Shown here: piece after piece, positions 1-64,000 of the stretch
Numbering within the stretch: position 1 is the stretch's first letter
Layout: each line of letters opens with the position of its first letter
Source of the DNA: an uncultured Gammaproteobacteria bacterium
GTDB taxonomy: Bacteria > Pseudomonadota > Gammaproteobacteria > GCA-001735895
Direction of reading: 5' to 3'
NCBI GenBank assembly: GCA_964651385.1
Contig: CAZYYM010000001.1
Location: 92,168 to 156,167, forward strand
DNA: 64,000 bases
The notes under the pieces: model-generated
Databases searched by the model: none
What the model saw: only the letters and a program-made list of their open reading frames with translations
Told to the model about the DNA's origin: nothing
Made by a program: the position numbers and the translations under genes

Positions 1-662
1 ATGCGTGCAGCTGCGAGTCGATCGGGATTTCTACTGATATCGTACCAGTAGTCCCGCTGCATATTACCGTCCGACTCACCAACCACCGCACAACTAATAC
101 TATGGCGGGTTTTTTGCTGTGCCTGCAAAAAACTGTGAGTATTGCCATAAACCGAAATTCCGGCATTCATATCAACTGATGCTCCTTCTGAATTCACTAT
201 GCGAGCATCGTAATCCAATGCCGCACCTTCACATTCAAGTGCCAGGTCGATAACCGCCTCCGGGCTAATATCCCAGGGGTGAAACAAGTCAAGCGGTCTG
301 ATCTGCGTTGCCATTAAATCGGCCTCGGCCAGTCCGGCACAGGGGTCTTCAGAGGTATACCTGGCAATGTTACAGGCTGCCTCTACAGTTTTCTGTATAG
401 CCACCTGATCCAGATTGGACGTGCTCGCACTACCCTTGTGCTGGCCGAAATATACGCTGATGCCAAGACCATTGTCCTGTTGGTGTTCGATAGTTTCGAC
501 ATCACGCATGCGTGTCGCAACCGACAATCCCTGTGTTACCGATAAGCCGGCCTCAGCTTGTGAGGCACCTTTGTGCCGTGCCATTTTTAGAGTATCGGCG
601 ACCAGGTTTTTAAGTTCTTCCACATCGGGAAATGCTAAGATATCTGTGCTTTTATTATTCAT
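1..662 (-). CDS. pmbA: Metalloprotease PmbA/TldE, N-terminal part; the gene continues beyond the window start
   Basis: Reverse translation from ATG at 662-660 gives MNNKSTDILAFPDVEELKNLVADTLKMARHKGASQAEAGLSVTQGLSVATRMRDVETIEHQQDNGLGISVYF..., which aligns with the E. coli PmbA N-terminus. It is divergent from yjgA, as in E. coli. Confidence 0.85.
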   Translation of the reverse strand, partial: MNNKSTDILAFPDVEELKNLVADTLKMARHKGASQAEAGLSVTQGLSVATRMRDVETIEHQQDNGLGISVYFGQHKGSASTSNLDQVAIQKTVEAACNIARYTSEDPCAGLAEADLMATQIRPLDLFHPWDISPEAVIDLALECEGAALDYDARIVNSEGASVDMNAGISVYGNTHSFLQAQQKTRHSISCAVVGESDGNMQRDYWYDISRNPDRLAAAR

Positions 663-686
663 TGCTAAATTTTATCCTATCCAACT

Positions 687-1214
687 ATGGAAAACGACGC
701 TAATATTGAAGATGATAACGACATCGAATATGTCAGTAAATCCCAGCTTAAACGCGAAAGCCACGAAATCACCCGGCTGGGTAAACGGCTCACCGAATTA
801 TCGGCTGCGCAACTGGCCGATATCCCGCTCGACGAACCCGTTCGCGAAGCCATCGCACTGGCCCACAAGATACAAAATAAACGTTCAGCACTAAAGCGGC
901 ATTTTCTATTCCTGGGGAAATTGCTACGCTCCCGTGACACCGCTGCCATATTTACAGCAGTTGAACGATTTGACAAAACCAGTCAAATCGAGATTCAGCG
1001 ACACCACGCAGCCGAACGTTGGCGCGACCGGATTCTGGAACAGGGATTCGACGCAATCGAAAGCTTTGTGTCTCAACAAACGACTGCCGACCGGCAAAAG
1101 TTACGTCAATTGTGGCGGAACTATTCACGGTCGAATAATGATCGTAAAAGAATTCACAATGCCAGGCAGATTTACAAAGACGTCAAACTCGCCCTCGACA
1201 ACCTGTCAGTTTAA
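687..1214 (+). CDS. yjgA: Ribosome-associated protein YjgA/DarP (DUF615)
   Basis: 175-aa basic, helical protein. The yjgA-pmbA divergent arrangement is conserved in Enterobacteria. Confidence 0.8.
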
Positions 1215-2317
1215 TTATCCTCAGCCGATGCGGCAATGACGGGTGTCTGGCAAACGACATCGGCATTCTGACCCCGGTTGCGCAAGTAGTGATCCATCAG
1301 AACCAATGCCAGCATGGCTTCCGCAATCGGCGTCGCTCGAATACCGACACAGGGATCGTGCCTGCCCTTGGTTCTGATTTCAACAGGGTTACCGTCGACA
1401 TCGACACTATTTCCGGGTACATGCAAACTTGAGGTAGGCTTCAATGCGATATTGACAAGAATATCCTGGCCGGAAGTAATCCCACCGAGAGTCCCCCCGG
1501 CGTGATTAGACAAAAACCCGGCAGGCGATATTTCATCGCGGTGAACACTGCCTTTTTGTTCAATACTACTAAATCCGGCCCCTATCTCGACACCTTTAAC
1601 CGCGTTTATACTCATCATCGCATGTGCGATATCCGCATCAATCCGATCAAATATCGGTTCGCCCAGTCCCGGTGGAATTCCGCTGGCGATAACCGATATT
1701 TTTGCACCGATGGACTCGCCTTCTTTGCGTAACGCATCCATGTATTTCTCCATTTCAGAAACCTTACCTTTGTCCGGACAAAAAAAAGCGTTGTTATTGA
1801 CTTCACTCCAGTCAAACTTGTCCGGCTTTAATGGGCCGAGTTGGGAGAGGTAACCCCGAATTTGCATACCGCATTGCTCGGCCAGATATTTTTTGGCAAT
1901 GCCGCCAGCTGCAACACGCATCGCCGTTTCTCGAGCCGAGGACCGTCCGCCGCCGCGATAGTCACGTACCCCGTATTTCTGTGTATAGGTATAGTCCGCA
2001 TGGCCCGGTCGAAACTGCTTCATGATATTACCGTAATCTTTCGAACGCTGATCCTTGTTTTGAATGACCAGGGCGATAGGCGTACCCGTGGTTTTGCCTT
2101 CAAAGGTCCCCGATAATATCTGCACCGTATCGTCTTCGCGTCGCTGAGTGGTATACCGTGAAGTACCGGGCTTACGACGATCAAGGTCATGTTGTAAATC
2201 GACCTCGCTTAATTCAAGTCCCGGCGGGCAGCCATCAACAATGCAACCAATCGCAGTACCATGGCTCTCACCGAACGAGGTGACGACAAAAGACTTGCCA
2301 AAACTATTTCCTGACAT
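1211..2317 (-). CDS. aroC: Chorismate synthase
   Basis: 368 aa. The GxSHG and RSSARET motifs match AroC throughout. Confidence 0.95.
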
Positions 2318-2405
2318 TGAAATCCGACCTGTGGATTGAAAATATAACTATAATCGTTATCTAACGCATCAGCAGTCCAAATAATTCAGACACTCGATAA
2401 TTTAG

Positions 2406-2927
2406 ATGACCGAAAACCAGCATTCTACTAAAAAACTCGGCATGATGTTCACCCTCAGCGGCTGGATACTGGGTTTTTTATTACTGGGACTAATTTTCTC
2501 CAGGGTACTTGACAATCGAACCAATCCCAACCGTTCAATTGCGACGACTGCAACGGCGAACTATCAGGAAATAATCCTCCAGCGTAACCCCTTCGGACAC
2601 TATGTATTTGATGGTGAAATCAATCACAGACCAGTGACATTTCTGGTCGACACCGGTGCGACCATGACCGCTATTCCAGCTCAATTGAAAGACCGGCTTG
2701 GCCTAAAGGCAGGCCCTCCGTTTACCGTAACCACGGCCAACGGACTGGCTAAAGTCTATTCCACCCGCCTGGACAGTTTGAAGCTGGGAAATATTGTTCT
2801 CGAGGACATCAGCGCAAGTCTTAATCCCGGATTTACAGGTCAGGAAATTTTACTGGGAATGAATGTTCTGAAAAATATGGAATTGATTCAGCGTTCAGAT
2901 ACATTGATAATCAGGCAATACCATTGA
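2406..2927 (+). CDS. Membrane-anchored retropepsin-like (clan AA) aspartic protease
   Basis: N-terminal TM helix plus a DTGAT active-site motif (FLVDTGATMTAIP), typical of bacterial retropepsin-like proteases. Confidence 0.7.
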   Translation: MTENQHSTKKLGMMFTLSGWILGFLLLGLIFSRVLDNRTNPNRSIATTATANYQEIILQRNPFGHYVFDGEINHRPVTFLVDTGATMTAIPAQLKDRLGLKAGPPFTVTTANGLAKVYSTRLDSLKLGNIVLEDISASLNPGFTGQEILLGMNVLKNMELIQRSDTLIIRQYH

Positions 2928-3082
2928 ACCATCAAATTGAAAGCAGCACGATATGAATTTATCAAATTGTTATACATTTTGCTGAATTATCCGGAACTAA
3001 TCATTTACACTGATCTCTAAGCTGTCGTAATCCATTATTGGTTGCTTATAAATAAACACTAATTTTTTTGAGGAAAGAGTTC

Positions 3083-3337
3083 ATGAAAACAGTAAAAAAG
3101 GTATCAGGGGTCGCTTTGGCAGCAGCAGCAGCAGCAATGTTCGCAGTTGCGCCTATGAGTGGCGCCATCGCCGGCGAAAAAGCAGGTAAATGTTTCAACG
3201 TCAACTCCTGCAAAGGCACCAGCGCCTGTGCAACAGCCACTTCGAGCTGCGCCGGCCAAAACTCCTGCGCCGGTCAGGGTTGGGTTAAGCGTACAAAAAG
3301 TGAATGTGAAGGCGCCGGTGGTAAATTCGAAGCCTAA
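3083..3337 (+). CDS. DUF2282-type cysteine-rich secreted peptide (bufferin/BufA-like RiPP precursor)
   Basis: ATG at 3083 with an upstream GAGGAAAGAG RBS. Sec signal peptide with an Ala-rich h-region ending AIA|GE. The about 54-aa core carries 6 Cys at regular spacing (KCFNVNSCKGTSACATATSSCAGQNSCAGQ...SEC). It sits immediately upstream of DUF692 and DUF2063 genes. Confidence 0.7.
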   Translation: MKTVKKVSGVALAAAAAAMFAVAPMSGAIAGEKAGKCFNVNSCKGTSACATATSSCAGQNSCAGQGWVKRTKSECEGAGGKFEA

Positions 3338-3360
3338 GCTACGCTCAGTTCAGCAAGAAT

Positions 3361-3387
3361 GCACCGGCTGGTTCGGTGCATTTTTTT
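3361..3387 (+). terminator. Intrinsic terminator/attenuator between the precursor and enzyme genes
   Basis: GCACCG-gctggtt-CGGTGC followed by ATTTTTTT. It lies 24 nt after the precursor stop and 33 nt before the next start. Confidence 0.6.
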
Positions 3388-3419
3388 GCCTGCGATTCGC
3401 ACTGACATTGAGATAAGCT

Positions 3420-4256
3420 ATGCGACCCCAAACCGAAAAACCCTTCCTCGGCTTCGGCCTCGGACTACGTACCGAGCATTATGACGACATACTCGAACTG
3501 AAGCCAAAGCAGATAGACTGGCTTGAAATCATCAGCGAAAACTACATGGTCGATGGCGGCAAACCGCTTTATTATCTTGATACCATCCGTGAACAATATC
3601 CAATGGTCATGCACGGTGTATCCATGTCGCTCGGTAGTACCGATCCGTTGAATTACGATTATTTGAAGAAACTGAAAATACTCGTAAACCGGATCGAACC
3701 CGAATGGTTTTCCGATCACCTGTGCTGGACTGGAGTTGATCACAAGAATATGCACGACCTGCTGCCATTGCCTTATACCGAGCAGGCAGTGAATCACCTG
3801 GCGGACAGAATCTCGGCAGTGCAGGATTTCATGGGCAGGCAGATGTTAGTCGAAAACCTCTCCAGCTATATTACCTATTGCGACGACGCCATGACCGAAT
3901 GGGAGTTCCTCACCGCCATTGTCGAAAAGGCAGACTGCTATCTGTTACTCGATGTGAATAACATCTATGTCAGCAGTTTTAATCATCATTTCGATCCAAT
4001 TGAATATCTCGAAGGTGTCCCCGCAGAACGAATCTGGCAACACCACCTGGCTGGACATTCGAACGAAGGCAATTTGATCATCGACACTCATGATGCCGAT
4101 ATCATCGATCCGGTGTGGTCGCTCTACGAAGAGACCGCAAAATGCCTTGGGCCGGTTTCTACCATGATTGAACGCGACGGCAATATCCCCGAGCTTTCGA
4201 GTCTTTTGAATGAACTCGAACACGCGCAGCGCATCGCTAAACCCTACTACCAATGA
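3420..4256 (+). CDS. DUF692/UPF0276 protein (MbnB/BufB-like TIM-barrel, multinuclear non-heme iron enzyme)
   Basis: 278 aa. The N-terminal LGFGLGLRTEHY and the overall xylose-isomerase-like TIM-barrel pattern are typical of DUF692. It overlaps the downstream gene by 4 bp. Confidence 0.8.
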   Translation: MRPQTEKPFLGFGLGLRTEHYDDILELKPKQIDWLEIISENYMVDGGKPLYYLDTIREQYPMVMHGVSMSLGSTDPLNYDYLKKLKILVNRIEPEWFSDHLCWTGVDHKNMHDLLPLPYTEQAVNHLADRISAVQDFMGRQMLVENLSSYITYCDDAMTEWEFLTAIVEKADCYLLLDVNNIYVSSFNHHFDPIEYLEGVPAERIWQHHLAGHSNEGNLIIDTHDADIIDPVWSLYEETAKCLGPVSTMIERDGNIPELSSLLNELEHAQRIAKPYYQ

Positions 4257-5035
4257 GTCGATTACGCGAACTGCAATTACGATTTCAGGATTACCTGATC
4301 GGTATTAATGAAGATATTACAAGAGATATCGTCAGCACCCCCGAAGCGCTCGCCGAGCACCGACTCGGCGCTTATTACAATGCTTACCGCATCCGATTAA
4401 TCGATATTCTCGCGGTTGATTACTCCGCCGTCGAGAAGCACCTTGGTCGCCAGATCTTTGAAAACTTGACGCTCGATTACCTGGAGGAATGCCCATCAAC
4501 CGAACCGTCGGTGCGCTGGCTTGGCCAGAATTATGCTGAATATCTGGTTAAACATTGCGATAGAGATGATCATGAATTTCTCGCAGAGCTGGCTGGTTTC
4601 GAGTGGGCACAGGGTCGAATATTCGATGCTGAAGACGAAAAGGACCTGCTTCTGATCGACAATATGGCTCAGTTACCCGCCGAAGCCTGGCCGACACTCA
4701 AGATTCAATTTAAACCGGCACTGCAATGGCTTGACCTGTATTGGAATGTCTGCCCTTATTCCGTTGCACTTGATAGTGGTGAACCAACGCCGGAGCCACA
4801 TCGTGACGAATTTCCAGTACGCTGGTTACTCTGGCGAAAGAATCGAAACCCGAACTGGCGTTCACTCGAAGTTCATGAAGCCTGGGCAATCGAAGTAGCC
4901 CAACAGGGTGGAAACTTTGCCGAAATCTGTGCAGGACTTTGTGAGTGGATTTCGGAGGATCAGGTCGCTATCACTGCAGCGGGATTTTTGAAGCAGTGGG
5001 TTAGCGATGAACTTGTGGTCGGCGTAGATTACTAA
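4253..5035 (+). CDS. DUF2063 protein (BufC/MbnC-like partner of DUF692)
   Basis: 260 aa, translationally coupled (ATGA overlap) to the DUF692 gene. DUF692-DUF2063 pairing is canonical. Confidence 0.7.
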   Translation: MSRLRELQLRFQDYLIGINEDITRDIVSTPEALAEHRLGAYYNAYRIRLIDILAVDYSAVEKHLGRQIFENLTLDYLEECPSTEPSVRWLGQNYAEYLVKHCDRDDHEFLAELAGFEWAQGRIFDAEDEKDLLLIDNMAQLPAEAWPTLKIQFKPALQWLDLYWNVCPYSVALDSGEPTPEPHRDEFPVRWLLWRKNRNPNWRSLEVHEAWAIEVAQQGGNFAEICAGLCEWISEDQVAITAAGFLKQWVSDELVVGVDY

Positions 5036-5080
5036 ACACGACGTTAAAAGATTACACCATGTATCCATCCGTGTCCGGCA

Positions 5081-6166
5081 CTATAAACTTTTTCCTATCC
5101 AGGTTTCCGTAACGCCTAATTTTCCTACAATAGCACTGGAAAAGTCTTTAGCACTTTGCCTTGATTTAAATCCAGTAACAGCTATCCGGTAGCGCGTTTC
5201 TTCCTCGGATTCATGCACTTTTATCTGGGTACTGTAACCAACTGCTCGAAATTTCCTGTTTGCCTGTTTAGCGACGTCTTCAGAACGGGTAGAAAAGAGA
5301 TAGACTGAATAAGTAGCTGCTGCACTTTTTTCGCCATCAATTGACAATTGTTTTTCCCCGACTTTATCGGTTGTTACAGCTTCCTTATCAGTTTTTACAA
5401 TCACCTCGGCCTGATTTTTAAATTCCTTTGATTCTGCTAATAGCTTGTCATCCTGGATCCGGCGTACTTCTTGACCGGCTAGAGTTTCCTTCTGATTGAC
5501 TGCGGCTTCATCATTTTCAAGCCTTGAAGAATCCCCGCTATCTGGGAAATTCCAGTCATAAGAACCATTATCTTTGATTCGAATTTTGGTTCCTGCTTCA
5601 CTCAATACGATCGAATCTGAACTGATGGCACGGGTAATATGAACACTTCCAGACACTAATTCAATCAAAGACTGTCCATCTTGTCTGCTTACACAGAAAT
5701 GACCCACATGTCTTATTGTCAAAAACAGGTTGTTATCTACTCCTAATTTAAACCCGTTTTCCGGCTTGAGCGGCGAACCCAGAGTTATGCATATCCTACC
5801 GGTAATAATATACAGGTCTGCTCTATCATCAAATATTGTTGCTCCAGGACTGCTTTTATCCAATAATTGGATATCGGTATTCGCAAAGAGTTGCAATGCG
5901 ACACCGGCTTCAAGGTACATCTCGATACGACCCAAAACACCAGTGACAATATGATCACCGCTTTTCAACAGACTACTATTGGCCAGATCTGACTTCAGGT
6001 TATCTCGTTGCACCCAGACAGGTGGATTTTTTAAGCTAATAGAAGCGACAGGAGACGCCTGCAAAGGGGGCAAGCAAGCGAAACCGATAAACACTGTCAG
6101 CGCCCAGCCTATTTTTAGTATTGGCAATCTACCGAAAACTAAGACAAATCGATATAACATAGCCAT
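5081..6166 (-). CDS. Signal-anchored protein with a C-terminal SPOR (peptidoglycan-binding) domain
   Basis: N-terminal hydrophobic segment. The C-terminal 80 aa (YSVYLFSTRSEDVAKQANRKF...YRIAVTGFKSRQSAKDF) fit the SPOR fold pattern. Confidence 0.55.
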   Translation of the reverse strand: MAMLYRFVLVFGRLPILKIGWALTVFIGFACLPPLQASPVASISLKNPPVWVQRDNLKSDLANSSLLKSGDHIVTGVLGRIEMYLEAGVALQLFANTDIQLLDKSSPGATIFDDRADLYIITGRICITLGSPLKPENGFKLGVDNNLFLTIRHVGHFCVSRQDGQSLIELVSGSVHITRAISSDSIVLSEAGTKIRIKDNGSYDWNFPDSGDSSRLENDEAAVNQKETLAGQEVRRIQDDKLLAESKEFKNQAEVIVKTDKEAVTTDKVGEKQLSIDGEKSAAATYSVYLFSTRSEDVAKQANRKFRAVGYSTQIKVHESEEETRYRIAVTGFKSRQSAKDFSSAIVGKLGVTETWIGKSL

Positions 6167-6207
6167 TTTTTCTATTGCTCATTCATAGTTTAAATATAGT
6201 ACCCCTG

Positions 6208-7065
6208 CTACTTTCCTCCATAGTGCATTCCGATAAATTCTGCTAGCTTGCGCGCTGCAGTCGACGCCTTATCCGCATCATAGTGCATACCTAATTCTAC
6301 CTGTTGCAAGCGTCGCATCCGTTCTGCACTGCCCATGATAATCATGCCTTCACTAACCGTGTTTTTCGCCAGCGTGGTAACGCCAAGTCCTGCCATCACG
6401 CCCGCTCGAATACCGCCGTAGTTCTGACTGGTATAGACGATGTGCCAACGCTTGTCGAGTGCGTCCAGTGCATCGATCATGCGTTGCCGATAGATACAGC
6501 CTTCAGGGGCAACAATCAATGGCAACGGATCACGCTGACTGGCGTTTGAGTCGGGCCCACATACCCAGACGATATCCTCGTACCAGCTTTCCTTGTAATA
6601 ATCGGTCTGAGTGCCATCGTGTAGCGCCAAGACCAGGTCAAAGGCATCGCGTTTTAGCCGGTTGAGCAGGTTCACCGAGAGGTCGCAGGTGACCTGTAAC
6701 TGTACTTGCGGGTAAGACTGTGAAAATCGACTCAGTACCTCCGGGAACAGTCGCGACGCAGCAAATTCGTTCGGTATTCCCAGGTGCACTGAACCTTCAA
6801 CGTCCTGTTGTAATAGTTTTACCACTGCTTCATCGTTTAAAACGAGAATTTTTCGGGCATAATCGGTTAATTGCCGACCCGAATGGCTAAGCACCAGTTC
6901 ACGACTACTGCGTTCGTATAACCGCGTCTTCAGTAATTCTTCAAGGCGTTTAATTTGCAGGCTGACGGCTGGTTGTGAACGCCCGAGTTTGTCCCCGGCG
7001 CGTGTAAAACTACCGAGATCGGCGATAGTGACGAAGGTCCTTAATAAATCAATCGGTAAATTCAC
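6208..7065 (-). CDS. LysR-family transcriptional regulator
   Basis: The N-terminal helix-turn-helix [37 protein letters not shown] is typical of LysR regulators. It is divergent from gcvP. Confidence 0.85.
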
Positions 7066-7191
7066 ACTTCAATCATTTGCATTGTTAATGAATACATTAT
7101 AACTATAAACTATGCCAATATACGAATTGATTTAGAATATGAAAATTGGCACGAAGCGGCCCTGTCTTTCACGAATACGAGGAATTTTAAT

Positions 7192-10077
7192 ATGATGCTA
7201 AATCTCGACCTGAAACTGTCTGATCTTGATATTCGAACCGACTTTATTCGCCGTCATATCGGTCCCGGTTCGGTCGACGAACCGGCGATGCTTGCCGAAC
7301 TGGGTATGACGAGCCTGGATGAATTGCTCGACAAGGTTGTCCCCGAATCCATCCGTCGAAATAAACCACTAGCCGTAAAAGGAAGTCATACCGAACGCGA
7401 AGTACTTGACCGACTGTACGAAATTTCGATTCGTAATCAATTATATAAATCGTTTATCGGTATGGGTTACTACAATACACAAACACCTACTGTTATCGAA
7501 CGAAATCTGTTACGCAATCCAGCATGGTATACCGCTTATACGCCGTATCAAGCCGAAATATCGCAGGGCCGACTTGAAGCCCTGTTAAATTTCCAGACCA
7601 TGATTAGCGACCTGACCGGTATGGAACTGGCAAATGCTTCGATGCTCGATGAAGCGACTTCGGCAGCAGAAGCGATGACACTTTGCCAACGCATGTCAAA
7701 GAGTAAAAGCAAAAAATTCTTCGTTGCCGACTCCTGCCATCCACAAACTATTGCCGTTGTGCGTAACCGCGCCCAACATCTGGATATCGAGGTGATAGTG
7801 GGTAACCCTTTTGACAATTTCGGCGATCTCGAACTATTCGGGATACTTTTGCAGTACCCCAGTTCAACCGGTGAGATTCATAACTATAGCGACCTGGTTG
7901 CCAATATGCACGAAGGTAAAACGCTGGTCGCCGTTGCTGCGGATTTACTCAGCCTGACCTTGCTCACGCCACCCGGTGAATTTGATGCCGATGTGGTAGT
8001 CGGTAGCTCGCAACGATTTGGCGTACCACTTGGATACGGTGGCCCACATGCGGCCTTTATGGCTACCCGAGAGGCATTCAAACGTTCCATGCCCGGTCGC
8101 CTGATAGGTGTTTCGGTTGACACCCGTGGTGAACCCGCCATGCGGCTTGCATTACAAACCCGTGAACAACATATTCGTCGAGAGAAAGCCACCAGTAATA
8201 TCTGTACTGCACAGGCCCTGCTTGCGATCATGGCGAGCATGTACGCGGTATATCATGGCCCGGACGAAATTCGTCGCATTGCGCAGCGTATCCACCGATT
8301 AACGGTTTTACTCGCTGAGGGTTTACGCGAGCTTGGTTTGACGGTACCGACCAGACATTACTTCGACACAATTACGGTAAGCACCGGTAATGCTACAGAA
8401 TTCATCATGGCAGCGGCTCGCGCCGAAAAAATGAACCTTCGACAAGTTGACAGTGAAACCGTTGGAATCTCGCTCGATGAGATTGCCACACGCGAAGATG
8501 TCCGAACCCTGTTTAATATTTTTACCCATGACCTGGGTGCCGAGGTTTCTATCGACGATCTCGACAAACGCATCGGTTCTGCGTTACCAAAGGAATTGAT
8601 ACGTACCAGTAAATACCTGACCCATCCGGTTTTTTGCGAACATCACTCAGAAACCGATCTGATGCGTTATATGCGCAAGCTAGCTGACAAGGATCTGGCC
8701 CTCGACCGCAGCATGATTCCACTCGGATCCTGTACCATGAAGTTGAATTCAGCGACACAATTGATTCCCGTGACCTGGCCCGGATTTGGACGCATCCACC
8801 CATTCGTACCGCTCGATCAGGCACAGGGATACCAACAACTGTTTGTTGAATTCGAACAGATGCTTTGCGCCTGTACCGGTTACGACGCCATTTCACTGCA
8901 ACCGAATTCTGGCGCGCAGGGCGAATATTCTGGATTACTGGCGATCAAGGCATACCATCGGAGCCGCGGTCAGAGTCACCGTCATATCTGCCTGATTCCG
9001 GCATCTGCCCACGGCACTAATCCCGCCTCGGCGCAAATGGCCGGCATGAAAGTCGTCGTCGTTGCTGTTGCCAAAAGCGGCAATATCGATCTCGACGATT
9101 TACGTGCCAAAATCGATAAGCACGGTGATGATCTTGCCGCTATCATGATAACTTATCCGTCTACCCATGGTGTATTCGAAGACAATGTTACCGACGTCTG
9201 CAAAATGGTTCATGACCATGGCGGTCAGGTTTATATCGATGGCGCCAACATGAATGCGATGGTCGGGGTGTGTGCGCCGGGCAAATTTGGCGGTGATGTT
9301 TCGCATTTAAATTTACACAAAACTTTCAGCATTCCCCACGGTGGAGGTGGACCGGGTGTCGGGCCTATTGGGGTAAAATCTCATTTAAAGCCCTTCCTAC
9401 CCTCGACTAGTTTGAATCACAATAGCGACGGCGTCGGAGCTGTCGCCGCAGCGCCATTTGGTAGCGCAGGAATTCTGCCGATTAGCTGGGCCTATATTAC
9501 TTTGCTCGGTCGCCAGGGGCTGCCCAAAGCAACTGCTACCGCAATTTTAAATGCAAACTACGTCGCCAAACGTTTGAATGAACATTTTCCGGTTCTCTAC
9601 ACAGGCCCGAATGGTCTGGTTGCGCACGAATGTATTATCGACACGCGCATCATCAAGCAAACCTCGGGCATTACCGTCGACGACATAGCCAAGCGCCTGA
9701 TCGATTACGGCTTTCACGCACCGACCATGTCCTTCCCGGTACCGGGCACCTTGATGATTGAACCCACCGAGAGTGAATCGAAAGAAGAGATTGATCGTTT
9801 CTGCGACGCGATGATCGCGATCCGCGAAGAAATTCGCGAAATAGAAGAGGGCAATATGAATGCTGAAGACAATCCGCTTAAAAATGCGCCGCATACCAGT
9901 GACATGGTTTGCGCGGATGAATGGAACCACGCCTATAGCCGTGAACAGGCTGCATTTCCGCTGGCTTCGCTACGCAACTATAAATACTGGCCACCGGTCG
10001 GCCGCGTAGATAATGTCTATGGCGATACCCATTTAATCTGTTCCTGTCCGCCGTTGTCCAATTACGAAGACGAATAA
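7192..10077 (+). CDS. gcvP: Glycine dehydrogenase (decarboxylating), glycine cleavage P-protein
   Basis: 961 aa, colinear with GcvP. Confidence 0.95.
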
Positions 10078-10174
10078 ATCAAGCAAATATTTGTCGCAGA
10101 CAGGCCATTCCAGCATCGACTTATCTACTAATCTGGATATGTTCAGAGTGGTTACAGGCGTCTAGGATTCCTTC

Positions 10175-11554
10175 ATGGCAATTAGTGTTTTTGATTTATT
10201 TTCGATCGGTATAGGGCCCTCAAGTTCACATACGGTCGGACCGATGCGTGCGGCCAACCAATTTGCGCATACTCTGTTCGAAGAAGGTTTACTCGACGCA
10301 GTCGCTCGAGTCGAATCAGAGCTATTCGGATCATTGGGCGCAACCGGCAAAGGCCACGGTAGCGATACAGCTGTACTGCTAGGTCTCGAAGGTGAATTGC
10401 CCGAAACTGTCGACACAACGATTATTGTAGAGCGGCTCGAAGCGATTAGATCCTCCAGAATACTGACTTTGTTGGGCGAAAAGTCTATCCCCTTCAACGA
10501 AAAAGATGACCTGATTATGCACAAGCGCCAGACCCTGCCATTTCACCCCAATGGCATGACATTTCGAGCCTGCAATGCCGAAGGTGACATGCTACGCGAA
10601 GCGACCTTTTTTTCGGTCGGGGGTGGTTTCATTGTCGACGAACATGCGGCCGGAGCGGACCGTATCATCGAAGACGACACCCATCTGCCTTACCCGTTTC
10701 GATCAGCTGTCGACCTGCTAATTCTTTGCGCGAACAATACTATGAGCATTAGCGATATCATGCTCGAAAACGAAAAAGCATGGCACAGCGAAGACGAGAT
10801 TCGTGCCGGTTTGCTTAAAATATGGGCCGTCATGCAACATTGCGTCAACAACGGCTGCCTCAATGAAGGCATTTTACCGGGTGGAATGAAAGTCAAACGT
10901 CGCGCTGCAGATTTATATCGTACGTTGAGTAACCGACCGGAAATATCTCGACAGGATCCGTTGACATCACTCGACTGGGTAAATCTTTATGCACTCGCAG
11001 TCAATGAAGAAAATGCTGCCGGTGGCCGGGTCGTGACTGCGCCGACCAATGGCGCCGCCGGCATTATCCCGGCAGTAATGCATTACTATTATCATTTCTT
11101 TCCCGATGCCAGTGAAGACGGCATCGTTCGATTTTTACTGACCGCCGGCGCCATCGGTATTCTGTACAAGGAAAATGCCTCCATCTCGGGTGCTGAAGTC
11201 GGCTGCCAGGGTGAAGTCGGCTCCGCCTGCTCGATGGCTGCAGGTGCACTTACCGAAGTACTCGGCGGCACACCGGAACAGGTCGAAAATGCCGCGGAAA
11301 TCGGTATGGAACACAATCTGGGGTTGACCTGCGACCCGGTCGGCGGACTCGTACAGGTACCCTGTATCGAACGCAACGCCATGGCATCGGTAAAAGCCAT
11401 AAACGCTGCACGTATCGCCATGCGCGGCGACGGCCAACATTTTGTTTCTCTCGATAAGGTCATTAAAACCATGCGTGAGACCGGCGCCGATATGAAGACC
11501 AAATATAAGGAAACATCGCGCGGTGGTTTGGCGGTTAATATAATTGAGTGCTAG
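10175..11554 (+). CDS. sdaA: L-serine dehydratase (Fe-S type)
   Basis: 459 aa. [19 protein letters not shown]-terminus and C-terminal beta-chain region. Confidence 0.9.
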
Positions 11555-12213
11555 TGATCGATCAACTCATTAATCTGTTACCCTGGAAAAATCAGTTAAG
11601 CGTGAAAAAGATGCGTAATAGATTGATGTACATGGTGAAATCAAGAATACGGTGGTCACCTGATTGGTGATGCGTGTGTTTTTGATTTTTTCAGGTGCAT
11701 TAAGGTGTTGCGCAGACTTTCATGATTCAACTGATTTTTCTAGGGTTACATTAGCCAATCCAAACCAGTGTGATGTTGCTCGGTCTGGCTTTGGCTACCA
11801 ATTTGATAGGTATTGGCGACCCGTTCGATTTTGTTATATTTTCTGTGCTGCACAGCATCGCTTATATTTTATGGACGCTATTGCTATTGAAAATAACACG
11901 CGCGGTACTACGCCATGCCGCCCAGAATGAAAAACATCTGTCGATACTACATCCTCAAACACTACCTCTGTTTTTAAATTTAGCCAATAAACTGCCAGAT
12001 CTATAAACGATTTATCGAAGAGAAGATTGAAATACCTTATAGCAAACAGAAAGTATATTAAACAGTTACCGAAATCCTAGCGGACATCATACAAATTGCC
12101 AAGATGAACAGGATTCTCTTATTCAGTACTACTCATTCCAGCTCCGTTTTTAAGTTTCGTTTAAGCCGCAACGTGTAAGCTAGCCACTAATATTTTGAAC
12201 AAGGATAGCTTGC

Positions 12214-12822
12214 ATGTCGGTAGATACCCAGGAACCTTCCAGCGTAAAAGTATGGGATCCTTTAGTCAGGGTTTTCCACTGGGGTCTGGTGCTTTCATTT
12301 TTTCTCGCTTTTATTACTGAGGACGACTGGATAAGCCTGCATATTCAGGCGGGATATGCTGTGACCTTACTCATTGGTTTCCGGCTGATCTGGGGTTTTA
12401 TCGGAACCCGCCATGCGCGATTTATGACCTTTGTTAAATCGCCCTCCGTAGTACTGTCCTACCTCAAGCATATGCTGTCCTTAAGGGTTCCACATTATCT
12501 GGGCCACAATCCGCTGGCGGCTGTCATGGTGATAGCGCTGCTGATCAATATCACATTGATATCTTTCACTGGATTAGTATTGATTGCTGGCGAGGGACAG
12601 GGCCCATTGGCGAATTCTGTCTTTTCAAACTGGCCAGGTGACTGGATCAACGACATCCACGAATTTTTCGCCAATTTCACCCTGCTATTGGTAGTTGCAC
12701 ATGTTTCTGGCGTCGTACTCAGCAGTCTATTAGAGGGTGAGAATTTGGTAATGGCGATGATAACCGGGCGCAAAAAAGCCCGCACCGACTGGCAGGATAA
12801 TAAATCGCGGGATGATGAATAA
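12214..12822 (+). CDS. Cytochrome b561 family protein (Ni/Fe-hydrogenase b-type cytochrome-like)
   Basis: 202 aa with 4 TM segments. RVFHWGLV near the N-terminus and conserved His positions. Confidence 0.7.
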   Translation: MSVDTQEPSSVKVWDPLVRVFHWGLVLSFFLAFITEDDWISLHIQAGYAVTLLIGFRLIWGFIGTRHARFMTFVKSPSVVLSYLKHMLSLRVPHYLGHNPLAAVMVIALLINITLISFTGLVLIAGEGQGPLANSVFSNWPGDWINDIHEFFANFTLLLVVAHVSGVVLSSLLEGENLVMAMITGRKKARTDWQDNKSRDDE

Positions 12823-13030
12823 AGTGATATCACTTATAAAACAGATAACCCCGCTATCCGCAAGTGTTATTTCTAATGCGGTTCATGCCAGCCAGGCGCT
12901 ATTGAAGAAAATCGACAATTGTTTTTTCGCACAACGGCAAGTAGACGTTTGGGCATGGCTGCGGACTACTCAAAAATCGGATATCTAAACCTGGCTCTCA
13001 AGCTAGTGAACTCCTGCGAGGCAATATCTA

Positions 13031-13552
13031 ATGAATCAAAATAAAAGCTTTATCGCAGGATCAATCATAATGTCCGGTATTCTGATTTTCAGCCTGTATG
13101 GCATGGGCCAAACCTGGGCATCTTCTAAGGCCAAACCAGATCCACTATACCTCGGAGAATGTGGTAGCTGTCACATGCCCTACCCGGCACAATTACTACC
13201 ACCGCAAAGCTGGCAAAATATCATGGCACAGCTGGAAGATCATTTTGGTGAAAATGCCGAACTCGATACACCATCAGCACAGGCTATAGAAACCTATTTA
13301 ACCGAGGCAAGCAGACCCTCGAGGAACTCATACCGGAAACTGTTGAGAAACCTGGGCAACCGGGCGCCATTGCGTATCACCAAACTACCCTATTTTATTC
13401 ACAAACACGATGAGATTCCTTCACGGTATGTCGCTGCGAATGATAAAGTAAAATCGCTCGGTCAGTGCAATGCCTGCCATAAACACGCGGAGCAAGGTGA
13501 TTTTGATGAAGATAGCATATTTATTCCTGGCGTTGGTTCTTGGGACGATTAG
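13031..13552 (+). CDS. Diheme cytochrome c
   Basis: Signal peptide. Two CxxCH heme-binding motifs (CGSCH and CNACH). Confidence 0.7.
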   Translation: MNQNKSFIAGSIIMSGILIFSLYGMGQTWASSKAKPDPLYLGECGSCHMPYPAQLLPPQSWQNIMAQLEDHFGENAELDTPSAQAIETYLTEASRPSRNSYRKLLRNLGNRAPLRITKLPYFIHKHDEIPSRYVAANDKVKSLGQCNACHKHAEQGDFDEDSIFIPGVGSWDD

Positions 13553-13811
13553 CAGCTTCCTGCGTGCCGATGACGACGTCAGTTCGGCTCAAATTCGTCA
13601 CATGGTTGAAAACGGTGAAATACTTCCCCTGCAATCCATCATGAGGCAGTACCCAGCTCAGATTTATGGCAAGTTACTCGACCTGGAAGTTAAATGGGAA
13701 CGCCAGAAACTGGCTTACGAACTGGAATTCCTTCGCGCCGATGGCAAAGTTATTGAGCTGAAAATTGATGCTCGAAATGGGCAGTTACTCGAACGGGAGA
13801 TAGAAGATTGA
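13506..13811 (+). CDS. PepSY domain protein
   Basis: ATG at 13506 gives MKIAYLFLALVLG..., a signal peptide followed by a roughly 70-aa PepSY-like domain. It overlaps the end of the cytochrome c gene. Confidence 0.55.
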   Translation: MKIAYLFLALVLGTISSFLRADDDVSSAQIRHMVENGEILPLQSIMRQYPAQIYGKLLDLEVKWERQKLAYELEFLRADGKVIELKIDARNGQLLEREIED

Positions 13812-14470
13812 AGTTGCTGCTAGCCGAAGACGACATCCAGCTGGTCGAGTTTTTACGACCCAAATTACAGCATTCAGGATATACCGTGGAATGGGCCGAT
13901 AATGGCATTGACGCCGAATTTCTGGCGTTTGAGGAAAATTTCGATGGTATTATTCTCGATCTGGGCTTACCCCTAAAACCGGGCCTTGAGGTATTAATAA
14001 ACTGGCGGCAGCGGAGTATGACCACACCGGTAGTAGTTTTGACTGCTCGCGATTCCTGGCAGGAGCGCGTCGATGGATTGAAAGCAGGCGCTGACGATTA
14101 CCTCGGCAAACCGTTCCACTTTGAAGAACTGTCTGCGCGCTTGCAGGCCATATTGCGACGCCGTTTTGGGCACTTGGATAATATTCTGGAATTTCATAAC
14201 CTCAGGCTTGATCTCGACAATCAAACCATGACTTCTCCCCGGGGCGAAAAACACCAACTCACGGCTATCGAATTCCGTCTGTTGCGCCATTTGATGTTAA
14301 ACACCAATAAAATTATTTCTAAAACGGAATTAAGCGAACATGTTTACGAAGAAGAGCAGCTCAAGGACAGCAATGTCATCGAGGTTTACATTAATCGTTT
14401 GCGTAGCCATCTGGGAAGATCATGGATCAAAACCTTTCGAGGTCAAGGTTACCGGCTTTCGGAGCCTTAA
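13808..14470 (+). CDS. OmpR/PhoB-family response regulator
   Basis: REC domain (LLAEDD...ILDLGLP...) and a winged-helix C-terminus. Probable TTG start. Confidence 0.85.
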   Translation: MKLLLAEDDIQLVEFLRPKLQHSGYTVEWADNGIDAEFLAFEENFDGIILDLGLPLKPGLEVLINWRQRSMTTPVVVLTARDSWQERVDGLKAGADDYLGKPFHFEELSARLQAILRRRFGHLDNILEFHNLRLDLDNQTMTSPRGEKHQLTAIEFRLLRHLMLNTNKIISKTELSEHVYEEEQLKDSNVIEVYINRLRSHLGRSWIKTFRGQGYRLSEP

Positions 14471-14665
14471 ACCTGGAAACCCCAGTTGGATCACTAAAGA
14501 ATGCACACACACTTGACACATCGAAATACCGCATCACCGGGAAATCTGATAGCCGGATTGTCACCAATAAGGTGACGACGTATTCCACAAACCACCAGGC
14601 ACATCAATATCTTGCACATTATTTTTGCGGCCGGCTGAAGTTTCCAGGTTAACTCAGATAAGGCA

Positions 14666-15970
14666 ATGTATTCTCTCAAGAAAACAATCACTCGAAACCT
14701 AATAATCAATATGATTGCGGTAATGCTTGGCCTGTTAGTCATACTCTATTTTTCAATGCAACAAATACTGCAGGACTATATTTTGACGAGATTACGGGCT
14801 GATACCGAAAGCCTGGTCAGCGTCGCCCAGCTCGATCAAAATAAAACCTGGAGTGTAAACCCGACACAAATGTCGACGGTCTATGACCGTGTAAAGTCCG
14901 GTCATTACTACCGTCTCAGTACAGAAAGGCAAACCATTACTTCCCGTTCGTTATTCGACGTTGTAATGCCGATGCCAAGTAGTCCGTTAGTTAAATCAGG
15001 GCATTACCTGGCCCAGGGGCCAGGCCATGAAGTCTGGTTGGTCCGCTATCAGCAGGTGAATAAAAATAGCCAGCTCGTCAATATCTGGATAGCTGAAAAT
15101 ATAACTCCGCTACGACAACAATTAATTCGATATTCGGCCTATGCCGTTATCCTGCTACTGATAACAACTTCGATACTTATATATCTACAGCGGCGAACGC
15201 TGGAACGCTCGTTTCGTATCTTCGAAGACCTACGTCAAAATCTATCCTCGGTACGCCATAGAGAAATTGAAAAAACTGGCCTGCAGGTGCCCTGGGAAAT
15301 TATGCCACTGGTGAATGAAATCGAAATTCTGGTCGATCAGTTACGAAATCGAATCAATCGAACCCGTCATGCTATCGGCAATCTTGCCCATGAACTAAAG
15401 CGACCGATACAGCTACTATCGCTACAACAGGAATTGGATGGCAGTAGTGATCAGATTAAACCACTTCTGGAAATACGCGCGATACTGGAGCGCGAGCTAA
15501 AAAGGGCAAAGATTTCGGGATCCCAGGGCGCCGGGGGTACATTTAATATAAATGAAGAACTGCCTTATATGATCAACATACTGGCCAAAATTTATCCTCT
15601 AATCGAAATCAAATTTGAAAATACAGAAAGCATTCAAACACTCGATTTGGACAGGGATGATATGCTCGAGTTGACAGGAAATATACTCGACAATGCCTGT
15701 AAATTTGCCTCGCATTTAGTCAGGCTTCAAATCGTTACTATCGAGCAATCAATAAAATTAATTTTTGACGATGATGGTCGAGGCATCGAGCAGACAGATA
15801 TCGAAGCCGTAAAAAAGCGTGGTGTGCGGCTCGATGAAAGCCACGAAGGACATGGCTTAGGTCTCAGTATTTGCCGGGATATTATCAAGAGTTATTACGG
15901 TGATATGTCGTTTACCTCATCGCCGATGGGAGGCCTACGGGTTAGCGTCACAATACCCCTGAAATCTTAA
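14666..15970 (+). CDS. Sensor histidine kinase (2 TM, periplasmic sensor domain)
   Basis: H-box HELKRP, N-box NILDNACKFA and G-boxes DDDGRGI and GHGLGLSI. Confidence 0.85.
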   Translation: MYSLKKTITRNLIINMIAVMLGLLVILYFSMQQILQDYILTRLRADTESLVSVAQLDQNKTWSVNPTQMSTVYDRVKSGHYYRLSTERQTITSRSLFDVVMPMPSSPLVKSGHYLAQGPGHEVWLVRYQQVNKNSQLVNIWIAENITPLRQQLIRYSAYAVILLLITTSILIYLQRRTLERSFRIFEDLRQNLSSVRHREIEKTGLQVPWEIMPLVNEIEILVDQLRNRINRTRHAIGNLAHELKRPIQLLSLQQELDGSSDQIKPLLEIRAILERELKRAKISGSQGAGGTFNINEELPYMINILAKIYPLIEIKFENTESIQTLDLDRDDMLELTGNILDNACKFASHLVRLQIVTIEQSIKLIFDDDGRGIEQTDIEAVKKRGVRLDESHEGHGLGLSICRDIIKSYYGDMSFTSSPMGGLRVSVTIPLKS

Positions 15971-16025
15971 ACGGCCGGATTCACTATCGTTAATATCCGT
16001 CAATTAACTTTGATCCATAGCGCTA

Positions 16026-17462
16026 TCATTCAAACTTGCCTTGTACCCAATACGACAATTGATCAAGCAATTTCAGTTCCCGACCACCCTGCTGACCCTG
16101 TGACAGGGTCAGCAGAAGTTGCTGGAATTGATCCAGTGTTAATTCAGTACCATATTCGCCATCTACCAGTCGACTTTGACAAAACTTTCGCCAGCGCAAT
16201 GCTTCATTGTCATTCAGACTCCCCGGGAAATTACGGGCACGGTAACGGAAAAGCAGGGTATTCAATCGCGCATCCCGAAAGCTGTTCTCAGTCCATTCCG
16301 CCAGTTGTTCAGGGCTTGCTGCCAATAGTTGATTACAGGTCAATCTGTCCTGTTGTGAGATGAATCCGTCGTATAATGCGCGGTCTGCGTCGATGGTTTC
16401 GAACGCTTTCGGTGCTTTATAAACTTCCGTCAGGCGACCAATCAACCCAGGTTCGGACATCAACAAATTGCGATATTCATTGATGAGATCCCAGTCAATA
16501 AACCATTTATTTGCTTGTTCGGCATTCAACGTTGAAACTGGCGCCAGTGCTGGTGATTTATTTAAATGTACACCTTTTAGCGGCAGGCGCTGCTCACCCT
16601 CGGCTAAATCGACTGTTTTTGTATAAAGCTTTTGCTGAATTTCTTCGACGCTGAGTTGCAGCAATGACTGAGGATTAAAGCGCAGGTTATAACAGATAAT
16701 TTCATTACTATTTACTGGATGCCTGAGCAAAGGTATAACTGGCGCAAGGCAACCCTGTTCAACAGGAAACATGCCGCTCACATGCAATATAACTTCGGCT
16801 CGGGCTGGATTAAGCAGCTCAGACGCGCGTTTCTTATTGCGAAGCTTAAAATAGAAATCAAATAAACGTGGCTGCTTTGATTTGACGAGCCGGGTAACTG
16901 CGATTGTTGCCTTGACATCCACCAACGCATCGTGTGCACCAACTTGATCAATATGATTTGCTGCAGCCAAATCGGTGAGTTTAAAACTGGTAACACCATG
17001 GTCATTTTGCGGCCAGTTGATTCCCTCAGGTCTCAGCGCATGGGTTAATCGCATTAAATCCAGCACGTCCCAGCGGCTATTGCTGTTTTGCCAGCTATAA
17101 GCATAGGGGTCGATAAAATTTCGGTAGAAACCGAATCGCGTGATTTCGTCATCAAAGCGGATATTATTGTATCCGACGATGCAACTGCCGGGTCGAGAAA
17201 ACTCTGCGTGAATATGCCCAAAAAACTCGGCTTCGGCCACCCCTTCGGCGCTGGCATGCTGTGGCGTGATACCTGTAACGAGAACTGCCTCGGGATGCGG
17301 CAGGAAATCCGGCGTGGGTTGCGCGTAAATCATTAGGGAATCACCGATTTGATGTAGATTTTCATCGGTACGAATACCGGCAAACTGGGCAGGGCGATCT
17401 ACCCGTGGATTGGCGCCCCATGTTTCGTAGTCATGCCAGTAAAAGCTTGCCTCGACCATCAA
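16026..17462 (-). CDS. sbcB: Exodeoxyribonuclease I
   Basis: 478 aa, colinear with E. coli SbcB (HDYETWG...RPAQFA...). Confidence 0.9.
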   Translation of the reverse strand: MMVEASFYWHDYETWGANPRVDRPAQFAGIRTDENLHQIGDSLMIYAQPTPDFLPHPEAVLVTGITPQHASAEGVAEAEFFGHIHAEFSRPGSCIVGYNNIRFDDEITRFGFYRNFIDPYAYSWQNSNSRWDVLDLMRLTHALRPEGINWPQNDHGVTSFKLTDLAAANHIDQVGAHDALVDVKATIAVTRLVKSKQPRLFDFYFKLRNKKRASELLNPARAEVILHVSGMFPVEQGCLAPVIPLLRHPVNSNEIICYNLRFNPQSLLQLSVEEIQQKLYTKTVDLAEGEQRLPLKGVHLNKSPALAPVSTLNAEQANKWFIDWDLINEYRNLLMSEPGLIGRLTEVYKAPKAFETIDADRALYDGFISQQDRLTCNQLLAASPEQLAEWTENSFRDARLNTLLFRYRARNFPGSLNDNEALRWRKFCQSRLVDGEYGTELTLDQFQQLLLTLSQGQQGGRELKLLDQLSYWVQGKFE

Positions 17463-17649
17463 TCCCTTTCCCTAATATCAAATTTTCCGCATGCTCCAGA
17501 CAAAAGCCTCTCCCGCATGCGCTGAAATCGCCAAACTAAAAGTTATAGCCAAAATTACAAATTTAATCACTTTAGTCATCCTAGTTTCCTTTACAAATTC
17601 AGATCAGCTCAAAAAATAACCGGTAATAATTGACTGGCCAAATAACACA

Positions 17650-19002
17650 CTACTCACCAAACACATCCACAACGGAATCACGAACCGCGTCCACCAGATC
17701 ATCCAGCGTGGATTCATTCGAAGTTATAGGTGGCGCGATACAAACCACTTCACTACGCATCCGCGTAAACAGTCCGTGGTTTATCATAGCTTTGGTCATT
17801 TTTGCACCAACGCCCCACTCTGCAGGATATAAACCTTTACTGGCTTTATCTTCCACGAGTTCGATACCACACATCATTCCTTTACCGCGAACATCACCAA
17901 CGTGGGGATGACCGTCCAGTGACGAGTGCAACTTATCCAATAAATAATCACCCTTGGTTGCCGCCTGACCGGCAAAATCCTCCTCTTCTATTATATCGAT
18001 CATTGCCAGTGCCACCGCGCAAGTGGTTGGGTGGCCACTATAGGTGTAAGCGTGCATCCAGGGTTTGTCGGCATTTTCCAAAGTAATCGCAATTTCATCG
18101 GTAATACCGATACCACCCAGAGGCACATAACCCGAGGTAATCGCCTTGGCAAATTGCACCAAATCGGGTTGAATACCGTAGTGATCCAAAGCAAATAATT
18201 GCCCGGTGCGCCCAAATCCAGTGATGACTTCGTCGGCAACCAGCAAAACCTCATATTGGTCGCAGATTTCGCGAATGCGTGGAAAATAATCATCTGGTGC
18301 GATCAGAACGCCACCTGCGCCTTGCACCGGTTCTGCGATAAACATCGCAATATTTTCAGGCCCCTGCCTTAATATCTCCTTTTCCAGTTCATTCGCAGCA
18401 GCAATACCCGGCGACGAACCATCCTCGGGTTTGGGATAGCGGTACTTATCTGGCGACGGGATGTGACTAAAACCCGGTATACGCGGTTCAAACGCGGCCC
18501 AGTAGCCGGCAATTCCAGTGGCGCACATGGCGGCGAAGGTGACACCGTGATATCCCCAGAGTCGGCTAATTACCTGAGTTTTCGACGGCTTGCCTTTGGC
18601 CTTCCAGTAAGATCGTGCGAGTTTGATATTACTGTCGGTTGCTTCCCCCCCGCCCGAGGTAAAATAAAAATGGTTAATATCCCGGTAACAAATATTTGAT
18701 AATCGCTCCGCCAGTTCGATTGCTGGCACATTCGAACTACCGGCATAACTTGAACAAAATGCGAGTTCCTGCATTTGTTTCGCGGCCGCGTCGACCAGTT
18801 CCCGACGACCGTGCCCTGCATTAACATTCCACAGACAGGAAAGTCCATCAATAAACCGGCTACCATCGGCATCAATCAAATAAGAGCCTTCGGCTTTTAC
18901 CCAAACTTTTCCGCTAGACTGCCCCGCACTGTGGTGAAGCGGATGGATCATATGTGCCTGATCTTTCTCTATTAGAGCGGCATTCTGGATGGTTGTTTTC
19001 AT
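17650..19002 (-). CDS. Class III (omega-) aminotransferase, PLP-dependent
   Basis: 450 aa. The class-III fold pattern with the LLVADEVITGFGRTG lysine region. The substrate is not assignable from sequence. Confidence 0.85.
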   Translation of the reverse strand: MKTTIQNAALIEKDQAHMIHPLHHSAGQSSGKVWVKAEGSYLIDADGSRFIDGLSCLWNVNAGHGRRELVDAAAKQMQELAFCSSYAGSSNVPAIELAERLSNICYRDINHFYFTSGGGEATDSNIKLARSYWKAKGKPSKTQVISRLWGYHGVTFAAMCATGIAGYWAAFEPRIPGFSHIPSPDKYRYPKPEDGSSPGIAAANELEKEILRQGPENIAMFIAEPVQGAGGVLIAPDDYFPRIREICDQYEVLLVADEVITGFGRTGQLFALDHYGIQPDLVQFAKAITSGYVPLGGIGITDEIAITLENADKPWMHAYTYSGHPTTCAVALAMIDIIEEEDFAGQAATKGDYLLDKLHSSLDGHPHVGDVRGKGMMCGIELVEDKASKGLYPAEWGVGAKMTKAMINHGLFTRMRSEVVCIAPPITSNESTLDDLVDAVRDSVVDVFGE

Positions 19003-19417
19003 TCGTAGATATCTCCGCGTATGTCGAATTCAATGTTTGGAGACGCATTATAGGCCGGCTTATCGTCTGGTTGAAATAAAAACTGTGGTCAGCCCGAGTC
19101 ACCGAATGTTAAAACACTGGCTTAATGATATTTCTGTCAACTGCAAAGGCGCCTGGTTCGAACATTACCCTAATGAAATTCAATCTACTGGTTAGTGATA
19201 GCTTCCGGACAGGCGCATGGTCGAAGCTCCTCTGATAGTTCCAGACAAGTTACTTCGGTAGATCTCCGCAATAGTTTGCGCTGGTTTTTTTGATCAACGC
19301 TCTGCGTTGAATAGATCGCATTTGGCCAAACAAAATCAGCAGTATCCGATCGATTCAAGGCAAAACTCGGATTTGGGCTACACTCAGATTTATGGACCGT
19401 TTCAAAAATAGCAAGCT

Positions 19418-20641
19418 ATGCGTCAAATATTACGACTGCTAATCATAGTCGTATCAATCTCCTCAAATATTGCCCTTGCGACCGAAGAGGGACTGAGTGT
19501 ATTTACCTCCGATAATCCGGAAAGTAATATTCTCCATTCATTCATCGTGGTGCCCTACAGATATGAGATTCCGCAAGGCATTAACAAACAGGCAAAACAG
19601 CCTGTGCTAAAAAAACAGGCGCCGTTTCGTATCGAAATTCTTGATAAAATCAACGACGACCAGAAAACTCAATGGTCCATTACCATTGCCAAAAATTCTT
19701 TTGGGCGAATTCGCGTTCGCTCAGATTATTCCGGTAAGAAAAAAGTTGGGCCAATCAGTACCAATTGGACTTCTTACAGACTCGATCGGCATGTTAAGAA
19801 TCGTCATATCCTGTTGTTTCAGCCCCGCCAGCAAAAACATCTCTCTCGTATCTACAAAAAAGGCAACCCGGTTTCATCCCAGGGTGTCAGCCATGGTGGT
19901 GGAACTGAATCGATCGATATTGAAGGCAGAAATCCACGGCTCACTTATGAGGTTGAAGCCCGAATTCTGGACGCTAATAATCAAATCATTAAACGTTATA
20001 AAACCATCTTGCAAATGGATAATAAGGATATGATTCGGCAGGAATATATAAACCATTACAGAATTCCGCGTTCAACCGAGGGGGAAGCAGGTAAATTACC
20101 CGTGCCATCCCGTGATGAAATTAAACTTGTACCGCACATCCCTCTAGGTTATGTCGGTAACACTCTGACCGAAAGCGGTTACAAATTAATCATTGAAGAT
20201 GGCGCTATCGAGCTGTCAAAATTAGTTCTCGATGCTTACGAGAGAATGAAAAAATTTTATCGTACGCAGGGTAATGAATTCAAAGACCTAAATGGCATTC
20301 CTGTATCAATTCCAGACAGTCAACTTTGGCTGAGTAGTGGCTGGCGGAACCCTGAACGCAACGAATGGTTTAGTAGCGCACTCAACGGAGCGCACCAGCT
20401 TGGTACCGCACTGGACTTAATGCCCAACGAGATACCGAGGAAAAAACAGGCGGCAATTGTATACTGGGTTTTATGGAAGGCGGTTGAATCTATTCCAGAT
20501 CAACACCGGATTTTTGCCCAGCTGGAAGCGCTTACCGTACCGATTCGCCCAGCCAGTTTTAAACTCGATATTGAACCCAGAAACGGTATTCCCGATGCTT
20601 TCGATAAAGCCGATCACCTGCACGTCAACCTGGTCAAATGA
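19418..20641 (+). CDS. Secreted hypothetical protein with a C-terminal peptidase M15-like (DUF882/VanY-type) motif set
   Basis: Signal peptide. The C-terminus has SSGWRNPERNEW (matching SGYR..P..N), HQLGTALD (H-x6-D) and a terminal HLH, which together resemble the Zn-ligand set of M15 peptidases. The N-terminal 280 aa have no recognisable domain. Confidence 0.5.
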   Translation: MRQILRLLIIVVSISSNIALATEEGLSVFTSDNPESNILHSFIVVPYRYEIPQGINKQAKQPVLKKQAPFRIEILDKINDDQKTQWSITIAKNSFGRIRVRSDYSGKKKVGPISTNWTSYRLDRHVKNRHILLFQPRQQKHLSRIYKKGNPVSSQGVSHGGGTESIDIEGRNPRLTYEVEARILDANNQIIKRYKTILQMDNKDMIRQEYINHYRIPRSTEGEAGKLPVPSRDEIKLVPHIPLGYVGNTLTESGYKLIIEDGAIELSKLVLDAYERMKKFYRTQGNEFKDLNGIPVSIPDSQLWLSSGWRNPERNEWFSSALNGAHQLGTALDLMPNEIPRKKQAAIVYWVLWKAVESIPDQHRIFAQLEALTVPIRPASFKLDIEPRNGIPDAFDKADHLHVNLVK

Positions 20642-21507
20642 AACCCCTAATTCGCCTCTTTCTGCTCTATTTACTGCCGATTTCATTACTACAGGCTGAG
20701 TCTAATTTTGAAGACACCTACGGAATTCCGGCCAATCAGAATTATAGCGCACTCGCTGATCAGGTAGTTGCCAACCGTTTTGATGAGTCGACATTATCAC
20801 TGCTGCAAAAGTTGACTCGCCTGGAAAATCTTCAGGCGCGAATTGAGGTGAAATTAAGCCGATATCCCGATGACCCATTAATCTGGTTTCTCTCGGGCCT
20901 CAATCAGAACAACCTGGCTGAGGTTAAGTACCTGACCATATTAAACAGTGTCGGCCAACACAGCGCAGCGAACAATATTGATGTATCGAACTACAACATT
21001 GCGCGCAGTCGCGCCTATGACAATGCAATCCGGCTCGACGATCCACAACCCCATCAATTGTCATCTTCAATCTACGCCACGATGGGGTATGGACTGAGTA
21101 ACCGGCAAAAAATTAAAACCTATAGCCGGGAACTGGAACTCGGTAACCCAGCTGAAAACGAAAGCAACGAATGGTTCCTGCACTGGGCAAAAATTGACGC
21201 CCTGGTACACGAGAAAAAACTCGACGAAGCGCAGCAGGCGCTCGCGGAATTAAAAAAATTGTTGCAGGAAAAGAAGATAACCTCGTCACCCTATACGAGT
21301 ATCGTAGAACGCGCCGAATCTCAGGTCACAAAGGAAATTACGACCGCTGATAAGCGTAACTCAAAGGCCCCAGGCCGAGCCAAATCCAAAATGGTCGACG
21401 ATGAAAATAATAAACCCTGGGACTGGAAAACCTGGTTGCTCATAAGTTTCGGATTTTTCACCTTTAGCTTCGTATTGGGTGCAGCTATATTTTTTCGTCG
21501 AGGCTGA
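20638..21507 (+). CDS. Hypothetical secreted/helical protein with a C-terminal TM anchor
   Basis: ATGA overlap with the upstream gene. Signal peptide and a C-terminal hydrophobic segment (WLLISFGFFTFSFVLGAAIFF). Confidence 0.5.
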   Translation: MKPLIRLFLLYLLPISLLQAESNFEDTYGIPANQNYSALADQVVANRFDESTLSLLQKLTRLENLQARIEVKLSRYPDDPLIWFLSGLNQNNLAEVKYLTILNSVGQHSAANNIDVSNYNIARSRAYDNAIRLDDPQPHQLSSSIYATMGYGLSNRQKIKTYSRELELGNPAENESNEWFLHWAKIDALVHEKKLDEAQQALAELKKLLQEKKITSSPYTSIVERAESQVTKEITTADKRNSKAPGRAKSKMVDDENNKPWDWKTWLLISFGFFTFSFVLGAAIFFRRG

Positions 21508-21676
21508 TGCATACGATGCATACAAGGCATCCGGGTTAATAGGTGATAGTTACCGGAGCCCTTATGCAGCTTATAGCCTACTTGGACTAACTGGGCTAAT
21601 ATAACCACTATAGAAAGCCGATTTTTGACTATACATTAGATTCACCACTTAAGTTCTATGGCGCCGCGGAAATAAA

Positions 21677-23089
21677 ATGGATAAGAACGTTAGTAGTCGT
21701 AATACAATTGAAAAGGCCTTTCGTATTAATCTCGATAAATACAAATACGGCACTATTGCAGAAATCGGGGCCGGTCAGGAAGTTGCCCGGCAGTTTTTCA
21801 AAGCCGGTGGCGCAGCCGGAACCATCGCAAAAACCATTTCCGCCTACGATATGAAATTCTCCGACGCCATTTATGGCATTCAGGAAGATGGCCGCTATGT
21901 GAGCAAGTCACGCGTTGAGGCGATGATCGAAAAAGAGTTCGATCTGGTTATAGATCGGGTTGGTACCTCTCGTTCCAAATCGTCCCGATATTTTTCCTAC
22001 GGCGCAACAGTAGCCGCAAAAAGCTATCACAACGACAACGAATGTCATGCCTGGTGTGGCATTCGAATGCAAATGTACCCGAATGCGGTAGCGTCTGAAA
22101 TCATCGTTCATATTCGCATGCGTGATGAAAATGCCGACCGACAACAAAGTGCGCTCGGAACATTTGGCATTAATTTAATCTACGCGGCCAGCTACTATTA
22201 CGAAGATCCAAAAATTCTAATCGATTCCCTGACAGACAATCTCGAACAAGGTCGCATTGAAATTGATTTCATCAAATTTTCCGGGCCTTATTTTGAAGAA
22301 ATTAATAATCACGCTATTGCCTTGCACCTTATTCGTAGCTGGAAAGCCCGCGCGATTATGTTCAAGCCCGACGGTTCGGTCATCATTCCTGCAGAGATGC
22401 TTTATAAGAAAAACGTACTGACAATACGCGGTACATTCCAACCCATTACCCGCTTAAATGCCGACATGATTGAACAGGGTTTAAAGTATTTCACCAATAT
22501 GGAAGGTATTACCCTGGATAACAGTATTGCCCTGGCTGAAATTTCGCTTAACGATGCACGGGGCAATGATTTAAAAGTATCAGAAGAAGATATGATCGAT
22601 CGAGTCAGCCTACTCAATAAGCTGGGTTATAGCGTCATGATTACCGACTATACGCGATATTTCTCTCTTCGGGCCTATTTCAGACAATTCACTAAATTAC
22701 AAATTGGCATCGTCGTCGGTATCATCAACATCCGGGAAATATTCGACGAAAACAGGTACCGTGGTATCGAGGGCGGTATACTTGAAGGTTTTGGAAAGCT
22801 GTTCCCTGACAATACCCGTTTACTGGTTTATCCGGAAGTCGATCAATCCGGTAAATTCCGTGATTTCACCAATGTTGACCTGCCAGAAAACCTGCAGTAT
22901 TTATACAAGCATCTGCTGGCAAATAATTTTATTTTTGGCATCGAATGCAGCGATAAGGCGTTATTGAATATTTTTTCCCGGGAAGTACTCACACATTTAC
23001 CGAATGGACGTGGTGACTGGGAACAGTGTTTACCTGAAGGTGTGGCCGAGGAGATTATTAGCCAGAAACTATTCGGTTATCGCGACTAA
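21677..23089 (+). CDS. Hypothetical cytoplasmic protein (470 aa, no recognisable domain)
   Basis: Long clean ORF with its own upstream gap. No TM segments. No motif could be assigned by eye. Confidence 0.5.
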   Translation: MDKNVSSRNTIEKAFRINLDKYKYGTIAEIGAGQEVARQFFKAGGAAGTIAKTISAYDMKFSDAIYGIQEDGRYVSKSRVEAMIEKEFDLVIDRVGTSRSKSSRYFSYGATVAAKSYHNDNECHAWCGIRMQMYPNAVASEIIVHIRMRDENADRQQSALGTFGINLIYAASYYYEDPKILIDSLTDNLEQGRIEIDFIKFSGPYFEEINNHAIALHLIRSWKARAIMFKPDGSVIIPAEMLYKKNVLTIRGTFQPITRLNADMIEQGLKYFTNMEGITLDNSIALAEISLNDARGNDLKVSEEDMIDRVSLLNKLGYSVMITDYTRYFSLRAYFRQFTKLQIGIVVGIINIREIFDENRYRGIEGGILEGFGKLFPDNTRLLVYPEVDQSGKFRDFTNVDLPENLQYLYKHLLANNFIFGIECSDKALLNIFSREVLTHLPNGRGDWEQCLPEGVAEEIISQKLFGYRD

Positions 23090-23092
23090 AAG

Positions 23093-23449
23093 TTAAACCG
23101 ACACCTCAGAACATTCAATATACACAGCCAGCACACATCCGTTTATGGTAGTGGTTGAATGCTGCGTGCCTTTTTTCATCAATACCAGATCCCCTACTTT
23201 ATACTCCGTACCATCACTATCGGTTGCATCACCGCTAATCAGTAAAAACTCCTCGAGACCGTTATGTTCATGCGGCACTGTCATCGTACCGGGCTCCATC
23301 TTATACACGTGAAAACCAGTGCCCAAAGGTAAATTTCGATTCAATTGCAGCACACTGCCATCGATTTGGCCGTTGTCATTGACGAAATTTTCGAACTCTG
23401 CCTCATCGATATTGGCGATAATGCGATCGCCCGGTGGTACTGGCTTCAT
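23093..23449 (-). CDS. Cupin-domain protein
   Basis: 118 aa. PHEHNGLEEFLLISG...GDLVLM is a cupin motif pair. Confidence 0.6.
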   Translation of the reverse strand: MKPVPPGDRIIANIDEAEFENFVNDNGQIDGSVLQLNRNLPLGTGFHVYKMEPGTMTVPHEHNGLEEFLLISGDATDSDGTEYKVGDLVLMKKGTQHSTTTINGCVLAVYIECSEVSV

Positions 23450-23529
23450 GGTTTACTCTATACTGACATCACATTAAGATTGCCACAGCCGTTTGCAATT
23501 CGCAATGTGCTAATTAGCGAGTTACGATT

Positions 23530-24201
23530 ATGACCTTATCCATAGCCGCCTGGGACGAGAACAGCGGCCAGCTAGGCGCAGCAATTTCATCCTCCAGCAT
23601 CAGCGTCAGTAGCCGTTGTTTGCACTGGCAGACCGGTGTGGGTATTGCACTGAGTCAGAATATTACCGATCCTCGCCTGGGCCAGCGCATGCTATCGTTG
23701 CTGAGGGACGGCGTGACCGTTGACGATGCCGTTAATGCCACCGTACGGAGCACTCCTTTTTCGGCTTATCGCCAACTTGCATTAATCGATCAGAAGGGTC
23801 AATCTGGACTATTTACCGGAGATGCGGTACTTGGCTGTAAATCTTCGGCACAGGGCAGACACTGTGTCGTAGCAGGTAACTTACTCGATACAGAAAGTGT
23901 ACCCGCTGCAATGGTGGCGAGTTTCGAACAATCAAACGGCTCATTTGGCTTACGCCTGTTAAATGCGCTCAAGGCCGGTGTCGATGCCGGCGGTGAAGCC
24001 GGGCCTTTACATTCTGCAGGATTATTAATCGGTGGTGAATTTTCCTGGCCACTGGCCGAACTGCGAATCGACTGGGACGATGATCCGATCGGTAAAATGT
24101 TTTGCGGATGGGAGGTGTATGAGCCACAAATAAATGATTATGTCATGCGCGCATTCGCACCTGGAGATGCTCCTTCGTATGGCGTACCCGGAGACCCGTA
24201 A
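23530..24201 (+). CDS. DUF1028 family protein (Ntn-hydrolase-like)
   Basis: The N-terminus TLSIAAWDENSGQLGAAISSSSISVSSRC is typical of DUF1028. The stop overlaps the next start (TAATG). Confidence 0.55.
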   Translation: MTLSIAAWDENSGQLGAAISSSSISVSSRCLHWQTGVGIALSQNITDPRLGQRMLSLLRDGVTVDDAVNATVRSTPFSAYRQLALIDQKGQSGLFTGDAVLGCKSSAQGRHCVVAGNLLDTESVPAAMVASFEQSNGSFGLRLLNALKAGVDAGGEAGPLHSAGLLIGGEFSWPLAELRIDWDDDPIGKMFCGWEVYEPQINDYVMRAFAPGDAPSYGVPGDP

Positions 24202-25379
24202 TGACAGCCTTAAATAGCGAGCAATTACTCGGCCGTCTTATCGCCTATGACACAACGAGCACGACCTCAAATCTTGAGTTAATCGACTTTATTCAAAATT
24301 ACCTCGATGGGTTTTCGGTGAATTCACAATTGGTCCATAGCGACGACATGACTCGTGCCAATCTCTACGCTACTATCGGCCCCGACGATGTTGGTGGTGT
24401 CATGCTGTCCGGACATACCGATGTTGTGCCCACCAGCGGGCAGAACTGGAGCAGTGACCCTTACCAGATAAAAATCGACGAAGCTGCTTTTTACGGTCGC
24501 GGCGCCTGTGATATGAAGGGATTTATCGCCTGCGTACTCGCCGCAATACCGCAATTGACGGCGAAGAGACTGTTGACACCGGTACACCTGGCATTTTCAT
24601 ACGATGAAGAAATCGGCTGTGTTGGCGTAAAGAAGCTCATCGATGCGATGCAAGGGTTCGAAGTCAAACCCGTAATCGGATTAATTGGCGAACCCACTGA
24701 TATGACAATGGTAGTCGGCCATAAAGGCAAAGCCGCCTTTCGTGTTGAGGTCAGCGGTGCTTCCTGCCATTCTGCATACATATCAAATGGCGTTAACGCG
24801 GTCGAATACGCTGCCGATCTCATATCATTTATACGTAAAATGAATACCGAGGTTCGGCAGCGACAACTTGTCGATGATACCTATACCGTGCCGCACTCGA
24901 CTTTCCATGTCGGCAATATCAGCGGTGGTACGGCGTTAAATATTGTCCCCAAGCAATGTCACTTCGAATTTGAAATTCGTAACCTGCCGCAGGACCGGCT
25001 CGATAGTTTAATTCACGAAATCAAACACTATGCACAGGATATTCTGCTTGCTGATATGCGACAACGTTTTGAAGACAGCGCTATCAACTTCAGTCCCATT
25101 TCAAATTACCCCGGTTTAATTACGTCGAAAGATTCTTATGTCATTGCCTATACCCAGTCGATTAATCCGGTGAATCAATTTGGCGATAATGTCAGTTTTG
25201 GTACGGAGGCAGGCCTGTTTGATCGGCATCTTGGTATCAACAGTGTGGTGTGCGGCCCCGGCAATATAGATCAGGCGCATAAACCGGATGAATTTGTCAG
25301 TCGAAGGCAAATGCAGCACTGCGACCGAATGCTGGAAAATTTATGCCGCCAATGCACTCGTACTTTTGAGTTTGAGTAA
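24201..25379 (+). CDS. M20-family deacetylase (acetylornithine deacetylase ArgE-like)
   Basis: 392 aa. GHTDVVP and the metal-binding D and E pattern of M20 peptidases, with an ArgE-like N-terminus. Confidence 0.75.
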   Translation: MTALNSEQLLGRLIAYDTTSTTSNLELIDFIQNYLDGFSVNSQLVHSDDMTRANLYATIGPDDVGGVMLSGHTDVVPTSGQNWSSDPYQIKIDEAAFYGRGACDMKGFIACVLAAIPQLTAKRLLTPVHLAFSYDEEIGCVGVKKLIDAMQGFEVKPVIGLIGEPTDMTMVVGHKGKAAFRVEVSGASCHSAYISNGVNAVEYAADLISFIRKMNTEVRQRQLVDDTYTVPHSTFHVGNISGGTALNIVPKQCHFEFEIRNLPQDRLDSLIHEIKHYAQDILLADMRQRFEDSAINFSPISNYPGLITSKDSYVIAYTQSINPVNQFGDNVSFGTEAGLFDRHLGINSVVCGPGNIDQAHKPDEFVSRRQMQHCDRMLENLCRQCTRTFEFE

Positions 25380-25387
25380 CTACCGAT

Positions 25388-25885
25388 ATGCGACCTGATA
25401 TGCCTGAAATTAGCAATCCCATAATTCACGTAGGTTGGCGCGAATGGCTCGCTCTGCCCGAACTTGGACTACCGGCAATTAAAGCCAAGATTGATACCGG
25501 CGCAAAAACTTCGGCACTGCATGCTTTTTATACCGAAGCTTACGAAGAAGACGGTATAAACATGGTCAGATTTGGTATTCACCCGATTCAAGGTAAATTT
25601 GATCTGGAAGTAGTCTGCAACGCCCCTATAAAAGACCTTCGGCAGGTTACTGACTCAGGTGGCCACAAGGAAATGCGTTACGTTATAGAAAGTAATATCA
25701 TAATCGGGCTCTATCAATGGCCCGTTGAACTAACCCTGACCAACCGTGATACTATGCGATTTAGAATGCTGCTCGGACGGCGTGCAATGGAAAATCGAGT
25801 CGTCGTGGAACCCGGGTCGTCTTATCTTAACGGTAAATTGAAACCACTAAGCTTATACCAAAAACAATCGGAGTCGCCTACATGA
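25388..25885 (+). CDS. RimK-associated retropepsin-like protease (RimB-like; putative ATP-dependent zinc protease family)
   Basis: [11 protein letters not shown] motif. It lies immediately upstream of rimK and overlaps it. Confidence 0.7.
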
Positions 25886-26787
25886 AAATTGCGTTATTGT
25901 CGAGAAATCGAAAGCTCTATTCCTCTCGTCGTATAATTGAAGCTGCAGAGTCTCGGGGACATGAAGTCATGGTTATCGACGTATTACGGGCTTATATGAA
26001 TATCGCTTCGCATAAACCGTCAATCCACTATCGAGGTGAAGTACTCAAAGGCTTTGATGCCGTTATCCCACGTATTGGAGCTTCGGTTACAGCCTACGGC
26101 ACTTCCGTTTTACGACAATTTGAAATGATGGGAGTCTCTCCTTTAAACGAATCGGTTGCTATTAGCCGGTCACGTGACAAGCTACGTTCGCTCCAACTAT
26201 TGTCACGCAAAGGAATTGGCATGCCACTGACAGGCTATGCCAGTAAACCCGACGATATAAAAGACGTTATCAAAATGGTCGGAGGCGCCCCTTTGGTAGT
26301 TAAACTATTGCAGGGCACCCAGGGAATCGGTGTCGTGCTGGCCGAAACTCAAAAGGCCGCGGAAAGTGTCATCGAAGGTTTCATGGGCGTAAAAGCTGAC
26401 ATACTCGTTCAGGAATTTATCAAAGAAGCCGGTGGCTCGGACATTCGTTGTTTTATTATCGACGGCAAGGTTGTCGCCGCCATGAAACGACAGGCGCCCA
26501 AAGGCGAATTTCGTTCTAATCTGCATCGTGGCGGCACATCCAGTTTGATTAAAATTACGCCCGAAGAACGCTCTACGGCTGTGCGCGCGGCGCGCATCAT
26601 GGGCCTCAACGTTGCCGGCGTCGACCTGTTGCGCTCAAACCATGGCCCGGTTGTTATGGAGGTCAACTCCAGCCCGGGGCTCGAGGGCATCGAAGGCGCA
26701 ACCGGGAAGGATGTTGCCGGTATGATAGTTAATTATATTGAAAAAAGTTGCAAGCCCGGAAAGACCAAGACTCGCGGAAAAGGCTAG
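25882..26787 (+). CDS. rimK: Ribosomal protein S6--L-glutamate ligase (ATP-grasp)
   Basis: 301 aa, colinear with RimK. Confidence 0.9.
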
Positions 26788-26866
26788 TCTGCGTGCGAGC
26801 TACGCCTTGCCATGGCCGATTTGGAGTGCTCTGAATCCTAACGTAATTCTTTGAAGGAGTACTAGT

Positions 26867-27913
26867 TTGCAGTCTGCTATAGAGATTGCCGGCATCAATA
26901 TCAAACCAGGTAGCCGGCGGTCAATCGATATCCCCCTACCCAGCTTTTATACGCATAGTGCAGCCAGCATGCCGGTGCATGTCGTGCACGGACGCAATCC
27001 CGGGGCCTGTTTGCTGGTTTGCGCCGCAATTCACGGAGACGAAATCAATGGCGTCGAAATTATACGTCGTATTCTCACACATAAACTGATCGACAAAATC
27101 AAAGGCACATTAATCGCGATTCCGGTCGTTAATGTTTTTGGATTTGTATCAAAATCGCGTTACCTGCCCGACCGGCGTGATTTGAATCGGGCCTTTCCGG
27201 GATCGGAAACCGGCTCGATGGCTGCACGCCTGGCGAATACTCTAATGACGGAAGTGATCCCGCATTGTACGCATGCTATCGATTTACATACCGGTGCGGT
27301 ATACCGCGAAAACCTGCCGCAAATTCGAGCCAAATTAAATGATGATCCAGTCACCGAGGCAATGGCTCGAGCTTTTGGCGTACCGGTTATTTTAAACGCC
27401 AACCTGGTAGACAATTCATTTCGTGCCGCTGCCAGCGAAAACAACATGCCTGTAATACTATATGAAGCCGGCGAGGCTCTGCGTTTTGAAGAAGTTGCCA
27501 TCCGTGCCGGGGTCAAGGGCGTACTTGGGGTGATGTCACATCTTGGTATGCGAAGAAAAAGCTTAAAACACAAAGAAACCAAAACACTTATTGCAAATGC
27601 CAGCCAATGGATACGCGCAGGTCAAAGCGGTATTCTGCGCTCATTAGTTGCCTCGGGTTCGAAGGTAGAAAACGGCGAAATCCTCGCCTATATTAATGAC
27701 CCGCTCGGCAAAAACAGTGAAACAATACTAAGCCCGATATCAGGTATCGTCATTGGCAAAACAAATCTACCGCTGGTCTTTGAAGGTGAAGCCATATTCC
27801 ACATCGCCAGTTACGAAGAGACAGATCATGTTTCGGACCATATTGAAGCCTATCATGAGGAACTCGATCCGTTGGGGGATAGGCATGAGAGCGATGAGCC
27901 GCCGTTGGTTTGA
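26867..27913 (+). CDS. Succinylglutamate desuccinylase/aspartoacylase (AstE/AspA) family protein, RimK-associated
   Basis: HGDEINGVE zinc-binding motif and a C-terminal hybrid/biotinyl-like tail. Probable TTG start. Confidence 0.7.
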   Translation: MQSAIEIAGINIKPGSRRSIDIPLPSFYTHSAASMPVHVVHGRNPGACLLVCAAIHGDEINGVEIIRRILTHKLIDKIKGTLIAIPVVNVFGFVSKSRYLPDRRDLNRAFPGSETGSMAARLANTLMTEVIPHCTHAIDLHTGAVYRENLPQIRAKLNDDPVTEAMARAFGVPVILNANLVDNSFRAAASENNMPVILYEAGEALRFEEVAIRAGVKGVLGVMSHLGMRRKSLKHKETKTLIANASQWIRAGQSGILRSLVASGSKVENGEILAYINDPLGKNSETILSPISGIVIGKTNLPLVFEGEAIFHIASYEETDHVSDHIEAYHEELDPLGDRHESDEPPLV

Positions 27914-27932
27914 TGGATTGGGGCGTTAAATT

Positions 27933-28337
27933 TTAAACTCCAGTAAGTAATTCAAACGCGGCTTGTTTGGCCGCTTTCTTATCAAAAGTTACCGTTTGCT
28001 CGCAGCCGCTAGATTCGTTTACTCTGGCTAAAAGATGGTCGGGAAAATCCACGTTCGAATTTCGATAATCGCTCAGTGCCCGCCAGATAATCTCTGAATT
28101 CATCACCTCCAATTGTCCTACCTGTAATAGATGTTCAATAATCGAGGCAATTTCCATCCTGCTTTGTTGATAATTGCTTTCCAGCACCCACGCCAATTCA
28201 CACAGGACAATTTGACCAATAAAGCAGGGGCTTTCTTCGGTGCAACAGGTTTCTATAAATTCGGAGGCCTGTGCTGCCTGTTTGACGTCATCCTGAACTA
28301 GATAGCGTACCAGTACATTTGTATCCAGTCCCTTCAA
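27933..28337 (-). CDS. vapC: PIN-domain toxin VapC
   Basis: 134 aa. LDTNVL N-terminus. Overlaps the upstream antitoxin gene. Confidence 0.8.
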   Translation of the reverse strand: MKGLDTNVLVRYLVQDDVKQAAQASEFIETCCTEESPCFIGQIVLCELAWVLESNYQQSRMEIASIIEHLLQVGQLEVMNSEIIWRALSDYRNSNVDFPDHLLARVNESSGCEQTVTFDKKAAKQAAFELLTGV

Positions 28338-28573
28338 AGCTGACCTCTCTTTGTCTTGATTGCGGTTTTCATATCCTCAATGGATACGGCTTTTGGGGGT
28401 TTTTTGACTATACCTTTTAGCGTGGTCACATGCCTGGTAACAGGTACTATGCAAACCGCACCCTTATTATCAACAATAAAATTTATTTTGTCCCCACTAT
28501 GCAGGTCGAGCAAGGACCGAATATCCCTGGGTATGGTAATTTGACCTTTACTGGTAATGGTTGCGGCTGGCAT
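28334..28573 (-). CDS. vapB: AbrB/MazE-fold antitoxin VapB
   Basis: 79 aa. The KGQITIPRDIR swapped-hairpin motif. Confidence 0.75.
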   Translation of the reverse strand: MPAATITSKGQITIPRDIRSLLDLHSGDKINFIVDNKGAVCIVPVTRHVTTLKGIVKKPPKAVSIEDMKTAIKTKRGQL

Positions 28574-28609
28574 AAGACATCTCTTTTATAAATTACTTTA
28601 CAGTATAAT

Positions 28610-28627
28610 CCTTACTTTATGGTAAGG
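28610..28627. promoter_or_regulatory. Inverted repeat CCTTAC-N6-GTAAGG upstream of vapB (candidate antitoxin operator)
   Basis: Perfect 6-N6-6 palindrome about 40 bp upstream of the vapB start codon. Confidence 0.3.
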
Positions 28628-28775
28628 CAATTTAGTTAGGTGTGGATTCTATAAACTGTTCGGTAACTCCCACACGGTGCCAACTGCTGCATCGTCGCTC
28701 CTCCAGAACTCGGGGCCGTTTAAACCGTCATTGGCACCGAAGCCGATATAGGCGACATCCGCTATCAATTTCTGG

Positions 28776-29030
28776 TTGAGATTGACTGTGGGGGCAACTG
28801 ACCGGAGTGGGCTGCCACGTGAAAGTGAAGAAATCCATCAGATTGCCGAGCTACTCAGTAGCTCAGGCCACAACACATTGTTTATAGTAAATAATAGACC
28901 TGTCCCTATGAGCTTATGGTGGCTAACGCAGGACCCTGCGTTTAAATCCCTGTCCGAACATCCAGGCTTTAAAGCACTGGTTAATGAATTACGATCCCGG
29001 TCAATTGCTTCAGATCAAGCGAAGTTGTAA
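28776..29030 (+). pseudogene. Probable C-terminal remnant of a TPR-containing regulator/cyclase gene
   Basis: 84-aa ORF ending ...LWWLTQDPAFKSLSEHPGFKALVNELRS, which resembles conserved C-terminal ends of TPR-domain regulators. There is no plausible N-terminus or RBS. Confidence 0.25.
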
Positions 29031-29070
29031 CCACCCGTTGAATTTATTTAGCCCGGCCTTTTCCCACAAC

Positions 29071-29265
29071 TTAACGCTGGTTCTCCAGCAACTCTTTCTC
29101 ATAGATTTTTATATTGTCTGACAGCTGACGTGCCTTTTGTTCCAGCGCTCGATCGACGCCACCACAACGTTCAAGCCCGTCGTTAACACGCCGCAATTCA
29201 TGGCGGAGGCTTTCTAATTCTCCAGCTAACGCGAGTTCTGCCGAGCGCAGTTCTGCCAGTTTCAT
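29071..29265 (-). CDS. Small coiled-coil protein (hypothetical)
   Basis: 64 aa, Leu/Glu/Arg heptad-rich. Confidence 0.4.
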   Translation of the reverse strand: MKLAELRSAELALAGELESLRHELRRVNDGLERCGGVDRALEQKARQLSDNIKIYEKELLENQR

Positions 29266-29314
29266 CCATCACCTTTATAATTTAGTTCACGAATTGGCCC
29301 ATATATCCCATAAT

Positions 29315-31267
29315 TTATTCCAGGGTAGCGGAAAACATCACTTGTGTTTTACTTAAAATTTTCGCAAAAGGAATGTGCTCAACGCTGCCAAATAGCGGAT
29401 GTTGGGTAAGTTTGTTTTGGCTTAGCCGGGGTGATGTGATGCCGCATAGAAAACGCGTGAGTATGTAGGCGTTGGCTAAAATCGTTGTACGTTCCGAGGT
29501 CAGTTTTTCTACCTGCCGCCAATAGCTATTTTCAACATCTTCCACTGGTCGAGTCGCCCAGTGTGGCGAAAGTTTGCTGTTATTCTGATTACAACCGCTA
29601 CAGTGCCCACAGTCCTGTAAGCGTTGTTCGCCGAAATGGGCGGCGAGTGCATTGGTCTGGCAGCCACCAAGTGCGACCAGCTCAAGTACCTGTTGCAGAC
29701 GTTTTATTTCTGCCTGTTCACGTTTCTGAAAACGCTGATGTAATTCGGCTGCCAGGGATACGATGGATTGCGGGTGCCGCAGGATGCGATAGGACTGACG
29801 CACGCCGGCGACTTTTAGTTCCAGTAATTGCTGTTGCGCCAGCCAGTCGAGGGCGGCGAGAATCCGTTCGCGGCTGGCGCCAAGGTCTGTGGCAGCTTGC
29901 GCAGGGTCGAGTTTGAACCAGGTTCTCCCCTTCACCGCCCGTCGAAATAATGCGCCAAGAAATTCCTTTCTCTCTCCTTCGAAACGATCAAGAATTTGAC
30001 TGGAACTTTGCAGTGGTTTGAAACTGTAGTCGGTATAGAAGGGTGTGCCACCCAGCAAATAACCATCTAGTTCAAGATAAGTGAGCAAGGTGCGTAACAC
30101 CAGAGTTCGAATATCATGCTCAAAGGAAAGGGCGTAAAGGCTTACTTCCAGGTTATGTCCAACCGGATACTGCGCGAAAAGCCCTTCGATCAATTGTAAA
30201 ATTGACGACTCATCAGGGGTGTCACCATAGATGAAATTTTCCAGAACATTAAGGTCATCGACGCAAGCGAGCATATGGCAAATGGAGGTTTTTCCGTCGC
30301 GTCCCGCACGGCCAATCTCCTGTGAATAATTTTCCAGGCTTTTGGGCAGGTTGTAGTGGTAAACGGCTCGAATGTTAGCCTTATCGACACCCATACCAAA
30401 GGCAATAGTCGCTACTACAATGGCGTGTTCAGAGGACATAAACCATTCCTGAACTTCATTGCGCAACTCCGTTTTTAGCCCGGCATGATAGGCCCGGGCG
30501 GGTAAACCGGCATCTGCTAACTGACTCGCTACCTGCTCGGCGGTTTTTTGCTGGGTGACATAAACAATGACGGTAGCGGGTGGTTGTGTCTGGATCTGTT
30601 TGAGTAAAATTTGATCGCGTGTTTCCGTATTCACCACCTGGGTGACGATGTTGAGATTGGCTCGGTAAAAGCCGGTACGCACCGCGCAGTCTGCCGAAAT
30701 ATCGAACTGACGGCAGATATCATCCAGCACCGGTGGGGTTGCGGTAGCCGTCAACGCAAGAATACGTTCAGCTTTGAATTCTCGCGCAAAGCCCGCCAGT
30801 TTGAGGTAATCGGGGCGAAAGTTATGCCCCCATTCTGAAATGCAATGGGCTTCATCCACCGCAAATAATGAAATATCGATAGGTTTCAGGCTTTCGCGGA
30901 AACGTTCATTATTGAAGCGCTCGGGAGCCACATACAGTAGACGCAGCGAACCATTTTTAAGCTGGCCCATCACGTCGCGGTATTCATCGGCGCTGAGGCT
31001 GGAATCGAGTCGTCGGGCGTTAATGCCACGCAAAGCAAGGGCGTCGATCTGATCTTTCATCAGCGCAATCAATGGCGACACTACCAGTGTTACACCGGGT
31101 AATAACAGGGCAGAGAGCTGGTAACACAGAGATTTGCCACCTCCGGTGGGGAATACCGCAGCGCTAGAATTGCCTTGCAACAGGTGCCGAATGACCTGTT
31201 CCTGTCCGGGGTGGAATTCGCCGTATCCGAAATATTGTCGCAGCTGCTGACGTAAGCTATCCGTCAA
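29315..31267 (-). CDS. RecQ-family ATP-dependent DNA helicase (non-canonical paralog without HRDC)
   Basis: 650 aa. FPTGGGKSLCYQ, DEAHCISEWGHNFRPDY and a CGHCSGC zinc motif. Confidence 0.85.
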   Translation of the reverse strand: MTDSLRQQLRQYFGYGEFHPGQEQVIRHLLQGNSSAAVFPTGGGKSLCYQLSALLLPGVTLVVSPLIALMKDQIDALALRGINARRLDSSLSADEYRDVMGQLKNGSLRLLYVAPERFNNERFRESLKPIDISLFAVDEAHCISEWGHNFRPDYLKLAGFAREFKAERILALTATATPPVLDDICRQFDISADCAVRTGFYRANLNIVTQVVNTETRDQILLKQIQTQPPATVIVYVTQQKTAEQVASQLADAGLPARAYHAGLKTELRNEVQEWFMSSEHAIVVATIAFGMGVDKANIRAVYHYNLPKSLENYSQEIGRAGRDGKTSICHMLACVDDLNVLENFIYGDTPDESSILQLIEGLFAQYPVGHNLEVSLYALSFEHDIRTLVLRTLLTYLELDGYLLGGTPFYTDYSFKPLQSSSQILDRFEGERKEFLGALFRRAVKGRTWFKLDPAQAATDLGASRERILAALDWLAQQQLLELKVAGVRQSYRILRHPQSIVSLAAELHQRFQKREQAEIKRLQQVLELVALGGCQTNALAAHFGEQRLQDCGHCSGCNQNNSKLSPHWATRPVEDVENSYWRQVEKLTSERTTILANAYILTRFLCGITSPRLSQNKLTQHPLFGSVEHIPFAKILSKTQVMFSATLE

Positions 31268-31349
31268 GTTTGACTCCTTTCATTTTGCCAGTCTGGAAGT
31301 ATAATTCCGTTGAAAAATTTAATCATATTATTACGGAACATACCCTCAA

Positions 31350-34300
31350 ATGAGTCAATCTTTGACTGAACAGGATCCCTTTATTTTCGATATTGAACAA
31401 CTTTATGCGGTTGCCCCGGAACATATTATCCGCCAGGGGCTGGCCCATTTTCAACATAATAGTGTGACCGAACTGGGCTGCGAAGGAGACCGGCTGCAAG
31501 GCTATGTAGAGGACAGGGAATCAGGTGAAATCCTGACAACAGGGCTTGATTATGATGGAGATGGAAACCTCGATATCAGCTGTGACTGTTCGAAAGAATC
31601 GTCATTTTGCCGCCATGCGATCGCGCTGCTATACGCCTACGCCAATGACAAGGAAGGCAATGATGAGCTTTGCGGTGCTGTCGATAATGCGATTGAAGAA
31701 AGGGTCAAGCGCGGACGTGCCGAAGTTGAAGTGAAAAAGCAGGGTGGTAAGCCGGGTTTTGGTCTTTGGAGCGCACGTTCGATCAGTGTGGCGAGCCACT
31801 TTTCCGGCAGTTACCGGGTGCATATTCGTTCACTCACACAGAGGGCCAATTACTGTAGCTGCCCGGATTTTACCGGTAATCAGCTCGGAACCTGCAAACA
31901 TATTGAAGCGACACTGCAAAAAATCAGCAAACAACGTAATTATGCCCGGCTCAAACGAGAGGGCATCAGCTACCCTTATATTTTTCTCAATTGGGGTGTG
32001 CAGAACGCGCCGCAGATTGCGTTGCATCGCTGTGCAGAAAGTCATACCGGTTTAGATTCAATCCTTCAGGAGTACTTCGATGATCAGGGGTTGTTCAGCG
32101 GTCGGCTGCCGGATGATTTTTTCCGGCTGGCCGAGCAACTGGAAAATCGTGAAGATATAGACCTGGGGCAAGATGCGCTGGATTTTGCCAAAAGAAAAGC
32201 TGCCGATGCGGTGCATGCGGCACGCGCCCGCACCATCAGGGAAGAAATCATTAAATCCGCTGGACGGCTGCCGGGCATCAAGGCCAAGCTTTATCCGTAT
32301 CAGGTCGAAGGCGTTGCCTTCCTGGCCGCCAATGGGCGCGCCTTGCTGGCGGATGACATGGGGCTAGGCAAAACCCTGCAAGCCATAGCCGCTGCCAGCT
32401 GGTTGCATCAACATGCCCACGTCGAGCGCGTATTGATCGTTTGCCCGGCGTCTTTAAAACACCAGTGGGCCAGGGAAATCAAACGGTTTAGCGGACTGGA
32501 GGTGGAAATTATTCAGGGCAATGCGGCAGCCCGAGGTGTATTGTACCGGCGTACCTGCGTGTTCACTATCATCAACTATGAGCTGGTATTACGCGATCTT
32601 TCGGTGATCAATGAACAGTTCAGCCCCGATCTGCTGATTCTGGATGAGGCGCAGCGCATCAAAAACTGGCGTACGCAGATTGCAACGGCGATTAAACTGA
32701 TCCCCTCGCGTTATGCCTTTGTGCTTTCCGGCACGCCGCTGGAAAACCGCCTGGAAGATCTCTACAGCCTGATGCAGGTCGTCGATCCCCGTGTGCTGGG
32801 ACCTTTGTGGCGATACCTGATTGATTTTCATATTACCGACGAAAAAGGCAAGGTGCAGGGTTATCGCAATCTATCTGAATTACGTATGCGCCTGGCGCCA
32901 GTGATGTTACGGCGGGATCGACGCCTGGTGGCGGATCAACTGCCGGCAAGAATCCAGCAGCAAATCGACTTGCCACTCACTGATAAACAGCGCGAATTAC
33001 ATGATGCCGCGATGTCAGCCGCCGGATCGTTAGCGCAGATCAGCAAAAAACGTCCCCTCACACCCGGCGAGCAACATCGTATGATGGCGGCACTGCAACA
33101 GGCGCGCATGGCCTGCGATGCGGCCGGTCTGGTGGATAAGGAAACGCCGGGTGCGCCCAAGCTGGATGAGCTGGATAGATTGCTCGACGAACTGTGCGTG
33201 CAAGGTGGGCGTAAAGCGGTGGTATTTTCGCAGTGGACACAGATGACCGAAATGGTCGAGCGGCGTATCAACAAACTTGGGCTGGGCTGTGTCCGCCTGC
33301 ATGGCGGCGTGCCGACCAGCAAACGCGGAGAATTGATGGACCGCTTTCGCGATAATGATTCAATCCAGGTTTTTATCTCTACCGATGCGGGTGGCGTTGG
33401 TCTTAATCTGCAAAGTGCTTCGGTACTGATTAATCTCGATATTCCATGGAACCCGGCAGTGCTGGAACAGCGCATCGCACGCATCCACCGGCTGGGTCAA
33501 CGAGAAAACGTACAGGTGATATTGCTGGTGACGCCTGAAGGCTACGAAGGTCGGGTGATGGAACTGGTGCAGAATAAACAGAATCTGTTTGATAATGTGA
33601 TCGACCCGGATGCCAGTGAGGACGTGGTCGGTGTATCGCCCAAATTGCTGGAAAAACTGCTGCAAGACCTGACGGTTAGAGAGCAAGCCGGAGCCGCGAG
33701 TGCTAATACCGAAACGGATTTGGAAGGCGCACAAAATGCTGCCGCGGATCTGGCCGATAATGCTATCCAACCCAGCATGGAGAAGCGCGATACAGAAGCC
33801 GAAATTACCCGCTGCATCGAAACACTGCAGCATCGCCTGGGTTCACGGATAGAGCGCATTATGGGCGCGAATGGCGGGCTGTTGGTGATCATCGATCATG
33901 TCGATGAGGCTGAGGAACATTTTTCTCAGCAGCTTTCTGCAACGAGTGACATTCAGATTGCGCTAATCGATCTGCCTAGCCTGAATAGCTTACGCCGGCT
34001 CGGACTCTTATCGGAACAGCAGCCAGTTTATTATCATTCGGCAGACACTCGGCAACAGGATGTGACTCCGGCACTGATGATATTCGCCAATCAAAGATTG
34101 ACCGCAGCAGAGACCCTGTTGCAGCAGGACATGACCGCCCCGGCGATGGATTTAATCGTCGCAGCATTGCTTGCAACCGCCGCGGTACGCGCAGGTTTAG
34201 CGCATGCCATCACTATCGAGCAGGCTGGTATCTGGGTCTATAGCGAAGCCCTGCCGAATGGATGGCTTGATGAGTCTCAGGCCAGTCTAATCATGCGTGT

Positions 34301-34388
34301 GGTAGCACTGATGCAGGCTGATTCTATACCGGAATCGTTGCTCGGAGATCTATTACAGGAGTGCAGGGAGTTTGTGGCTAGTAGTTGA
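31350..34388 (+). CDS. SNF2-family helicase/ATPase with N-terminal SWIM zinc fingers and a C-terminal extension of unknown function
   Basis: Two CxC...CxH SWIM motifs. SNF2_N (DDMGLGKT, DEAQRIKN) and helicase-C (QWTQM...HRLGQ) regions. The roughly 270-aa C-terminal tail has no recognisable domain. Confidence 0.85.
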   Translation: MSQSLTEQDPFIFDIEQLYAVAPEHIIRQGLAHFQHNSVTELGCEGDRLQGYVEDRESGEILTTGLDYDGDGNLDISCDCSKESSFCRHAIALLYAYANDKEGNDELCGAVDNAIEERVKRGRAEVEVKKQGGKPGFGLWSARSISVASHFSGSYRVHIRSLTQRANYCSCPDFTGNQLGTCKHIEATLQKISKQRNYARLKREGISYPYIFLNWGVQNAPQIALHRCAESHTGLDSILQEYFDDQGLFSGRLPDDFFRLAEQLENREDIDLGQDALDFAKRKAADAVHAARARTIREEIIKSAGRLPGIKAKLYPYQVEGVAFLAANGRALLADDMGLGKTLQAIAAASWLHQHAHVERVLIVCPASLKHQWAREIKRFSGLEVEIIQGNAAARGVLYRRTCVFTIINYELVLRDLSVINEQFSPDLLILDEAQRIKNWRTQIATAIKLIPSRYAFVLSGTPLENRLEDLYSLMQVVDPRVLGPLWRYLIDFHITDEKGKVQGYRNLSELRMRLAPVMLRRDRRLVADQLPARIQQQIDLPLTDKQRELHDAAMSAAGSLAQISKKRPLTPGEQHRMMAALQQARMACDAAGLVDKETPGAPKLDELDRLLDELCVQGGRKAVVFSQWTQMTEMVERRINKLGLGCVRLHGGVPTSKRGELMDRFRDNDSIQVFISTDAGGVGLNLQSASVLINLDIPWNPAVLEQRIARIHRLGQRENVQVILLVTPEGYEGRVMELVQNKQNLFDNVIDPDASEDVVGVSPKLLEKLLQDLTVREQAGAASANTETDLEGAQNAAADLADNAIQPSMEKRDTEAEITRCIETLQHRLGSRIERIMGANGGLLVIIDHVDEAEEHFSQQLSATSDIQIALIDLPSLNSLRRLGLLSEQQPVYYHSADTRQQDVTPALMIFANQRLTAAETLLQQDMTAPAMDLIVAALLATAAVRAGLAHAITIEQAGIWVYSEALPNGWLDESQASLIMRVVALMQADSIPESLLGDLLQECREFVASS

Positions 34389-34553
34389 GTATATGGAAAT
34401 TCCAGTATAAGTTCCTGCGCTTACTTTAAATTTGCCTTATTGCTTCAGATCGTCGGATCGGGTTCTTGATCGTCAATCAGGTAATTTGTATATAATTCTG
34501 GACAGAACACTAATACTCATCATTTCGAGCTGAACTGCCTGGTTGATCCATCA

Positions 34554-35789
34554 TCACAGCTCTTCCGCCGTCAATGAACTACGTTCTACCGCTTGCTCTT
34601 TAATCGGCCAATGCACCACTGCTGCAAACAAACCGAGTGCAACGCCTACCCACCAGACTATATCGTAGGAGCCGGTTTGGTCATACAATACACCACCGAG
34701 CCAGACTCCTAAAAACGAGCCGATTTGATGGGAAAAGAAAACAATACCACCGAGCATGCCGAGATAACGAGTGCCGAACATGACGGCTACGAGTCCGTTG
34801 GTGGGTGGTACGGTAGAAAGCCAGAGCAGTCCCATGACAACCGAAAAGACCATGATCGTCGTCGGGCTTACTGGCGTTAGCAGGAAAATAGTTATAACAA
34901 CGGATCGGCAAAGATAAATCCACACCAGAAACATCGGTTTGGAATATTTTTGACCAATATACCCTGAGCCCAGCGAACCGATAATATTAAAAAACCCGAT
35001 CAGGCTAATCGCCACCACCGCCCATTTTGAAGCGATGCCGAGATCGCTGATATAGGCAGGAAAATGTGCTGTAATAAAGGCAACCTGAAATCCACAGACG
35101 AAAAAACCGGTAGTCAATAGTAAATAACCTTTATGGGAAATCGCCTCCAGTAAGGCTTCTCTGAAACTTTGTTCAAACTCTGTAGTGGCAATTTTTGAGG
35201 TCGATGAGTTGCCACGCAGTGGTACCGCGAGGACCGGGATAATAAGCATGATAGCGGCGAGTACCAACAGACTATCCGACCAGCCGAGGGCATCAATCAA
35301 GCCCTGTGATATCGGCGCATAGATAAACATTCCAAAAGAACCCGCCGCAGTACCCAAGCCGAAGGCCATAGAACGTCTCTCGGGGCTGACCAATCGCGCC
35401 AATGCCGCCAGTATGACACCAAATGAGCAGGCGGCTATACCCACGCCAACTAGAACACCGCCACCGATATGTAGCCATAACGGAGAATCCGCGTGGGCCA
35501 TCATTACTAAACCGCAGATATAAATTAGTACACCGGACGAAAGGACTCGCCAGGTACCGTATCGGTCAGACACAGCCCCGAGAAAAGGCTGCCCGAAGCC
35601 CCAGGCCAGATTCTGAATTGCCATTGCCAATGCAAAAGTTGAACGATCCCAGCCAGTATCCTGTACCATCGGCACCTGGAAAAAACCCATTGCCGAGCGC
35701 GGGCCAAAGCCCAAAAGCGCTATCAGACAGGCGCAGGTTATCGCTAGCCAGGTGATGTTTCCTGTTATTTTAGTTTTGTCTTCAGACAT
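34554..35789 (-). CDS. MFS transporter
   Basis: 411 aa with about 12 TM segments. Confidence 0.8.
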   Translation of the reverse strand: MSEDKTKITGNITWLAITCACLIALLGFGPRSAMGFFQVPMVQDTGWDRSTFALAMAIQNLAWGFGQPFLGAVSDRYGTWRVLSSGVLIYICGLVMMAHADSPLWLHIGGGVLVGVGIAACSFGVILAALARLVSPERRSMAFGLGTAAGSFGMFIYAPISQGLIDALGWSDSLLVLAAIMLIIPVLAVPLRGNSSTSKIATTEFEQSFREALLEAISHKGYLLLTTGFFVCGFQVAFITAHFPAYISDLGIASKWAVVAISLIGFFNIIGSLGSGYIGQKYSKPMFLVWIYLCRSVVITIFLLTPVSPTTIMVFSVVMGLLWLSTVPPTNGLVAVMFGTRYLGMLGGIVFFSHQIGSFLGVWLGGVLYDQTGSYDIVWWVGVALGLFAAVVHWPIKEQAVERSSLTAEEL

Positions 35790-35858
35790 GGAATAACTCG
35801 GTTATATATTAATTCACAGCCTGATTAATAAATCGGCAAACTAGAGAGACAAATTCAC

Positions 35859-36344
35859 ATGAGCATCAAAATTCTTGCTACCGGTGGTACCTTCGATAAA
35901 ATATACTACGATGCCAAGAACGATTTTCATATTGGCGAACCGATGGCAGCCACCATACTCGAAGAAGCCAATGTCAGTTTCGACTACGAGGTTGAATCCA
36001 TCCTCGAAAAAGACAGTCTGGATATTACCGACCAGGACCGCGAACAAATTCGCCGAAAGGTCAACGAGCAATCCCACGATAAAATTATCATTACACATGG
36101 CACCGATACAATGATTCAAACCGCTTTGTGTCTGCTTGATATTTCTGACAAAACCATCGTTATTATCGGCGCGATGCAGCCCGCGCGAATGCGTTTCAGC
36201 GATGCCAGCTATAATATCGGTTTCGCCAGTAGCGCGGTGCAAATATTACCTCCAGGTGTTTATGTGGCAATGAATGGACAAATATTCGATCCCCGTAATA
36301 CACACAAAAATGTTGCACAAAGCCGATTTGAATCCATCAAATAA
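35859..36344 (+). CDS. Short asparaginase-family protein (N-terminal catalytic domain only)
   Basis: 161 aa. ILATGGTFDK and IITHGTDTM match asparaginase motifs 1 and 2. No C-terminal domain is present. Confidence 0.6.
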   Translation: MSIKILATGGTFDKIYYDAKNDFHIGEPMAATILEEANVSFDYEVESILEKDSLDITDQDREQIRRKVNEQSHDKIIITHGTDTMIQTALCLLDISDKTIVIIGAMQPARMRFSDASYNIGFASSAVQILPPGVYVAMNGQIFDPRNTHKNVAQSRFESIK

Positions 36345-36432
36345 GAGAGGCTAAACAGTGTACTATCGGCTTAATTATAAACCAGAGATAAAGCGAATTG
36401 TGCTTCAATTTTTTGTCACGGGAGTTCGATAA

Positions 36433-37311
36433 ATGTATGGTTATCAGCCTGCCATTTTACAGGCAGTTCCAGTGCAGGCGCGTTATTTGTCATTCAACCT
36501 GTCCACACAGGCAAGCTCCAGGGAAATAACCAATAGAATTCAATCGATCGAAATCGAAAATAACGTCGTCGCTATTGGACAGTCTTTGCTCGACAAATTA
36601 AACAGGACTATCACCGGAATGAAAATCATGCCTGACTTTTCGACCGGGAACATCGACATCCCATCGACACCGGTGGATTTATGGATATGGTTACGAGGCG
36701 ATGATCGTGGTGAATTGCTACACCGCACAAGACGACTCGCTAAACAGCTGCAACCAACATTTGAGCTCAACGATTCTATCGACGCTTTTCGCTACGCCGA
36801 GGGGCGTGATCTCACCGGATACATCGACGGTACGGAAAACCCGAGGCACGAGGCCGCCGTCACGGCCGCGATTGTATCAGGCAGTGAAGACTCGCTCGAT
36901 GGTTCAAGCTTTGTCGCAGTCCAACGCTGGTGTCACAATCTCGACCAATTCGAATCATTTGATCGGAACCATCAGGATGATATTATCGGCAGGCATTTTG
37001 AAGACAATGAGGAATTCGACGAAGCACCTGAATCCGCTCATGTTAAACGAACTGCACAAGAAAGTTTTGATCCAGATGCTTTGTTGTTACGTCGCTCGAT
37101 GCCCTGGAGTAGAGGCCTGATCGGTGGTTTGATGTTCGTTGCTTTTGCTCGTTCGTTTTATTCTTTCGAAGCCCAGATCGAGCGAATGATCGGTATCGAA
37201 GATGGCATTATCGATGGATTGTTCGAATTTTCGAGACCGGTAACCGGCGCCTATTTCTGGTGCCCTCCCGTTATTGATAAAAGACTTTTATTAACAGCGC
37301 TAAATATCTGA
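36433..37311 (+). CDS. Dyp-type peroxidase
   Basis: GYIDGTENP (GxxDG) hallmark motif. Confidence 0.8.
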   Translation: MYGYQPAILQAVPVQARYLSFNLSTQASSREITNRIQSIEIENNVVAIGQSLLDKLNRTITGMKIMPDFSTGNIDIPSTPVDLWIWLRGDDRGELLHRTRRLAKQLQPTFELNDSIDAFRYAEGRDLTGYIDGTENPRHEAAVTAAIVSGSEDSLDGSSFVAVQRWCHNLDQFESFDRNHQDDIIGRHFEDNEEFDEAPESAHVKRTAQESFDPDALLLRRSMPWSRGLIGGLMFVAFARSFYSFEAQIERMIGIEDGIIDGLFEFSRPVTGAYFWCPPVIDKRLLLTALNI

Positions 37312-37335
37312 TTCGCGGGAATTATAAACTTCTAT

Positions 37336-38595
37336 ATGACGGCACGTAAACTCCTGAAAATTATCCTGCCATTAATTGCTATCGGCCTATCGACGGCGAT
37401 TGCTCAGTATTTGATCAATAGCCAGGAACAGAAAAGGCAACCCGAATTAAAAGAAAAAGTCTGGCAGGTAAATGTTATCCAGGCATCGCGGCAATCACAG
37501 GCACCGAACATTACTTTATATGGCCGTGTCGAATCACCTGAACAATTACAGGCGGCAGCTCCAGGAGCCTCTATAGTCCAGCAGATTAATGTCAGGAGCG
37601 GTGATTCGGTAACTAAAGGCGAAGTTCTGGTAAGTCTGGACAGGCGGGATTTCGAATCGCAACTAATACAAGCTAATTCAGAAATCGGAGACCTCCAGAG
37701 CCAGATCAGTGAGTTAAAAATTCGGCACGCTACTAATCTGGCATCGCTAAAAACAGAACGTGACCTCTTGCAACTTGCCGAAAACGATGTCAAACGCATG
37801 CGCAAATTAAAAAACCAGAATCTGGGATCAGATTCTACTTTAAGCGATGCGCTCAATACGCTCGGTCGCCAGCAGTTATCATTTCAAAATCGACAACTGG
37901 AAGTCGACATTTTCCCTTCCAGACTGAAAATGCTTAAATCAAGACACCAGCAGTTCGAGGCAAAATACCAGATCGCAAAATTGATGATAGAACGCAGCAA
38001 AGTCGTCGCCCCCTTTGATGCCATGATCAATTCAGTACCCGTTTCTGTTGGTGATCGTGTCGCCACCGGACAAACTCTGATTTCACTTTACCCAGTACAA
38101 AGCCTCGAAATTCGAGCCCACATTCCTTATAGTCATATTGCTGATATTCAAACAGCAATGACGGGCGGCGAATCCATCTGGGCTGAAATAAAACGCGGAG
38201 CCGAAACGCTCCAGTTCGATTTAATCCGTTTGTCCGGGGATGCCACAGCCACCGGCATCGATGCCTTTTTTGACACCGGTACAGCCAGTATCGAACTACG
38301 CTCAGGCGAATTTCTGACATTGACTTTATCACTACCAGTACAAAGCAATGTCATTGCTATTCCCTTTCAGGCAATTTATGGCAACTCGAGAATTTACCTC
38401 AAACGCGACGACCGACTGGTGGCTATAGATGTGGACGCCGTAGGGCAGTTTCAGACAGATGGCATTTTGGGCGAAACTCGTTTACTGGTTCGAAGTGATA
38501 AGATCATAGACGGCGATTTAATAGTTACCACCCACCTGCCCAACGCAATCAGTGGCCTCAAAGTCAGGACTGTCGACAATGACAAAGCCAAATGA
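37336..38595 (+). CDS. RND efflux periplasmic adaptor (membrane fusion protein)
   Basis: 419 aa. N-terminal TM, coiled-coil and barrel regions. Confidence 0.85.
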   Translation: MTARKLLKIILPLIAIGLSTAIAQYLINSQEQKRQPELKEKVWQVNVIQASRQSQAPNITLYGRVESPEQLQAAAPGASIVQQINVRSGDSVTKGEVLVSLDRRDFESQLIQANSEIGDLQSQISELKIRHATNLASLKTERDLLQLAENDVKRMRKLKNQNLGSDSTLSDALNTLGRQQLSFQNRQLEVDIFPSRLKMLKSRHQQFEAKYQIAKLMIERSKVVAPFDAMINSVPVSVGDRVATGQTLISLYPVQSLEIRAHIPYSHIADIQTAMTGGESIWAEIKRGAETLQFDLIRLSGDATATGIDAFFDTGTASIELRSGEFLTLTLSLPVQSNVIAIPFQAIYGNSRIYLKRDDRLVAIDVDAVGQFQTDGILGETRLLVRSDKIIDGDLIVTTHLPNAISGLKVRTVDNDKAK

Positions 38596-41500
38596 CTTAA
38601 TAGGCTTGTTTGCCAATCATCGTGTCGCTGCTAATTTACTGATGGCGATGATGATACTTGCCGGTATAGTCGGCCTGAAAAAACTCAATGTACAGTTTTT
38701 CCCCAATTTCGAACTCGATTCTATCTCGGTCACCACTATCTGGACCGGTGCCAGCGCTGAGGATATAGAAACCGGTATAACTATTCCGCTAGAGCAGCGT
38801 TTACGCAGCGTCGATCAAATCAAAGAAATGGCTTCATCTTCAGCGCCCGGTGTTTCGGGATTGACGCTCGAGTTCCACGAAGGTACTGATATGATTCTGG
38901 CACTGGATTACGTCAAGAAAGCAGTTGCGGATTTCACCAACCTGCCCGATGAAGCCGAAATACCCCGTGTTTCGCAGATACTGCGTCACGAGTCGGTTGC
39001 GCGTCTGCTAATCAGCGGTCCGAAAAAGCTCGATGAATTGAGGATTCTGGCCCGACAGTATGAACGGGAACTAATTGCTCGGGGCATCGATAAAGTCGAG
39101 GTACTAGGTCTACCCGAAGAGACCGTTCATATCGAAGTCGAAGCCGAACAGCTACGACGCCTTGGCATAGGTTTCGACGAACTGGCAAGGAGAATCGACA
39201 ACCAGAGCCAGGACTTACCCGCTGGTTTAATCGGTGAAAATGACGGCACGCGAGAAATTCGAAGTAAAAACCAGCGCCGCTCACCATTACAGTTCGAAAA
39301 TTTAGACATTGTCAGCGACACCGCAACGCGTATTAATTTGCGCGATATCGCTACTATCGAACGACGCATTAAATCTGGAACGCCTTTTATTACCATCAGT
39401 GATCGGGCCGCGGTGGTACTGGTTTTACGGCGCAACGAAAACGGCGATTCACTGAAATCTGCCGACATTTTGCAGAAATGGCTGGACGATACCAGGCCTA
39501 CATTGCCTACCGACATAGAAATCCAGGTTTTTAACGAGCGTTGGGCATTGATAAAAGATCGCATACTACTTTTAGTCAAAAATGGTGTCGGTGGTCTGGT
39601 TCTGGTACTGATTATTCTCTACCTATTTCTGTCGGCTCGCGTGGCATTCTGGGTGGCAGTCGGTATACCTGTCTCATTTATGGCTACTCTGGCAATACTT
39701 TACCTGCTAGGCGGCAGTATCAACATGGTTAGTCTGTTTGCTTTGATTATGGCGCTCGGCATTATCGTCGACGATGCTATCGTCGTCGGCGAGGACGCAC
39801 AGGCACATTACGAAATGGGCGAGGACCCGTTAATAGCATCGCAAGGCGGCGCACGGCGCATGCTTGCGCCGGTCATGGCGTCATCGCTAACAACCATTGC
39901 CGCATTTTTACCGCTAATGCTAATTGGTGGTCATATGGGCAATATCCTGTCGGCCATTCCGATGGTTATTGTCTGTGTGATCATTGCTTCGCTGATCGAG
40001 AGTTTTTATATATTACCAGGCCATTTACGCCACGCCTTTGCGCATAGCCATAACAAGCCTGTATCGACATTCAAACGCAGACTCAACCAAGGCTTTGGCT
40101 ATTTTCGCGATCGTCTTTTTCGCCCGGTGATTCGTTCTGCCATCGAATTTCGCTGGACAACTATCGCTTGCGCAATTGGCTTTTTAATTTTGGCAATCGG
40201 ATTATTTCTCGGTGGCCGTACTGGATGGCAATTTTTTCCATCCCCCGAGTCGACCACGATTTATGCGAATATTCGTTTTGTAGCAGGCACTGCCGAGGAG
40301 AACGTTGAGGAGTTTTTAAAGACCCTTGAAATTGCTTTGGTAGACACGGCGGAATCTTACGATGAAACACTGCTTTCAAGCTATTACACCATGCACTCCT
40401 CGTCTTCAGGCCGCGGTCGTGCAATAAGCGGTGAACGTAATGGTTCAATATATGTCGAGTTACTCAGTTCCGAATATCGCCAAACTAGCAATCGCGATTT
40501 TATTCAGAACTGGCGTTCCCGTATCAATCTTCCCGCCGGTGTCGAAAACTTTAAAATATCGTCGCGTCGGGTCGGTCCACCGCAACGAGATTTAAATATT
40601 CGCTTAACCGGCACGACACCACAGGAATTGAAAAATGCGGCTTTGGACCTGGCTGAAGCATTGACCAATATATCCGGAGTATCCGCTATCGACGATGATC
40701 TACCCTACGGACGCGAGCAATTGATATTTTCAATGACACCGGCGGGTGAAGCACTGGGTTTATCGATCGGTGATCTGGGGCGCCAATTGCGCGCAGCCTA
40801 CGACGGCATCATCATTCAGCGATTTCAACAGGGCGCCGATGAAGTAGAGGTACGTCTGCAATTGCCCAGACGGGCGCAACGCCGGCTCAGCAGCCTGTTT
40901 CAATTACCTGTTAAGCTACCCGACGGCGAATTCGTGCCACTGGAGAGCGTGGCCGATTGGCAATCCAGCCAGGGTTTTGAAGCATTACGTCATTTCAACG
41001 GAAAATTATCAACCGATGTCACTGCCGATGTTGACGCCAATGCCAATAGCACGATTGAAATCGTTCGGGGCCTGCAACAATCGACATTGCCAGCACTGGC
41101 CAGCCAATATGGTATTCAATATAGCGTCGAAGGTAGTTCGGCGAGCCGCCGCGAAACTTTCTCAGATATGAAAACCGGCGCAATGATTGCGCTGTTATTA
41201 ATGTATCTGGTGCTCAGCTGGGTCTTCTCATCTTACGGCTGGCCACTACTGGTCATGCTCGGCATACCACTTGGACTGGCCGGTGCAGTTTTCGGACACT
41301 GGATAATGGACATGAACATGACTTTATTGTCATTGTTCGGATTTTTCGGGTTGTCCGGCATCGTCGTCAACGATTCGATCATACTGGTGATTTTTTATCG
41401 ACAGGTTCGCGCCAAAGGCATGTCAATAGTTCAGGCGCTCGAAGAGGCGGCCTGCCAACGCCTGCGCGCGGTGTTACTGACATCACTGACCACTATCGCC

Positions 41501-41695
41501 GGTTTAACGCCATTACTGTTTGAAACTTCGAGGCAGGCACAGTTTCTGATTCCGATGGCAGTATCAATCGCTTTCGGACTGGCCTTCGCTACCCTGTTAA
41601 TATTACTGGTCATTCCTGCAATGCTGTCGATTTATGAAGACGTTGCGCACTGGTATCAGCATGATGGCGAATTCGTACCACCACACAAACTATAA
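38579..41695 (+). CDS. RND efflux transporter permease (AcrB/AcrD/AcrF family)
   Basis: About 1038 aa with 12 TM segments. ATG at 38579 overlaps the adaptor stop. Confidence 0.9.
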   Translation: MTKPNDLIGLFANHRVAANLLMAMMILAGIVGLKKLNVQFFPNFELDSISVTTIWTGASAEDIETGITIPLEQRLRSVDQIKEMASSSAPGVSGLTLEFHEGTDMILALDYVKKAVADFTNLPDEAEIPRVSQILRHESVARLLISGPKKLDELRILARQYERELIARGIDKVEVLGLPEETVHIEVEAEQLRRLGIGFDELARRIDNQSQDLPAGLIGENDGTREIRSKNQRRSPLQFENLDIVSDTATRINLRDIATIERRIKSGTPFITISDRAAVVLVLRRNENGDSLKSADILQKWLDDTRPTLPTDIEIQVFNERWALIKDRILLLVKNGVGGLVLVLIILYLFLSARVAFWVAVGIPVSFMATLAILYLLGGSINMVSLFALIMALGIIVDDAIVVGEDAQAHYEMGEDPLIASQGGARRMLAPVMASSLTTIAAFLPLMLIGGHMGNILSAIPMVIVCVIIASLIESFYILPGHLRHAFAHSHNKPVSTFKRRLNQGFGYFRDRLFRPVIRSAIEFRWTTIACAIGFLILAIGLFLGGRTGWQFFPSPESTTIYANIRFVAGTAEENVEEFLKTLEIALVDTAESYDETLLSSYYTMHSSSSGRGRAISGERNGSIYVELLSSEYRQTSNRDFIQNWRSRINLPAGVENFKISSRRVGPPQRDLNIRLTGTTPQELKNAALDLAEALTNISGVSAIDDDLPYGREQLIFSMTPAGEALGLSIGDLGRQLRAAYDGIIIQRFQQGADEVEVRLQLPRRAQRRLSSLFQLPVKLPDGEFVPLESVADWQSSQGFEALRHFNGKLSTDVTADVDANANSTIEIVRGLQQSTLPALASQYGIQYSVEGSSASRRETFSDMKTGAMIALLLMYLVLSWVFSSYGWPLLVMLGIPLGLAGAVFGHWIMDMNMTLLSLFGFFGLSGIVVNDSIILVIFYRQVRAKGMSIVQALEEAACQRLRAVLLTSLTTIAGLTPLLFETSRQAQFLIPMAVSIAFGLAFATLLILLVIPAMLSIYEDVAHWYQHDGEFVPPHKL

Positions 41696-41713
41696 AACGA
41701 AGCATTATTATCT

Positions 41714-42070
41714 ATGAACGGACAGATTACAGCGTTGGAAAAAGAACAGTTAGAATCGGTAGCATTGCCAATCTGGAAAAATATTATCGAGGCTTCGCGT
41801 GAACAAGATTATGCGCGGTTTTCGCGGGGATTTTCCGACGAATTACGCGCGAAACTATCTGAGGAGCACTTTCGGATCAGCTGTCAGGAAATCCCGCTGT
41901 TAACCACGATTGATGCCAGCTACGAATTTATCGATTCTATCAAGCGCGAAAAGGGAATTACCATCCTCTGGCGTCTCCAAAGCACCCGATATGCCGGCGA
42001 TTTCCTCGGTATTCTTACCCTGCAAAGCAGCGATTCGGGTATGGAAATCACCGGCGTATCAGTCAGCTAG
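41714..42070 (+). CDS. Hypothetical small protein
   Basis: 118-aa ORF directly after the RND permease. No motif assigned. Confidence 0.4.
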
Positions 42071-44085
42071 CCTATCACTTCGTCCAGTCCAGCATCTTCT
42101 AAGTACTCTGAATCAAGGGTGCTGCCATCGCCCTCGTTCATATCGACCAGGGCAAGATTCAGTCTTACCTTAAAACAGGAACCCTCCCCGGGCGTTGATT
42201 CAACACTAACCTCACCTTGCATTAGATCTGCGATCTTTCTGGTAATCGCTAGGCCAAGGCCTGTACCCCCATAGCGCCGGCTAATCGACTGGTCAACCTG
42301 TGAAAACGCCAGAAATAGTTTTTCTCTGGCTTCGGCATCCAGACCAATACCGGAATCTTCGACTTCAATTTGAATGCTCGCAGACCTGCTCTCGCTCATA
42401 GCGACCGATATTGCCAGTCGAACAGTTCCCGAGTCGGAGAATTTGATCGCGTTATCCAGCAATTTAAGTATCACCTGACGTATTCTTTTTTGATCGCCGC
42501 TAAAAAATCTTGGTGAATCTACTTGATACTCAAACACCAGATCGAGTTTCTTTTCTATCGCCTTGTTACGCAGAAAACCCAGACATTCCCGTCCAGTCGC
42601 CTCAAGATCGAAAGCCATCATTACCAGGTTGAGCCTGCCTGCATCCAAATTGGAATAATCGAGTATGTCATTAATAATATTCAGCAATTCCTTGCCCGAC
42701 CGGTTAATCACATTCACAAACTCTTTTTGCTCATCGTCCAGGGATGTATCTTCAAGCAACTGCGCCATACCCATAACGCCGTTCATCGGTGTCCTGATTT
42801 CATGACTCATTGTGGTCAGGAACTGGGTTTTCGCTACCGTGGCTGCCTGGGCCTGATCCAGCGACTGCTTCAACTTTTTTGTCATCTTGTTGAACGAATG
42901 GCCCAGTTCTGCAATTTCATCCCGGCCTTCTACATCGACCTGATAGTCAAGTTCGCCACCTTCAATGCGCCTCGAAGCAGCGGCCAGGCTGGATATCGGT
43001 CGTGATAAACCACGGGCAAATAAAATGGCTACCGCCACAACCAGAATCAGAAAAACCAGGCCTAAACGAAGTATCTGTCGTTGCAGCCGTAGTGCCGCCT
43101 GAAAAGCCTCGGCCTCGTCTATCTTGACTACCATGCCCCAATGTAGCCGGGGCAGATAACGCCAGGCCGCTATAACTGACTGCCCGCGGTAATCCACATA
43201 ACGGCCGCTGGATGACTCGCCTTTAATTGCCTGCTGGATGGGCAGGTATTTTCCTTTACGGGGTTCAAGATAACGTTTATAAGCTGCGTTTTCATCGTGG
43301 CGTAATGGCGAAACCAGTAGCACCTTATCGAATTCCTGTTTCCCCAGCATCACTTCGCCAGTTCTTTTCAGACCGGTATAATCTGAAGTAAAATCATAGA
43401 GAATATTTGTTTTCATTTGAATCGCGACAACTCCCAGGGGGCGGCCTTGTGCATATAGTGGAATCGCAATAAACGCGCTGTACTCATTGCCAGACGGCTC
43501 ATAAACATCGAACCCGGAAAAATTGGAACCCCGCATGGTTAGCGATAAGTCATAGGCGTACGCTATGGTAGCCGACTCGTAGGGACCATCGTAAAGATTG
43601 GTACCAAAATCACTTTTATGCTGTAGCGAAAATACAATATCCGCATCATCTGATATCAGGTAAATATCTTCAAAGTGGCGCGTGGTTTTATAATATTCGA
43701 GAAAATCGCGTATCTCAGCATCGAGTGCCCGATATTCTGTCGATTCAATACCCTGCTGAAATGCGTTCGGCAGGCGCGACAGGGCCGATCTAATCACTGG
43801 TGATTTCGCCAGCACATTGGCAAAGGATTCCTGATTGTCAAAGTACTTCTGAATTTGTAGGACCTTGTAGTCCGCAATGGTATTGACGGTATTTTCGATT
43901 TCGGTATGAATCGCCCGTTTTGATTTTTCAACCGTGATCAGGCCGGTAATAATCAATGGCACAATCGAGACCAGAACTAAAACCAGCATCAACTTGGAAC
44001 TGATTTTGGTCAAGACAGATTTCTGCAGGGATAAATTCGATTCACGAGCTGCTACGACCGGCGGGGCCGATACGGGGATATCCAT
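42067..44085 (-). CDS. Sensor histidine kinase with a periplasmic Cache-like domain (no receiver domain; orphan)
   Basis: 2 TM segments flanking an approximately 280-aa periplasmic domain. H-box [10 protein letters not shown] and HATPase motifs. Confidence 0.85.
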
Positions 44086-44150
44086 ACTTATATAGCACAG
44101 TTACCGCAAATCGTTAGCGCTGTCGATAATACTGCTATCGCAATCCTGAT

Positions 44151-45596
44151 TTAACTATCAGTACCACCGACCGTAATTTCGTCTATTTTCAAGCTTGGCT
44201 GACCAACACCAACGGGTATGGTCTGACCTTCTTTACCGCATACGCCGACGCCCTGGTCGAGCGCCAGGTCGTTTCCTACCATCGATATCTTGCCCATCAC
44301 TTCGGGGCCTGAGCCGATTAAAGTCGCACCTTTAACCGGGGCACCGATTCGACCATTCTCGATCAAATAGGCCTCGGACAACGAAAATACGAAGCGACCA
44401 GAAGTAATGTCAACCTGGCCGCCGCCAAAATTGACTGCGAACAAACCTTTATCAACAGTACTGACTATTTCTGCGGGGTCGGACTCACCAGCAAGCATGT
44501 AGGTATTGGTCATGCGCGGCATCGGCAAATGGGCGAATGATTCACGTCGTCCATTCGAAGTCGACTGAGTACCCATCAGGCGCGCATTCATTTTATCCTG
44601 CATATACCCTTTGAGAATACCATTCTCGATCAGCACGGTATTTTGTGCCGCCACACCTTCGTCATCGATGCTCAATGATCCACGCCGGTCTTTAATGGTC
44701 CCATCATCCACCACCGTACAAAGAGGCGAAGCGACTTGATCGCCTATTCGATTGCTGAACGCCGAGGTCCCCTTGCGATTGAAATCGCCTTCCAGACCGT
44801 GCCCAACAGCTTCATGCAATAAAACGCCGGGCCAGCCTGGCCCAAGCACAACGGCCATCGAGCCGGCCGGTGTGGCAACTGACTCAAGATTATTGGCGGC
44901 CTGTCGAACCGCTTCACGGGCAAACCCATAGGGAAGATCAGAATCAAAAAAAACATCATAGGAGTGACGACCACCACCGCCTGAGCTGCCCTGTTCACGG
45001 CGTCCATTTTCATGCATTAATACCGTCACGTTAATACGCACCAGCGGACGAATATCGCTACCGAGCGTATTATCAGTCGCTGCTACCAGAATATGATCAA
45101 TGCCGCCTGTCAGTGAGATAATAACCTGTTCGATTCTGTCATCCAGAGAACGCGTATAGCTATCGAGTTTTTTCAGCAAATCGACCTTATCGTCCGCGCT
45201 GCGGCCGTCGACCGGATTTTTCTTCGTGTACAATGCCTTGCCGGTAGCGTTTTTTAATACCACCTGATGACTCCCCTCCTGACCCTGTCGGGCAATTGCA
45301 CGTGCATTGCTCACGGCCTGTGCTATAGCGTTGGATTGTAGATCGTCGCAGTAGGCAAACCCGGTTTTCTCTCCCGACATAGCACGAATACCAACGCCTT
45401 TTTCGATATTAAAAGATCCTTCTCGAATAATGCCATCATCCATTACCCAGGATTCCTGTTGCGTCGTCTGGAAATATAAATCGCCTGCATCAATATGCTG
45501 ACTTTGCAGTCCATCGAGGAAACTATTGAGTGTATCGATACTCAATCCGGTTGGTTGCAGTATGAGACTACTTACGGTGTCGAGTGTGGCGGGCAT
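44151..45596 (-). CDS. tldD: Metalloprotease TldD
   Basis: Colinear with E. coli TldD from MPATLDT... (start chosen by alignment). HEAVGHGLE zinc motif. Confidence 0.9.
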
Positions 45597-45621
45597 ATAT
45601 TTTCCTGATCGAGGTTGCGTG

Positions 45622-45978
45622 TTATTGCTCAAAGTCCGATCGTTTGCCAACGATAAGACGAATTTCATCGGCAGACTGACTACCGGATACCAAAGCTATA
45701 TAGTCTGCCGGAATACCCAGTGACACTAACCAGTCGCGTAATTCAGTCGCCCATATTTCACCGCTATCTTCACCTGGATAACGAATCAAGATACCGTAAT
45801 CGGCCGCTTTTTCCCAATAACTCACCGCAGCACGGATAGCGCCAAATTCCGCAATCACAGCGCCATTGCGCGGTCGCGACCATTCATCAGCACTGAGACT
45901 GAATATACGCAAACTGTTCGCCTGTGCCGGTAAATTCAGTAGCAATAATAATCCGACAGTTATCAACTTACTTTTCAT
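45622..45978 (-). CDS. Hypothetical small secreted protein
   Basis: 118 aa with a signal peptide. It is nested between tldD and yhdP and overlaps the yhdP stop by 11 bp. Confidence 0.45.
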
Positions 45979-48900
45979 TGTTTCCTGACCACTTTTTTGT
46001 TTCCTTAACGACCGGCTTCGGTTTATTGATCGGAATTATTACCGGATCATCCCAGCTACCGGTCATACTGTATTCAATTTCGACCGATTCATCGATTGTT
46101 GATTTAAACAGATTTTGTAGTAACAGCAAACCCCAACCGACAGGGCTTCCTGCTATGGCACCACCTATTAATGGTAAAGCCTGTCTAACTTTGGGTACTA
46201 CGTAGATTTTTTGATCGTAATCACGATCACGCATTCCGGTTTTTCCGACGATATTAATTTTAACTGAAGGCCCATCCATTCTTGTATTTTTAGTGTACAA
46301 GCTCTGTCCGTCGAGTAGCAGATCACCTTTAATCTTGTCGAATTCGAGGCCATCGAATAACACATCGGAAAAGTCGAAGAAAAGTCGGCGCGGTAATGCA
46401 CTGAGGCTTAACAGTCCGACAAAACGGCCCGTACCGGGTTCAACGTCTTTCAATATACCATCTTCCAGTATTAGATGTCCCTTACCACTTAGAATATCCC
46501 AATTAGGATTGACGATTTCCGCGGGCCAGTCGATCTCCCCGCTAAAATTGATACTACCATTGTGAATGGTATCGCCAAAACCGAGTGCTGCGAGGGTTTG
46601 ACCGAATTCATCACCTTTGATCGAAACTTCCATATGCGAATCATTTAATCTGGTACCAGCATTATAATGCCAGTACCCACTGGATTCGAATTGAACTTTG
46701 CCGTGTTTGAACTTTAAGGAATCGATTAAAAGCGATGTGTCGTCCAGGCTGGTATCAATTTCCAGGTTGGAAACTTCTCTATCGTCGTAAGCAAATAGCT
46801 TACTGCGAAATCGCATATTGAAAAAATCATTTGGCACCCAGCTTGTTACGCTATCGGGACCAGTCCTTCGTGCAACACGCATAAAGTCCATATCGAAAAT
46901 TATCGGATCTTGAATCGTATCCCGCTTCGGGAAAAAAAATTTCCCGCCGGCCACCGACGATTCGATGGTGCCCTCAAAACCCCGGTTCGACTGTTTGAGC
47001 AGAAAGTCCGCGTTCCTGATCGAACGACCGAACAACGCAACCTCGGTGATGTTCAAGTCAACTAATTGTAACAACGGCATCAGACTAGGCGAACCGGGCC
47101 GTCGCGCCGTCTCGGTTTGATGAAAAACGATCCATTCATCGAGCGGTACCCTGGGCAAATTGCCATATAAACGTATGCCACGCATCGGTTGTGACTTCAA
47201 CGAGGCGGCAAATGCCATATCCAGGTCGGCCAGTCGAAAGTCTCCATTGTCGGCCTTTTCCAACCGGCCCCTTGCCTTCACATGCGTACCAAAATTTACT
47301 TCAAAAACAAGTTGATTGTTCGCCAACAGCTCTAAGGTGCCCGTGATGCGTCGTTTTAGGTTGGGGCTCTTACTAAAGGGTTCCGGCAGGTACATCGCAG
47401 TACCTTCCAACCCACTGACTGCGCCGATGGTTAGTATTGGATCTTTACCCGTTTGAGGTGTATTGGGTATCGCCAGATTAACTTGCCAGATGCTTTTACC
47501 ATCGAGCCCCTGGGTCAGGCTTTCCGGTAGTAAATTGAGCATTTGTTGAGTATCGAGCAGGCCGCTACCTTTAATTAAAGTCTGTTGCTTTATTGGGTCA
47601 GTTGCGATATCCACCTCGACCGGATCATTAAAATAGTAAGCCTTTAATCCTTTTGCCGATATGCTGTTGTTGTCGATCACCACCTGACCATGGGCCTGAG
47701 ACAATTGCATGCCCCAGGCTGGGGCCTTAATCGCGGTATCCTCTAAATTAACAACAACCTTGACCTGCTCGCTTAATTGATCGTCTTCGAGGGGTATATT
47801 TAACCTAATATTGGCATTAATACGCCCGGCTGGTTGTTCAAAGTTTTTCGCAATTTCACGGAAATTTTCGCCTACTGGCGAATCCAGCCAGCGTGGTAAT
47901 GCGATATCGGTTGGCGCACCCGCATCGATATCGGCAACTACCGTGGTATTGGCAAATGTGGGTAAACGAACCTTGCCGCGAACATTTTCTATGTCGGCAT
48001 AACGGGCACTGTCGAGTTCAATATCGACGCCCATATTATGAAATAGAAGACGTCCCCTGCCCTGCTTGACCATTTCCCAGCCAGGATCAAACTTCACTTC
48101 AGCATTATCAATATCGAAGCGGGCGAGTAATTCCCCGGAATTGTTTTCATCGAGCTTTTCTATAGGCTGTAGACGACCGTGAAACATGATGGCACCGTTA
48201 CTGATATCAACTGCCCGAATACTCTCGTCGAGCCAGTCTAATGCCGGTTTCGGTAGCAATTTGACCGGTAGGTATTTTGACTTTTGACTACCAACACCGT
48301 CCTCGACACCCAGGCGAAGCGACATAAACGGTGCAGTATTCAAATCGCTTTCGATCCAGAAATGACCGGCAACCTTGATATCCTGATTGATTACCTCGAC
48401 GTCCTTTAGCGAAAGCACGACTTCGTTGCCAATTAGACCGGCGTCCGCTCTGGCCGCGAATTGATCGATTTCAAACGGTGCTCTAAACTGCTCACCAAAA
48501 TCGACCGATAATTGCTCAGCAGTGAATAGAATAGAGGCTTGCTGATTGGCATAGCTCAGTTCAGCATCAATATCATTGATGCCGGGTATCAGATCCACTG
48601 CCCGGTTTTTCAAGCCTTTTACTTTAGCCATCAAATTCAAGTCAGATGGCAACTCAACGGGAAATGTCATCCAGACATCTTCGACCCTGCCCTGTACGTT
48701 ACTTTCAATGATCGAGTCTCGAAATTTGTCCGGCAGGTAAATTTTAGCCAAATTCAGGTAATCGGATATTTCCAGATCTTTTACCCAGGCCTGTACCTGT
48801 TTTCCGTTAGTACCGCGAACCAGCCTCCATTGCGAATCGATATCGGGCAGCCGATGCTGATTAATAACCAGTTCTTCTACATGATTGGTTGACTGCCAGT

Positions 48901-49810
48901 TATCATTCAACTTATCGGCCTTAAAATTAATTGAAAACTGAAACGGTATCGCCGGATCATCAAGTTTCGCCTGATAGCTGGCTTTGTTAATTTTGAGATT
49001 ACCACTGACGGCGCTGACATGATGTTCCCGCAAATCAATCCAGGCCTCGCCCGCCATATCCACGCGACGAAGATTCTCTATGGGTATGTCCAGCAATCTG
49101 GCAATCGGATTGAGTTTGAGCTGTTCAGTCTGCAGATAAATGACGCCCTTATCGCCTTCAAGTAATGATTTGAGTTTCAGAGAGCCCCCAAGGGCTTCAG
49201 GCAGATTCGCCAATAACTGCACATGCATTACCTTGTCGTGATGTTGAATGCCGGCAAATATATTGTCGATCTGGTAGACGCGCTGTTTACTTTCATCCTC
49301 GATAATCAGGCGCTTGAGTTCCAGTTGGAGGAAGTGGGGAATGTTAACCAGAAAGGCTTCAATATCGTCAGCGGCCTTGCTACCGCTACCAGCTTTCAAA
49401 GCGATATCGTTTAACCACCATCGATTATCAGCATCTTTTCTGATAACCAGCTTTTCAATACTGCCGACCACTTCATGCACAACTGGAATTCCCAAAACCA
49501 GGCTATCCCAGAGATCAAACTGAATCGACAATAGATCGACCGCAATAGGACGCCTGCGATCCGGCAAAGTAACGACTGTTTTCTCCAGTTCGAGAATCGG
49601 GTTAACACCGCTCCAGTAGCATCGTATATCTCCGAAACCGATACCCGGCGCCAGTTCTTCTGAGACCCAGGTTTCAATGTCGGCTCTAAAAAATCCGACA
49701 TTTGCCAGCGTCAGCCGTAACCCGGCGACAATAATACCGCCGAGGATTAGACACCATATCAGGGTCCTTGCGATGTATTGAATCAGGTTGATCATATATC
49801 CCGAATGCAA
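45968..49810 (-). CDS. yhdP: AsmA-like envelope protein YhdP
   Basis: 1280 aa, N-terminal TM. The tldD-yhdP-rng-maf synteny matches E. coli. Confidence 0.85.
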   Translation of the reverse strand: MHSGYMINLIQYIARTLIWCLILGGIIVAGLRLTLANVGFFRADIETWVSEELAPGIGFGDIRCYWSGVNPILELEKTVVTLPDRRRPIAVDLLSIQFDLWDSLVLGIPVVHEVVGSIEKLVIRKDADNRWWLNDIALKAGSGSKAADDIEAFLVNIPHFLQLELKRLIIEDESKQRVYQIDNIFAGIQHHDKVMHVQLLANLPEALGGSLKLKSLLEGDKGVIYLQTEQLKLNPIARLLDIPIENLRRVDMAGEAWIDLREHHVSAVSGNLKINKASYQAKLDDPAIPFQFSINFKADKLNDNWQSTNHVEELVINQHRLPDIDSQWRLVRGTNGKQVQAWVKDLEISDYLNLAKIYLPDKFRDSIIESNVQGRVEDVWMTFPVELPSDLNLMAKVKGLKNRAVDLIPGINDIDAELSYANQQASILFTAEQLSVDFGEQFRAPFEIDQFAARADAGLIGNEVVLSLKDVEVINQDIKVAGHFWIESDLNTAPFMSLRLGVEDGVGSQKSKYLPVKLLPKPALDWLDESIRAVDISNGAIMFHGRLQPIEKLDENNSGELLARFDIDNAEVKFDPGWEMVKQGRGRLLFHNMGVDIELDSARYADIENVRGKVRLPTFANTTVVADIDAGAPTDIALPRWLDSPVGENFREIAKNFEQPAGRINANIRLNIPLEDDQLSEQVKVVVNLEDTAIKAPAWGMQLSQAHGQVVIDNNSISAKGLKAYYFNDPVEVDIATDPIKQQTLIKGSGLLDTQQMLNLLPESLTQGLDGKSIWQVNLAIPNTPQTGKDPILTIGAVSGLEGTAMYLPEPFSKSPNLKRRITGTLELLANNQLVFEVNFGTHVKARGRLEKADNGDFRLADLDMAFAASLKSQPMRGIRLYGNLPRVPLDEWIVFHQTETARRPGSPSLMPLLQLVDLNITEVALFGRSIRNADFLLKQSNRGFEGTIESSVAGGKFFFPKRDTIQDPIIFDMDFMRVARRTGPDSVTSWVPNDFFNMRFRSKLFAYDDREVSNLEIDTSLDDTSLLIDSLKFKHGKVQFESSGYWHYNAGTRLNDSHMEVSIKGDEFGQTLAALGFGDTIHNGSINFSGEIDWPAEIVNPNWDILSGKGHLILEDGILKDVEPGTGRFVGLLSLSALPRRLFFDFSDVLFDGLEFDKIKGDLLLDGQSLYTKNTRMDGPSVKINIVGKTGMRDRDYDQKIYVVPKVRQALPLIGGAIAGSPVGWGLLLLQNLFKSTIDESVEIEYSMTGSWDDPVIIPINKPKPVVKETKKWSGNNEK

Positions 49811-49820
49811 TAACTATTGG

Positions 49821-51299
49821 CTAAACCGGCACAACATCGTAAGTTTCCTGTGAAAAATGTGCCTCTACTTGAAGTTTGACCGGAATTTCTATAAAGGTTT
49901 CCAGCTCAGCCAGACTGGCGGCTTCTTCATCCAGTAATCGATCGATAACATCCTGATTAGCCATCACCAGTAACTGGCTGGCCTCCTCGTAAAGCCGCGC
50001 TTCCCGCAGGATTTCCCGAAATATTTCGTAACAAACTGTTTCAGTGGTTTTATGAGAGCCCCGACCATGACAGATACGACAGGTCTCACAGAGTACGTGT
50101 TCAAGACTCTCACGCGTACGTTTTCGTGTCATTTCGACTAACCCCAAAGGAGAGACGTCACATATCTGCGTTTTGGCGTGATCTTTATCGAGATATTTTT
50201 CCAGTGAATTCAAGACCTGGCGCTTATGTTCCTCACGCTCCATGTCAATATAGTCGATAATGATAATGCCGCCGAGGTTACGCAATCTGAGTTGCCGCGC
50301 AATCGCCTGCGACGCCTCGTGGTTGGTTTTAAATATGGTTTCTTCCAGGTTTTGATGCCCGACAAAAGCACCGGTATTAATGTCTATCGTGGTCATGGCT
50401 TCGGTCTGGTCAATGATCAGATACCCGCCTGACTTTAACCCCACTTGTCGCCCCAGCGCTTTCTGGATTTCATCGTCGATATTATAAAGGTCAAACAAGG
50501 GACGTTCGCCGGGGTAGTGCGATAATCGCGCAGGCAGATCGGGAATATAGCGCTGTTTGAAACTCGCCATCTTCTGATAGGTTTCGCGCGAATCGACCTG
50601 GACGACGCTGGTTTCCTTGCCAACCATGTCACGCAAAGTTCGAATCGATAAAGGCAAATCTTCGTGGATCATGCTGCCGGGCTTAACTGATTTTGCATAT
50701 TCGGATATTGAATCCCAAAGTTTGCAGAGAAAATTGATATCCCGAAGCAATTCGTCTTCGTCGACACCTTCCGCCGCAGTGCGCACGATGCAGCCACCGT
50801 TACGATTTTCGATCAGGCATTCGGATAACAGACCACGTAATCGCTCACGCTCTTCCTCATCTTCGATTTTCACCGAAATTCCTATCATCGAGGAATTCGG
50901 CATATACACCAGGTACCTTGAAGGTACCGAAATACTGGTTGTTAGCCGAGCGCCTTTGGTGCCGATAGGGTCCTTGACCACCTGCACCAACAACGTTTGC
51001 CCTTCGCGTAACAATTCATTAATGGCAAGGCGTGGCTTACCATTTTGGGAGTCGTCGCTTTCCTCACCGGTATGAATATCGGAAACATGCAAAAAACCAG
51101 CCTTTTCAAGACCTATGTCGATGAACGCGGCTTCCATGCCAGGTAATACTCGATTGACCTTACCTTTATATATATTACCGACAATGCCACGACTACTCTG
51201 ACGCTCGATGCAGACTTCCTGCAAAGCGCCATTTTCGACGATAGCAACCCTTGTTTCCTGCGGGGTGATATTGACCAGAATTTCTTCGTTTATACTCAT
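49821..51299 (-). CDS. rng: Ribonuclease G
   Basis: 492 aa. S1 domain and the RNase E/G catalytic core. Confidence 0.9.
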   Translation of the reverse strand: MSINEEILVNITPQETRVAIVENGALQEVCIERQSSRGIVGNIYKGKVNRVLPGMEAAFIDIGLEKAGFLHVSDIHTGEESDDSQNGKPRLAINELLREGQTLLVQVVKDPIGTKGARLTTSISVPSRYLVYMPNSSMIGISVKIEDEEERERLRGLLSECLIENRNGGCIVRTAAEGVDEDELLRDINFLCKLWDSISEYAKSVKPGSMIHEDLPLSIRTLRDMVGKETSVVQVDSRETYQKMASFKQRYIPDLPARLSHYPGERPLFDLYNIDDEIQKALGRQVGLKSGGYLIIDQTEAMTTIDINTGAFVGHQNLEETIFKTNHEASQAIARQLRLRNLGGIIIIDYIDMEREEHKRQVLNSLEKYLDKDHAKTQICDVSPLGLVEMTRKRTRESLEHVLCETCRICHGRGSHKTTETVCYEIFREILREARLYEEASQLLVMANQDVIDRLLDEEAASLAELETFIEIPVKLQVEAHFSQETYDVVPV

Positions 51300-51304
51300 A
51301 CTTC

Positions 51305-51877
51305 CTATACCGATATTCCGGACTCTTTTAAAAGCTCGGCCGTTTCATAAATGGGCAGCCCCATGACCGCTGAATAACTACCTTGGATGTACTTGATAAA
51401 AATCGCAGCTTTACCCTGTATTGCGTAAGCACCTGCCTTATCCATCGGTTCGTTGCAGGCACAATATTCTTCTATCTCAAGATCCGATAACGGTCTGAAA
51501 CAAACCCGGTTGACAGACAATCTGCATTCGATTCTATTGTTTATGGCCAAAGCCACCGCACTCAGTACCTGGTGTTCACGTCCCGATAATTTTGAAAGAA
51601 TATTTCGACAATGCGAGTGATCAACCGGTTTCCCGATAATATTATCATCTAACGTAACGATAGTATCGGCGCCGAGTACTGCGGAAGAAAACCATCCCGC
51701 AGCTAATGCTTCGACACCGGCTTGCGCCTTGCTTTTAGCCAGGCGTATAACGTAGTTTCGAGCGGATTCAGCAGCATGCAGCGACTCGTCTATATTGACA
51801 GGCATTACCTCAAAATGGAGATTAATTTGTCGTAAAAGTTCCGCTCTTCTAGGTGAGCCTGATGCCAGATAAATCAT
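51305..51877 (-). CDS. maf: Maf-like nucleoside triphosphate pyrophosphatase
   Basis: The start MIYLASGSPRR was chosen by alignment to YhdE/Maf. Confidence 0.85.
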   Translation of the reverse strand: MIYLASGSPRRAELLRQINLHFEVMPVNIDESLHAAESARNYVIRLAKSKAQAGVEALAAGWFSSAVLGADTIVTLDDNIIGKPVDHSHCRNILSKLSGREHQVLSAVALAINNRIECRLSVNRVCFRPLSDLEIEEYCACNEPMDKAGAYAIQGKAAIFIKYIQGSYSAVMGLPIYETAELLKESGISV

Positions 51878-51931
51878 ATCCTTATGATAGCTGAATACTA
51901 TTAACTGTGACTTAACTGTCACTGCATTTAA

Positions 51932-52402
51932 TTATTCCCGATGGTAGGGATGACCCTGGCAAATGCTCCAGGCGCGATAGATTTGCTCGACTAATACCAC
52001 GCGTACCAAAGCATGTGGCATCGTCATACAACCAAAGGAAACACGCTGACTACAAATTTGAAGAATATCAGCTGATAACCCATCCGGACCACCAATAATA
52101 AAATTGACTCTAGGATATCCCTGCATCCAGTGACGTAATTGAGTCGACCAGTCCCGGCTCGTCCAGTGCCTACCATTTTCGTCGAGTGCCAGATTAAAAT
52201 GACCCGGCAGTAGCTTTTGTTTTATTTGTCTGGCTTCCTTTTGTTTAAAATTATCGACCGAATCCCGACCTTTTCGTTGCGCCAGAGGCAGCGTTGTCCA
52301 TTGCAAAGCTAATTCACGGGGCAGACGTTTGACATAGTCGGCGCAAGCTGTATCTACCCAATGCGGCATTTTCTGGCCGATACTAATGATTTGTAATTGC
52401 AT
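51932..52402 (-). CDS. rlmH: 23S rRNA (pseudouridine1915-N3)-methyltransferase
   Basis: 156 aa, SPOUT fold. The rsfS-rlmH pairing is conserved. Confidence 0.85.
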   Translation of the reverse strand: MQLQIISIGQKMPHWVDTACADYVKRLPRELALQWTTLPLAQRKGRDSVDNFKQKEARQIKQKLLPGHFNLALDENGRHWTSRDWSTQLRHWMQGYPRVNFIIGGPDGLSADILQICSQRVSFGCMTMPHALVRVVLVEQIYRAWSICQGHPYHRE

Positions 52403-52783
52403 TTATTCTTCAAATTGTGACACGGTAGAAGTAATTGATGCTTCGCGCCAGAGTTTCTCCAGATCATAAAACAGACGTGTATCCGGTAGCATCACATGGA
52501 CAATGACATCACCTAAATCAACCAGTACCCATTCCCCGACCGACTCACCCTCGACACCGACCGGTGGTATACCCGCCGTCTTTGCAGCTTCAATGACGGA
52601 TCCGGCAATCGAATTGACGTGACGCCTGGAATTTCCACTGGCGAAGATCATAATATCGGTGAAACTGGCCCGGTCGCGTACATCCAGTACCACAATATTG
52701 TCGGCCTTGAGGTCGGCAAGTGCAGTCAATACGAATTTTTTAATCGATTTAGACTGCAATGTAATAGTCTTGGGCTCACTCAC
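52403..52783 (-). CDS. rsfS: Ribosomal silencing factor
   Basis: 126 aa, YbeB/Iojap family. Confidence 0.85.
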   Translation of the reverse strand: MSEPKTITLQSKSIKKFVLTALADLKADNIVVLDVRDRASFTDIMIFASGNSRRHVNSIAGSVIEAAKTAGIPPVGVEGESVGEWVLVDLGDVIVHVMLPDTRLFYDLEKLWREASITSTVSQFEE

Positions 52784-53405
52784 GATTTATCTCATAAAGT
52801 TGGTGTTGATTGATATAGTCAAACACGGTCGATGGCACGCAATCCTCGACCGATTCTCCGCCTGAAAGTAGTCGGCGGACTTCGGTTGACGAACAGGGAT
52901 TTTCATCAATATCGAGTGCTAAAATGTAACCGCTGGCAGCAGACAGCAATAAATCCGGATCGTCAATCTGATGTTCGCGATATATATTGTAGTCAAACAC
53001 AGAACCCGGGCGGCGGCATACTACCAGATGCGCGAGCTTTAATATCACTTCGGCAGACTGCCAGCTTTGAAAAGTATTAAATGCGTCGGCTCCAAGCAGT
53101 AAACACAGACTGCTCTGAGGATGTTGCGAATGAATCAGATGCAAACTATCGACCGTATACGAAGGGCCCGCACGATCCAGTTCGACGCTGTTTATTTGCC
53201 AGTGCGGCTGATCAGATAGAGCCCTTTGCAACATGCCTAATCGGTGTCTTGCCGCAATTACTGGCGGTCCACGATGAACCGGATTTGCACAGGGCATAAA
53301 CTGAATCAGATTAAGCGCCAATCGGCCCTGTACCTGTTCAGCCAGACGCAGATGACCATTGTGAACGGGATCGAAGGTACCGCCAAAAATGCCGACCCTG
53401 TTCAA
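52776..53405 (-). CDS. nadD: Nicotinate-nucleotide adenylyltransferase
   Basis: [11 protein letters not shown] motif. Confidence 0.9.
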
Positions 53406-54643
53406 GATCGAATATGCCCGTCCCCGAGAACGATGTACTTTTGTGAAGTCAATCCTTCCAGCCCTACCGGGCCTCGGGCGTGCAATTTATCAGTGCTGAT
53501 GCCAATCTCAGCACCCAGGCCATACTCGAACCCATCCGCAAAAGCGGTCGATGCGTTCACCATTACCGAGCTGGAATCAACGCGGCGCAAAAATTCTCGC
53601 GCCCGGGTAAAATCTTCGGTTACAATAGCATCGGTATGTTGAGAACCATACCGATTGATATGGGCTATTGCCTGCTCCATGTTTTCGACAACCTTGATTG
53701 ATAATATTGCCGCAAGATATTCTGTATACCAGTCCTCTTCGGTAGCTGGTGTCATATTATTATTGCTGATTTGACGGGCTCGTTCGCATCCACGTAATTC
53801 AACCTGTTTAGCGAGTAATTCGTTTTCAATTTCCGGCAATATGGACTCGGCGATTTCATTAGCAATCAACAAGGTTTCCAGGGCATTACACACACCGTAA
53901 CGCCGGGTTTTGGCATTAACCGCTATTTTCAAGGCCTTTTCGGGATCAGCTTTGTCGTCAATATAGACATGACAAACTCCATCGAGGTGTTTGATTACCG
54001 GGATTTTCGATTCATTGGTAATTCGCTCGATCAGTGATTTCCCACCACGGGGAATTATAACATCGATATACTTCGATAGTCTTAACATCTGTCCAACCGC
54101 TTTTCGATCGACAGTATTAACCACCTGCACCGCATGCGACGGTAGCCCGGCTTCGACCAGACCCTCCTGAATGCAATGGTGAATAGCCTGGTTAGAACGT
54201 ATTGCTTCTTTGCCGCCACGCAATATACTGGCGTTTCCCGATTTCAGGCAAAGCGCTGCCGCATCGATTGTGACGTTTGGCCGGGATTCGTAAATAATAC
54301 CGATCACACCCAGTGGAACGCGCATCCTGCCGATTTGTATACCGCTGGGACGGTATTTCAGGTCGCTGATCTCACCAACGGGATCGGCAAGTTCGGCGAC
54401 CTGTTGCAAGCCTTCAACCATCGTATCGATTCTGGCGTCGCTTAAATGCAGTCGATCCAGCATCGCGTCACTGAGACTATCGGCTTTACCCTGCCGCATA
54501 TCGTGCTCGTTTTCGCGCTTAATCATGCCACGCTGCAAACTCAATTTAGCGGCAATAGCGCTTAGCCCGGCATTTTTACTCTGCGAGTCGAGATAAGCCA
54601 GATGCTGCGATGCCCCCCGCGCGCGCCGACCCAGTTGCTTCAT
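53402..54643 (-). CDS. proA: Gamma-glutamyl phosphate reductase
   Basis: Colinear with ProA from MKQLG... The start was chosen by alignment. Confidence 0.9.
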
Positions 54644-54753
54644 ATATTGTTCAATATCGGTCGTATCCGAGCCTGATGAATTGTGTAGGACAGCACCCAT
54701 ATTTATTCCTGAAATTTTCTATCGTAACTCGTCAATTAGTAACGGGGCAAAAA

Positions 54754-55767
54754 CTAAATCTGCCAGTTTAAACCGCTAAACTGACTAATCAGTGATTTTA
54801 AATGTATCCAGTTTTGATCAGGAAAATCGGCGTCTTGCTGCCCTTTGCTAATGCGGTCTAATGTAGCACAGCTTTGCAATAAACGCTCAATTTGAACCCC
54901 GTTCAATCGTGACAACGCATCATGATATAGATGTCGTTTATTTTTCCAGATTCTTAATGCCTGCCAAACACGGTCGCTCAGGGTTCCGTTCGACTGCGCA
55001 AGTTTGAGACTGTTCAGCTGTTCCAGTGACGAATGTAGTGCCCGGCAAATCTGCGTGGTAACAAAACCCTCATGTTCCAGGCTATCCAGGATATTCAGTG
55101 CACGTGCGGCTTTTCCGGCAAGACAGGCATCGACCAGGATATAATGATTGTAGCGAGCTGACTGGGAAACAGACTCTTCAATCATTTTAAAGCTAACAGC
55201 CTGTCCTTCGGCACAGCGAATAGAAAGCTTTTCCAGTTCCTGGTCGGCAGCCAGTAAATTGCCTTCAGTACGTTCGGCCAGAAAAGCAGCGGACTGTCGA
55301 TCGATTATCAGACCTTTTTGACTCGCCCGCTGAATAATCCAGCCGGATAATTCGTTGGCATATACCGGTTTAAATTCGATGACCTCCGCCGCCTGTTGCA
55401 AACGTTTACACCAGCTTGAATTTTTAGTTGCCCGGTCGAGCCCCGGGACAACAAAGACAAAGACAGTATCATCGGAACGATTTTGACAGATCGACTGAAT
55501 CGCATTGCTGCCCTTTTGCCCCGGTTTGCCATTGACAATATGGATGATTCGGCACTTGCTGCTTGCAAACAGGGATAACATATCGCCTTCTTCGAGCAAT
55601 GCAATCCAGTCAAACCCGGTATCGGCTACCATTGTTTGAATGTCTTCAAAACCCGCATCGCGTAAGGTCTGCCGAAATCGGTCGAGCCAGTCACGAATCA
55701 TTAAGGGTTCGCTACTCGCAAGCAAGTAAATCGGCGACGGGGGGTGATTTGACGGGATGCCCTGCAT
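54754..55767 (-). CDS. holA: DNA polymerase III subunit delta
   Basis: 337 aa, in the lptE/holA/nadD neighbourhood. Confidence 0.8.
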   Translation of the reverse strand: MQGIPSNHPPSPIYLLASSEPLMIRDWLDRFRQTLRDAGFEDIQTMVADTGFDWIALLEEGDMLSLFASSKCRIIHIVNGKPGQKGSNAIQSICQNRSDDTVFVFVVPGLDRATKNSSWCKRLQQAAEVIEFKPVYANELSGWIIQRASQKGLIIDRQSAAFLAERTEGNLLAADQELEKLSIRCAEGQAVSFKMIEESVSQSARYNHYILVDACLAGKAARALNILDSLEHEGFVTTQICRALHSSLEQLNSLKLAQSNGTLSDRVWQALRIWKNKRHLYHDALSRLNGVQIERLLQSCATLDRISKGQQDADFPDQNWIHLKSLISQFSGLNWQI

Positions 55768-55829
55768 TGATTTTATGTTAGCGAATTAAATGGCTGGCCA
55801 TGCTAGCATACTAAATTTACTCGCAGGTA

Positions 55830-55863
55830 CAAAAAACCCTCGAACAACCTTGTCCGAGGGTTT
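55830..55863 (-). terminator. Rho-independent terminator (bidirectional hairpin; 6-U tract on the minus strand)
   Basis: Stem 55836-55841 and 55854-55859 (CCCTCG and CGAGGG) with a 12-nt loop, flanked by AAAAAA and TTTT. Confidence 0.6.
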
Positions 55864-55975
55864 TAAAGATTACCTGCTTTATTTCATCCTGTGGCTTCCC
55901 GCTAGGCATCCATGCCTATGATGTTGTGAGAATTTCCTTATACACATCTCCGTGGTCTGGTTCCTTTCAAACACG
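55830..55975 (-). ncRNA. Candidate Csr/Rsm-family (CsrB/RsmY/RsmZ-like) small RNA
   Basis: On the minus strand, TATAAT (plus coordinates 55986-55981) is followed by about 145 nt carrying at least 6 GGA motifs, including a hairpin AGGCA-UGGA-UGCCU. Transcription ends in the terminator CCCUCG-12 nt-CGAGGG-UUUUUU. A GacA-box-like palindrome lies about 70 bp upstream. Confidence 0.35.
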
Positions 55976-56052
55976 CTGTTATTATAGCGCCTGACTGTCA
56001 ATTACCTATAGGCAGAACAAGTAAACTTATGTAGGCGCAAAGCTAGATTTTT

Positions 56053-56070
56053 TGTAGGATTTGACCTACA
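56053..56070. promoter_or_regulatory. TGTAGG-N6-CCTACA palindrome resembling the GacA/UvrY upstream activating sequence
   Basis: Perfect 6-N6-6 palindrome. The consensus GacA box is TGTAAG-N6-CTTACA. It lies upstream (minus-strand sense) of the candidate sRNA promoter. Confidence 0.3.
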
Positions 56071-56107
56071 AATTACAGGCACTGACTAGTTTCTGAGTCT
56101 TCCAGGA

Positions 56108-57319
56108 TTATATATCCCGTAAACCATCTGAGGGTTCAATTCCGGAAGCCCGTAAACCACCCAGTATGGCCGAAAAAATAGCCGTAACAACCGTTAGAGC
56201 CAATCCCCAGAAGAAATGTTCCGTCAACAGATAGCATAAATTACCTTCAAGGTTCAATCGCGGCGCCAGGAACCTGTTAATCAAGTGTTCAAATCCGAGA
56301 TAAACGAGAACAGCCAGTAGCCACCCCAGAAGGGCTGTATAGCAGGACTGCAGTACTGGAAACAGTACGATGACACTACTTTTGAATCCGATTAATCGCA
56401 AGACACTCAAATCTTTACCCTTGCGATCGACGTTCGCCCACAGGCTTGCGCCAAGCGAGAATGCAAAACCGACCGCACCGACACAGGCTATTATCCAGAA
56501 TATAACCGAGAGGTTATGATCGATTGATTGCACGGTTACGATTTCTCCTACATTGGCCTTGACCCGAACACCCTGTTTCTCCAGCTCGGTAGCGATGTTT
56601 TCGACATCATAAATTGACCGGGCATAGAGCCGAAATGAAGGAAAAGTCCGTGCTGTATCATTTTCAGCATCGCCTTTCCAGCCAAGATCCGGCACCTCAC
56701 GACCATCTTTGAACTGTTCGGTAGCAATCAATAAATCGAGATAGACAAACGCCACATTCCGGCTGGTAACAGCCGCATGGGCTATATCTATGACCGTTAC
56801 AGGCAAATGTACCCTTTCACGTTTGCCCTGAAATTGACGAGCCAGGCTGGCATCAATCTTATCACCCGTCGCTACCTTTAATTTATTAGCCGCGCTCTGG
56901 CTTAAAATTATCTGGTTATAGTTTTGTGGCATCTGTTTTATGCCAGCCAACAGGGGATCGCCTCTTGCGGTTGCCAGCAACTCCGATGAGACTATTCGTG
57001 GCGCCGAATCACTTTTCAGTTGTATTGTCGCGGCAAGTGCTCGCGTTTTAGGTATAATAAAGTCAATTTCATTGCGGTTTCGGAGTTCCGCTATCCACTG
57101 TTCTGAAAATCGGCCACTTCCGACAGGCCGAATTTCGCGATTTGACGGATTTTCTACCAGCCCATCCACCATCGTACTGACAATACCAAATTTCAAACCG
57201 AACAGGATCATCATCGGCGCCAGCACTGACGCCAACGCAAAAATAAAACAGCCCGACATGCGCCATTCGTGACTGTAGTCTCGAAAACTGAGGCGAATTA
57301 TATTACTAAACTGGCTCAT
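56108..57319 (-). CDS. FtsX/MacB-type ABC transporter permease
   Basis: 403 aa. TM1, a large periplasmic loop and 3 C-terminal TM segments. Confidence 0.75.
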   Translation of the reverse strand: MSQFSNIIRLSFRDYSHEWRMSGCFIFALASVLAPMMILFGLKFGIVSTMVDGLVENPSNREIRPVGSGRFSEQWIAELRNRNEIDFIIPKTRALAATIQLKSDSAPRIVSSELLATARGDPLLAGIKQMPQNYNQIILSQSAANKLKVATGDKIDASLARQFQGKRERVHLPVTVIDIAHAAVTSRNVAFVYLDLLIATEQFKDGREVPDLGWKGDAENDTARTFPSFRLYARSIYDVENIATELEKQGVRVKANVGEIVTVQSIDHNLSVIFWIIACVGAVGFAFSLGASLWANVDRKGKDLSVLRLIGFKSSVIVLFPVLQSCYTALLGWLLAVLVYLGFEHLINRFLAPRLNLEGNLCYLLTEHFFWGLALTVVTAIFSAILGGLRASGIEPSDGLRDI

Positions 57320-58045
57320 CTAATCGCGAAAAATTGACTGATAAATTTGTCCGTCCTCTATCACCTCGGCCTCCTGACGAAGGACACGTAAATCCATTTT
57401 ATAGACATGCGCCCAGTCATGGCTGGCAGTAATCAACGTAATTTTTAATCCTTTGATGAGTTCCATGACTACTGCCATAATTTTCCGGGTCGTTATCGGA
57501 TCGAGTGAGGCAGTGGGTTCATCAGCCAACAAAATCGAAGGCCTGTGAGACAGTGCTCGTGCAAAAGCAGCGCGCTGCCTTTCACCGGTAGATAACAACC
57601 CGGGTAACTTGTCCAGCTGGCGATGAATACCCAGCACACGGGCAATTGAATTAACTGAATCGTCGTCAGCCTGTTTGAGCAGGCGTCGAGGCAATTCTAT
57701 ATTTTCCCGTACGGTCAAATAGGGTAAAAGGCCACCGGATTGCAGTACATATCCAATATGTTGTTTTCGAATCTGCGATAATCCGCTTTGTTTTTTCCGG
57801 CGCCAGAGTTTATCGATTTGCTGCGACTTACTACCCACAGGCTCAAGATTGAACATATCGCTTTGGTCCGGATGGAGAATTAAGGCCAGTATATCCAGCA
57901 GCGTACTCTTGCCACAGCCACTATTCCCGATCAGGGCTATATTCTCCTCGGCGTTTATTTTGATGCTTGGCACCCGAAGGCGAAATCCGACACCATCGAC
58001 CAGCCGTTCCTTGACGACGTTTTTCAGAGTATACACAACTGACAC
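57320..58045 (-). CDS. ABC transporter ATP-binding protein
   Basis: Walker A GNSGCGKST, signature LSTGERQR, Walker B ILLADEP. Confidence 0.85.
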   Translation of the reverse strand: MSVVYTLKNVVKERLVDGVGFRLRVPSIKINAEENIALIGNSGCGKSTLLDILALILHPDQSDMFNLEPVGSKSQQIDKLWRRKKQSGLSQIRKQHIGYVLQSGGLLPYLTVRENIELPRRLLKQADDDSVNSIARVLGIHRQLDKLPGLLSTGERQRAAFARALSHRPSILLADEPTASLDPITTRKIMAVVMELIKGLKITLITASHDWAHVYKMDLRVLRQEAEVIEDGQIYQSIFRD

Positions 58046-58070
58046 GAGCTAGTGCTCTTTCAAGCTGGCA

Positions 58071-60026
58071 CTAGGGCAACAGGTCGAGCGCAACCGGGAA
58101 TACCGAATTGCCATTAACCGGACCACCACCGGGCGTGACCCACAGATCGGTATGGTCATGCAAAGCCTGGTAGTAACTGATTTTACTATCGAGACGTTGC
58201 ATAAACTCAATTTGGGTTTTGGCAGACCACTCTTCCCAGCTTTCCAGCGTCAGATTCATGACTTCACCGGTATAGGGCAGGTCTTCGATGTATTCACGCA
58301 TATAGCCCATTTCAGCCAGGTTGGTACCCGCGCCCGAAGTGCTGGCGCCGACGGATGACGGATCACGACTCACGGTGGCTGCCAGACTTTTCAGATCATT
58401 GATAAAATTTTTCGGGCTGAGCACACCTTCTTCGGCAAGCTCAAGCACCTGTTGCATGACATCTTTCAAATCACTGAGCTGATCACGGGTGAGCAAGACC
58501 CGAACATCGACCGACGAGCGTTCCGGATTGAGAAAATCACGGTCAACCATCCAGGCATTGAATACTTTAGGCAAAGGCTTACCGGATTCCTTTTGTATAT
58601 AGCGCATGCGTAAGGCGTGTCCCAGCTTCGAAACGCGGTCCTGCAATTGTGCCAACTGAGTCTGTTCTTCGTCATTTTCAACATCGGCTAAGGGTATTGG
58701 TGGTACACCATTCGTAGTCGCCAGCACCTGCTGAGTAATCTGATTTGCCAGCGTTTCCAACACCGTGCCGAACTCATCGACCTCACCGAGGCTAACGCCG
58801 TAGTAAAAATCACCAATACCGGGGAAGTATGAGAGCTCCTTATAGAGGTTTTCGGCCTTTTCATGGTTCGCCGCAATGGCCGGCGTACGCAAATGCAATA
58901 CCCAGATCGAGACGCCTTTGTCATAAGCTAACTGTCGCAAAGCTTTGGCACTTAAACGCGTGGCACCAAGCGAATCATGGCTCTCGCGCGGACCGGCATC
59001 GGTAATCAAAACGACATAGCGGGCGTCGAAGTCCCCCCAGTCCGAATCCTCAATGGCCGACTTTATCCCGGCATAGGCATCTTCGCGGAAATCCCGACTG
59101 GATATTTCCGAAGCACTCAGTGCGTTAACACCTTCTAAAAACTGATCCACATCTGTTCCCTGCTCGAGACTGACATAACGTCGCGTCAGGTATTCAAGTT
59201 CCGGTACCAGTGAAATATTATCGCGGTAAGCGGTTAGACCGAAGCTGACCTGATTGGTCAGGCCCTGCCGGTCGATGGCGGAATATACCTTGCGGACCGC
59301 CTCTCGCGTTCGGTCGATATAAGGTCCCATTGACGCAGTCGAGTCGATAACAAAATGTATGGCGCTGCGGTAGCTACGGTTTTTTTGAGAAGCTGAATGA
59401 GACCCGACTGATTTATCGTTTTCATCGTCAAGTGGAACACTGGCGACCTCCAGTAATCGAGCCTGTTCATTACCGAGATAAACGTCTTCATGCTGTTTGA
59501 TAGGCACCAGGTAAAAATTATCGCGAATTTCCAGATGTGCTTCGGGCTGCAGCGCAATAACCGGGCTATTTTCCAGTTTGTCACCGTTTACCGCAGCCTG
59601 GTAAAGAGTCTGGTAGGCCGCTTTGTCGAAGTCGTCAACCAGTTGTTTAAGCGCTTTTTTGCTGTTGAACAACATGACCCGCTGGATATCCTGCGGGTCT
59701 TTAAATGAAACAGTGAGCGCCTGATTCCACACAATCGCCTGCTTCTCCGGCACCCAACCCGCCGTTTTACCGAAACTGTCGTAACCGACACGTAACCAGC
59801 CATTCTGTTTTTCGTAAACGTATAAAACACTGAACGGTATAATTTCCTCGGAAACGCCCCCAACATCGGTGGATTGAAAAATTTGCGCATCAGGAATACT
59901 CAGTACACGTTGGTAGAGCGATTTTTTACCTTCCATCAGCAATGGTTTCTGATTCGAAGCCTGAATATTAAAGGATAGCAACAGGATAAAGCTGAGTAGC
60001 ACTCTGGTTATAATTTTTTCCAACAT
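58071..60026 (-). CDS. Secreted von Willebrand factor A (vWA) domain protein
   Basis: Signal peptide. MIDAS motif VIDSTASM (DxSxS) at the start of a vWA fold, followed by a roughly 250-aa C-terminal region. Confidence 0.65.
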   Translation of the reverse strand: MLEKIITRVLLSFILLLSFNIQASNQKPLLMEGKKSLYQRVLSIPDAQIFQSTDVGGVSEEIIPFSVLYVYEKQNGWLRVGYDSFGKTAGWVPEKQAIVWNQALTVSFKDPQDIQRVMLFNSKKALKQLVDDFDKAAYQTLYQAAVNGDKLENSPVIALQPEAHLEIRDNFYLVPIKQHEDVYLGNEQARLLEVASVPLDDENDKSVGSHSASQKNRSYRSAIHFVIDSTASMGPYIDRTREAVRKVYSAIDRQGLTNQVSFGLTAYRDNISLVPELEYLTRRYVSLEQGTDVDQFLEGVNALSASEISSRDFREDAYAGIKSAIEDSDWGDFDARYVVLITDAGPRESHDSLGATRLSAKALRQLAYDKGVSIWVLHLRTPAIAANHEKAENLYKELSYFPGIGDFYYGVSLGEVDEFGTVLETLANQITQQVLATTNGVPPIPLADVENDEEQTQLAQLQDRVSKLGHALRMRYIQKESGKPLPKVFNAWMVDRDFLNPERSSVDVRVLLTRDQLSDLKDVMQQVLELAEEGVLSPKNFINDLKSLAATVSRDPSSVGASTSGAGTNLAEMGYMREYIEDLPYTGEVMNLTLESWEEWSAKTQIEFMQRLDSKISYYQALHDHTDLWVTPGGGPVNGNSVFPVALDLLP

Positions 60027-60053
60027 TTCACCTGTTTATTCGATATCGATAAT

Positions 60054-60644
60054 TTACTGTACAACCAGTAGTAGCTGTCGTGCGTAGGGATTTCCCGTTT
60101 CAGATTCCTGCTGCGCCCATTGCTGAAGCGCCTGAATACGCCCGCTAACATCCGGATGACCCTGTTCTGCCGCCTTTTGATACCACTTGTAGGATTGCAG
60201 GGCATCAGCGTGATCGAGTAAGCTGTTTTCCGGCTGAAACAAATTCGGGTCTGACATTTCAGCCATTTTAACCATCGATTCAGCATAACCCTCACGGGCA
60301 CCGAAAAAATACAGCAGATGCGAATCGGCCAGGCTGCCTTCATTGTAATATTCATTGGCTTTTGCAAAAACCTGGTCGAGTGGATAAGGTTGCCCCTGGA
60401 CTCGCAGTTGCGCAATGAACTGACGAGCGCGCATACCCGGTGGAACAAGCAGGCTACGTTGAATGGCACCGGACAATTCATCGTTTTTATCGTCGTTATC
60501 AGCAGGCGCAGTACCGACAACGGTGGTATTACCCCGTTCAGTGGCCAAAACGATATAGGCAATCAGACCAATCACAATAAGAATGATCCAGAAAAGCGGA
60601 TTTCGCTTCCGTTTTGATGAATCTGCTTCGATCATATCAGGCAT
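60054..60644 (-). CDS. Membrane-anchored protein with a Sel1/TPR-like helical C-terminus
   Basis: N-terminal TM (LFWIILIVIGLIAYIVL). The C-terminus YKWYQKAAEQGHPDV is Sel1-like. Preferred over the overlapping alternative-frame ORF 60008..60562. Confidence 0.5.
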   Translation of the reverse strand: MPDMIEADSSKRKRNPLFWIILIVIGLIAYIVLATERGNTTVVGTAPADNDDKNDELSGAIQRSLLVPPGMRARQFIAQLRVQGQPYPLDQVFAKANEYYNEGSLADSHLLYFFGAREGYAESMVKMAEMSDPNLFQPENSLLDHADALQSYKWYQKAAEQGHPDVSGRIQALQQWAQQESETGNPYARQLLLVVQ

Positions 60645-60743
60645 GAATATTTCGCTTGTTGTAGGTTTTCAATGTGATCTGCAGTAATTATAAACACTTG
60701 CAGGCACCGGGTAAATTTCATCAACAATAGAATAGAAATCAGA

Positions 60744-63694
<2,951 letters not shown>

Positions 63695-63875
63695 TTAAAA
63701 AATTGGGGGAAGGATACTCCAGTGGGGGGGTAACTTAAAGTAAGAATGGTGCAATGCGCGTAGCTTATTGACACCCTACTATTCAAACGGTCATTGTGAG
63801 TTGTACAATGGCACGGGCATCAGTGATATCACTTTATGATTGCATAATAGGTGAATCTGAACTACTATTACATCA

Positions 63876-64000
63876 ATGAATAACAGGCAACGTAAGATCT
63901 ACGAGACCATATTTTCTGAGCCTGTTAACGGCAATATTGAGTGGCGCAAGATCGAGACTTTATTCATTGCCCTGGGCGCAGCGAAGACGGAACGGAGCGG
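63876..64000 (+). CDS. Possible HicA-family toxin-like small protein (5' part; truncated by the window end)
   Basis: MNNRQRKIYETIFSEPVNGNIEWRKIETLFIALGAAKTERS... resembles a family of about 80-aa proteins annotated as HicA-like. Confidence 0.35.
   Translation, partial: MNNRQRKIYETIFSEPVNGNIEWRKIETLFIALGAAKTERS

Follow-up and report, generated by a model that had tools for sequence, protein, structure and literature searches.

A three-gene cluster of an uncultured marine gammaproteobacterium assigned by sequence to the Buf2 (BUF_6/12Cys) bufferins

The closest described relative of the locus reported here is the founding buf2 BGC, CCNA_02999-03001 of Caulobacter vibrioides, which consists of buf2ABC without a bufD1-like gene (Leprevost et al. 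2024, PMC11626156). Caulobacter Buf2 is induced by copper and protects against it, and its peptide shows a shift of -4 Da on central Cys and of -18 Da in total, together with absorbance at about 305 nm (PMC11626156). For Buf1, both BufB and BufC are required for modification, the in vitro reconstitution used the two proteins together, and DoxX is dispensable for modification as well as for copper protection (PMC11626156). The gig cluster of Cupriavidus metallidurans has been classed among the bufferin BGCs (PMC12452194), a Buf2 from Legionella pneumophila subsp. fraseri is cited in the literature, and MNIO-PME1 pairs have been found to install 5-thiooxazoles broadly (PMC13097082). For a related MNIO/DUF2063 cluster of Microbulbifer, neither expression nor a response to copper was observed (PMC12538549), and a copper role can thus not be assumed for every member.

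Here we describe a locus on the chromosome of an uncultured marine gammaproteobacterium, contained in a 64-kb stretch of DNA referred to below as the window, which by its likeness to these systems is very probably a canonical Buf2-type cassette in the order bufA2-bufB-bufC. The locus and its surroundings comprise the following features:

2406-2927, plus strand: gene for a membrane-anchored clan-AA aspartic protease, just upstream of bufA2
2993-3020, plus strand: candidate ECF/sigmaE-type bufA2 promoter (GGAACTA at 2993-2999, 16-nt spacer, TCTAA at 3016-3020)
3083-3337, plus strand: bufA2, 84 aa, predicted bufferin-2 precursor
3355-3387, plus strand: intrinsic-terminator-like hairpin (GC-rich stem 3360-3367/3373-3380, T7 at 3381-3387)
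3420-4256, plus strand: bufB, 278 aa, predicted MNIO (formerly DUF692), a multinuclear non-haem iron oxidative enzyme
4253-5035, plus strand: bufC, 260 aa, predicted DUF2063-type MNIO partner (PME1, RRE-like C-terminal half)
5081-6166, minus strand: SPOR-domain gene, convergent with bufC and followed by LysR (minus strand) and gcvP (plus strand)

The original prediction had described a bufferin-type RiPP cluster in which a Sec-signal peptide with six Cys is followed by an MNIO/DUF692 gene and a DUF2063 gene overlapping it by 4 bp, the whole adjoining a convergent SPOR gene and then LysR-gcvP. This outline was borne out: the peptide is encoded at 3083-3337, its signal being judged by inspection; the two genes after it match PF05114 and PF09836 and overlap in the ATGA at 4253-4256, as read from the sequence; the named neighbours are seen in the window; and BufA2 and BufB both pass their NCBIfam equivalog cutoffs. 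The Pfam assignments proposed for the three proteins held for DUF692 and DUF2063, whereas that of the precursor to DUF2282 failed, the BufA2 (BUF_6/12Cys) signature being matched instead.

BufA2 scored 75.8 bits against the equivalog NF050166 (Cu_RiPP_BufA2; cutoff 60), over profile positions 2-78 of 79, and 645 homologues were found. Its predicted Sec signal peptide spans residues 1-30 (3083-3172), in which a basic n-region (MKTVKKVSG), an Ala-rich h-region and an AIA/GE cleavage motif without a lipobox Cys can be recognized by eye, and is followed by a core of 54 aa (3173-3334). The six Cys, at precursor positions 37, 43, 49, 56, 62 and 75 (pattern Cx5Cx5Cx6Cx5Cx12C), are all invariant in an alignment of 36 sequences, and their spacing of 6, 6, 7, 6 and 13 is kept in 78 of 86 related loci. 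No EGKCG repeats were found in the peptide, and no second bufA2 among the window ORFs scanned. An AlphaFold2 model of the precursor has a strand/helix order resembling the published description; its confidence is low (pLDDT 56.6), so that both the C37-C75 disulphide and the set of Cys taken as modified are drawn solely by analogy.

The enzyme is assigned on similar grounds. BufB gave 371 bits against PF05114 (MbnB_TglH_ChrH) and 380 bits against the equivalog NF050167 (MNIO_BufB; cutoff 310), and among solved MNIO structures its homologues include 3BWW, 8HCI and 7DZ9; PDB 3BWW was matched at E = 7.8e-51, and TglH and MbnB were matched as well. Residues H65, H100, E145, D178, N181, H209, H213, D222, H224, E251 and D253 are invariant across 62 sequences; by the MbnB structures, we take these His/Asp/Glu/Asn columns to be putative iron ligands. 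The N-terminal domain of BufC reached 58.6 bits against PF09836 (DUF2063; cutoff 27.2). As a single sequence BufC had no match in PDB, and a profile of 32 orthologues matched PDB 3DEE (NGO1945, the PME1 prototype) weakly (E = 0.0022) with both halves co-linear, which weakly suggests that the C-terminal half is RRE-like. The A-B-C order was found in 62 loci of Gamma-, Alpha- and Betaproteobacteria and of other phyla, with bufC directly 3' of bufB in most of them; one of the 62 (L065) belongs to Legionella pneumophila subsp. fraseri.

The window thus carries the same three genes as C. vibrioides buf2ABC: a six-Cys BufA2 with a Sec signal, which in the window peptide is predicted by eye, the MNIO BufB and the DUF2063 protein BufC, in a cluster that contains neither doxX nor a sigma/anti-sigma gene. 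The likeness lies in this gene content and in the passing of NF050166 and NF050167 by the window proteins; the differences are the host, which is not an alphaproteobacterium, and the candidate promoter, which is sigmaE/AlgU-like in the window whereas the Caulobacter cluster is SigF-dependent. With the Buf1/gig clusters (DUF2282-MNIO-DUF2063-DoxX; C. vibrioides buf1ABCD, C. metallidurans gig) the locus has the MNIO and DUF2063/PME1 pair in common and, by analogy, may share a Sec-exported precursor, thiooxazole chemistry and copper binding; the Buf1 precursor, however, has four Cys and a PF10048 signature, neither of which is present in the window peptide, and the doxX and sigF/nrsF genes often found in Buf1 clusters are missing from the window cluster. 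The captophorins (oxazolin/HvfABC, fontiphorin, gonophorin, bulbicupramide) likewise rely on an MNIO-PME1 pair that converts Cys to 5-thiooxazole for Cu binding, a parallel that would extend to the window only by analogy, and the clusters of H. influenzae and Neisseria are under ECF-sigma control. Captophorin precursors are built of EGKCG or KC repeats, in contrast to the spaced Cys of the window peptide, and the window proteins fall short of the oxazolin equivalogs, with BufB at 295.9 under the HvfB cutoff of 360 and BufC at 44.9 under the HvfC cutoff of 142. Methanobactin MbnA/MbnB/MbnC also involves an MNIO superfamily enzyme that oxidises Cys of a RiPP copper chelator, but there a leader peptide takes the place of the Sec signal, and the product is a secreted chalkophore with oxazolone-thioamide groups; BufB, at 57.5 bits, is far under the cutoff of 325 of the MbnB equivalog TIGR04159, and its partner is a DUF2063 protein, not MbnC.

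The four-gene reading of the original prediction, in which a Buf1/gig-type (DUF2282) cluster has lost DoxX and forms a new minimal variant, rightly noted that a DoxX gene is absent. None was detected anywhere in the 64 kb, either among the window ORFs or in the six-frame translation, with a profile of five Pfam-verified DoxX sequences from relatives, and the sole 3-TM ORF of up to 260 aa in the window is a cytochrome b561. The interpretation is nonetheless barely credible and is refuted by the family scans. Some close relatives have a weak precomputed PF10048 match, which speaks for it and indicates that Buf1 and Buf2 are distantly related; the window peptide itself has no PF10048 (DUF2282/BufA1) match at E<=0.01 or even at E<=1, passes the BufA2 equivalog cutoff and has six Cys instead of four. 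A DoxX gene lies within 2 kb in only 3 of the 62 bufA2-bufB-bufC loci and is missing from the other 59, and in relatives bufC adjoins unrelated genes with no doxX remnant. Since the founding buf2ABC is also without doxX, the three-gene layout is the Buf2 norm, not a minimal variant, and the missing DoxX is no argument against Buf2 membership. On these sequence criteria the window cluster is assigned to the separate Buf2 (BUF_6/12Cys) family of bufferins and not to the DUF2282/BufA1 type implied by a gig-type architecture. That the aspartic protease upstream is a fourth, lineage-specific member processing the bufferin is most improbable as well. This reading is favoured by the aroC(-)/protease(+)/bufA2BC synteny, which every locus of the close clade retains, including those with different outer flanks; yet three related contigs (L087-L089) keep aroC-protease-LysR-gcvP without any buf genes, and on this ground the protease was rejected as a member. 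More distant loci have no protease homologue near bufA2, the bufA2 gene has its own conserved candidate promoter downstream of the protease gene, and a leader protease of its own would be superfluous for a peptide with a predicted Sec signal. The buf-less contigs are also evidence that buf2ABC is a self-contained presence/absence cassette of 2.1 kb between conserved housekeeping genes.

Two elements may bear on the expression of the cluster. The motif upstream of bufA2, whose -10 element lies 62 nt from the ATG, is similar to GGAACTT-N16-TCAAA, the consensus of E. coli sigmaE (PMC1312014), and we consider it a candidate promoter. In the form (G/T)GAACT(T/A)-N16/17-TCTAA it is invariant in all 12 of the close-clade loci, where spacer and flanks vary (mean column identity 53%). 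The motif occurs at a single site in the window, but 9 of 100 shuffles also give one, so that this occurrence is not significant and the support for the motif comes from its conservation across relatives. It was discarded as a general Buf2 trait, since no locus outside the close clade has it upstream of bufA2. The scanned ORFs of the window yielded neither sigma or anti-sigma factor genes nor copper-resistance or copper-specific genes. The second element is the hairpin between bufA2 and bufB, which was not listed by the terminator consensus scan and was recognized by folding (-32.1 kcal/mol for the intergenic region, z = -3.56) and by a separate scan with controls. A hairpin followed by a T-run within 100 nt after bufA was present in 36 of the 62 loci; coding controls gave 1/62, 1/62 and 6/59, and the stretch after bufC gave 1/57. 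The stem sequences differ among lineages; the structure is likely a partial terminator or attenuator. The only match in an Rfam scan of 2300-7300, to sroD, stayed below threshold (27.3 bits, cutoff 50); it covers the bufA2 3' end and the terminator, and we judged it to be a hairpin artefact.

By homology to the characterised systems, the following course can be proposed. Transcription of bufA2 would probably start from the candidate ECF (sigmaE/AlgU-like) promoter, lying 62 nt before the ATG, and a leaky terminator after bufA2 would probably leave precursor mRNA in excess of enzyme mRNA. The 84-aa precursor would be synthesised in the cytoplasm, where, before export, BufB and its partner BufC would convert the central C43, C49, C56 and C62 to 5-thiooxazoles by 4-electron oxidations, a DoxX protein presumably not being needed in the Buf2 pathway. 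The modified peptide would then be exported via Sec and cut by signal peptidase I after AIA30, and the outer C37 and C75 may, by analogy, form a disulphide. The expected product is a folded periplasmic peptide of 54 residues, about 18 Da below the unmodified core with its calculated monoisotopic mass of 5361.38 Da. This peptide would chelate Cu(I)/Cu(II) and buffer copper or envelope stress.

Both the chemistry and the role in this scheme have competitors. It is very unlikely that the enzyme makes oxazolone-thioamide pairs as in methanobactin: these are isomers of 5-thiooxazoles, and earlier papers on oxazolin and MovA mistook one for the other, but later work reassigns the MNIO-PME1 products as 5-thiooxazole (PMC13097082), and neither the low MbnB score nor the lack of an MbnC-type partner fits a methanobactin pathway. 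An unlikely, though not negligible, alternative keeps the 5-thiooxazole chemistry and has the peptide, under sigmaE-type control, respond to another metal or to general envelope or oxidative stress (e.g. HOCl). The conserved candidate promoter, closer in form to the envelope-stress sigmaE consensus than to a Cu-sensor operator, points in this direction, as do the homologous H. influenzae cluster in the HOCl-responsive RpoE2 regulon (PMC7907618), the Microbulbifer cluster without copper response, the MerC-Buf2 fusions in the literature, which suggest roles with other metals, and the scan of window ORFs that turned up no copper-specific genes. Against it, the only Buf2 studied experimentally is copper-induced and copper-protective (PMC11626156), and every characterised 5-thiooxazole peptide binds Cu (PMC13097082). 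As regards the marine gammaproteobacterial clade, we put forward tentatively, and with more doubt than conviction, that buf2ABC is gained and lost as one self-contained 2.1-kb cassette, combined with RpoE/AlgU-type general envelope-stress control, in place of a dedicated copper-responsive ECF sigma, and with a conserved leaky terminator that may fix the precursor:enzyme ratio.

The cluster adds one example to a very large RiPP family, for which curated models exist and other members have been characterised experimentally. Its significance hardly goes beyond correct annotation, and its main value is corrective: the absence of DoxX is not unusual in BufA2-type clusters. The sigmaE-like footprint, the widespread post-bufA2 hairpin and the cassette-like presence and absence should be of incremental help to work on Buf2 expression and regulation. 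Were the envelope-stress cassette reading true, an extra regulatory layer without mention in the bufferin literature searched would be added, and Buf2 would form part of the core envelope-stress regulon.

Three co-directional genes lie between 3083 and 5035, with a SPOR-domain gene, a LysR regulator gene and gcvP as neighbours, as the original prediction had described. The features that bear on the cluster are listed here, the three buf genes being taken from the ORF map.

2406-2927, + strand: aspartic protease of clan AA (TIGR02281, retropepsin-like), N-terminal TM segment; flanked by aroC and bufA2 in all close relatives
2993-2999 (GGAACTA) and 3016-3020 (TCTAA), + strand: promoter-like motif, with a footprint across the close clade
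3083-3337, + strand: bufA2, 84-aa ORF
3420-4256, + strand: bufB, 278-aa ORF
4253-5035, + strand: bufC, 260-aa ORF, whose ATG overlaps the bufB TGA (ccaATGAgtc)
5081-6166, - strand: SPOR gene, 361 aa, C-terminal SPOR domain, convergent and 3' of bufC

Judged from its sequence, the cluster belongs to the Buf2 bufferins (formerly BUF_6/12Cys), because BufA2 and BufB pass their NCBIfam equivalog cutoffs and those for HvfB, ApyH, ChrH and MbnB are not reached. BufA2 (MKTVKKVSGVALAAAAAAMFAVAPMSGAIA followed by GEKAGKCFNVNSCKGTSACATATSSCAGQNSCAGQGWVKRTKSECEGAGGKFEA) scored 75.8 bits against NF050166, "BufA2 family periplasmic bufferin-type metallophore" (cutoff 60), and had no Pfam match at E<=0.01. 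BufB scored 380 bits against NF050167, "MNIO family bufferin maturase" (cutoff 310), and fell below the NCBIfam cutoffs for HvfB (295.9 vs 360), MbnB (57.5 vs 325), ApyH and ChrH. The proposal of a bufferin-type RiPP cluster was thus upheld by the two equivalogs, and its DUF692 and DUF2063 genes matched Pfam PF05114 (MbnB_TglH_ChrH; 371 bits) and PF09836 (58.6 bits), respectively. Its subfamily was not: the 84-aa peptide had no match to PF10048 (DUF2282), even at E<=1, and passed the BufA2 equivalog, so that a DUF2282/Buf1 or gig-type identity was rejected.

By inspection, the BufA2 N-terminus shows a basic n-region, then a hydrophobic core rich in Ala, and an AxA motif for cleavage. Its six Cys (positions 37, 43, 49, 56, 62 and 75) are invariant in an alignment of 36 sequences, and their spacing (6, 6, 7, 6, 13) is kept in 78 of 86 related loci from several proteobacterial classes and other phyla; metagenomes were the main source of the 645 homologues found at E<=1e-3. 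BufB is homologous to the solved MNIO structures 3BWW (E = 7.8e-51), TglH 8HCI and MbnB 7DZ9/7TCR. Eleven of its residues are invariant across 62 orthologues (H65, H100, E145, D178, N181, H209, H213, D222, H224, E251 and D253), and we take this His/Asp/Glu/Asn set to be the putative ligands of a multinuclear iron centre, by analogy with MbnB structures. No PDB relative of BufC was found with the single sequence as query; a 32-orthologue profile matched 3DEE (N. gonorrhoeae NGO1945; E = 0.0022) with co-linear N- and C-terminal halves, and 3DEE is the PME1 prototype (PMC13097082).

The absence of DoxX had been taken as the mark of a possible minimal three-gene variant. The absence itself was confirmed: a 5-sequence profile built from the Pfam-verified DoxX protein of the related locus L069 found no match among the window ORFs or in its six-frame translation, where the sole 3-TM ORF of <=260 aa is cytochrome b561. 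To place this result, loci were surveyed using one genome per species, which gave 80 loci encoding BufA2 relatives, plus six metagenomic loci; 62 of these carry bufA2, bufB and bufC. DoxX, detected with the L069 protein and its profile, lay <=2 kb from the cluster in only three of the 62 (L069, L072 and L020). The founding buf2 cluster of C. vibrioides also has no counterpart of bufD1, and its strains carry the name buf2ABC (PMC11626156). The three-gene layout is therefore the archetype and norm for Buf2, and the notion of a minimal variant falls. In the same species, deletion of bufD1 (doxX) left both Buf1 modification and copper protection unaffected (PMC11626156). Three further profile matches (L048 710-1213, L052 5417-5917 and L079 3083-3937) are DoxX genes directly upstream of an orphan bufA2, with no bufB or bufC detected in the available sequence, which may mean that DoxX can pair with BufA2 without the maturase genes.

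Genes 3' of bufC are heterogeneous across the surveyed loci. In two of them (L051 7857-8468 and L084 6792-7394; Cocleimonas) a convergent rhomboid-family intramembrane protease gene follows bufC by 19-25 bp, and both also bear tandem bufA2 copies. The close relatives of the window locus (peptide identity 72-94%), which are without exception MAGs or metagenome contigs from uncultured Gammaproteobacteria, share aroC(-), the aspartic protease gene(+) and bufA2BC. Three related loci without buf genes (L087-L089) have the order PmbA-DarP-aroC-protease-LysR-gcvP-sdaA, with a protease-LysR gap of only ~35 bp. Because these loci keep the protease beside LysR-gcvP, buf2ABC and its candidate promoter (~2.1 kb, 2928-5040) behave as a presence/absence (indel) cassette amid conserved housekeeping genes. 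The protease was rejected as a cluster member on the evidence of the buf-less relatives, the absence of a homologue near more distant Buf2 loci and the candidate bufA2 promoter, which is conserved and sits 3' of the protease gene. The product of the SPOR gene has a signal/TM N-terminus and matches Lsa33-like proteins weakly in its central part. The gene itself probably entered by an insertion of its own; its stretch has a lower GC (0.42), and it was found in none of the related loci, where bufC adjoins LysR, gcvP or other genes. Beyond it lie the LysR gene (-) and gcvP (+). The other window ORFs scanned have housekeeping roles or look like regulatory or defence genes unrelated to the cluster; neither a sigma factor nor a copper-specific system was found among them.

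Upstream of bufA2, alignment of the window with 11 close loci revealed an invariant (G/T)GAACT(T/A)-N16/17-TCTAA in a region of 53% mean identity, followed by a conserved CGTAAT and a Shine-Dalgarno GAGG. The motif is very similar to the sigmaE consensus of E. coli (GGAACTT, preferred 16-nt spacer, TCAAA; PMC1312014). Its lone occurrence in 64 kb is without significance by itself, the support coming from the phylogenetic footprint, and it is clade-specific, being absent 5' of bufA2 in loci outside the close clade. Control of bufA2 by an ECF sigma factor would match other MNIO-PME1 clusters, which are governed by SigF in Caulobacter (PMC11626156), RpoE2 in H. influenzae (PMC7907618) and SigE in Neisseria. 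A published survey placed sigma/NrsF genes in Buf1 BGCs and not in Buf2 BGCs; in L063, a Spirochaetia MAG locus, a gene at 3836-4462 encodes an NrsF anti-sigma factor (PF06532, 58.5 bits) and is near a rearranged Buf2-type cluster with bufB before bufA.

Between bufA2 and bufB, a spacer of 82 nt includes a strong hairpin with T7 directly after it (3360-3387), and the whole spacer folds at -32.1 kcal/mol (z = -3.56). A single rule was applied throughout: a hairpin of dG <= -10 kcal/mol lying within 100 nt, with >=5 T among the 8 nt that follow it. By this rule, 36 of 62 loci have a hairpin after bufA. As controls, coding windows gave 1/62, 1/62 and 6/59, and the region after bufC gave 1/57. Stem sequences vary between lineages. 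We read the hairpin as a putative partial terminator that would yield excess precursor transcript, an arrangement also present in other RiPP operons. By word search, neither of the two main bufferin papers discusses it. In Rfam, 3302-3385 (+) matched the sroD sRNA below threshold (27.3 bits against a gathering score of 50, E = 0.03); the match spans the bufA2 3' end and the hairpin, and is probably an artefact of the latter.

By homology with characterised systems, BufB and BufC would oxidise the four central precursor Cys in the cytoplasm to 5-thiooxazoles (-4 Da each), Sec would export the peptide, signal peptidase would remove residues 1-30, and C37 and C75 would form a disulphide. The resulting 54-residue periplasmic peptide, with a computed unmodified monoisotopic mass of 5361.38 Da and an expected shift of ~-18 Da on maturation, would bind copper. 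These steps have been demonstrated for Buf1 and Buf2 of C. vibrioides (PMC11626156), and the heterocycle assignment across MNIO-PME1 systems (PMC13097082). Least certain of all is what triggers the system physiologically: copper, envelope stress in general or oxidative stress.

Elsewhere in the window, genes at 12214-15970 (+) encode cytochrome b561, a dihaem cytochrome c, a PepSY-domain protein, an OmpR-type response regulator and a histidine kinase; they may form a redox- or metal-sensing two-component unit, by position unrelated to the buf cluster. The region 29315-34388 holds two divergent helicase genes: one for a RecQ-family protein of 650 aa that looks truncated (matched only over the RecQ N-terminal 350 residues), the other for a 1012-aa Snf2-family protein with sub-threshold matches to the defence helicases ZorD, DrmD and DpdE. 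Together with a PIN-domain gene at 27933-28337, they may form an island of defence or mobile genes. Three ORFs adjoin leuS, at 58071-60026 (-; 651 aa), 60054-60644 (-; 196 aa) and 60744-61229 (-; 161 aa), with no match in the single library scanned for each (NCBIfam for the first, Pfam for the others).

The window cluster is an uncharacterised addition to a well-described and very abundant family, and current NCBI models would name it automatically. What the analysis adds to knowledge of that family is modest: a candidate promoter with its footprint, a terminator-like hairpin that is widespread inside the clusters, and a distribution like that of a cassette.

Follow-up and report, generated by a model that had tools for sequence, protein, structure and literature searches.

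A conserved structured small RNA gene upstream of holA in uncultured Gammaproteobacteria, very likely of the CsrA/RsmA-sequestering class

The gap between holA, the gene for the delta-subunit of DNA polymerase III, and a gene for an FtsX-type ABC permease is 340 bp long (55768-56107) in the window, that is, the whole 64-kb stretch of DNA analysed (64,000 nucleotides). The gene order at the locus is FtsX-type ABC permease, sRNA, holA, all on the same strand. For a gap of this same length, the sequence-only reading had proposed a Csr/Rsm-type sRNA, with a perfect TGTAGG-N6-CCTACA palindrome followed after about 65 bp by a TATAAT box, and then about 145 nt of RNA with at least six GGA triplets, one of them in the loop of an AGGCA-UGGA-UGCCU hairpin. 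Each of these features was recovered on the minus strand at the position given for it, with the palindrome at 56070-56053, TATAAT at 55986-55981 (66 nt between the two), the hairpin at 55918-55903, and seven GGA in about 144 nt. The features of the locus, in the direction of transcription, are the following:

56108-57319, same strand as the sRNA: FtsX-type ABC permease gene, upstream neighbour of the sRNA
56053-56070, minus strand: upstream palindrome TGTAGG-TCAAAT-CCTACA, 18 bp, perfect, with halves TGTAGG (56070-56065) and CCTACA (56058-56053) around the spacer TCAAAT; centre at about -87 from the inferred start
56030-56035, minus strand: lone third half-site CCTACA (consensus R-C/A-Y-TACA), 16 nt downstream of the palindrome; centre at about -58
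55981-55986, minus strand: -10 hexamer TATAAT
55831-55974, minus strand: predicted sRNA transcript of about 144 nt, with the 5' end inferred from the -10 box and the 3' end at the U-tract
55955-55972, minus strand: hairpin H1, with GGA1 (55964-55962) in an 8-nt loop
55949-55951, minus strand: GGA2, in the linker between H1 and H2 (consensus AAnGGAGAUG)
55920-55948, minus strand: hairpin H2, with a GAUGU/ACAUC base and a variable apical part that holds GGA3 (55937-55935)
55903-55918, minus strand: hairpin H3, AGGCA-UGGA-UGCCU, with GGA4 (55911-55909) in the loop
55894-55902, minus strand: mini-hairpin H4, GC-GGGAA-GC (consensus GC-AGGAU-GC), with GGA5 (55899-55897) in the loop
55887-55889, minus strand: GGA6 (consensus CUGGAUGA)
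55866-55878, minus strand: invariant block AGCAGGUAAUCUU, the most invariant part of the RNA, unpaired and not a GGA site
55831-55863, minus strand: intrinsic terminator, stem CCCUCGGACA/UGUUCGAGGG followed by U6; an upstream A4 can extend the stem
54754-55767, same strand as the sRNA: holA, downstream neighbour of the sRNA

The covariance model R1 gives 131 bits in the window. It has 60 matches, of which the full-length homologues reach 85-146 bits and the copies cut at the 3' end 77.5 and 88.1 bits. A 61st copy, cut at its 5' end (L087), has 103.5 bits. Syntenic homologues are present in 27 related species-level MAGs and in 37 metagenome contigs. When 57 distinct sequences are compared, 95.8% of the proposed base pairs hold and compensatory changes are seen in 19 of the 24 pairs. 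With 25 sequences aligned by MAFFT, 93% of the cells pair and double changes occur in 18 of 27 pairs, a level reached by none of 500 shuffles, while the slid controls were only 33-51% paired. The RNA of the window itself folds with a minimum free energy of -43.8 kcal/mol (z = -3.45). The conserved structured sRNA gene is real, and the decisive evidence for it is this conservation and covariation in 57 related sequences. No ORF is conserved among the homologues; their longest sense ORFs have a median length of 26 aa, and the indels are not multiples of three. The conserved GGAGAUG was also considered as the start of a small peptide and rejected, as it lacks the spacing between a Shine-Dalgarno sequence and an AUG, and the orthologues carry frame-breaking indels.

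The individual helices are supported to different degrees. In H1 all five pairs show compensatory changes, the 5-bp base of H2 is 95-98% paired with compensatory changes in 4-5 pairs, and H3 is 94-95% paired with such changes in three pairs. The two G-C pairs of H4 are invariant, hence without covariation support. A 3-bp CUG/CAG helix around GGA6 was not adopted, being 81% paired with almost no covariation. Further downstream lies the invariant block, in which GCAGGTAATCT is at least 90% kept across the 57 sequences.

The terminator helix is 94-98% paired, and 5-6 of its 7 scored pairs show compensatory changes, so that folding and covariation show the terminator clearly. Its stem has 10 bp, or 14 bp when the flanking A4/U4 is counted, and its U6 tract ends at 55831. 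The strong terminator with a U6 tract that had been described from the sequence is thus present, but the 6-bp GC stem assigned to it is too short. A simple terminator consensus scan did not list the sRNA terminator, probably because the A4/U4 extension takes the T-run into the stem.

Upstream of the RNA, the palindrome agrees with the canonical GacA/UvrY box TGTAAGN6CTTACA at 10 of the 12 specified bases, with one mismatch per half-site and an identical 18-bp geometry (PMC3171408, PMC8523701, PMC4682653), and we propose it as the site for the dimer of a GacA/UvrY-type response regulator. A degenerate box, TGTARG-N6-CYTACA with one mismatch allowed, has a single occurrence in the 64 kb against 0.23 expected. 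The core of the palindrome (GTAGG..CYTAC) stands 83-85 nt from the -10 box in every one of the 28 orthologues, while the DNA between the two diverges among them. Of the 34 metagenome copies with enough upstream DNA, 33 have the core at this offset as well. Canonical half-sites, TGTAAG or CTTACA, are seen in several orthologues, and the accessory UvrY half-sites of E. coli csrB include TGTAGG itself (PMC4682653). The TAC of the lone third half-site is the same in all 28 orthologues, at a constant distance from the palindrome start (34-35 nt), between flanks that are unconserved in the same 28. Accessory half-sites beside the UvrY inverted repeat are known at E. coli csrB and csrC (PMC4682653).

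The -10 box is conserved in 22-28 of the 28 orthologues at each position (T27 A28 T24 A26 A22 T28), and no conserved -35 box is seen among them. A two-hexamer sigma-70 scan found no full promoter for the sRNA, which fits an activator-dependent promoter. The sRNA is probably driven by a GacA/UvrY-type regulator; since its palindrome is off the canonical box by one base per half-site, this regulator could be other than GacA.

The seven GGA triplets of the sRNA body, six of them outside the terminator (55964, 55951, 55937, 55911, 55899 and 55889), correspond to a density of 7 per 145 nt, compared with a minus-strand mean of 1.8, and place the element in the top 0.34% of windows of that size. The raw GGA count in one sequence is weak evidence, because a dinucleotide-preserving shuffle of the single RNA of the window gives a p of only ~0.05. 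The homologues are more informative, with a median of 7 GGA per RNA in the 57 sequences and four positions kept in 86-98% of them, three in hairpin loops and one in a linker: GGA1 in 55/57, GGA2 in 54/57, GGA4 in 49/57 and GGA5 in 56/57. GGA2 lies outside every covariation-supported helix. The conservation of these GGA in loops and linker, together with the compensatory changes in the stems beneath, points to selection for displayed GGA. GGA3 and GGA6 are poorly conserved (24/57 and 39/57 sequences, respectively). Folding had been suggested as a check on GGA exposure; here folding and covariation place the conserved GGA in hairpin loops or a linker, but the apical GGA3 is base-paired in some sub-clades. 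In thermodynamic terms, the probability of being unpaired in the window is 0.99 for GGA1 and 0.98 for GGA4; for GGA2 and GGA5 its mean across orthologues is only ~0.5.

In previous work, RNAs that regulate CsrA were predicted by five features: an intergenic location, a high concentration of GGA motifs (AGGA/ARGGA/ANGGA), a Rho-independent terminator, GGA exposed in hairpin loops or unpaired regions, and an 18-bp site of the UvrY/GacA type that is conserved upstream (PMC1488887). All five are found here or nearly so. The element lies in a 340-bp gap without a conserved ORF, it is dense in GGA and ends in a 3' Rho-independent terminator, and the conserved GGA sit in loops (GGA1, GGA4 and GGA5) or in a linker (GGA2), the loops of GGA1 and GGA4 being closed by H1 and H3, which covariation supports; the upstream site has the 18-bp geometry with variant half-sites. 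From these features, the ~144-nt RNA is very likely a CsrA/RsmA-sequestering sRNA. The conservation in about 60 homologues, the fixed spacing between palindrome and promoter and the canonical half-sites thus strengthen the Csr/Rsm-type reading first made from the sequence.

The scan with Rfam models for CsrB, RsmY, RsmZ and RsmX, proposed earlier as a check, did not support this assignment at the level of sequence families. No match to CsrB, CsrC, RsmX, RsmY or RsmZ was obtained at the gathering threshold in the whole window, nor at E<=10 in the region 55700-56200. In 16 loci, 15 of which carry a copy, CsrB (RF00018), CsrC (RF00084), PrrB_RsmZ (RF00166) and RsmX (RF02144) gave no match. RsmY (RF00195) is the sole Csr/Rsm family with any signal among the homologues, with a best result of 23 bits (gathering score, 57) in one orthologue (L095), where the alignment covers only the GCAGGAUGC hairpin, the motif of the mini-hairpin H4. 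By these comparisons the element is outside every existing Rfam sequence family, and the scores below threshold indicate a sequence family that is new within a known functional class. As judged from the sequences searched, this family is so far confined to one clade of uncultured Gammaproteobacteria. The clade is known only from environmental metagenomes (marine, sediment and other), and the holA of the window's clade has ~33-36% identity to the holA of cultured Gammaproteobacteria.

The closest likeness is with RsmY and RsmX of Pseudomonas (RF00195 and RF02144), which belong to the same size class (~110-145 nt) and share the 6-7 GGA motifs with 3-5 exposed in hairpin loops (PMC7911923), the short GC-stem hairpins of the GCAGGAUGC type, the Rho-independent terminator and an 18-bp palindromic upstream activating sequence TGTA-N10-TACA (PMC2375449, PMC3171408). 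In P. brassicacearum, RsmX has 6 GGA and RsmY 7, and the median of 7 found here is within this range (PMC7911923). In contrast to RsmY and RsmX, sequence homology is not detectable, the half-sites are TGTAGG/CCTACA instead of TGTAAG/CTTACA, and the sRNA has the invariant block and the lone third half-site. In addition, its host belongs to an uncultured clade, and RsmA binding and GacA dependence are only predicted here.

The proposed logic, in which a response regulator acts through an 18-nt inverted repeat on an sRNA gene whose product sequesters CsrA by its GGA loops, is also that of CsrB and CsrC (RF00018 and RF00084) in the BarA-UvrY-Csr systems of Enterobacteria, Vibrio and Shewanella. 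Accessory half-sites stand beside the inverted repeat in these systems too, including TGTAGG at E. coli csrB (PMC4682653), and the element has the features by which such RNAs have been predicted (PMC1488887). CsrB and CsrC are larger, with ~250-420 nt and 9-22 binding motifs compared with ~144 nt and 4-7 motifs in the present sRNA, and the E. coli inverted repeat is centred near -183, with IHF needed at csrB, whereas here the centre is near -87. No Rfam match to CsrB or CsrC was obtained. The same triad of a GacA box, unpaired ANGGA/AGGA motifs and a terminator was used for the predicted CsrB/CsrC of Marinomonas mediterranea, and such sRNA genes vary between lineages in sequence and copy number (PMC8523701). 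Whereas the Marinomonas prediction concerns a single genome, here it is backed by ~60 homologues and covariation, in uncultured hosts.

These observations suggest a mechanism in which a phosphorylated GacA/UvrY-type regulator would bind the 18-bp palindrome near -87, probably with the aid of the additional half-site near -58, and would then activate a promoter in which the -10 box is good and a -35 box is missing. The predicted transcript folds into a row of short hairpins, as covariation shows, with the intrinsic terminator at its end; four to six GGA/ANGGA motifs are exposed, some on the loops of H1, H3 and H4 and others along single-stranded linkers. These motifs would mimic the Shine-Dalgarno-like mRNA sites bound by CsrA/RsmA dimers, so that an abundant RNA may titrate CsrA/RsmA off its targets and relieve translational repression. 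We assume that csrA and gacA/uvrY are present in the host genome, given their general distribution in Gammaproteobacteria. A tblastn search with E. coli CsrA gave no match in the window or in 125 loci (~1 Mb of related loci), and a UvrY query gave none in the window or in L001-L080. An independently transcribed Csr/Rsm-type protein sponge of ~144 nt is the best explanation of the whole, and we consider it probable.

The sponge model leaves the most conserved block of the RNA, AGCAGGUAAUCUU, without explanation. The RNA could instead be a structured sRNA with another mode of action, in which Hfq-dependent base-pairing or the sequestration of another protein operates under a non-GacA regulator; the GGA loops would then be fortuitous or the target of a different RNA-binding protein. 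A single-stranded stretch beside the terminator is a frequent place for base-pairing seeds and Hfq modules, and the invariant block is single-stranded, contains no GGA and adjoins the terminator. The failure of the Rfam Csr/Rsm models, the non-canonical upstream box and the negative searches for csrA and gacA in the window and the related loci point in the same direction. We nevertheless consider this unlikely, as the four best kept GGA remain in loops or linker while the stems vary by compensatory change, the palindrome has the exact GacA/UvrY geometry with canonical half-sites in orthologues, and the 64-kb window is not enriched in complements of the invariant block. There is a small chance that the RNA is a Csr-type sRNA with a dual function, in which AGCAGGUAAUCUU would act as a seed for base-pairing or as an additional module for protein binding, or that a non-GacA regulator reads the box; in the latter case, a CsrA sponge would respond to another signal in a marine or sediment clade that is abundant and uncultured.

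A cis-acting leader or attenuator of holA, with hairpins and terminator controlling read-through into the gene, is very improbable. An intrinsic terminator upstream of a gene is a hallmark of attenuators, and the element, where present, is always directly upstream of holA on the same strand with its terminator preceding the gene, but the terminator and the holA start are separated by 54 to 604 nt, depending on the relative, and the DNA between them is unconserved or carries MITE-like insertions. No conserved alternative anti-terminator pairing was found, and in two relatives (L010 and L021) holA follows directly after the permease gene without the element. The only Rfam matches in the window are to leader families (His_leader and rimP), which are driven by the terminator; His_leader is far below threshold (26.7 vs 49 bits) with only the terminator aligned, and we rejected these identities, together with a snoRNA match at E<=10, as terminator-driven noise. 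That the RNA is a 3'-UTR-derived fragment of the permease mRNA without a gene of its own is the least credible reading, since, despite the rigid synteny and a position at least 38 nt past the permease stop codon on the same strand, the otherwise unconserved DNA between this stop codon and the RNA holds the conserved TATAAT at a fixed distance from the palindrome, which indicates a regulated promoter of its own.

Csr/Rsm sponge RNAs are the output of a main global regulatory switch in Gammaproteobacteria, and, being lineage-specific in sequence, they are missing from annotation outside model organisms. The preferred reading, of a Csr/Rsm-type sponge, leaves the understanding of the Gac/Csr pathway itself unchanged and involves an already familiar type of regulator. 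What is contributed is a well-supported family of ~60 sequences, which has a variant GacA-type box and is described by the covariance model R1. This model allows the sRNA to be annotated in MAGs, its expression in metatranscriptomes could serve as an in situ read-out of Gac/Csr signalling, and the palindrome can be used in searches for the remaining regulon.

The R1 search found only the syntenic copy in each case, with no second copy or paralogue in the window or in the 125 loci. Eight metagenome pattern matches that R1 did not confirm are GC-rich coding sequences, and were discarded as chance matches. The longer gaps between terminator and holA in some relatives were considered as the place of a second GGA-rich RNA, and the insert proved to be MITE-like and palindromic. 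A GGA-dense intergenic spot elsewhere in the window (17463-17649, minus strand), considered as an Rsm-like RNA, holds instead a small signal-peptide-like ORF. In one locus (L092), a second partial copy of the element lies at the end of the contig, without a promoter and identical to the first, as would be produced by an assembly artefact or a recent tandem duplication.

In the canonical neighbourhood, leuS-lptE-holA-nadD, holA follows lptE, whereas in the window the leuS-lptE-holA arrangement is broken by a clade-conserved block (56108-61229, minus strand) that encodes two small ORFs without assignment (161 and 196 aa), a 651-aa vWA-domain protein, an ABC ATPase and an FtsX-type permease. Genes in this stretch run in the order leuS, two small ORFs, vWA, ABC ATPase, FtsX permease, sRNA, holA, proA, nadD, rsfS, rlmH, rng, yhdP. 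The gap between holA and the permease gene is 340 bp long, and its sRNA features are read on the minus strand:

61226-63679: leuS
58071-60026: vWA-domain protein gene
56108-57319: FtsX-type ABC permease gene, upstream of holA (Pfam PF02687)
56070-56065, minus strand: palindrome half-site TGTAGG
between 56065 and 56058, minus strand: palindrome spacer TCAAAT
56058-56053, minus strand: palindrome half-site CCTACA
55986-55981, minus strand: -10 box TATAAT, 66 nt after the palindrome
about 55974 to 55831, minus strand: RNA body, ~144 nt
55964, 55951, 55937, 55911, 55899 and 55889, minus strand: starts of GGA triplets (GGA1-GGA6)
ending at 55831, minus strand: terminator CCCUCGGACA-AGGU-UGUUCGAGGG plus U6
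54754-55767: holA (TIGR01128, E = 2e-70)

The palindrome, -10 box, GGA-rich body and terminator all have the sequence described in the sequence-only reading, which had proposed a Csr/Rsm-type sRNA here. Its count of at least six GGA triplets also holds, with seven in ~144 nt, the seventh lying within the terminator stem. The terminator is strong and carries the U6 tract, as claimed, but its stem is 10 bp rather than 6 bp, or 14 bp counting the flanking A4/U4. It is plain in folding and was not picked up by a simple terminator scan, probably because the A4/U4 lengthens the stem. A single match to the motif TGTARG-N6-CYTACA turns up in the 64-kb window at up to one mismatch (0.23 expected), and the GGA density, 7 per 145 nt where the minus strand averages 1.8, is in the top 0.34% of windows. 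Since dinucleotide-preserving shuffles of the window RNA give only p~0.05 for the GGA count, this count in a single sequence is weak evidence; the whole-RNA fold is better than that of shuffles (z = -3.45).

An nhmmer query with the window gap showed that 27 of the fetched loci carry a homologous element 5' of holA and in its orientation. Scanning metagenome contigs for the pattern yielded 45 further loci, 37 of which hold a true copy by the covariance model; the remaining 8 are chance matches to GC-rich coding DNA. The nearest holA proteins (60-80% identity) belong to MAGs and metagenomes of an uncultured gammaproteobacterial clade, whereas those of cultured genera, Halomonas, Solimonas and Thiomicrorhabdus among them, reach only ~33-36% in a scan of species-representative genomes. 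Among the clade relatives the permease is better conserved than holA (72-82% versus 54-73% identity). No conserved ORF was found in 57 distinct sRNA sequences, and the reading frame is broken by indels among homologues.

RNAalifold, applied to 25 MAFFT-aligned sequences, gives four hairpins (H1-H4) and the terminator, with compensatory changes in 17/24 pairs. An explicit count on 25 sequences finds 93.0% of cells paired and double changes in 18/27 pairs, while none of 500 shuffles reaches any measure and slid registers are 33-51% paired. The model-fitted alignment of the 57 distinct sequences gives 95.8% and 19/24 (0/500 shuffles; slid registers 29-49%); it is biased towards the structure, but the MAFFT-based result is independent of the model. 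Covariation backs H1, H2, H3 and the terminator; H4 (GC/GC) is invariant, and covariation is therefore uninformative on it. A trial helix around GGA6 lacked covariation support and was rejected. The family median is 7 GGA per RNA, and the six triplets outside the terminator are placed and kept as follows:

GGA1: H1 loop, kept in 55/57
GGA2: linker, kept in 54/57
GGA3: H2 apex, kept in 24/57
GGA4: H3 loop, kept in 49/57
GGA5: H4 loop, kept in 56/57
GGA6: unpaired region, kept in 39/57

Loop GGA motifs stay constant while the stems below them vary by compensation, the pattern that selection for displayed GGA would be expected to leave. The predicted exposure of GGA in single-stranded loops, for which a folding check had been proposed, holds for GGA1 and GGA4 (P(unpaired) 0.98-0.99 in the window RNA; 0.75 across orthologues, where values are noisier and all nucleotides average 0.40), but GGA2 and GGA5 reach only ~0.5 across orthologues. 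The most invariant RNA block, AGCAGGUAAUCUU (55878-55866, minus strand), is single-stranded, has no GGA site and falls outside the sponge explanation; within the 57 sequences GCAGGTAATCT is kept at ≥90%. The element may be a structured sRNA that works by some other mechanism or under a different regulator, and the block might serve as a base-pairing seed or as an Hfq/RNase E module, with no enrichment of complementary sites in the window (6 found, 4.7 expected).

The order permease, sRNA, holA is kept wherever flanks are present. A leader or attenuator of holA is nevertheless unlikely, as terminator and holA lie 54 to 604 nt apart with the intervening DNA unconserved or MITE-bearing, no anti-terminator pairing is conserved, and two relatives in the same clade lack the element at this site, their permease gene abutting holA (L010, 3986-4001; L021, 3902-3989), the sRNA having been either lost or moved. 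The MITE/REP-like insertion is an imperfect palindrome of ~145 nt (L004, 3642-3786; L103, 10630-10486, reverse; L095, 1209-1345) that matches itself in both orientations and is absent from the window. No second sRNA copy was found in the window or loci, except in L092, where a partial, identical one (6700-6805), ~290 nt past the first and without palindrome or -10 box, runs off the contig and reflects either tandem duplication or faulty assembly.

In 28 genome copies of the 18-bp site, G2, T3, A4, T15 and C17 are invariant and G5, G6 and C13 are each kept in 27. At position 14, C is found in 23 copies and T in the other 5, and TGTAAG is present in one, so the family consensus, TGTARG-N6-CYTACA, includes the canonical GacA half-sites; metagenome copies vary alike. 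The -10 box is also conserved (T27 A28 T24 A26 A22 T28) and starts 82-85 nt, mostly 83-84, from the palindrome start. The sequence between is otherwise unconserved, apart from a third half-site, (C/A)(C/T)TACA (56030-56035, minus strand), fixed at +34/35 from the palindrome start, 16 nt past the palindrome, in 28/28 orthologues. No -35 box is conserved and a two-hexamer promoter scan gave no match; a good -10 box lacking a -35 box is consistent with a putative activator-dependent promoter. With its -10 box and upstream site both conserved, the sRNA is unlikely to be a 3'-UTR fragment of the permease mRNA.

The palindrome resembles the UvrY/GacA box, TGTAAGN6CTTACA (PMC3171408; PMC8523701), in length and symmetry (TGTA-N10-TACA), and 10/12 specified bases agree. 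In E. coli, UvrY footprints an 18-nt inverted repeat at csrB, TGTGAGAGATCTCTTACA, with an accessory TGTAGGAGA 5 bp away, and csrC has an accessory TGTAAG half-site (PMC4682653); the window promoter likewise has an accessory half-site beside its palindrome, which is centred near -87, whereas the csrB repeat lies at about -183. Kulkarni et al. (PMC1488887) list as marks of CsrA-regulating sRNAs an intergenic position, dense AGGA/ARGGA, a Rho-independent terminator, GGA in loops or free regions and a conserved 18-bp upstream site. The window sRNA has the first four, and the fifth in form, as a one-base variant per half-site. Sequestration requires multiple GGA motifs (PMC2375449), and in size and GGA number the sRNA is comparable to RsmX (6 GGA, 2-4 exposed) and RsmY (7 GGA, 4-5 exposed) of P. 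brassicacearum (PMC7911923). Because of these marks and this likeness, we conclude that the element is a predicted sponge RNA of Csr/Rsm type whose activator is probably a GacA/UvrY orthologue, a reading supported in silico by conservation, covariation, displayed GGA and promoter architecture. We infer that a putative GacA/UvrY-type regulator would activate the promoter and that the GGA motifs would bind and titrate the CsrA presumed to be encoded in this genome.

At gathering score Rfam gave no family anywhere in the 64-kb window, neither a tRNA nor a riboswitch nor a known sRNA. The proposed check with the CsrB, RsmY, RsmZ and RsmX models failed to find the element: Csr/Rsm models had no match in the sRNA region even at E≤10, and in a set of 16 small loci, all but one of them with a copy, the best score, from RsmY in one orthologue (L095), was 23 bits where gathering requires 57, in an alignment that covers only the GCAGGAUGC hairpin and extends beyond the terminator. 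The sRNA is therefore not RsmY, RsmZ, RsmX, CsrB or CsrC as a sequence family, and is, as judged from sequence, a new family of the putative CsrA-regulating kind. Such a robust family, found in an uncultured clade and carrying a variant of the GacA-type box, is of moderate interest, for annotation and as a read-out of Gac/Csr activity in environmental transcriptomes; the mechanism brings no surprise.

A further GGA-dense gap in the window, 17463-17649, was rejected as an Rsm-like RNA. It holds instead a small ORF (17480-17578, minus strand), preceded by an AGGA-rich Shine-Dalgarno region, whose 33-aa product, MTKVIKFVILAITFSLAISAHAGEAFVWSMRKI, looks like a signal peptide.

What the first reader, a model, noticed from the sequence alone, without database searches (positions are those of the whole stretch)
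56108..60644. Four-gene insertion (TM Sel1-like protein, secreted vWA protein, MacB/FtsX-type ABC ATPase and permease) splitting the conserved leuS-lptE-holA block
In E. coli and Pseudomonas, lptE is followed directly by holA. Here about 4.5 kb encoding four co-oriented, tightly packed genes is inserted. They are a membrane-anchored Sel1-like protein, a 651-aa secreted vWA protein with an intact MIDAS motif, and an ABC ATPase plus a single FtsX-fold permease of the mechanotransmission (MacB/LolCDE-like) type. A vWA protein teamed with a type VII ABC transporter suggests an ATP-driven periplasmic or outer-membrane assembly or extraction system of unknown substrate. It does not match LolDF: the Walker A is atypical and the neighbours are different.
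Basis: partly seen in the sequence, partly recalled or inferred. Interest (0 to 1): 0.6.

Follow-up and report, generated by a model that had tools for sequence, protein, structure and literature searches.

The report
Kinase-less TagTS/PpkA-type envelope module
Four tightly packed genes between lptE and holA encode a membrane ATP-driven machine plus two periplasmic partners. They are a stripped-down, kinase-free relative of the outer-membrane-damage sensor that triggers type VI secretion in Pseudomonas, and a whole lineage of uncultured marine bacteria keeps them as strictly as a tRNA synthetase.

Summary
Four co-oriented minus-strand genes (Sel1-like membrane protein, secreted 651-aa vWA protein, ABC ATPase, FtsX-type permease) lie between lptE and holA, which overlap in E. 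coli.

This is not a recent insertion. All 47 related loci that reach both flanks show the same arrangement, out of 109 related loci in total. The vWA, ABC and FtsX proteins are as conserved as LeuS (median 74-77% vs 78% identity), against HolA 59% and LptE 36%.

The vWA protein matches the entire periplasmic part of the Pseudomonas T6SS kinase PpkA (35% over 649 aa). The ATPase matches TagT (42%) and the permease matches TagS (38% over 400 aa, 254 bits; E. coli LolC/E give 27-34 bits). Gene order matches ppkA-tagT-tagS.

The kinase, TagR, TagQ and T6SS genes are absent. So are the srfABC and SUMF1 genes that accompany a widespread second version of the module. A more distant group keeps the same four genes elsewhere in the genome, so they form a self-contained unit.

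The most likely mechanism is inferred, not shown. A type VII ABC transporter transmits ATP-driven movement to the vWA partner inside the envelope, in outer-membrane surveillance or maintenance.

In passing: the ftsX-holA gap holds an unannotated Csr/Rsm-type sRNA with a GacA box.

The parts
60054..60644 (-). Membrane-anchored Sel1-like protein (196 aa). It has a roughly 16-aa cytoplasmic tail, one TM helix, a low-complexity linker and a conserved periplasmic domain of about 110 aa with Sel1-type repeats.
   Evidence: - ORF.
- Pfam Sel1: 19.6 bits in this protein; 10 of 18 family members match Sel1, best E 1e-6.
- The C-terminal domain aligns with the TM-TPR proteins encoded just upstream of the vWA gene in srfABC-linked clusters. 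A116, D132, P133, W154 and Y155 are invariant. Those proteins carry an extra cytoplasmic N-domain of about 180 aa that is missing here.
- A homologue lies upstream of the vWA gene in every locus with room except one, L141.
58071..60026 (-). Secreted three-domain vWA protein (651 aa): signal peptide, beta-rich N-domain (about 28-215), vWA domain with a MIDAS-like site (about 220-440) and an alpha/beta C-domain (about 455-651). It is a stand-alone homologue of the whole periplasmic part of PpkA.
   Evidence: - ORF.
- 35% identity over 649 aa (373 bits) to residues 404-1027 of P. protegens PpkA; the alignment is colinear end to end.
- Hits at E = 1.1e-126 (P0137) and 8.9e-104 (P0163) to representatives that carry N-terminal Pkinase domains. 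P0163's close relatives are named Pseudomonas PpkA.
- AlphaFold2 model: pLDDT 85.7, pTM 0.71. Foldseek finds only vWA / integrin I-domain folds, best E 7e-9.
- The N- and C-domains match no Pfam family.
- D228, S232, E315, D316 and D343 are invariant or nearly invariant across 94 diverse homologues.
57320..58045 (-). ABC ATPase of the TagT type (241 aa), apparently catalytically competent.
   Evidence: - Pfam ABC_tran: 92.8 bits.
- 42% identity and 161 bits to TagT, against 33% and 96 bits to E. coli LolD.
- Below every NCBIfam equivalog cut-off; LolD scores 124 against 308.
- Motifs kept in 124 homologues: Walker A GxSGCGKST, Walker B [ILV]3ADEP, and an H-loop [AV][ST]H[DAE] found in 113 of 124. 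The signature is LSxGERQR with a non-Gly third residue, as in TagT's LSVGQRQR.
56108..57319 (-). FtsX/MacB-type permease of the TagS type (403 aa). It has four hydrophobic segments and a hydrophilic stretch of about 220 aa between the first two, read as the periplasmic domain.
   Evidence: - Pfam FtsX: 26.2 bits, residues 276-396.
- 38% identity over 400 aa and 254 bits to P. protegens TagS, against 27 bits (LolC) and 34 bits (LolE) for E. coli.
- Best solved structures: YtrF 25.9, MacB 15.1 and LolE 10.4 bits.
- Topology was read directly from the sequence.
60687..60715 (-). Sigma-70-like promoter match (TTTACC-17-TATAAT) in the lptE-sel1 gap. It may be the module's own promoter.
   Evidence: Consensus scan. 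The evidence is weak: 16 sites in the region against 9.6 +/- 3.6 in shuffles.
55831..56070 (-). Neighbouring element, not part of the protein module. It is a Csr/Rsm-type small RNA gene in the ftsX-holA gap, with these parts:
- GacA/UvrY-box palindrome TGTAGGTCAAATCCTACA at 56053-56070
- TATAAT at 55981-55986
- an RNA of about 145 nt (about 55831-55974) with GGA motifs in hairpin loops
- an intrinsic terminator at 55831-55860
   Evidence: - Sequence.
- 75-87% nucleotide identity in more than 40 loci.
- Alignment A6 and its consensus fold: 12 of 20 pairs show compensatory changes.
- The box is present in 38 of 43 loci at a fixed distance.
- 52 of the 56 boxes in 1.16 Mb of related loci lie within 400 nt downstream of ftsX; there are none in the distant group.
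- No Rfam match at gathering threshold or at E <= 1, except a sub-threshold His_leader hit on the terminator.

Best explanation
The four genes form one self-contained envelope machine. It is a minimal, kinase-less member of the family that includes TagT-TagS-PpkA (the outer-membrane-damage sensor of the Pseudomonas H1 type VI secretion system) and the vWA-ABC-FtsX cassette linked to srfABC.

**Shown**
- Gene-for-gene homology and identical gene order to ppkA-tagT-tagS.
- Intact ATPase motifs.
- A secreted vWA protein with a conserved metal-site motif.
- A single-pass Sel1-like protein with almost no cytoplasmic part.
- Obligate co-occurrence of the four genes in two separate lineages.
- Conservation equal to LeuS.

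**Inferred**
- The ATPase and the FtsX-type permease form a type VII ABC complex. Like FtsEX, LolCDE, MacB and YbbAP, it would not carry a substrate across the inner membrane. Instead it converts cytoplasmic ATP hydrolysis into movement of its large periplasmic domain.
- That movement acts on the vWA protein, which takes the place of the periplasmic domain of PpkA and probably docks through its MIDAS face.
- The membrane-tethered Sel1 repeat domain on its flexible linker serves as an adaptor.
- No component other than the ATPase has a cytoplasmic domain. The output is therefore most likely work done within the envelope rather than a phosphorylation signal.
- The known relatives respond to outer-membrane or LPS perturbation (lptD, bamA or tolB depletion, polymyxin, chelators). 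This module sits in the leuS-lptE-holA housekeeping cluster. The most likely role is constitutive monitoring or maintenance of outer-membrane or LPS integrity.
For: **Homology and order**
- vWA protein against PpkA residues 404-1027: 35% over 649 aa. ABC against TagT: 42%. FtsX against TagS: 38% over 400 aa.
- The P. protegens locus reads pppA-ppkA-tagT-tagS-tagR-tagQ.
- Kinase-fused family members P0137 and P0163; P0163's close relatives are named PpkA.

**Not Lol**
-.

**Family signatures shared with TagT**
- Cys in Walker A and a non-Gly third residue in the signature motif; catalytic motifs conserved in 124 homologues.

**Self-contained unit**
- 28 loci at 51-55% identity keep sel1-vwa-abc-ftsx but lie away from lptE and holA, with varied flanks.
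- No locus with room lacks the ABC or FtsX gene.

**Fixed and strongly constrained**
- 109 loci. Median identities: LeuS 78, vWA 76, ABC 77, FtsX 74, HolA 59, LptE 36.

**Sel1 protein as a conserved fourth component**
- It is homologous to the TM-TPR protein of srf-linked clusters but lacks their cytoplasmic domain.

**vWA fold and metal site**
-.

**Function of the relatives**
- TagQRST-PpkA senses outer-membrane perturbation, including lptD, bamA and tolB knock-down. The signal itself is unknown (PMC7817224; PMC13584744).

**Type VII ABC mechanotransmission**
- Established knowledge (titles and abstracts: PMC12646458, PMC7668044, PMC5985334).
Against: - No physical interaction, ATPase activity or phenotype has been measured. 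The organisms are uncultured.
- The docking of the vWA protein on the permease was not modelled.
- The genes that confer sensing and output in the studied relatives (TagR, TagQ, kinase) are all missing. Function may therefore have diverged.
- Adjacency to lptE is a weak functional argument. The distant group has the same module elsewhere, and the leuS-lptE-holA cluster mixes unrelated housekeeping genes.
- Partners encoded elsewhere in the genome cannot be excluded from a 64-kb window.
Confidence: 0.5

Rival explanations
1. It is still a signalling sensor, like TagTS-PpkA. The cytoplasmic output partner (a kinase, SrfA-like pseudokinase or regulator) is encoded elsewhere in the genome and contacted through the transmembrane segments or the ATPase, as BceAB contacts BceS.
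For: - Every studied or annotated relative couples the core to a cytoplasmic domain: a kinase fused to the vWA module, an AAA_22 fusion in P0124, or TM-TPR proteins with a cytoplasmic domain of about 180 aa next to srfABC.
- The adjacent Gac-type sRNA shows that regulatory elements sit at this locus.
Against: - No kinase, phosphatase, FHA, Srf or regulator gene lies in or next to the module in any of about 137 loci.
- The Sel1 protein has specifically lost the cytoplasmic domain.
- Conservation at the level of a tRNA synthetase is unusual for an accessory sensor.
Confidence: 0.2
2. It is a Lol-like (LolDF-type) extractor. It pulls a lipid-anchored protein or a lipid out of the inner membrane and hands it to the vWA protein as carrier. 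A 2026 preprint proposes this for the srfABC-linked cassette.
For: - The architecture matches LolC/E/F: a four-TM FtsX fold with a periplasmic domain of about 220 aa.
- The best NCBIfam hits of the ATPase include LolD.
- bioRxiv 10.64898/2026.09.18.752743 calls the srf-linked permease LolF-like on the basis of HHpred.
- YbbAP-TesA shows that type VII systems can extract hydrophobic compounds (abstract of PMC12646458).
Against: - The permease scores 23.6 bits against a 362 cut-off on lolCE, and 27-34 bits against E. coli LolC/E, compared with 254 bits to TagS.
- The ATPase scores 96 bits to LolD against 161 to TagT.
- The constant partner has a vWA/MIDAS fold, not a LolA-like fold.
- No lipoprotein cargo gene is present.
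- The preprint itself notes that canonical LolCDE co-exists with the cassette in those organisms.
Confidence: 0.12
3. The vWA protein is cargo rather than partner. It would be a secreted adhesin that the ABC system helps to export or mount on the cell surface.
For: - The vWA protein has a Sec signal peptide.
- Its closest solved folds include the pilus-tip adhesin SpaC and integrin I-domains.
Against: - The homologous module in PpkA is tethered to the inner membrane and works in the periplasm (PMC13584744).
- The module contains no membrane-fusion protein, TolC-like component or other outer-membrane component.
- 76% median identity across a deep lineage is far higher than expected for a surface-exposed adhesin.
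Confidence: 0.08
4. It is a recently acquired mobile or defence island that happened to land between lptE and holA.
For: - The module interrupts a gene pair that overlaps in E. coli.
- Homologous cassettes do travel on plasmids: 114 of the 126 matching plasmid records are Klebsiella plasmids.
Against: - The position is the same in all 47 loci that reach both flanks, and in 79 upstream and 57 downstream flanks overall, down to 56% LeuS identity.
- There is no GC anomaly and there are no mobility genes.
- There is no specific PADLOC hit.
Confidence: 0.02

Closest known systems
TagT-TagS-PpkA (with TagQ and TagR): the threonine-phosphorylation-pathway sensor of the Pseudomonas H1 type VI secretion system
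   Same: - Three of the four proteins are full-length homologues. The vWA protein matches the whole periplasmic part of PpkA (35%), the ATPase matches TagT (42%) and the permease matches TagS (38%).
- Gene order is the same: vWA, then ABC, then FtsX.
- The ATPase sequence signatures are shared.
   Different: - There is no Ser/Thr kinase domain. A signal peptide replaces the kinase, linker and TM segment.
- TagR (FGE-sulfatase/SUMF1) and the TagQ lipoprotein are absent.
- There are no pppA, fha or tss genes nearby.
- An extra Sel1-like membrane protein is present.
- The location is housekeeping, and conservation is clade-wide at LeuS level.
srfABC-associated cassette: TM-TPR protein, vWA, ABC, FtsX, SUMF1 and small proteins. 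Found in P. aeruginosa strains, Magnetospirillum, Oceanisphaera, Haematospirillum and Klebsiella plasmids.
   Same: - All four genes have homologues in the same order.
- This includes the membrane-anchored Sel1/TPR protein directly upstream of a kinase-less, signal-peptide-bearing vWA protein (36-40% identity).
   Different: - There is no srfA, srfB or srfC, no SUMF1/TagR-like enzyme and no trailing small proteins.
- The Sel1 protein lacks the cytoplasmic N-domain of about 180 aa.
- The location is chromosomal and housekeeping rather than island- or plasmid-borne.
LolCDE / LolDF lipoprotein extractor
   Same: - Type VII ABC architecture: a four-TM FtsX-fold permease of about 400 aa with a large periplasmic domain.
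- A LolD-like ATPase class.
   Different: - Sequence similarity is marginal (27-34 bits to LolC/E; model scores far below cut-offs).
- The partner is a vWA protein, not LolA.
FtsEX-EnvC and YbbAP-TesA (type VII ABC complexes that act on a periplasmic partner protein)
   Same: The proposed logic is the same. An ATPase-driven FtsX-fold permease works on a dedicated periplasmic partner encoded alongside it, rather than pumping a solute (abstracts).
   Different: - There is no detectable specific sequence relationship. YbbA gives 104 bits for the ATPase only.
- The partner has a vWA fold rather than a coiled-coil LytM factor or a lipase.
- The partner interaction here is inferred, not shown.

Membership tests
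TagTS-PpkA sensor of the T6SS threonine phosphorylation pathway | ABC ATPase homologous to TagT | tested here: met
   42% identity over 218 aa and 161 bits to P. protegens TagT, against 96 bits to E. coli LolD. It shares the Walker A GxSGCGKST and the LSxG[EQ]RQR signature.
TagTS-PpkA sensor of the T6SS threonine phosphorylation pathway | FtsX-type permease homologous to TagS | tested here: met
   38% identity over 400 aa and 254 bits. The reciprocal search (TagS as query) gives 263 bits. LolC/E give 27-34 bits.
TagTS-PpkA sensor of the T6SS threonine phosphorylation pathway | Periplasmic vWA-containing module of the PpkA type, encoded immediately upstream of the ABC genes | tested here: met
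   35% identity over 649 aa to PpkA residues 404-1027, colinear alignment and the same gene order.
TagTS-PpkA sensor of the T6SS threonine phosphorylation pathway | Cytoplasmic Ser/Thr kinase domain fused to the periplasmic module through a TM segment | tested here: not met
   The window protein has no Pkinase hit and begins with a signal peptide. Kinase-bearing members such as P0137 and P0163 are about 1000 aa.
TagTS-PpkA sensor of the T6SS threonine phosphorylation pathway | TagR (FGE-sulfatase/SUMF1 periplasmic protein) and TagQ (outer-membrane lipoprotein) encoded alongside | tested here: not met
   tblastn with TagR, TagQ and two SUMF1 homologues found nothing in the 80 metagenome loci, and none is present in the window ORFs. 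The rest of the genome could not be tested.
TagTS-PpkA sensor of the T6SS threonine phosphorylation pathway | Linkage to T6SS genes (pppA, fha, tss) | tested here: not met
   None was found among the window ORFs scanned, which are housekeeping genes such as YhdP, TldD, RND efflux and GcvP, or by tblastn with 20 query proteins in the 80 metagenome loci. Absence from the whole genome could not be tested.
srfABC-linked vWA-ABC-FtsX cassette | Membrane-anchored TPR/Sel1 protein directly upstream of a kinase-less vWA protein, followed by ABC and FtsX genes | tested here: met
   The order is the same. The C-terminal Sel1 domain is homologous, with five invariant columns in 18 sequences, but the cytoplasmic N-domain is absent here.
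srfABC-linked vWA-ABC-FtsX cassette | Adjacent srfA-srfB-srfC and a downstream SUMF1 enzyme | tested here: not met
   There are no SrfB, SrfC or SUMF1 tblastn hits in the 80 metagenome loci. The window flanks are lptE and holA.
LolCDE / LolDF | Permease and ATPase reach the curated LolC/E and LolD equivalog models | tested here: not met
   lolCE TIGR02212 scores 23.6 bits against a 362.45 cut-off. LolD TIGR02211 scores 124.1 against 307.75. BLASTP to E. coli gives LolC 27, LolE 34 and LolD 96 bits.
LolCDE / LolDF | It is the only Lol-type system of the genome and works with LolA/LolB | not testable with these tools
   Only 64 kb of the genome is available. No lolA, lolB or lolCDE was found among the window ORFs scanned.
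Type VII (MacB/FtsX-fold) ABC transporters | FtsX C-terminal TM domain, a large extracytoplasmic domain between TM1 and TM2, and a separate or fused ABC ATPase with intact motifs | tested here: met
   Pfam FtsX scores 26.2 against a 25.5 cut-off at residues 276-396. A hydrophilic stretch of about 220 aa between the first two hydrophobic segments was read from the sequence. ATPase motifs are conserved. The Porter/Sabre fold itself was not modelled.
MacAB-TolC-type tripartite efflux pump | Membrane-fusion (HlyD-family) adaptor encoded with the pump | tested here: not met
   None of the four proteins has an HlyD/MFP hit. The MacB model scores 90 bits against a 966 cut-off.
vWA / MIDAS proteins | vWA Rossmann-like fold with a DxSxS...T...D metal site | tested here: met
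   The AlphaFold2 model has pLDDT 85.7. Foldseek matches integrin I-domains and SpaC at E 7e-9, with TM about 0.7 normalised to I-domain targets. The motif is DxTxS (D228, T230, S232) plus D343, with E315/D316 conserved. PpkA itself has DTSVS. Metal binding was not tested.
BatA-E / MoxR-vWA systems | MoxR AAA+ ATPase and DUF58 protein encoded with vWA and TPR proteins | tested here: not met
   There is no AAA+ MoxR or DUF58 gene in the window block.

The most novel reading that the evidence does not exclude
The four-gene unit is the ancestral, output-free core of the TagTS-PpkA and Srf-linked systems. It would be a fifth functional class of type VII ABC mechanotransmission machine, with a MIDAS-bearing vWA protein as its periplasmic effector. 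It would perform a near-essential outer-membrane or LPS maintenance task, and T6SS and Srf systems later co-opted it as a damage sensor by adding a kinase or other cytoplasmic domains. If so, working out what this minimal machine binds would reveal the long-unknown signal that TagQRST-PpkA senses.
Probability: 0.25. Interest if true: 0.75.

Novelty: new variant of a known kind. Interest (0 to 1): 0.55.

Why it matters
The signal detected by the TagQRST-PpkA pathway is still unknown. That pathway lets Pseudomonas aim its type VI secretion system at sites of outer-membrane damage. The roles of its ABC transporter and of the PpkA periplasmic domain are also unclear.

This locus shows that the ABC pair and the PpkA-type periplasmic module exist on their own. 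They occur without a kinase, TagR, TagQ or a T6SS, as a self-contained operon. One marine gammaproteobacterial lineage has kept it next to the LPS-assembly gene lptE and conserved it as strongly as a tRNA synthetase.

That argues the core has a function of its own in the envelope, and that the T6SS and SrfABC systems build on it. The kinase-less form also appears to be the commoner one: only 2 of the 10 longer or fused family members scanned carried a kinase domain.

The result also corrects the view, from a 2026 preprint, that the related srf-linked transporter is 'Lol-like'. It points to cultivable organisms for experiments, such as P. putida, P. aeruginosa strains and Magnetospirillum.

Tried and rejected
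- **First structure prediction.** The alignment was shallow (28 sequences at 76-88% identity) and the model failed at pLDDT 44. It was replaced by a 94-sequence alignment.
- **Sequence search of the PDB with the vWA family profile.** It gave only a chance hit to a beta-TrCP D domain.
- **PADLOC.** Only generic ABC/AAA hits, so no defence system.
- **Exact look-ups of the window vWA protein.** No contig on record.
- **tblastn of Pseudomonas PpkA against plasmids.** No full-length kinase form was found, only kinase-less ones.
- **Metagenome scan with the 94-sequence alignment.** It was redone with 12 sequences.
- **Lol hypothesis.** Rejected on scores.
- **Recent-island hypothesis.** Rejected on synteny and composition.
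- **Flanks of the distant group.** TraB/GumN, an AI-2E transporter, a SPOR protein and a P-type ATPase gave no common functional clue.
- **Rfam.** No family at gathering threshold. The only permissive hit in the gap was a sub-threshold His_leader match on the terminator, rejected as chance.
- **Literature.** Searches for the vWA + FtsX + Sel1 + lptE/holA combination found nothing relevant.

Full report
**1. The observation**

The window has four co-oriented minus-strand ORFs at the stated coordinates:
- 60054-60644, 196 aa
- 58071-60026, 651 aa
- 57320-58045, 241 aa
- 56108-57319, 403 aa

They are separated by 27, 25 and 0 nt. Upstream lie leuS (61226-63679) and lptE (60744-61229). Downstream lie holA (54754-55767), proA, nadD, rsfS and rlmH.

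Pfam gives ABC_tran at 92.8 bits for the ATPase and FtsX at 26.2 bits (cut-off 25.5) for the permease. The vWA protein scores 22.6 bits (cut-off 23.8) and the first protein scores 19.6 bits on Sel1 (cut-off 30.7). Both weak calls hold at family level. Nine of 12 diverse homologues match VWA, and 10 of 18 homologues of the first protein match Sel1, best E 1e-6.

In E. coli the order is leuS-lptE-holA-nadD, with lptE and holA overlapping by one base. The block therefore does split a pair that is adjacent elsewhere. GC content inside the block (0.46-0.51) does not differ from the flanks.

**2. It is not a recent insertion**

A scan of one genome per species found 62 loci, all uncultured marine Gammaproteobacteria, including the Olavius algarvensis Gamma 3 symbiont. 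A metagenome scan added 80 more.

One group of 109 loci has vWA identity of 64-85% to the window. Every such locus that reaches a flank shows leuS/lptE upstream (79 loci) or holA downstream (57 loci), and 47 show both. This holds down to 56% LeuS identity.

Median identities to the window are LeuS 78, vWA 76, ABC 77, FtsX 74, ProA 70, RsfS 64, RlmH 60, HolA 59, Sel1 51, NadD 46 and LptE 36. Three envelope proteins are thus conserved like an aminoacyl-tRNA synthetase, and about 18 points better than HolA in the same loci.

**3. It is a self-contained four-gene unit**

A second group of 28 loci has 51-55% vWA identity. It keeps sel1-vwa-abc-ftsx in the same order, but none has leuS, lptE or holA nearby. 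Their flanks vary: TraB/GumN, an AI-2E transporter, a SPOR protein and a P-type ATPase.

Across all loci, none with enough sequence lacks the ABC or FtsX gene. Only one lacks a detectable Sel1 gene.

**4. What it is related to**

An exhaustive profile-free search with the vWA protein found 1294 clusters at 50% identity, 469 of them at E <= 1e-30. Most are 630-700 aa and align over residues 25-651.

Some members of about 1000 aa carry the whole module at their C-terminus. P0137 and P0163 have N-terminal Pkinase domains, and P0124 has an AAA_22 domain. The close relatives of P0163 are Pseudomonas proteins that several sources name PpkA.

The P. protegens locus reads fha-tssJ-tssK-tssL-tssM-tagF-pppA-ppkA, followed by an ABC ATPase (238 aa), an FtsX permease (400 aa), an FGE-sulfatase protein and a Gly-zipper lipoprotein. 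That is tagT, tagS, tagR and tagQ.

Pairwise BLASTP gives the following:

| Window protein | Pseudomonas relative | Identity | Bits | E. coli Lol comparison |
|---|---|---|---|---|
| vWA | PpkA residues 404-1027 | 35% over 649 aa | 373 | not applicable |
| ABC ATPase | TagT | 42% over 218 aa | 161 | LolD 96 bits |
| FtsX permease | TagS | 38% over 400 aa | 254 | LolC 27, LolE 34 bits |

The curated LolC/E and LolD models are missed by a wide margin (23.6 against 362; 124 against 308). The best solved structures for the permease are YtrF at 25.9, MacB at 15.1 and LolE at 10.4 bits.

The ATPase shares two peculiarities with TagT: a Cys in Walker A (GxSGCGKST) and a non-Gly third residue in the signature motif (LSxG[EQ]RQR). 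Walker B and the H-loop are conserved in 124 homologues, so ATP hydrolysis is presumably retained.

The alignment of the vWA protein with PpkA is colinear from the first residues after the signal peptide to the C-terminal LP. It includes the metal-site motif, VIDSTASM here and VVDTSVSM in PpkA, and the ITDAG/VSDAG aspartate.

**5. A second, widespread kinase-less version**

A profile search shows kinase-less stand-alone homologues at 36-40% identity in cultured bacteria. These include P. aeruginosa, P. putida, P. chlororaphis, Magnetospirillum gryphiswaldense ('PpkA-related protein'), Novispirillum, Azospirillum, Orrella and Oceanisphaera. They also occur on 126 plasmids, 114 of them from Klebsiella.

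Five contexts were inspected. All read srfA-srfB-srfC, a TM TPR protein of about 340-370 aa, vWA, ABC, FtsX, an FGE-sulfatase/SUMF1 protein and two small proteins, often followed by a VWA_2 or trypsin-like protein.

The literature has noticed this neighbourhood twice. In 2013 it was described as srfABC next to 'tagQRST/ppkA' in host-associated Deltaproteobacteria that mostly lack a T6SS (PMC3608642). In 2026 it was described as a 'Lol-like' ABC module with vWA and SUMF1 genes flanking srfABC (bioRxiv 10.64898/2026.09.18.752743).

The periplasmic domain of the window's Sel1-like protein (about 110 aa) aligns with the C-terminal domain of those TM-TPR proteins. The window protein lacks their cytoplasmic N-domain of about 180 aa and keeps only about 16 residues before the TM helix.

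The window module is therefore the minimal common core. No kinase, TagR/SUMF1, TagQ, SrfB or SrfC homologue was found in the window block or, by tblastn, in the 80 metagenome loci. No T6SS gene was found among the window ORFs scanned.

**6. Structure of the vWA protein**

With a diverse 94-sequence alignment, AlphaFold2 gives pLDDT 85.7 and pTM 0.71. The model has four parts:
- a signal helix
- a beta-rich N-domain (about 28-215)
- a vWA domain (about 220-440)
- an alpha/beta C-domain (about 455-651)

Foldseek against the PDB finds only vWA folds: integrin alpha-I and beta-I domains, the SpaC pilus adhesin and PTMP1, best E 7e-9. The N- and C-domains match no Pfam family and no solved structure by sequence. 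D228, S232, E315, D316 and D343 are invariant or nearly so across the 94 sequences.

**7. How it most likely works**

Shown:
- homology and shared gene order with ppkA-tagT-tagS
- intact ATPase motifs
- a secreted vWA partner with a conserved MIDAS-like site
- a tethered Sel1 domain
- obligate four-gene linkage
- very strong purifying selection
- no cytoplasmic domain apart from the ATPase

From established knowledge, FtsX/MacB-fold (type VII) ABC systems such as FtsEX-EnvC, LolCDE-LolA, MacAB-TolC and YbbAP-TesA use ATP hydrolysis to move a periplasmic domain that works on a partner. They do not carry a substrate across the inner membrane (abstracts).

TagQRST-PpkA activates the T6SS after outer-membrane perturbation. 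The triggers include knock-down of lptD, bamA or tolB, polymyxin, chelators and a periplasmic lipase. The response depends on tagT, and the signal is unknown (PMC7817224; PMC13584744).

Inferred: the ATPase-permease pair drives or reads conformational changes in the vWA protein, which occupies the place of PpkA's periplasmic domain. The Sel1 protein acts as a tethered adaptor. Because nothing connects to the cytoplasm, the output is work within the envelope, plausibly monitoring or maintenance of outer-membrane or LPS integrity. Adjacency to lptE fits this reading but is weak evidence, since the distant group carries the module elsewhere.

I put about 0.9 on the family assignment and about 0.5 on the mechanism as stated.

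Rivals:
- a sensor with an unlinked cytoplasmic partner (0.2)
- a Lol-like extractor (0.12)
- export of the vWA protein as an adhesin (0.08)
- a recent mobile island (0.02)

**8. Novelty**

The components belong to a known kind: the TagTS-PpkA sensor core, which is also the srf-linked cassette. The four-gene form is different. It has no kinase, TagR, TagQ or Srf genes, and it is fixed between lptE and holA in a deep lineage at LeuS-level conservation. My literature searches found no description of it. I class it as a new variant of a known kind.

**9. Noticed in passing: an sRNA in the ftsX-holA gap**

The 340-nt gap between the permease gene and holA is conserved at the nucleotide level (75-87%) in more than 40 loci. 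It contains:
- a perfect GacA/UvrY-type palindrome, TGTAGGTCAAATCCTACA, at 56053-56070
- a TATAAT at 55981-55986
- an RNA of about 145 nt with GGA motifs placed in hairpin loops
- a strong intrinsic terminator at 55831-55860

Twelve of the 20 predicted pairs show compensatory changes. The palindrome is present at a fixed distance in 38 of 43 loci. Of the 56 such palindromes in 1.16 Mb of related loci, 52 lie within 400 nt downstream of the permease gene, and the distant group has none. Rfam has no match.

By anatomy this is a Csr/Rsm-family sponge RNA under Gac control. It does not travel with the module in the distant group, so I treat it as a neighbour rather than a part. The Gac/Rsm pathway is reported to regulate transcription of T6SS genes in Pseudomonas, upstream of TagQRST-PpkA post-translational control (PMC7817224). 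That makes the adjacency worth a look.

Noticed in passing
window 55831-56070, minus strand (gap between the FtsX-type gene and holA): An unannotated Csr/Rsm-type small RNA gene. It has a GacA/UvrY-box palindrome TGTAGGTCAAATCCTACA (56053-56070), a TATAAT (55981-55986), an RNA of about 145 nt with GGA motifs in hairpin loops, and an intrinsic terminator (55831-55860). It is conserved in more than 40 related loci, with compensatory changes in 12 of 20 pairs. The box is present in 38 of 43 loci at a fixed distance. There is no Rfam match.
   Followed up: yes
P0124, P0185, P0166 (hits; domains): Other architectures occur in the PpkA-periplasmic-module family. One has an N-terminal AAA_22 ATPase instead of a kinase (P0124, 1041 aa). 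One carries ABC_tran on the same polypeptide (P0185, 890 aa), which may be a gene-call run-through. One has two vWA domains with a TssR_VWA-like hit (P0166). P0220 and P0254 (about 1000 aa) have N-terminal regions with no Pfam match.
   Followed up: partly
L063 (Klebsiella pneumoniae plasmid NZ_CP029739.1) and 113 other Klebsiella plasmids: The srfABC + TM-TPR + vWA + ABC + FtsX + SUMF1 cassette is carried on many large Klebsiella plasmids, here IncFIB/IncU, next to IS66-family elements and an IrmA-family gene.
   Followed up: partly
L065 (Candidatus Thiodictyon syntrophicum plasmid pTs485), locus 8896-12996: A vWA-ABC pair (38% identity to PpkA) with no annotated permease downstream and no Sel1 gene upstream. 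It may be a decaying copy, or a gap in the PLSDB gene table.
   Followed up: no
window 19418-24201, plus strand: Four consecutive ORFs (407, 289, 470 and 223 aa) with no NCBIfam match at E <= 1e-5. They lie just upstream of argE, rimB and rimK-like genes.
   Followed up: no
window 45968-51922, minus strand: The E. coli-like block maf-rng-yhdP-tldD follows rlmH here: YhdP is at 45968-49810 (627 bits) and TldD at 44151-45668. Two outer-membrane lipid or LPS transport genes, lptE and yhdP, therefore lie within 15 kb of the module. This looks like inherited synteny rather than a specific link.
   Followed up: no
L147 (E. coli NZ_CP062811.1), locus 1308-5144: In E. coli the genes just upstream of leuS include two Sel1/TPR-family genes, ybeQ and ybeT, with DnaJ-like partners. 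No relationship to the window's Sel1-like protein was tested, and it is probably a coincidence.
   Followed up: no
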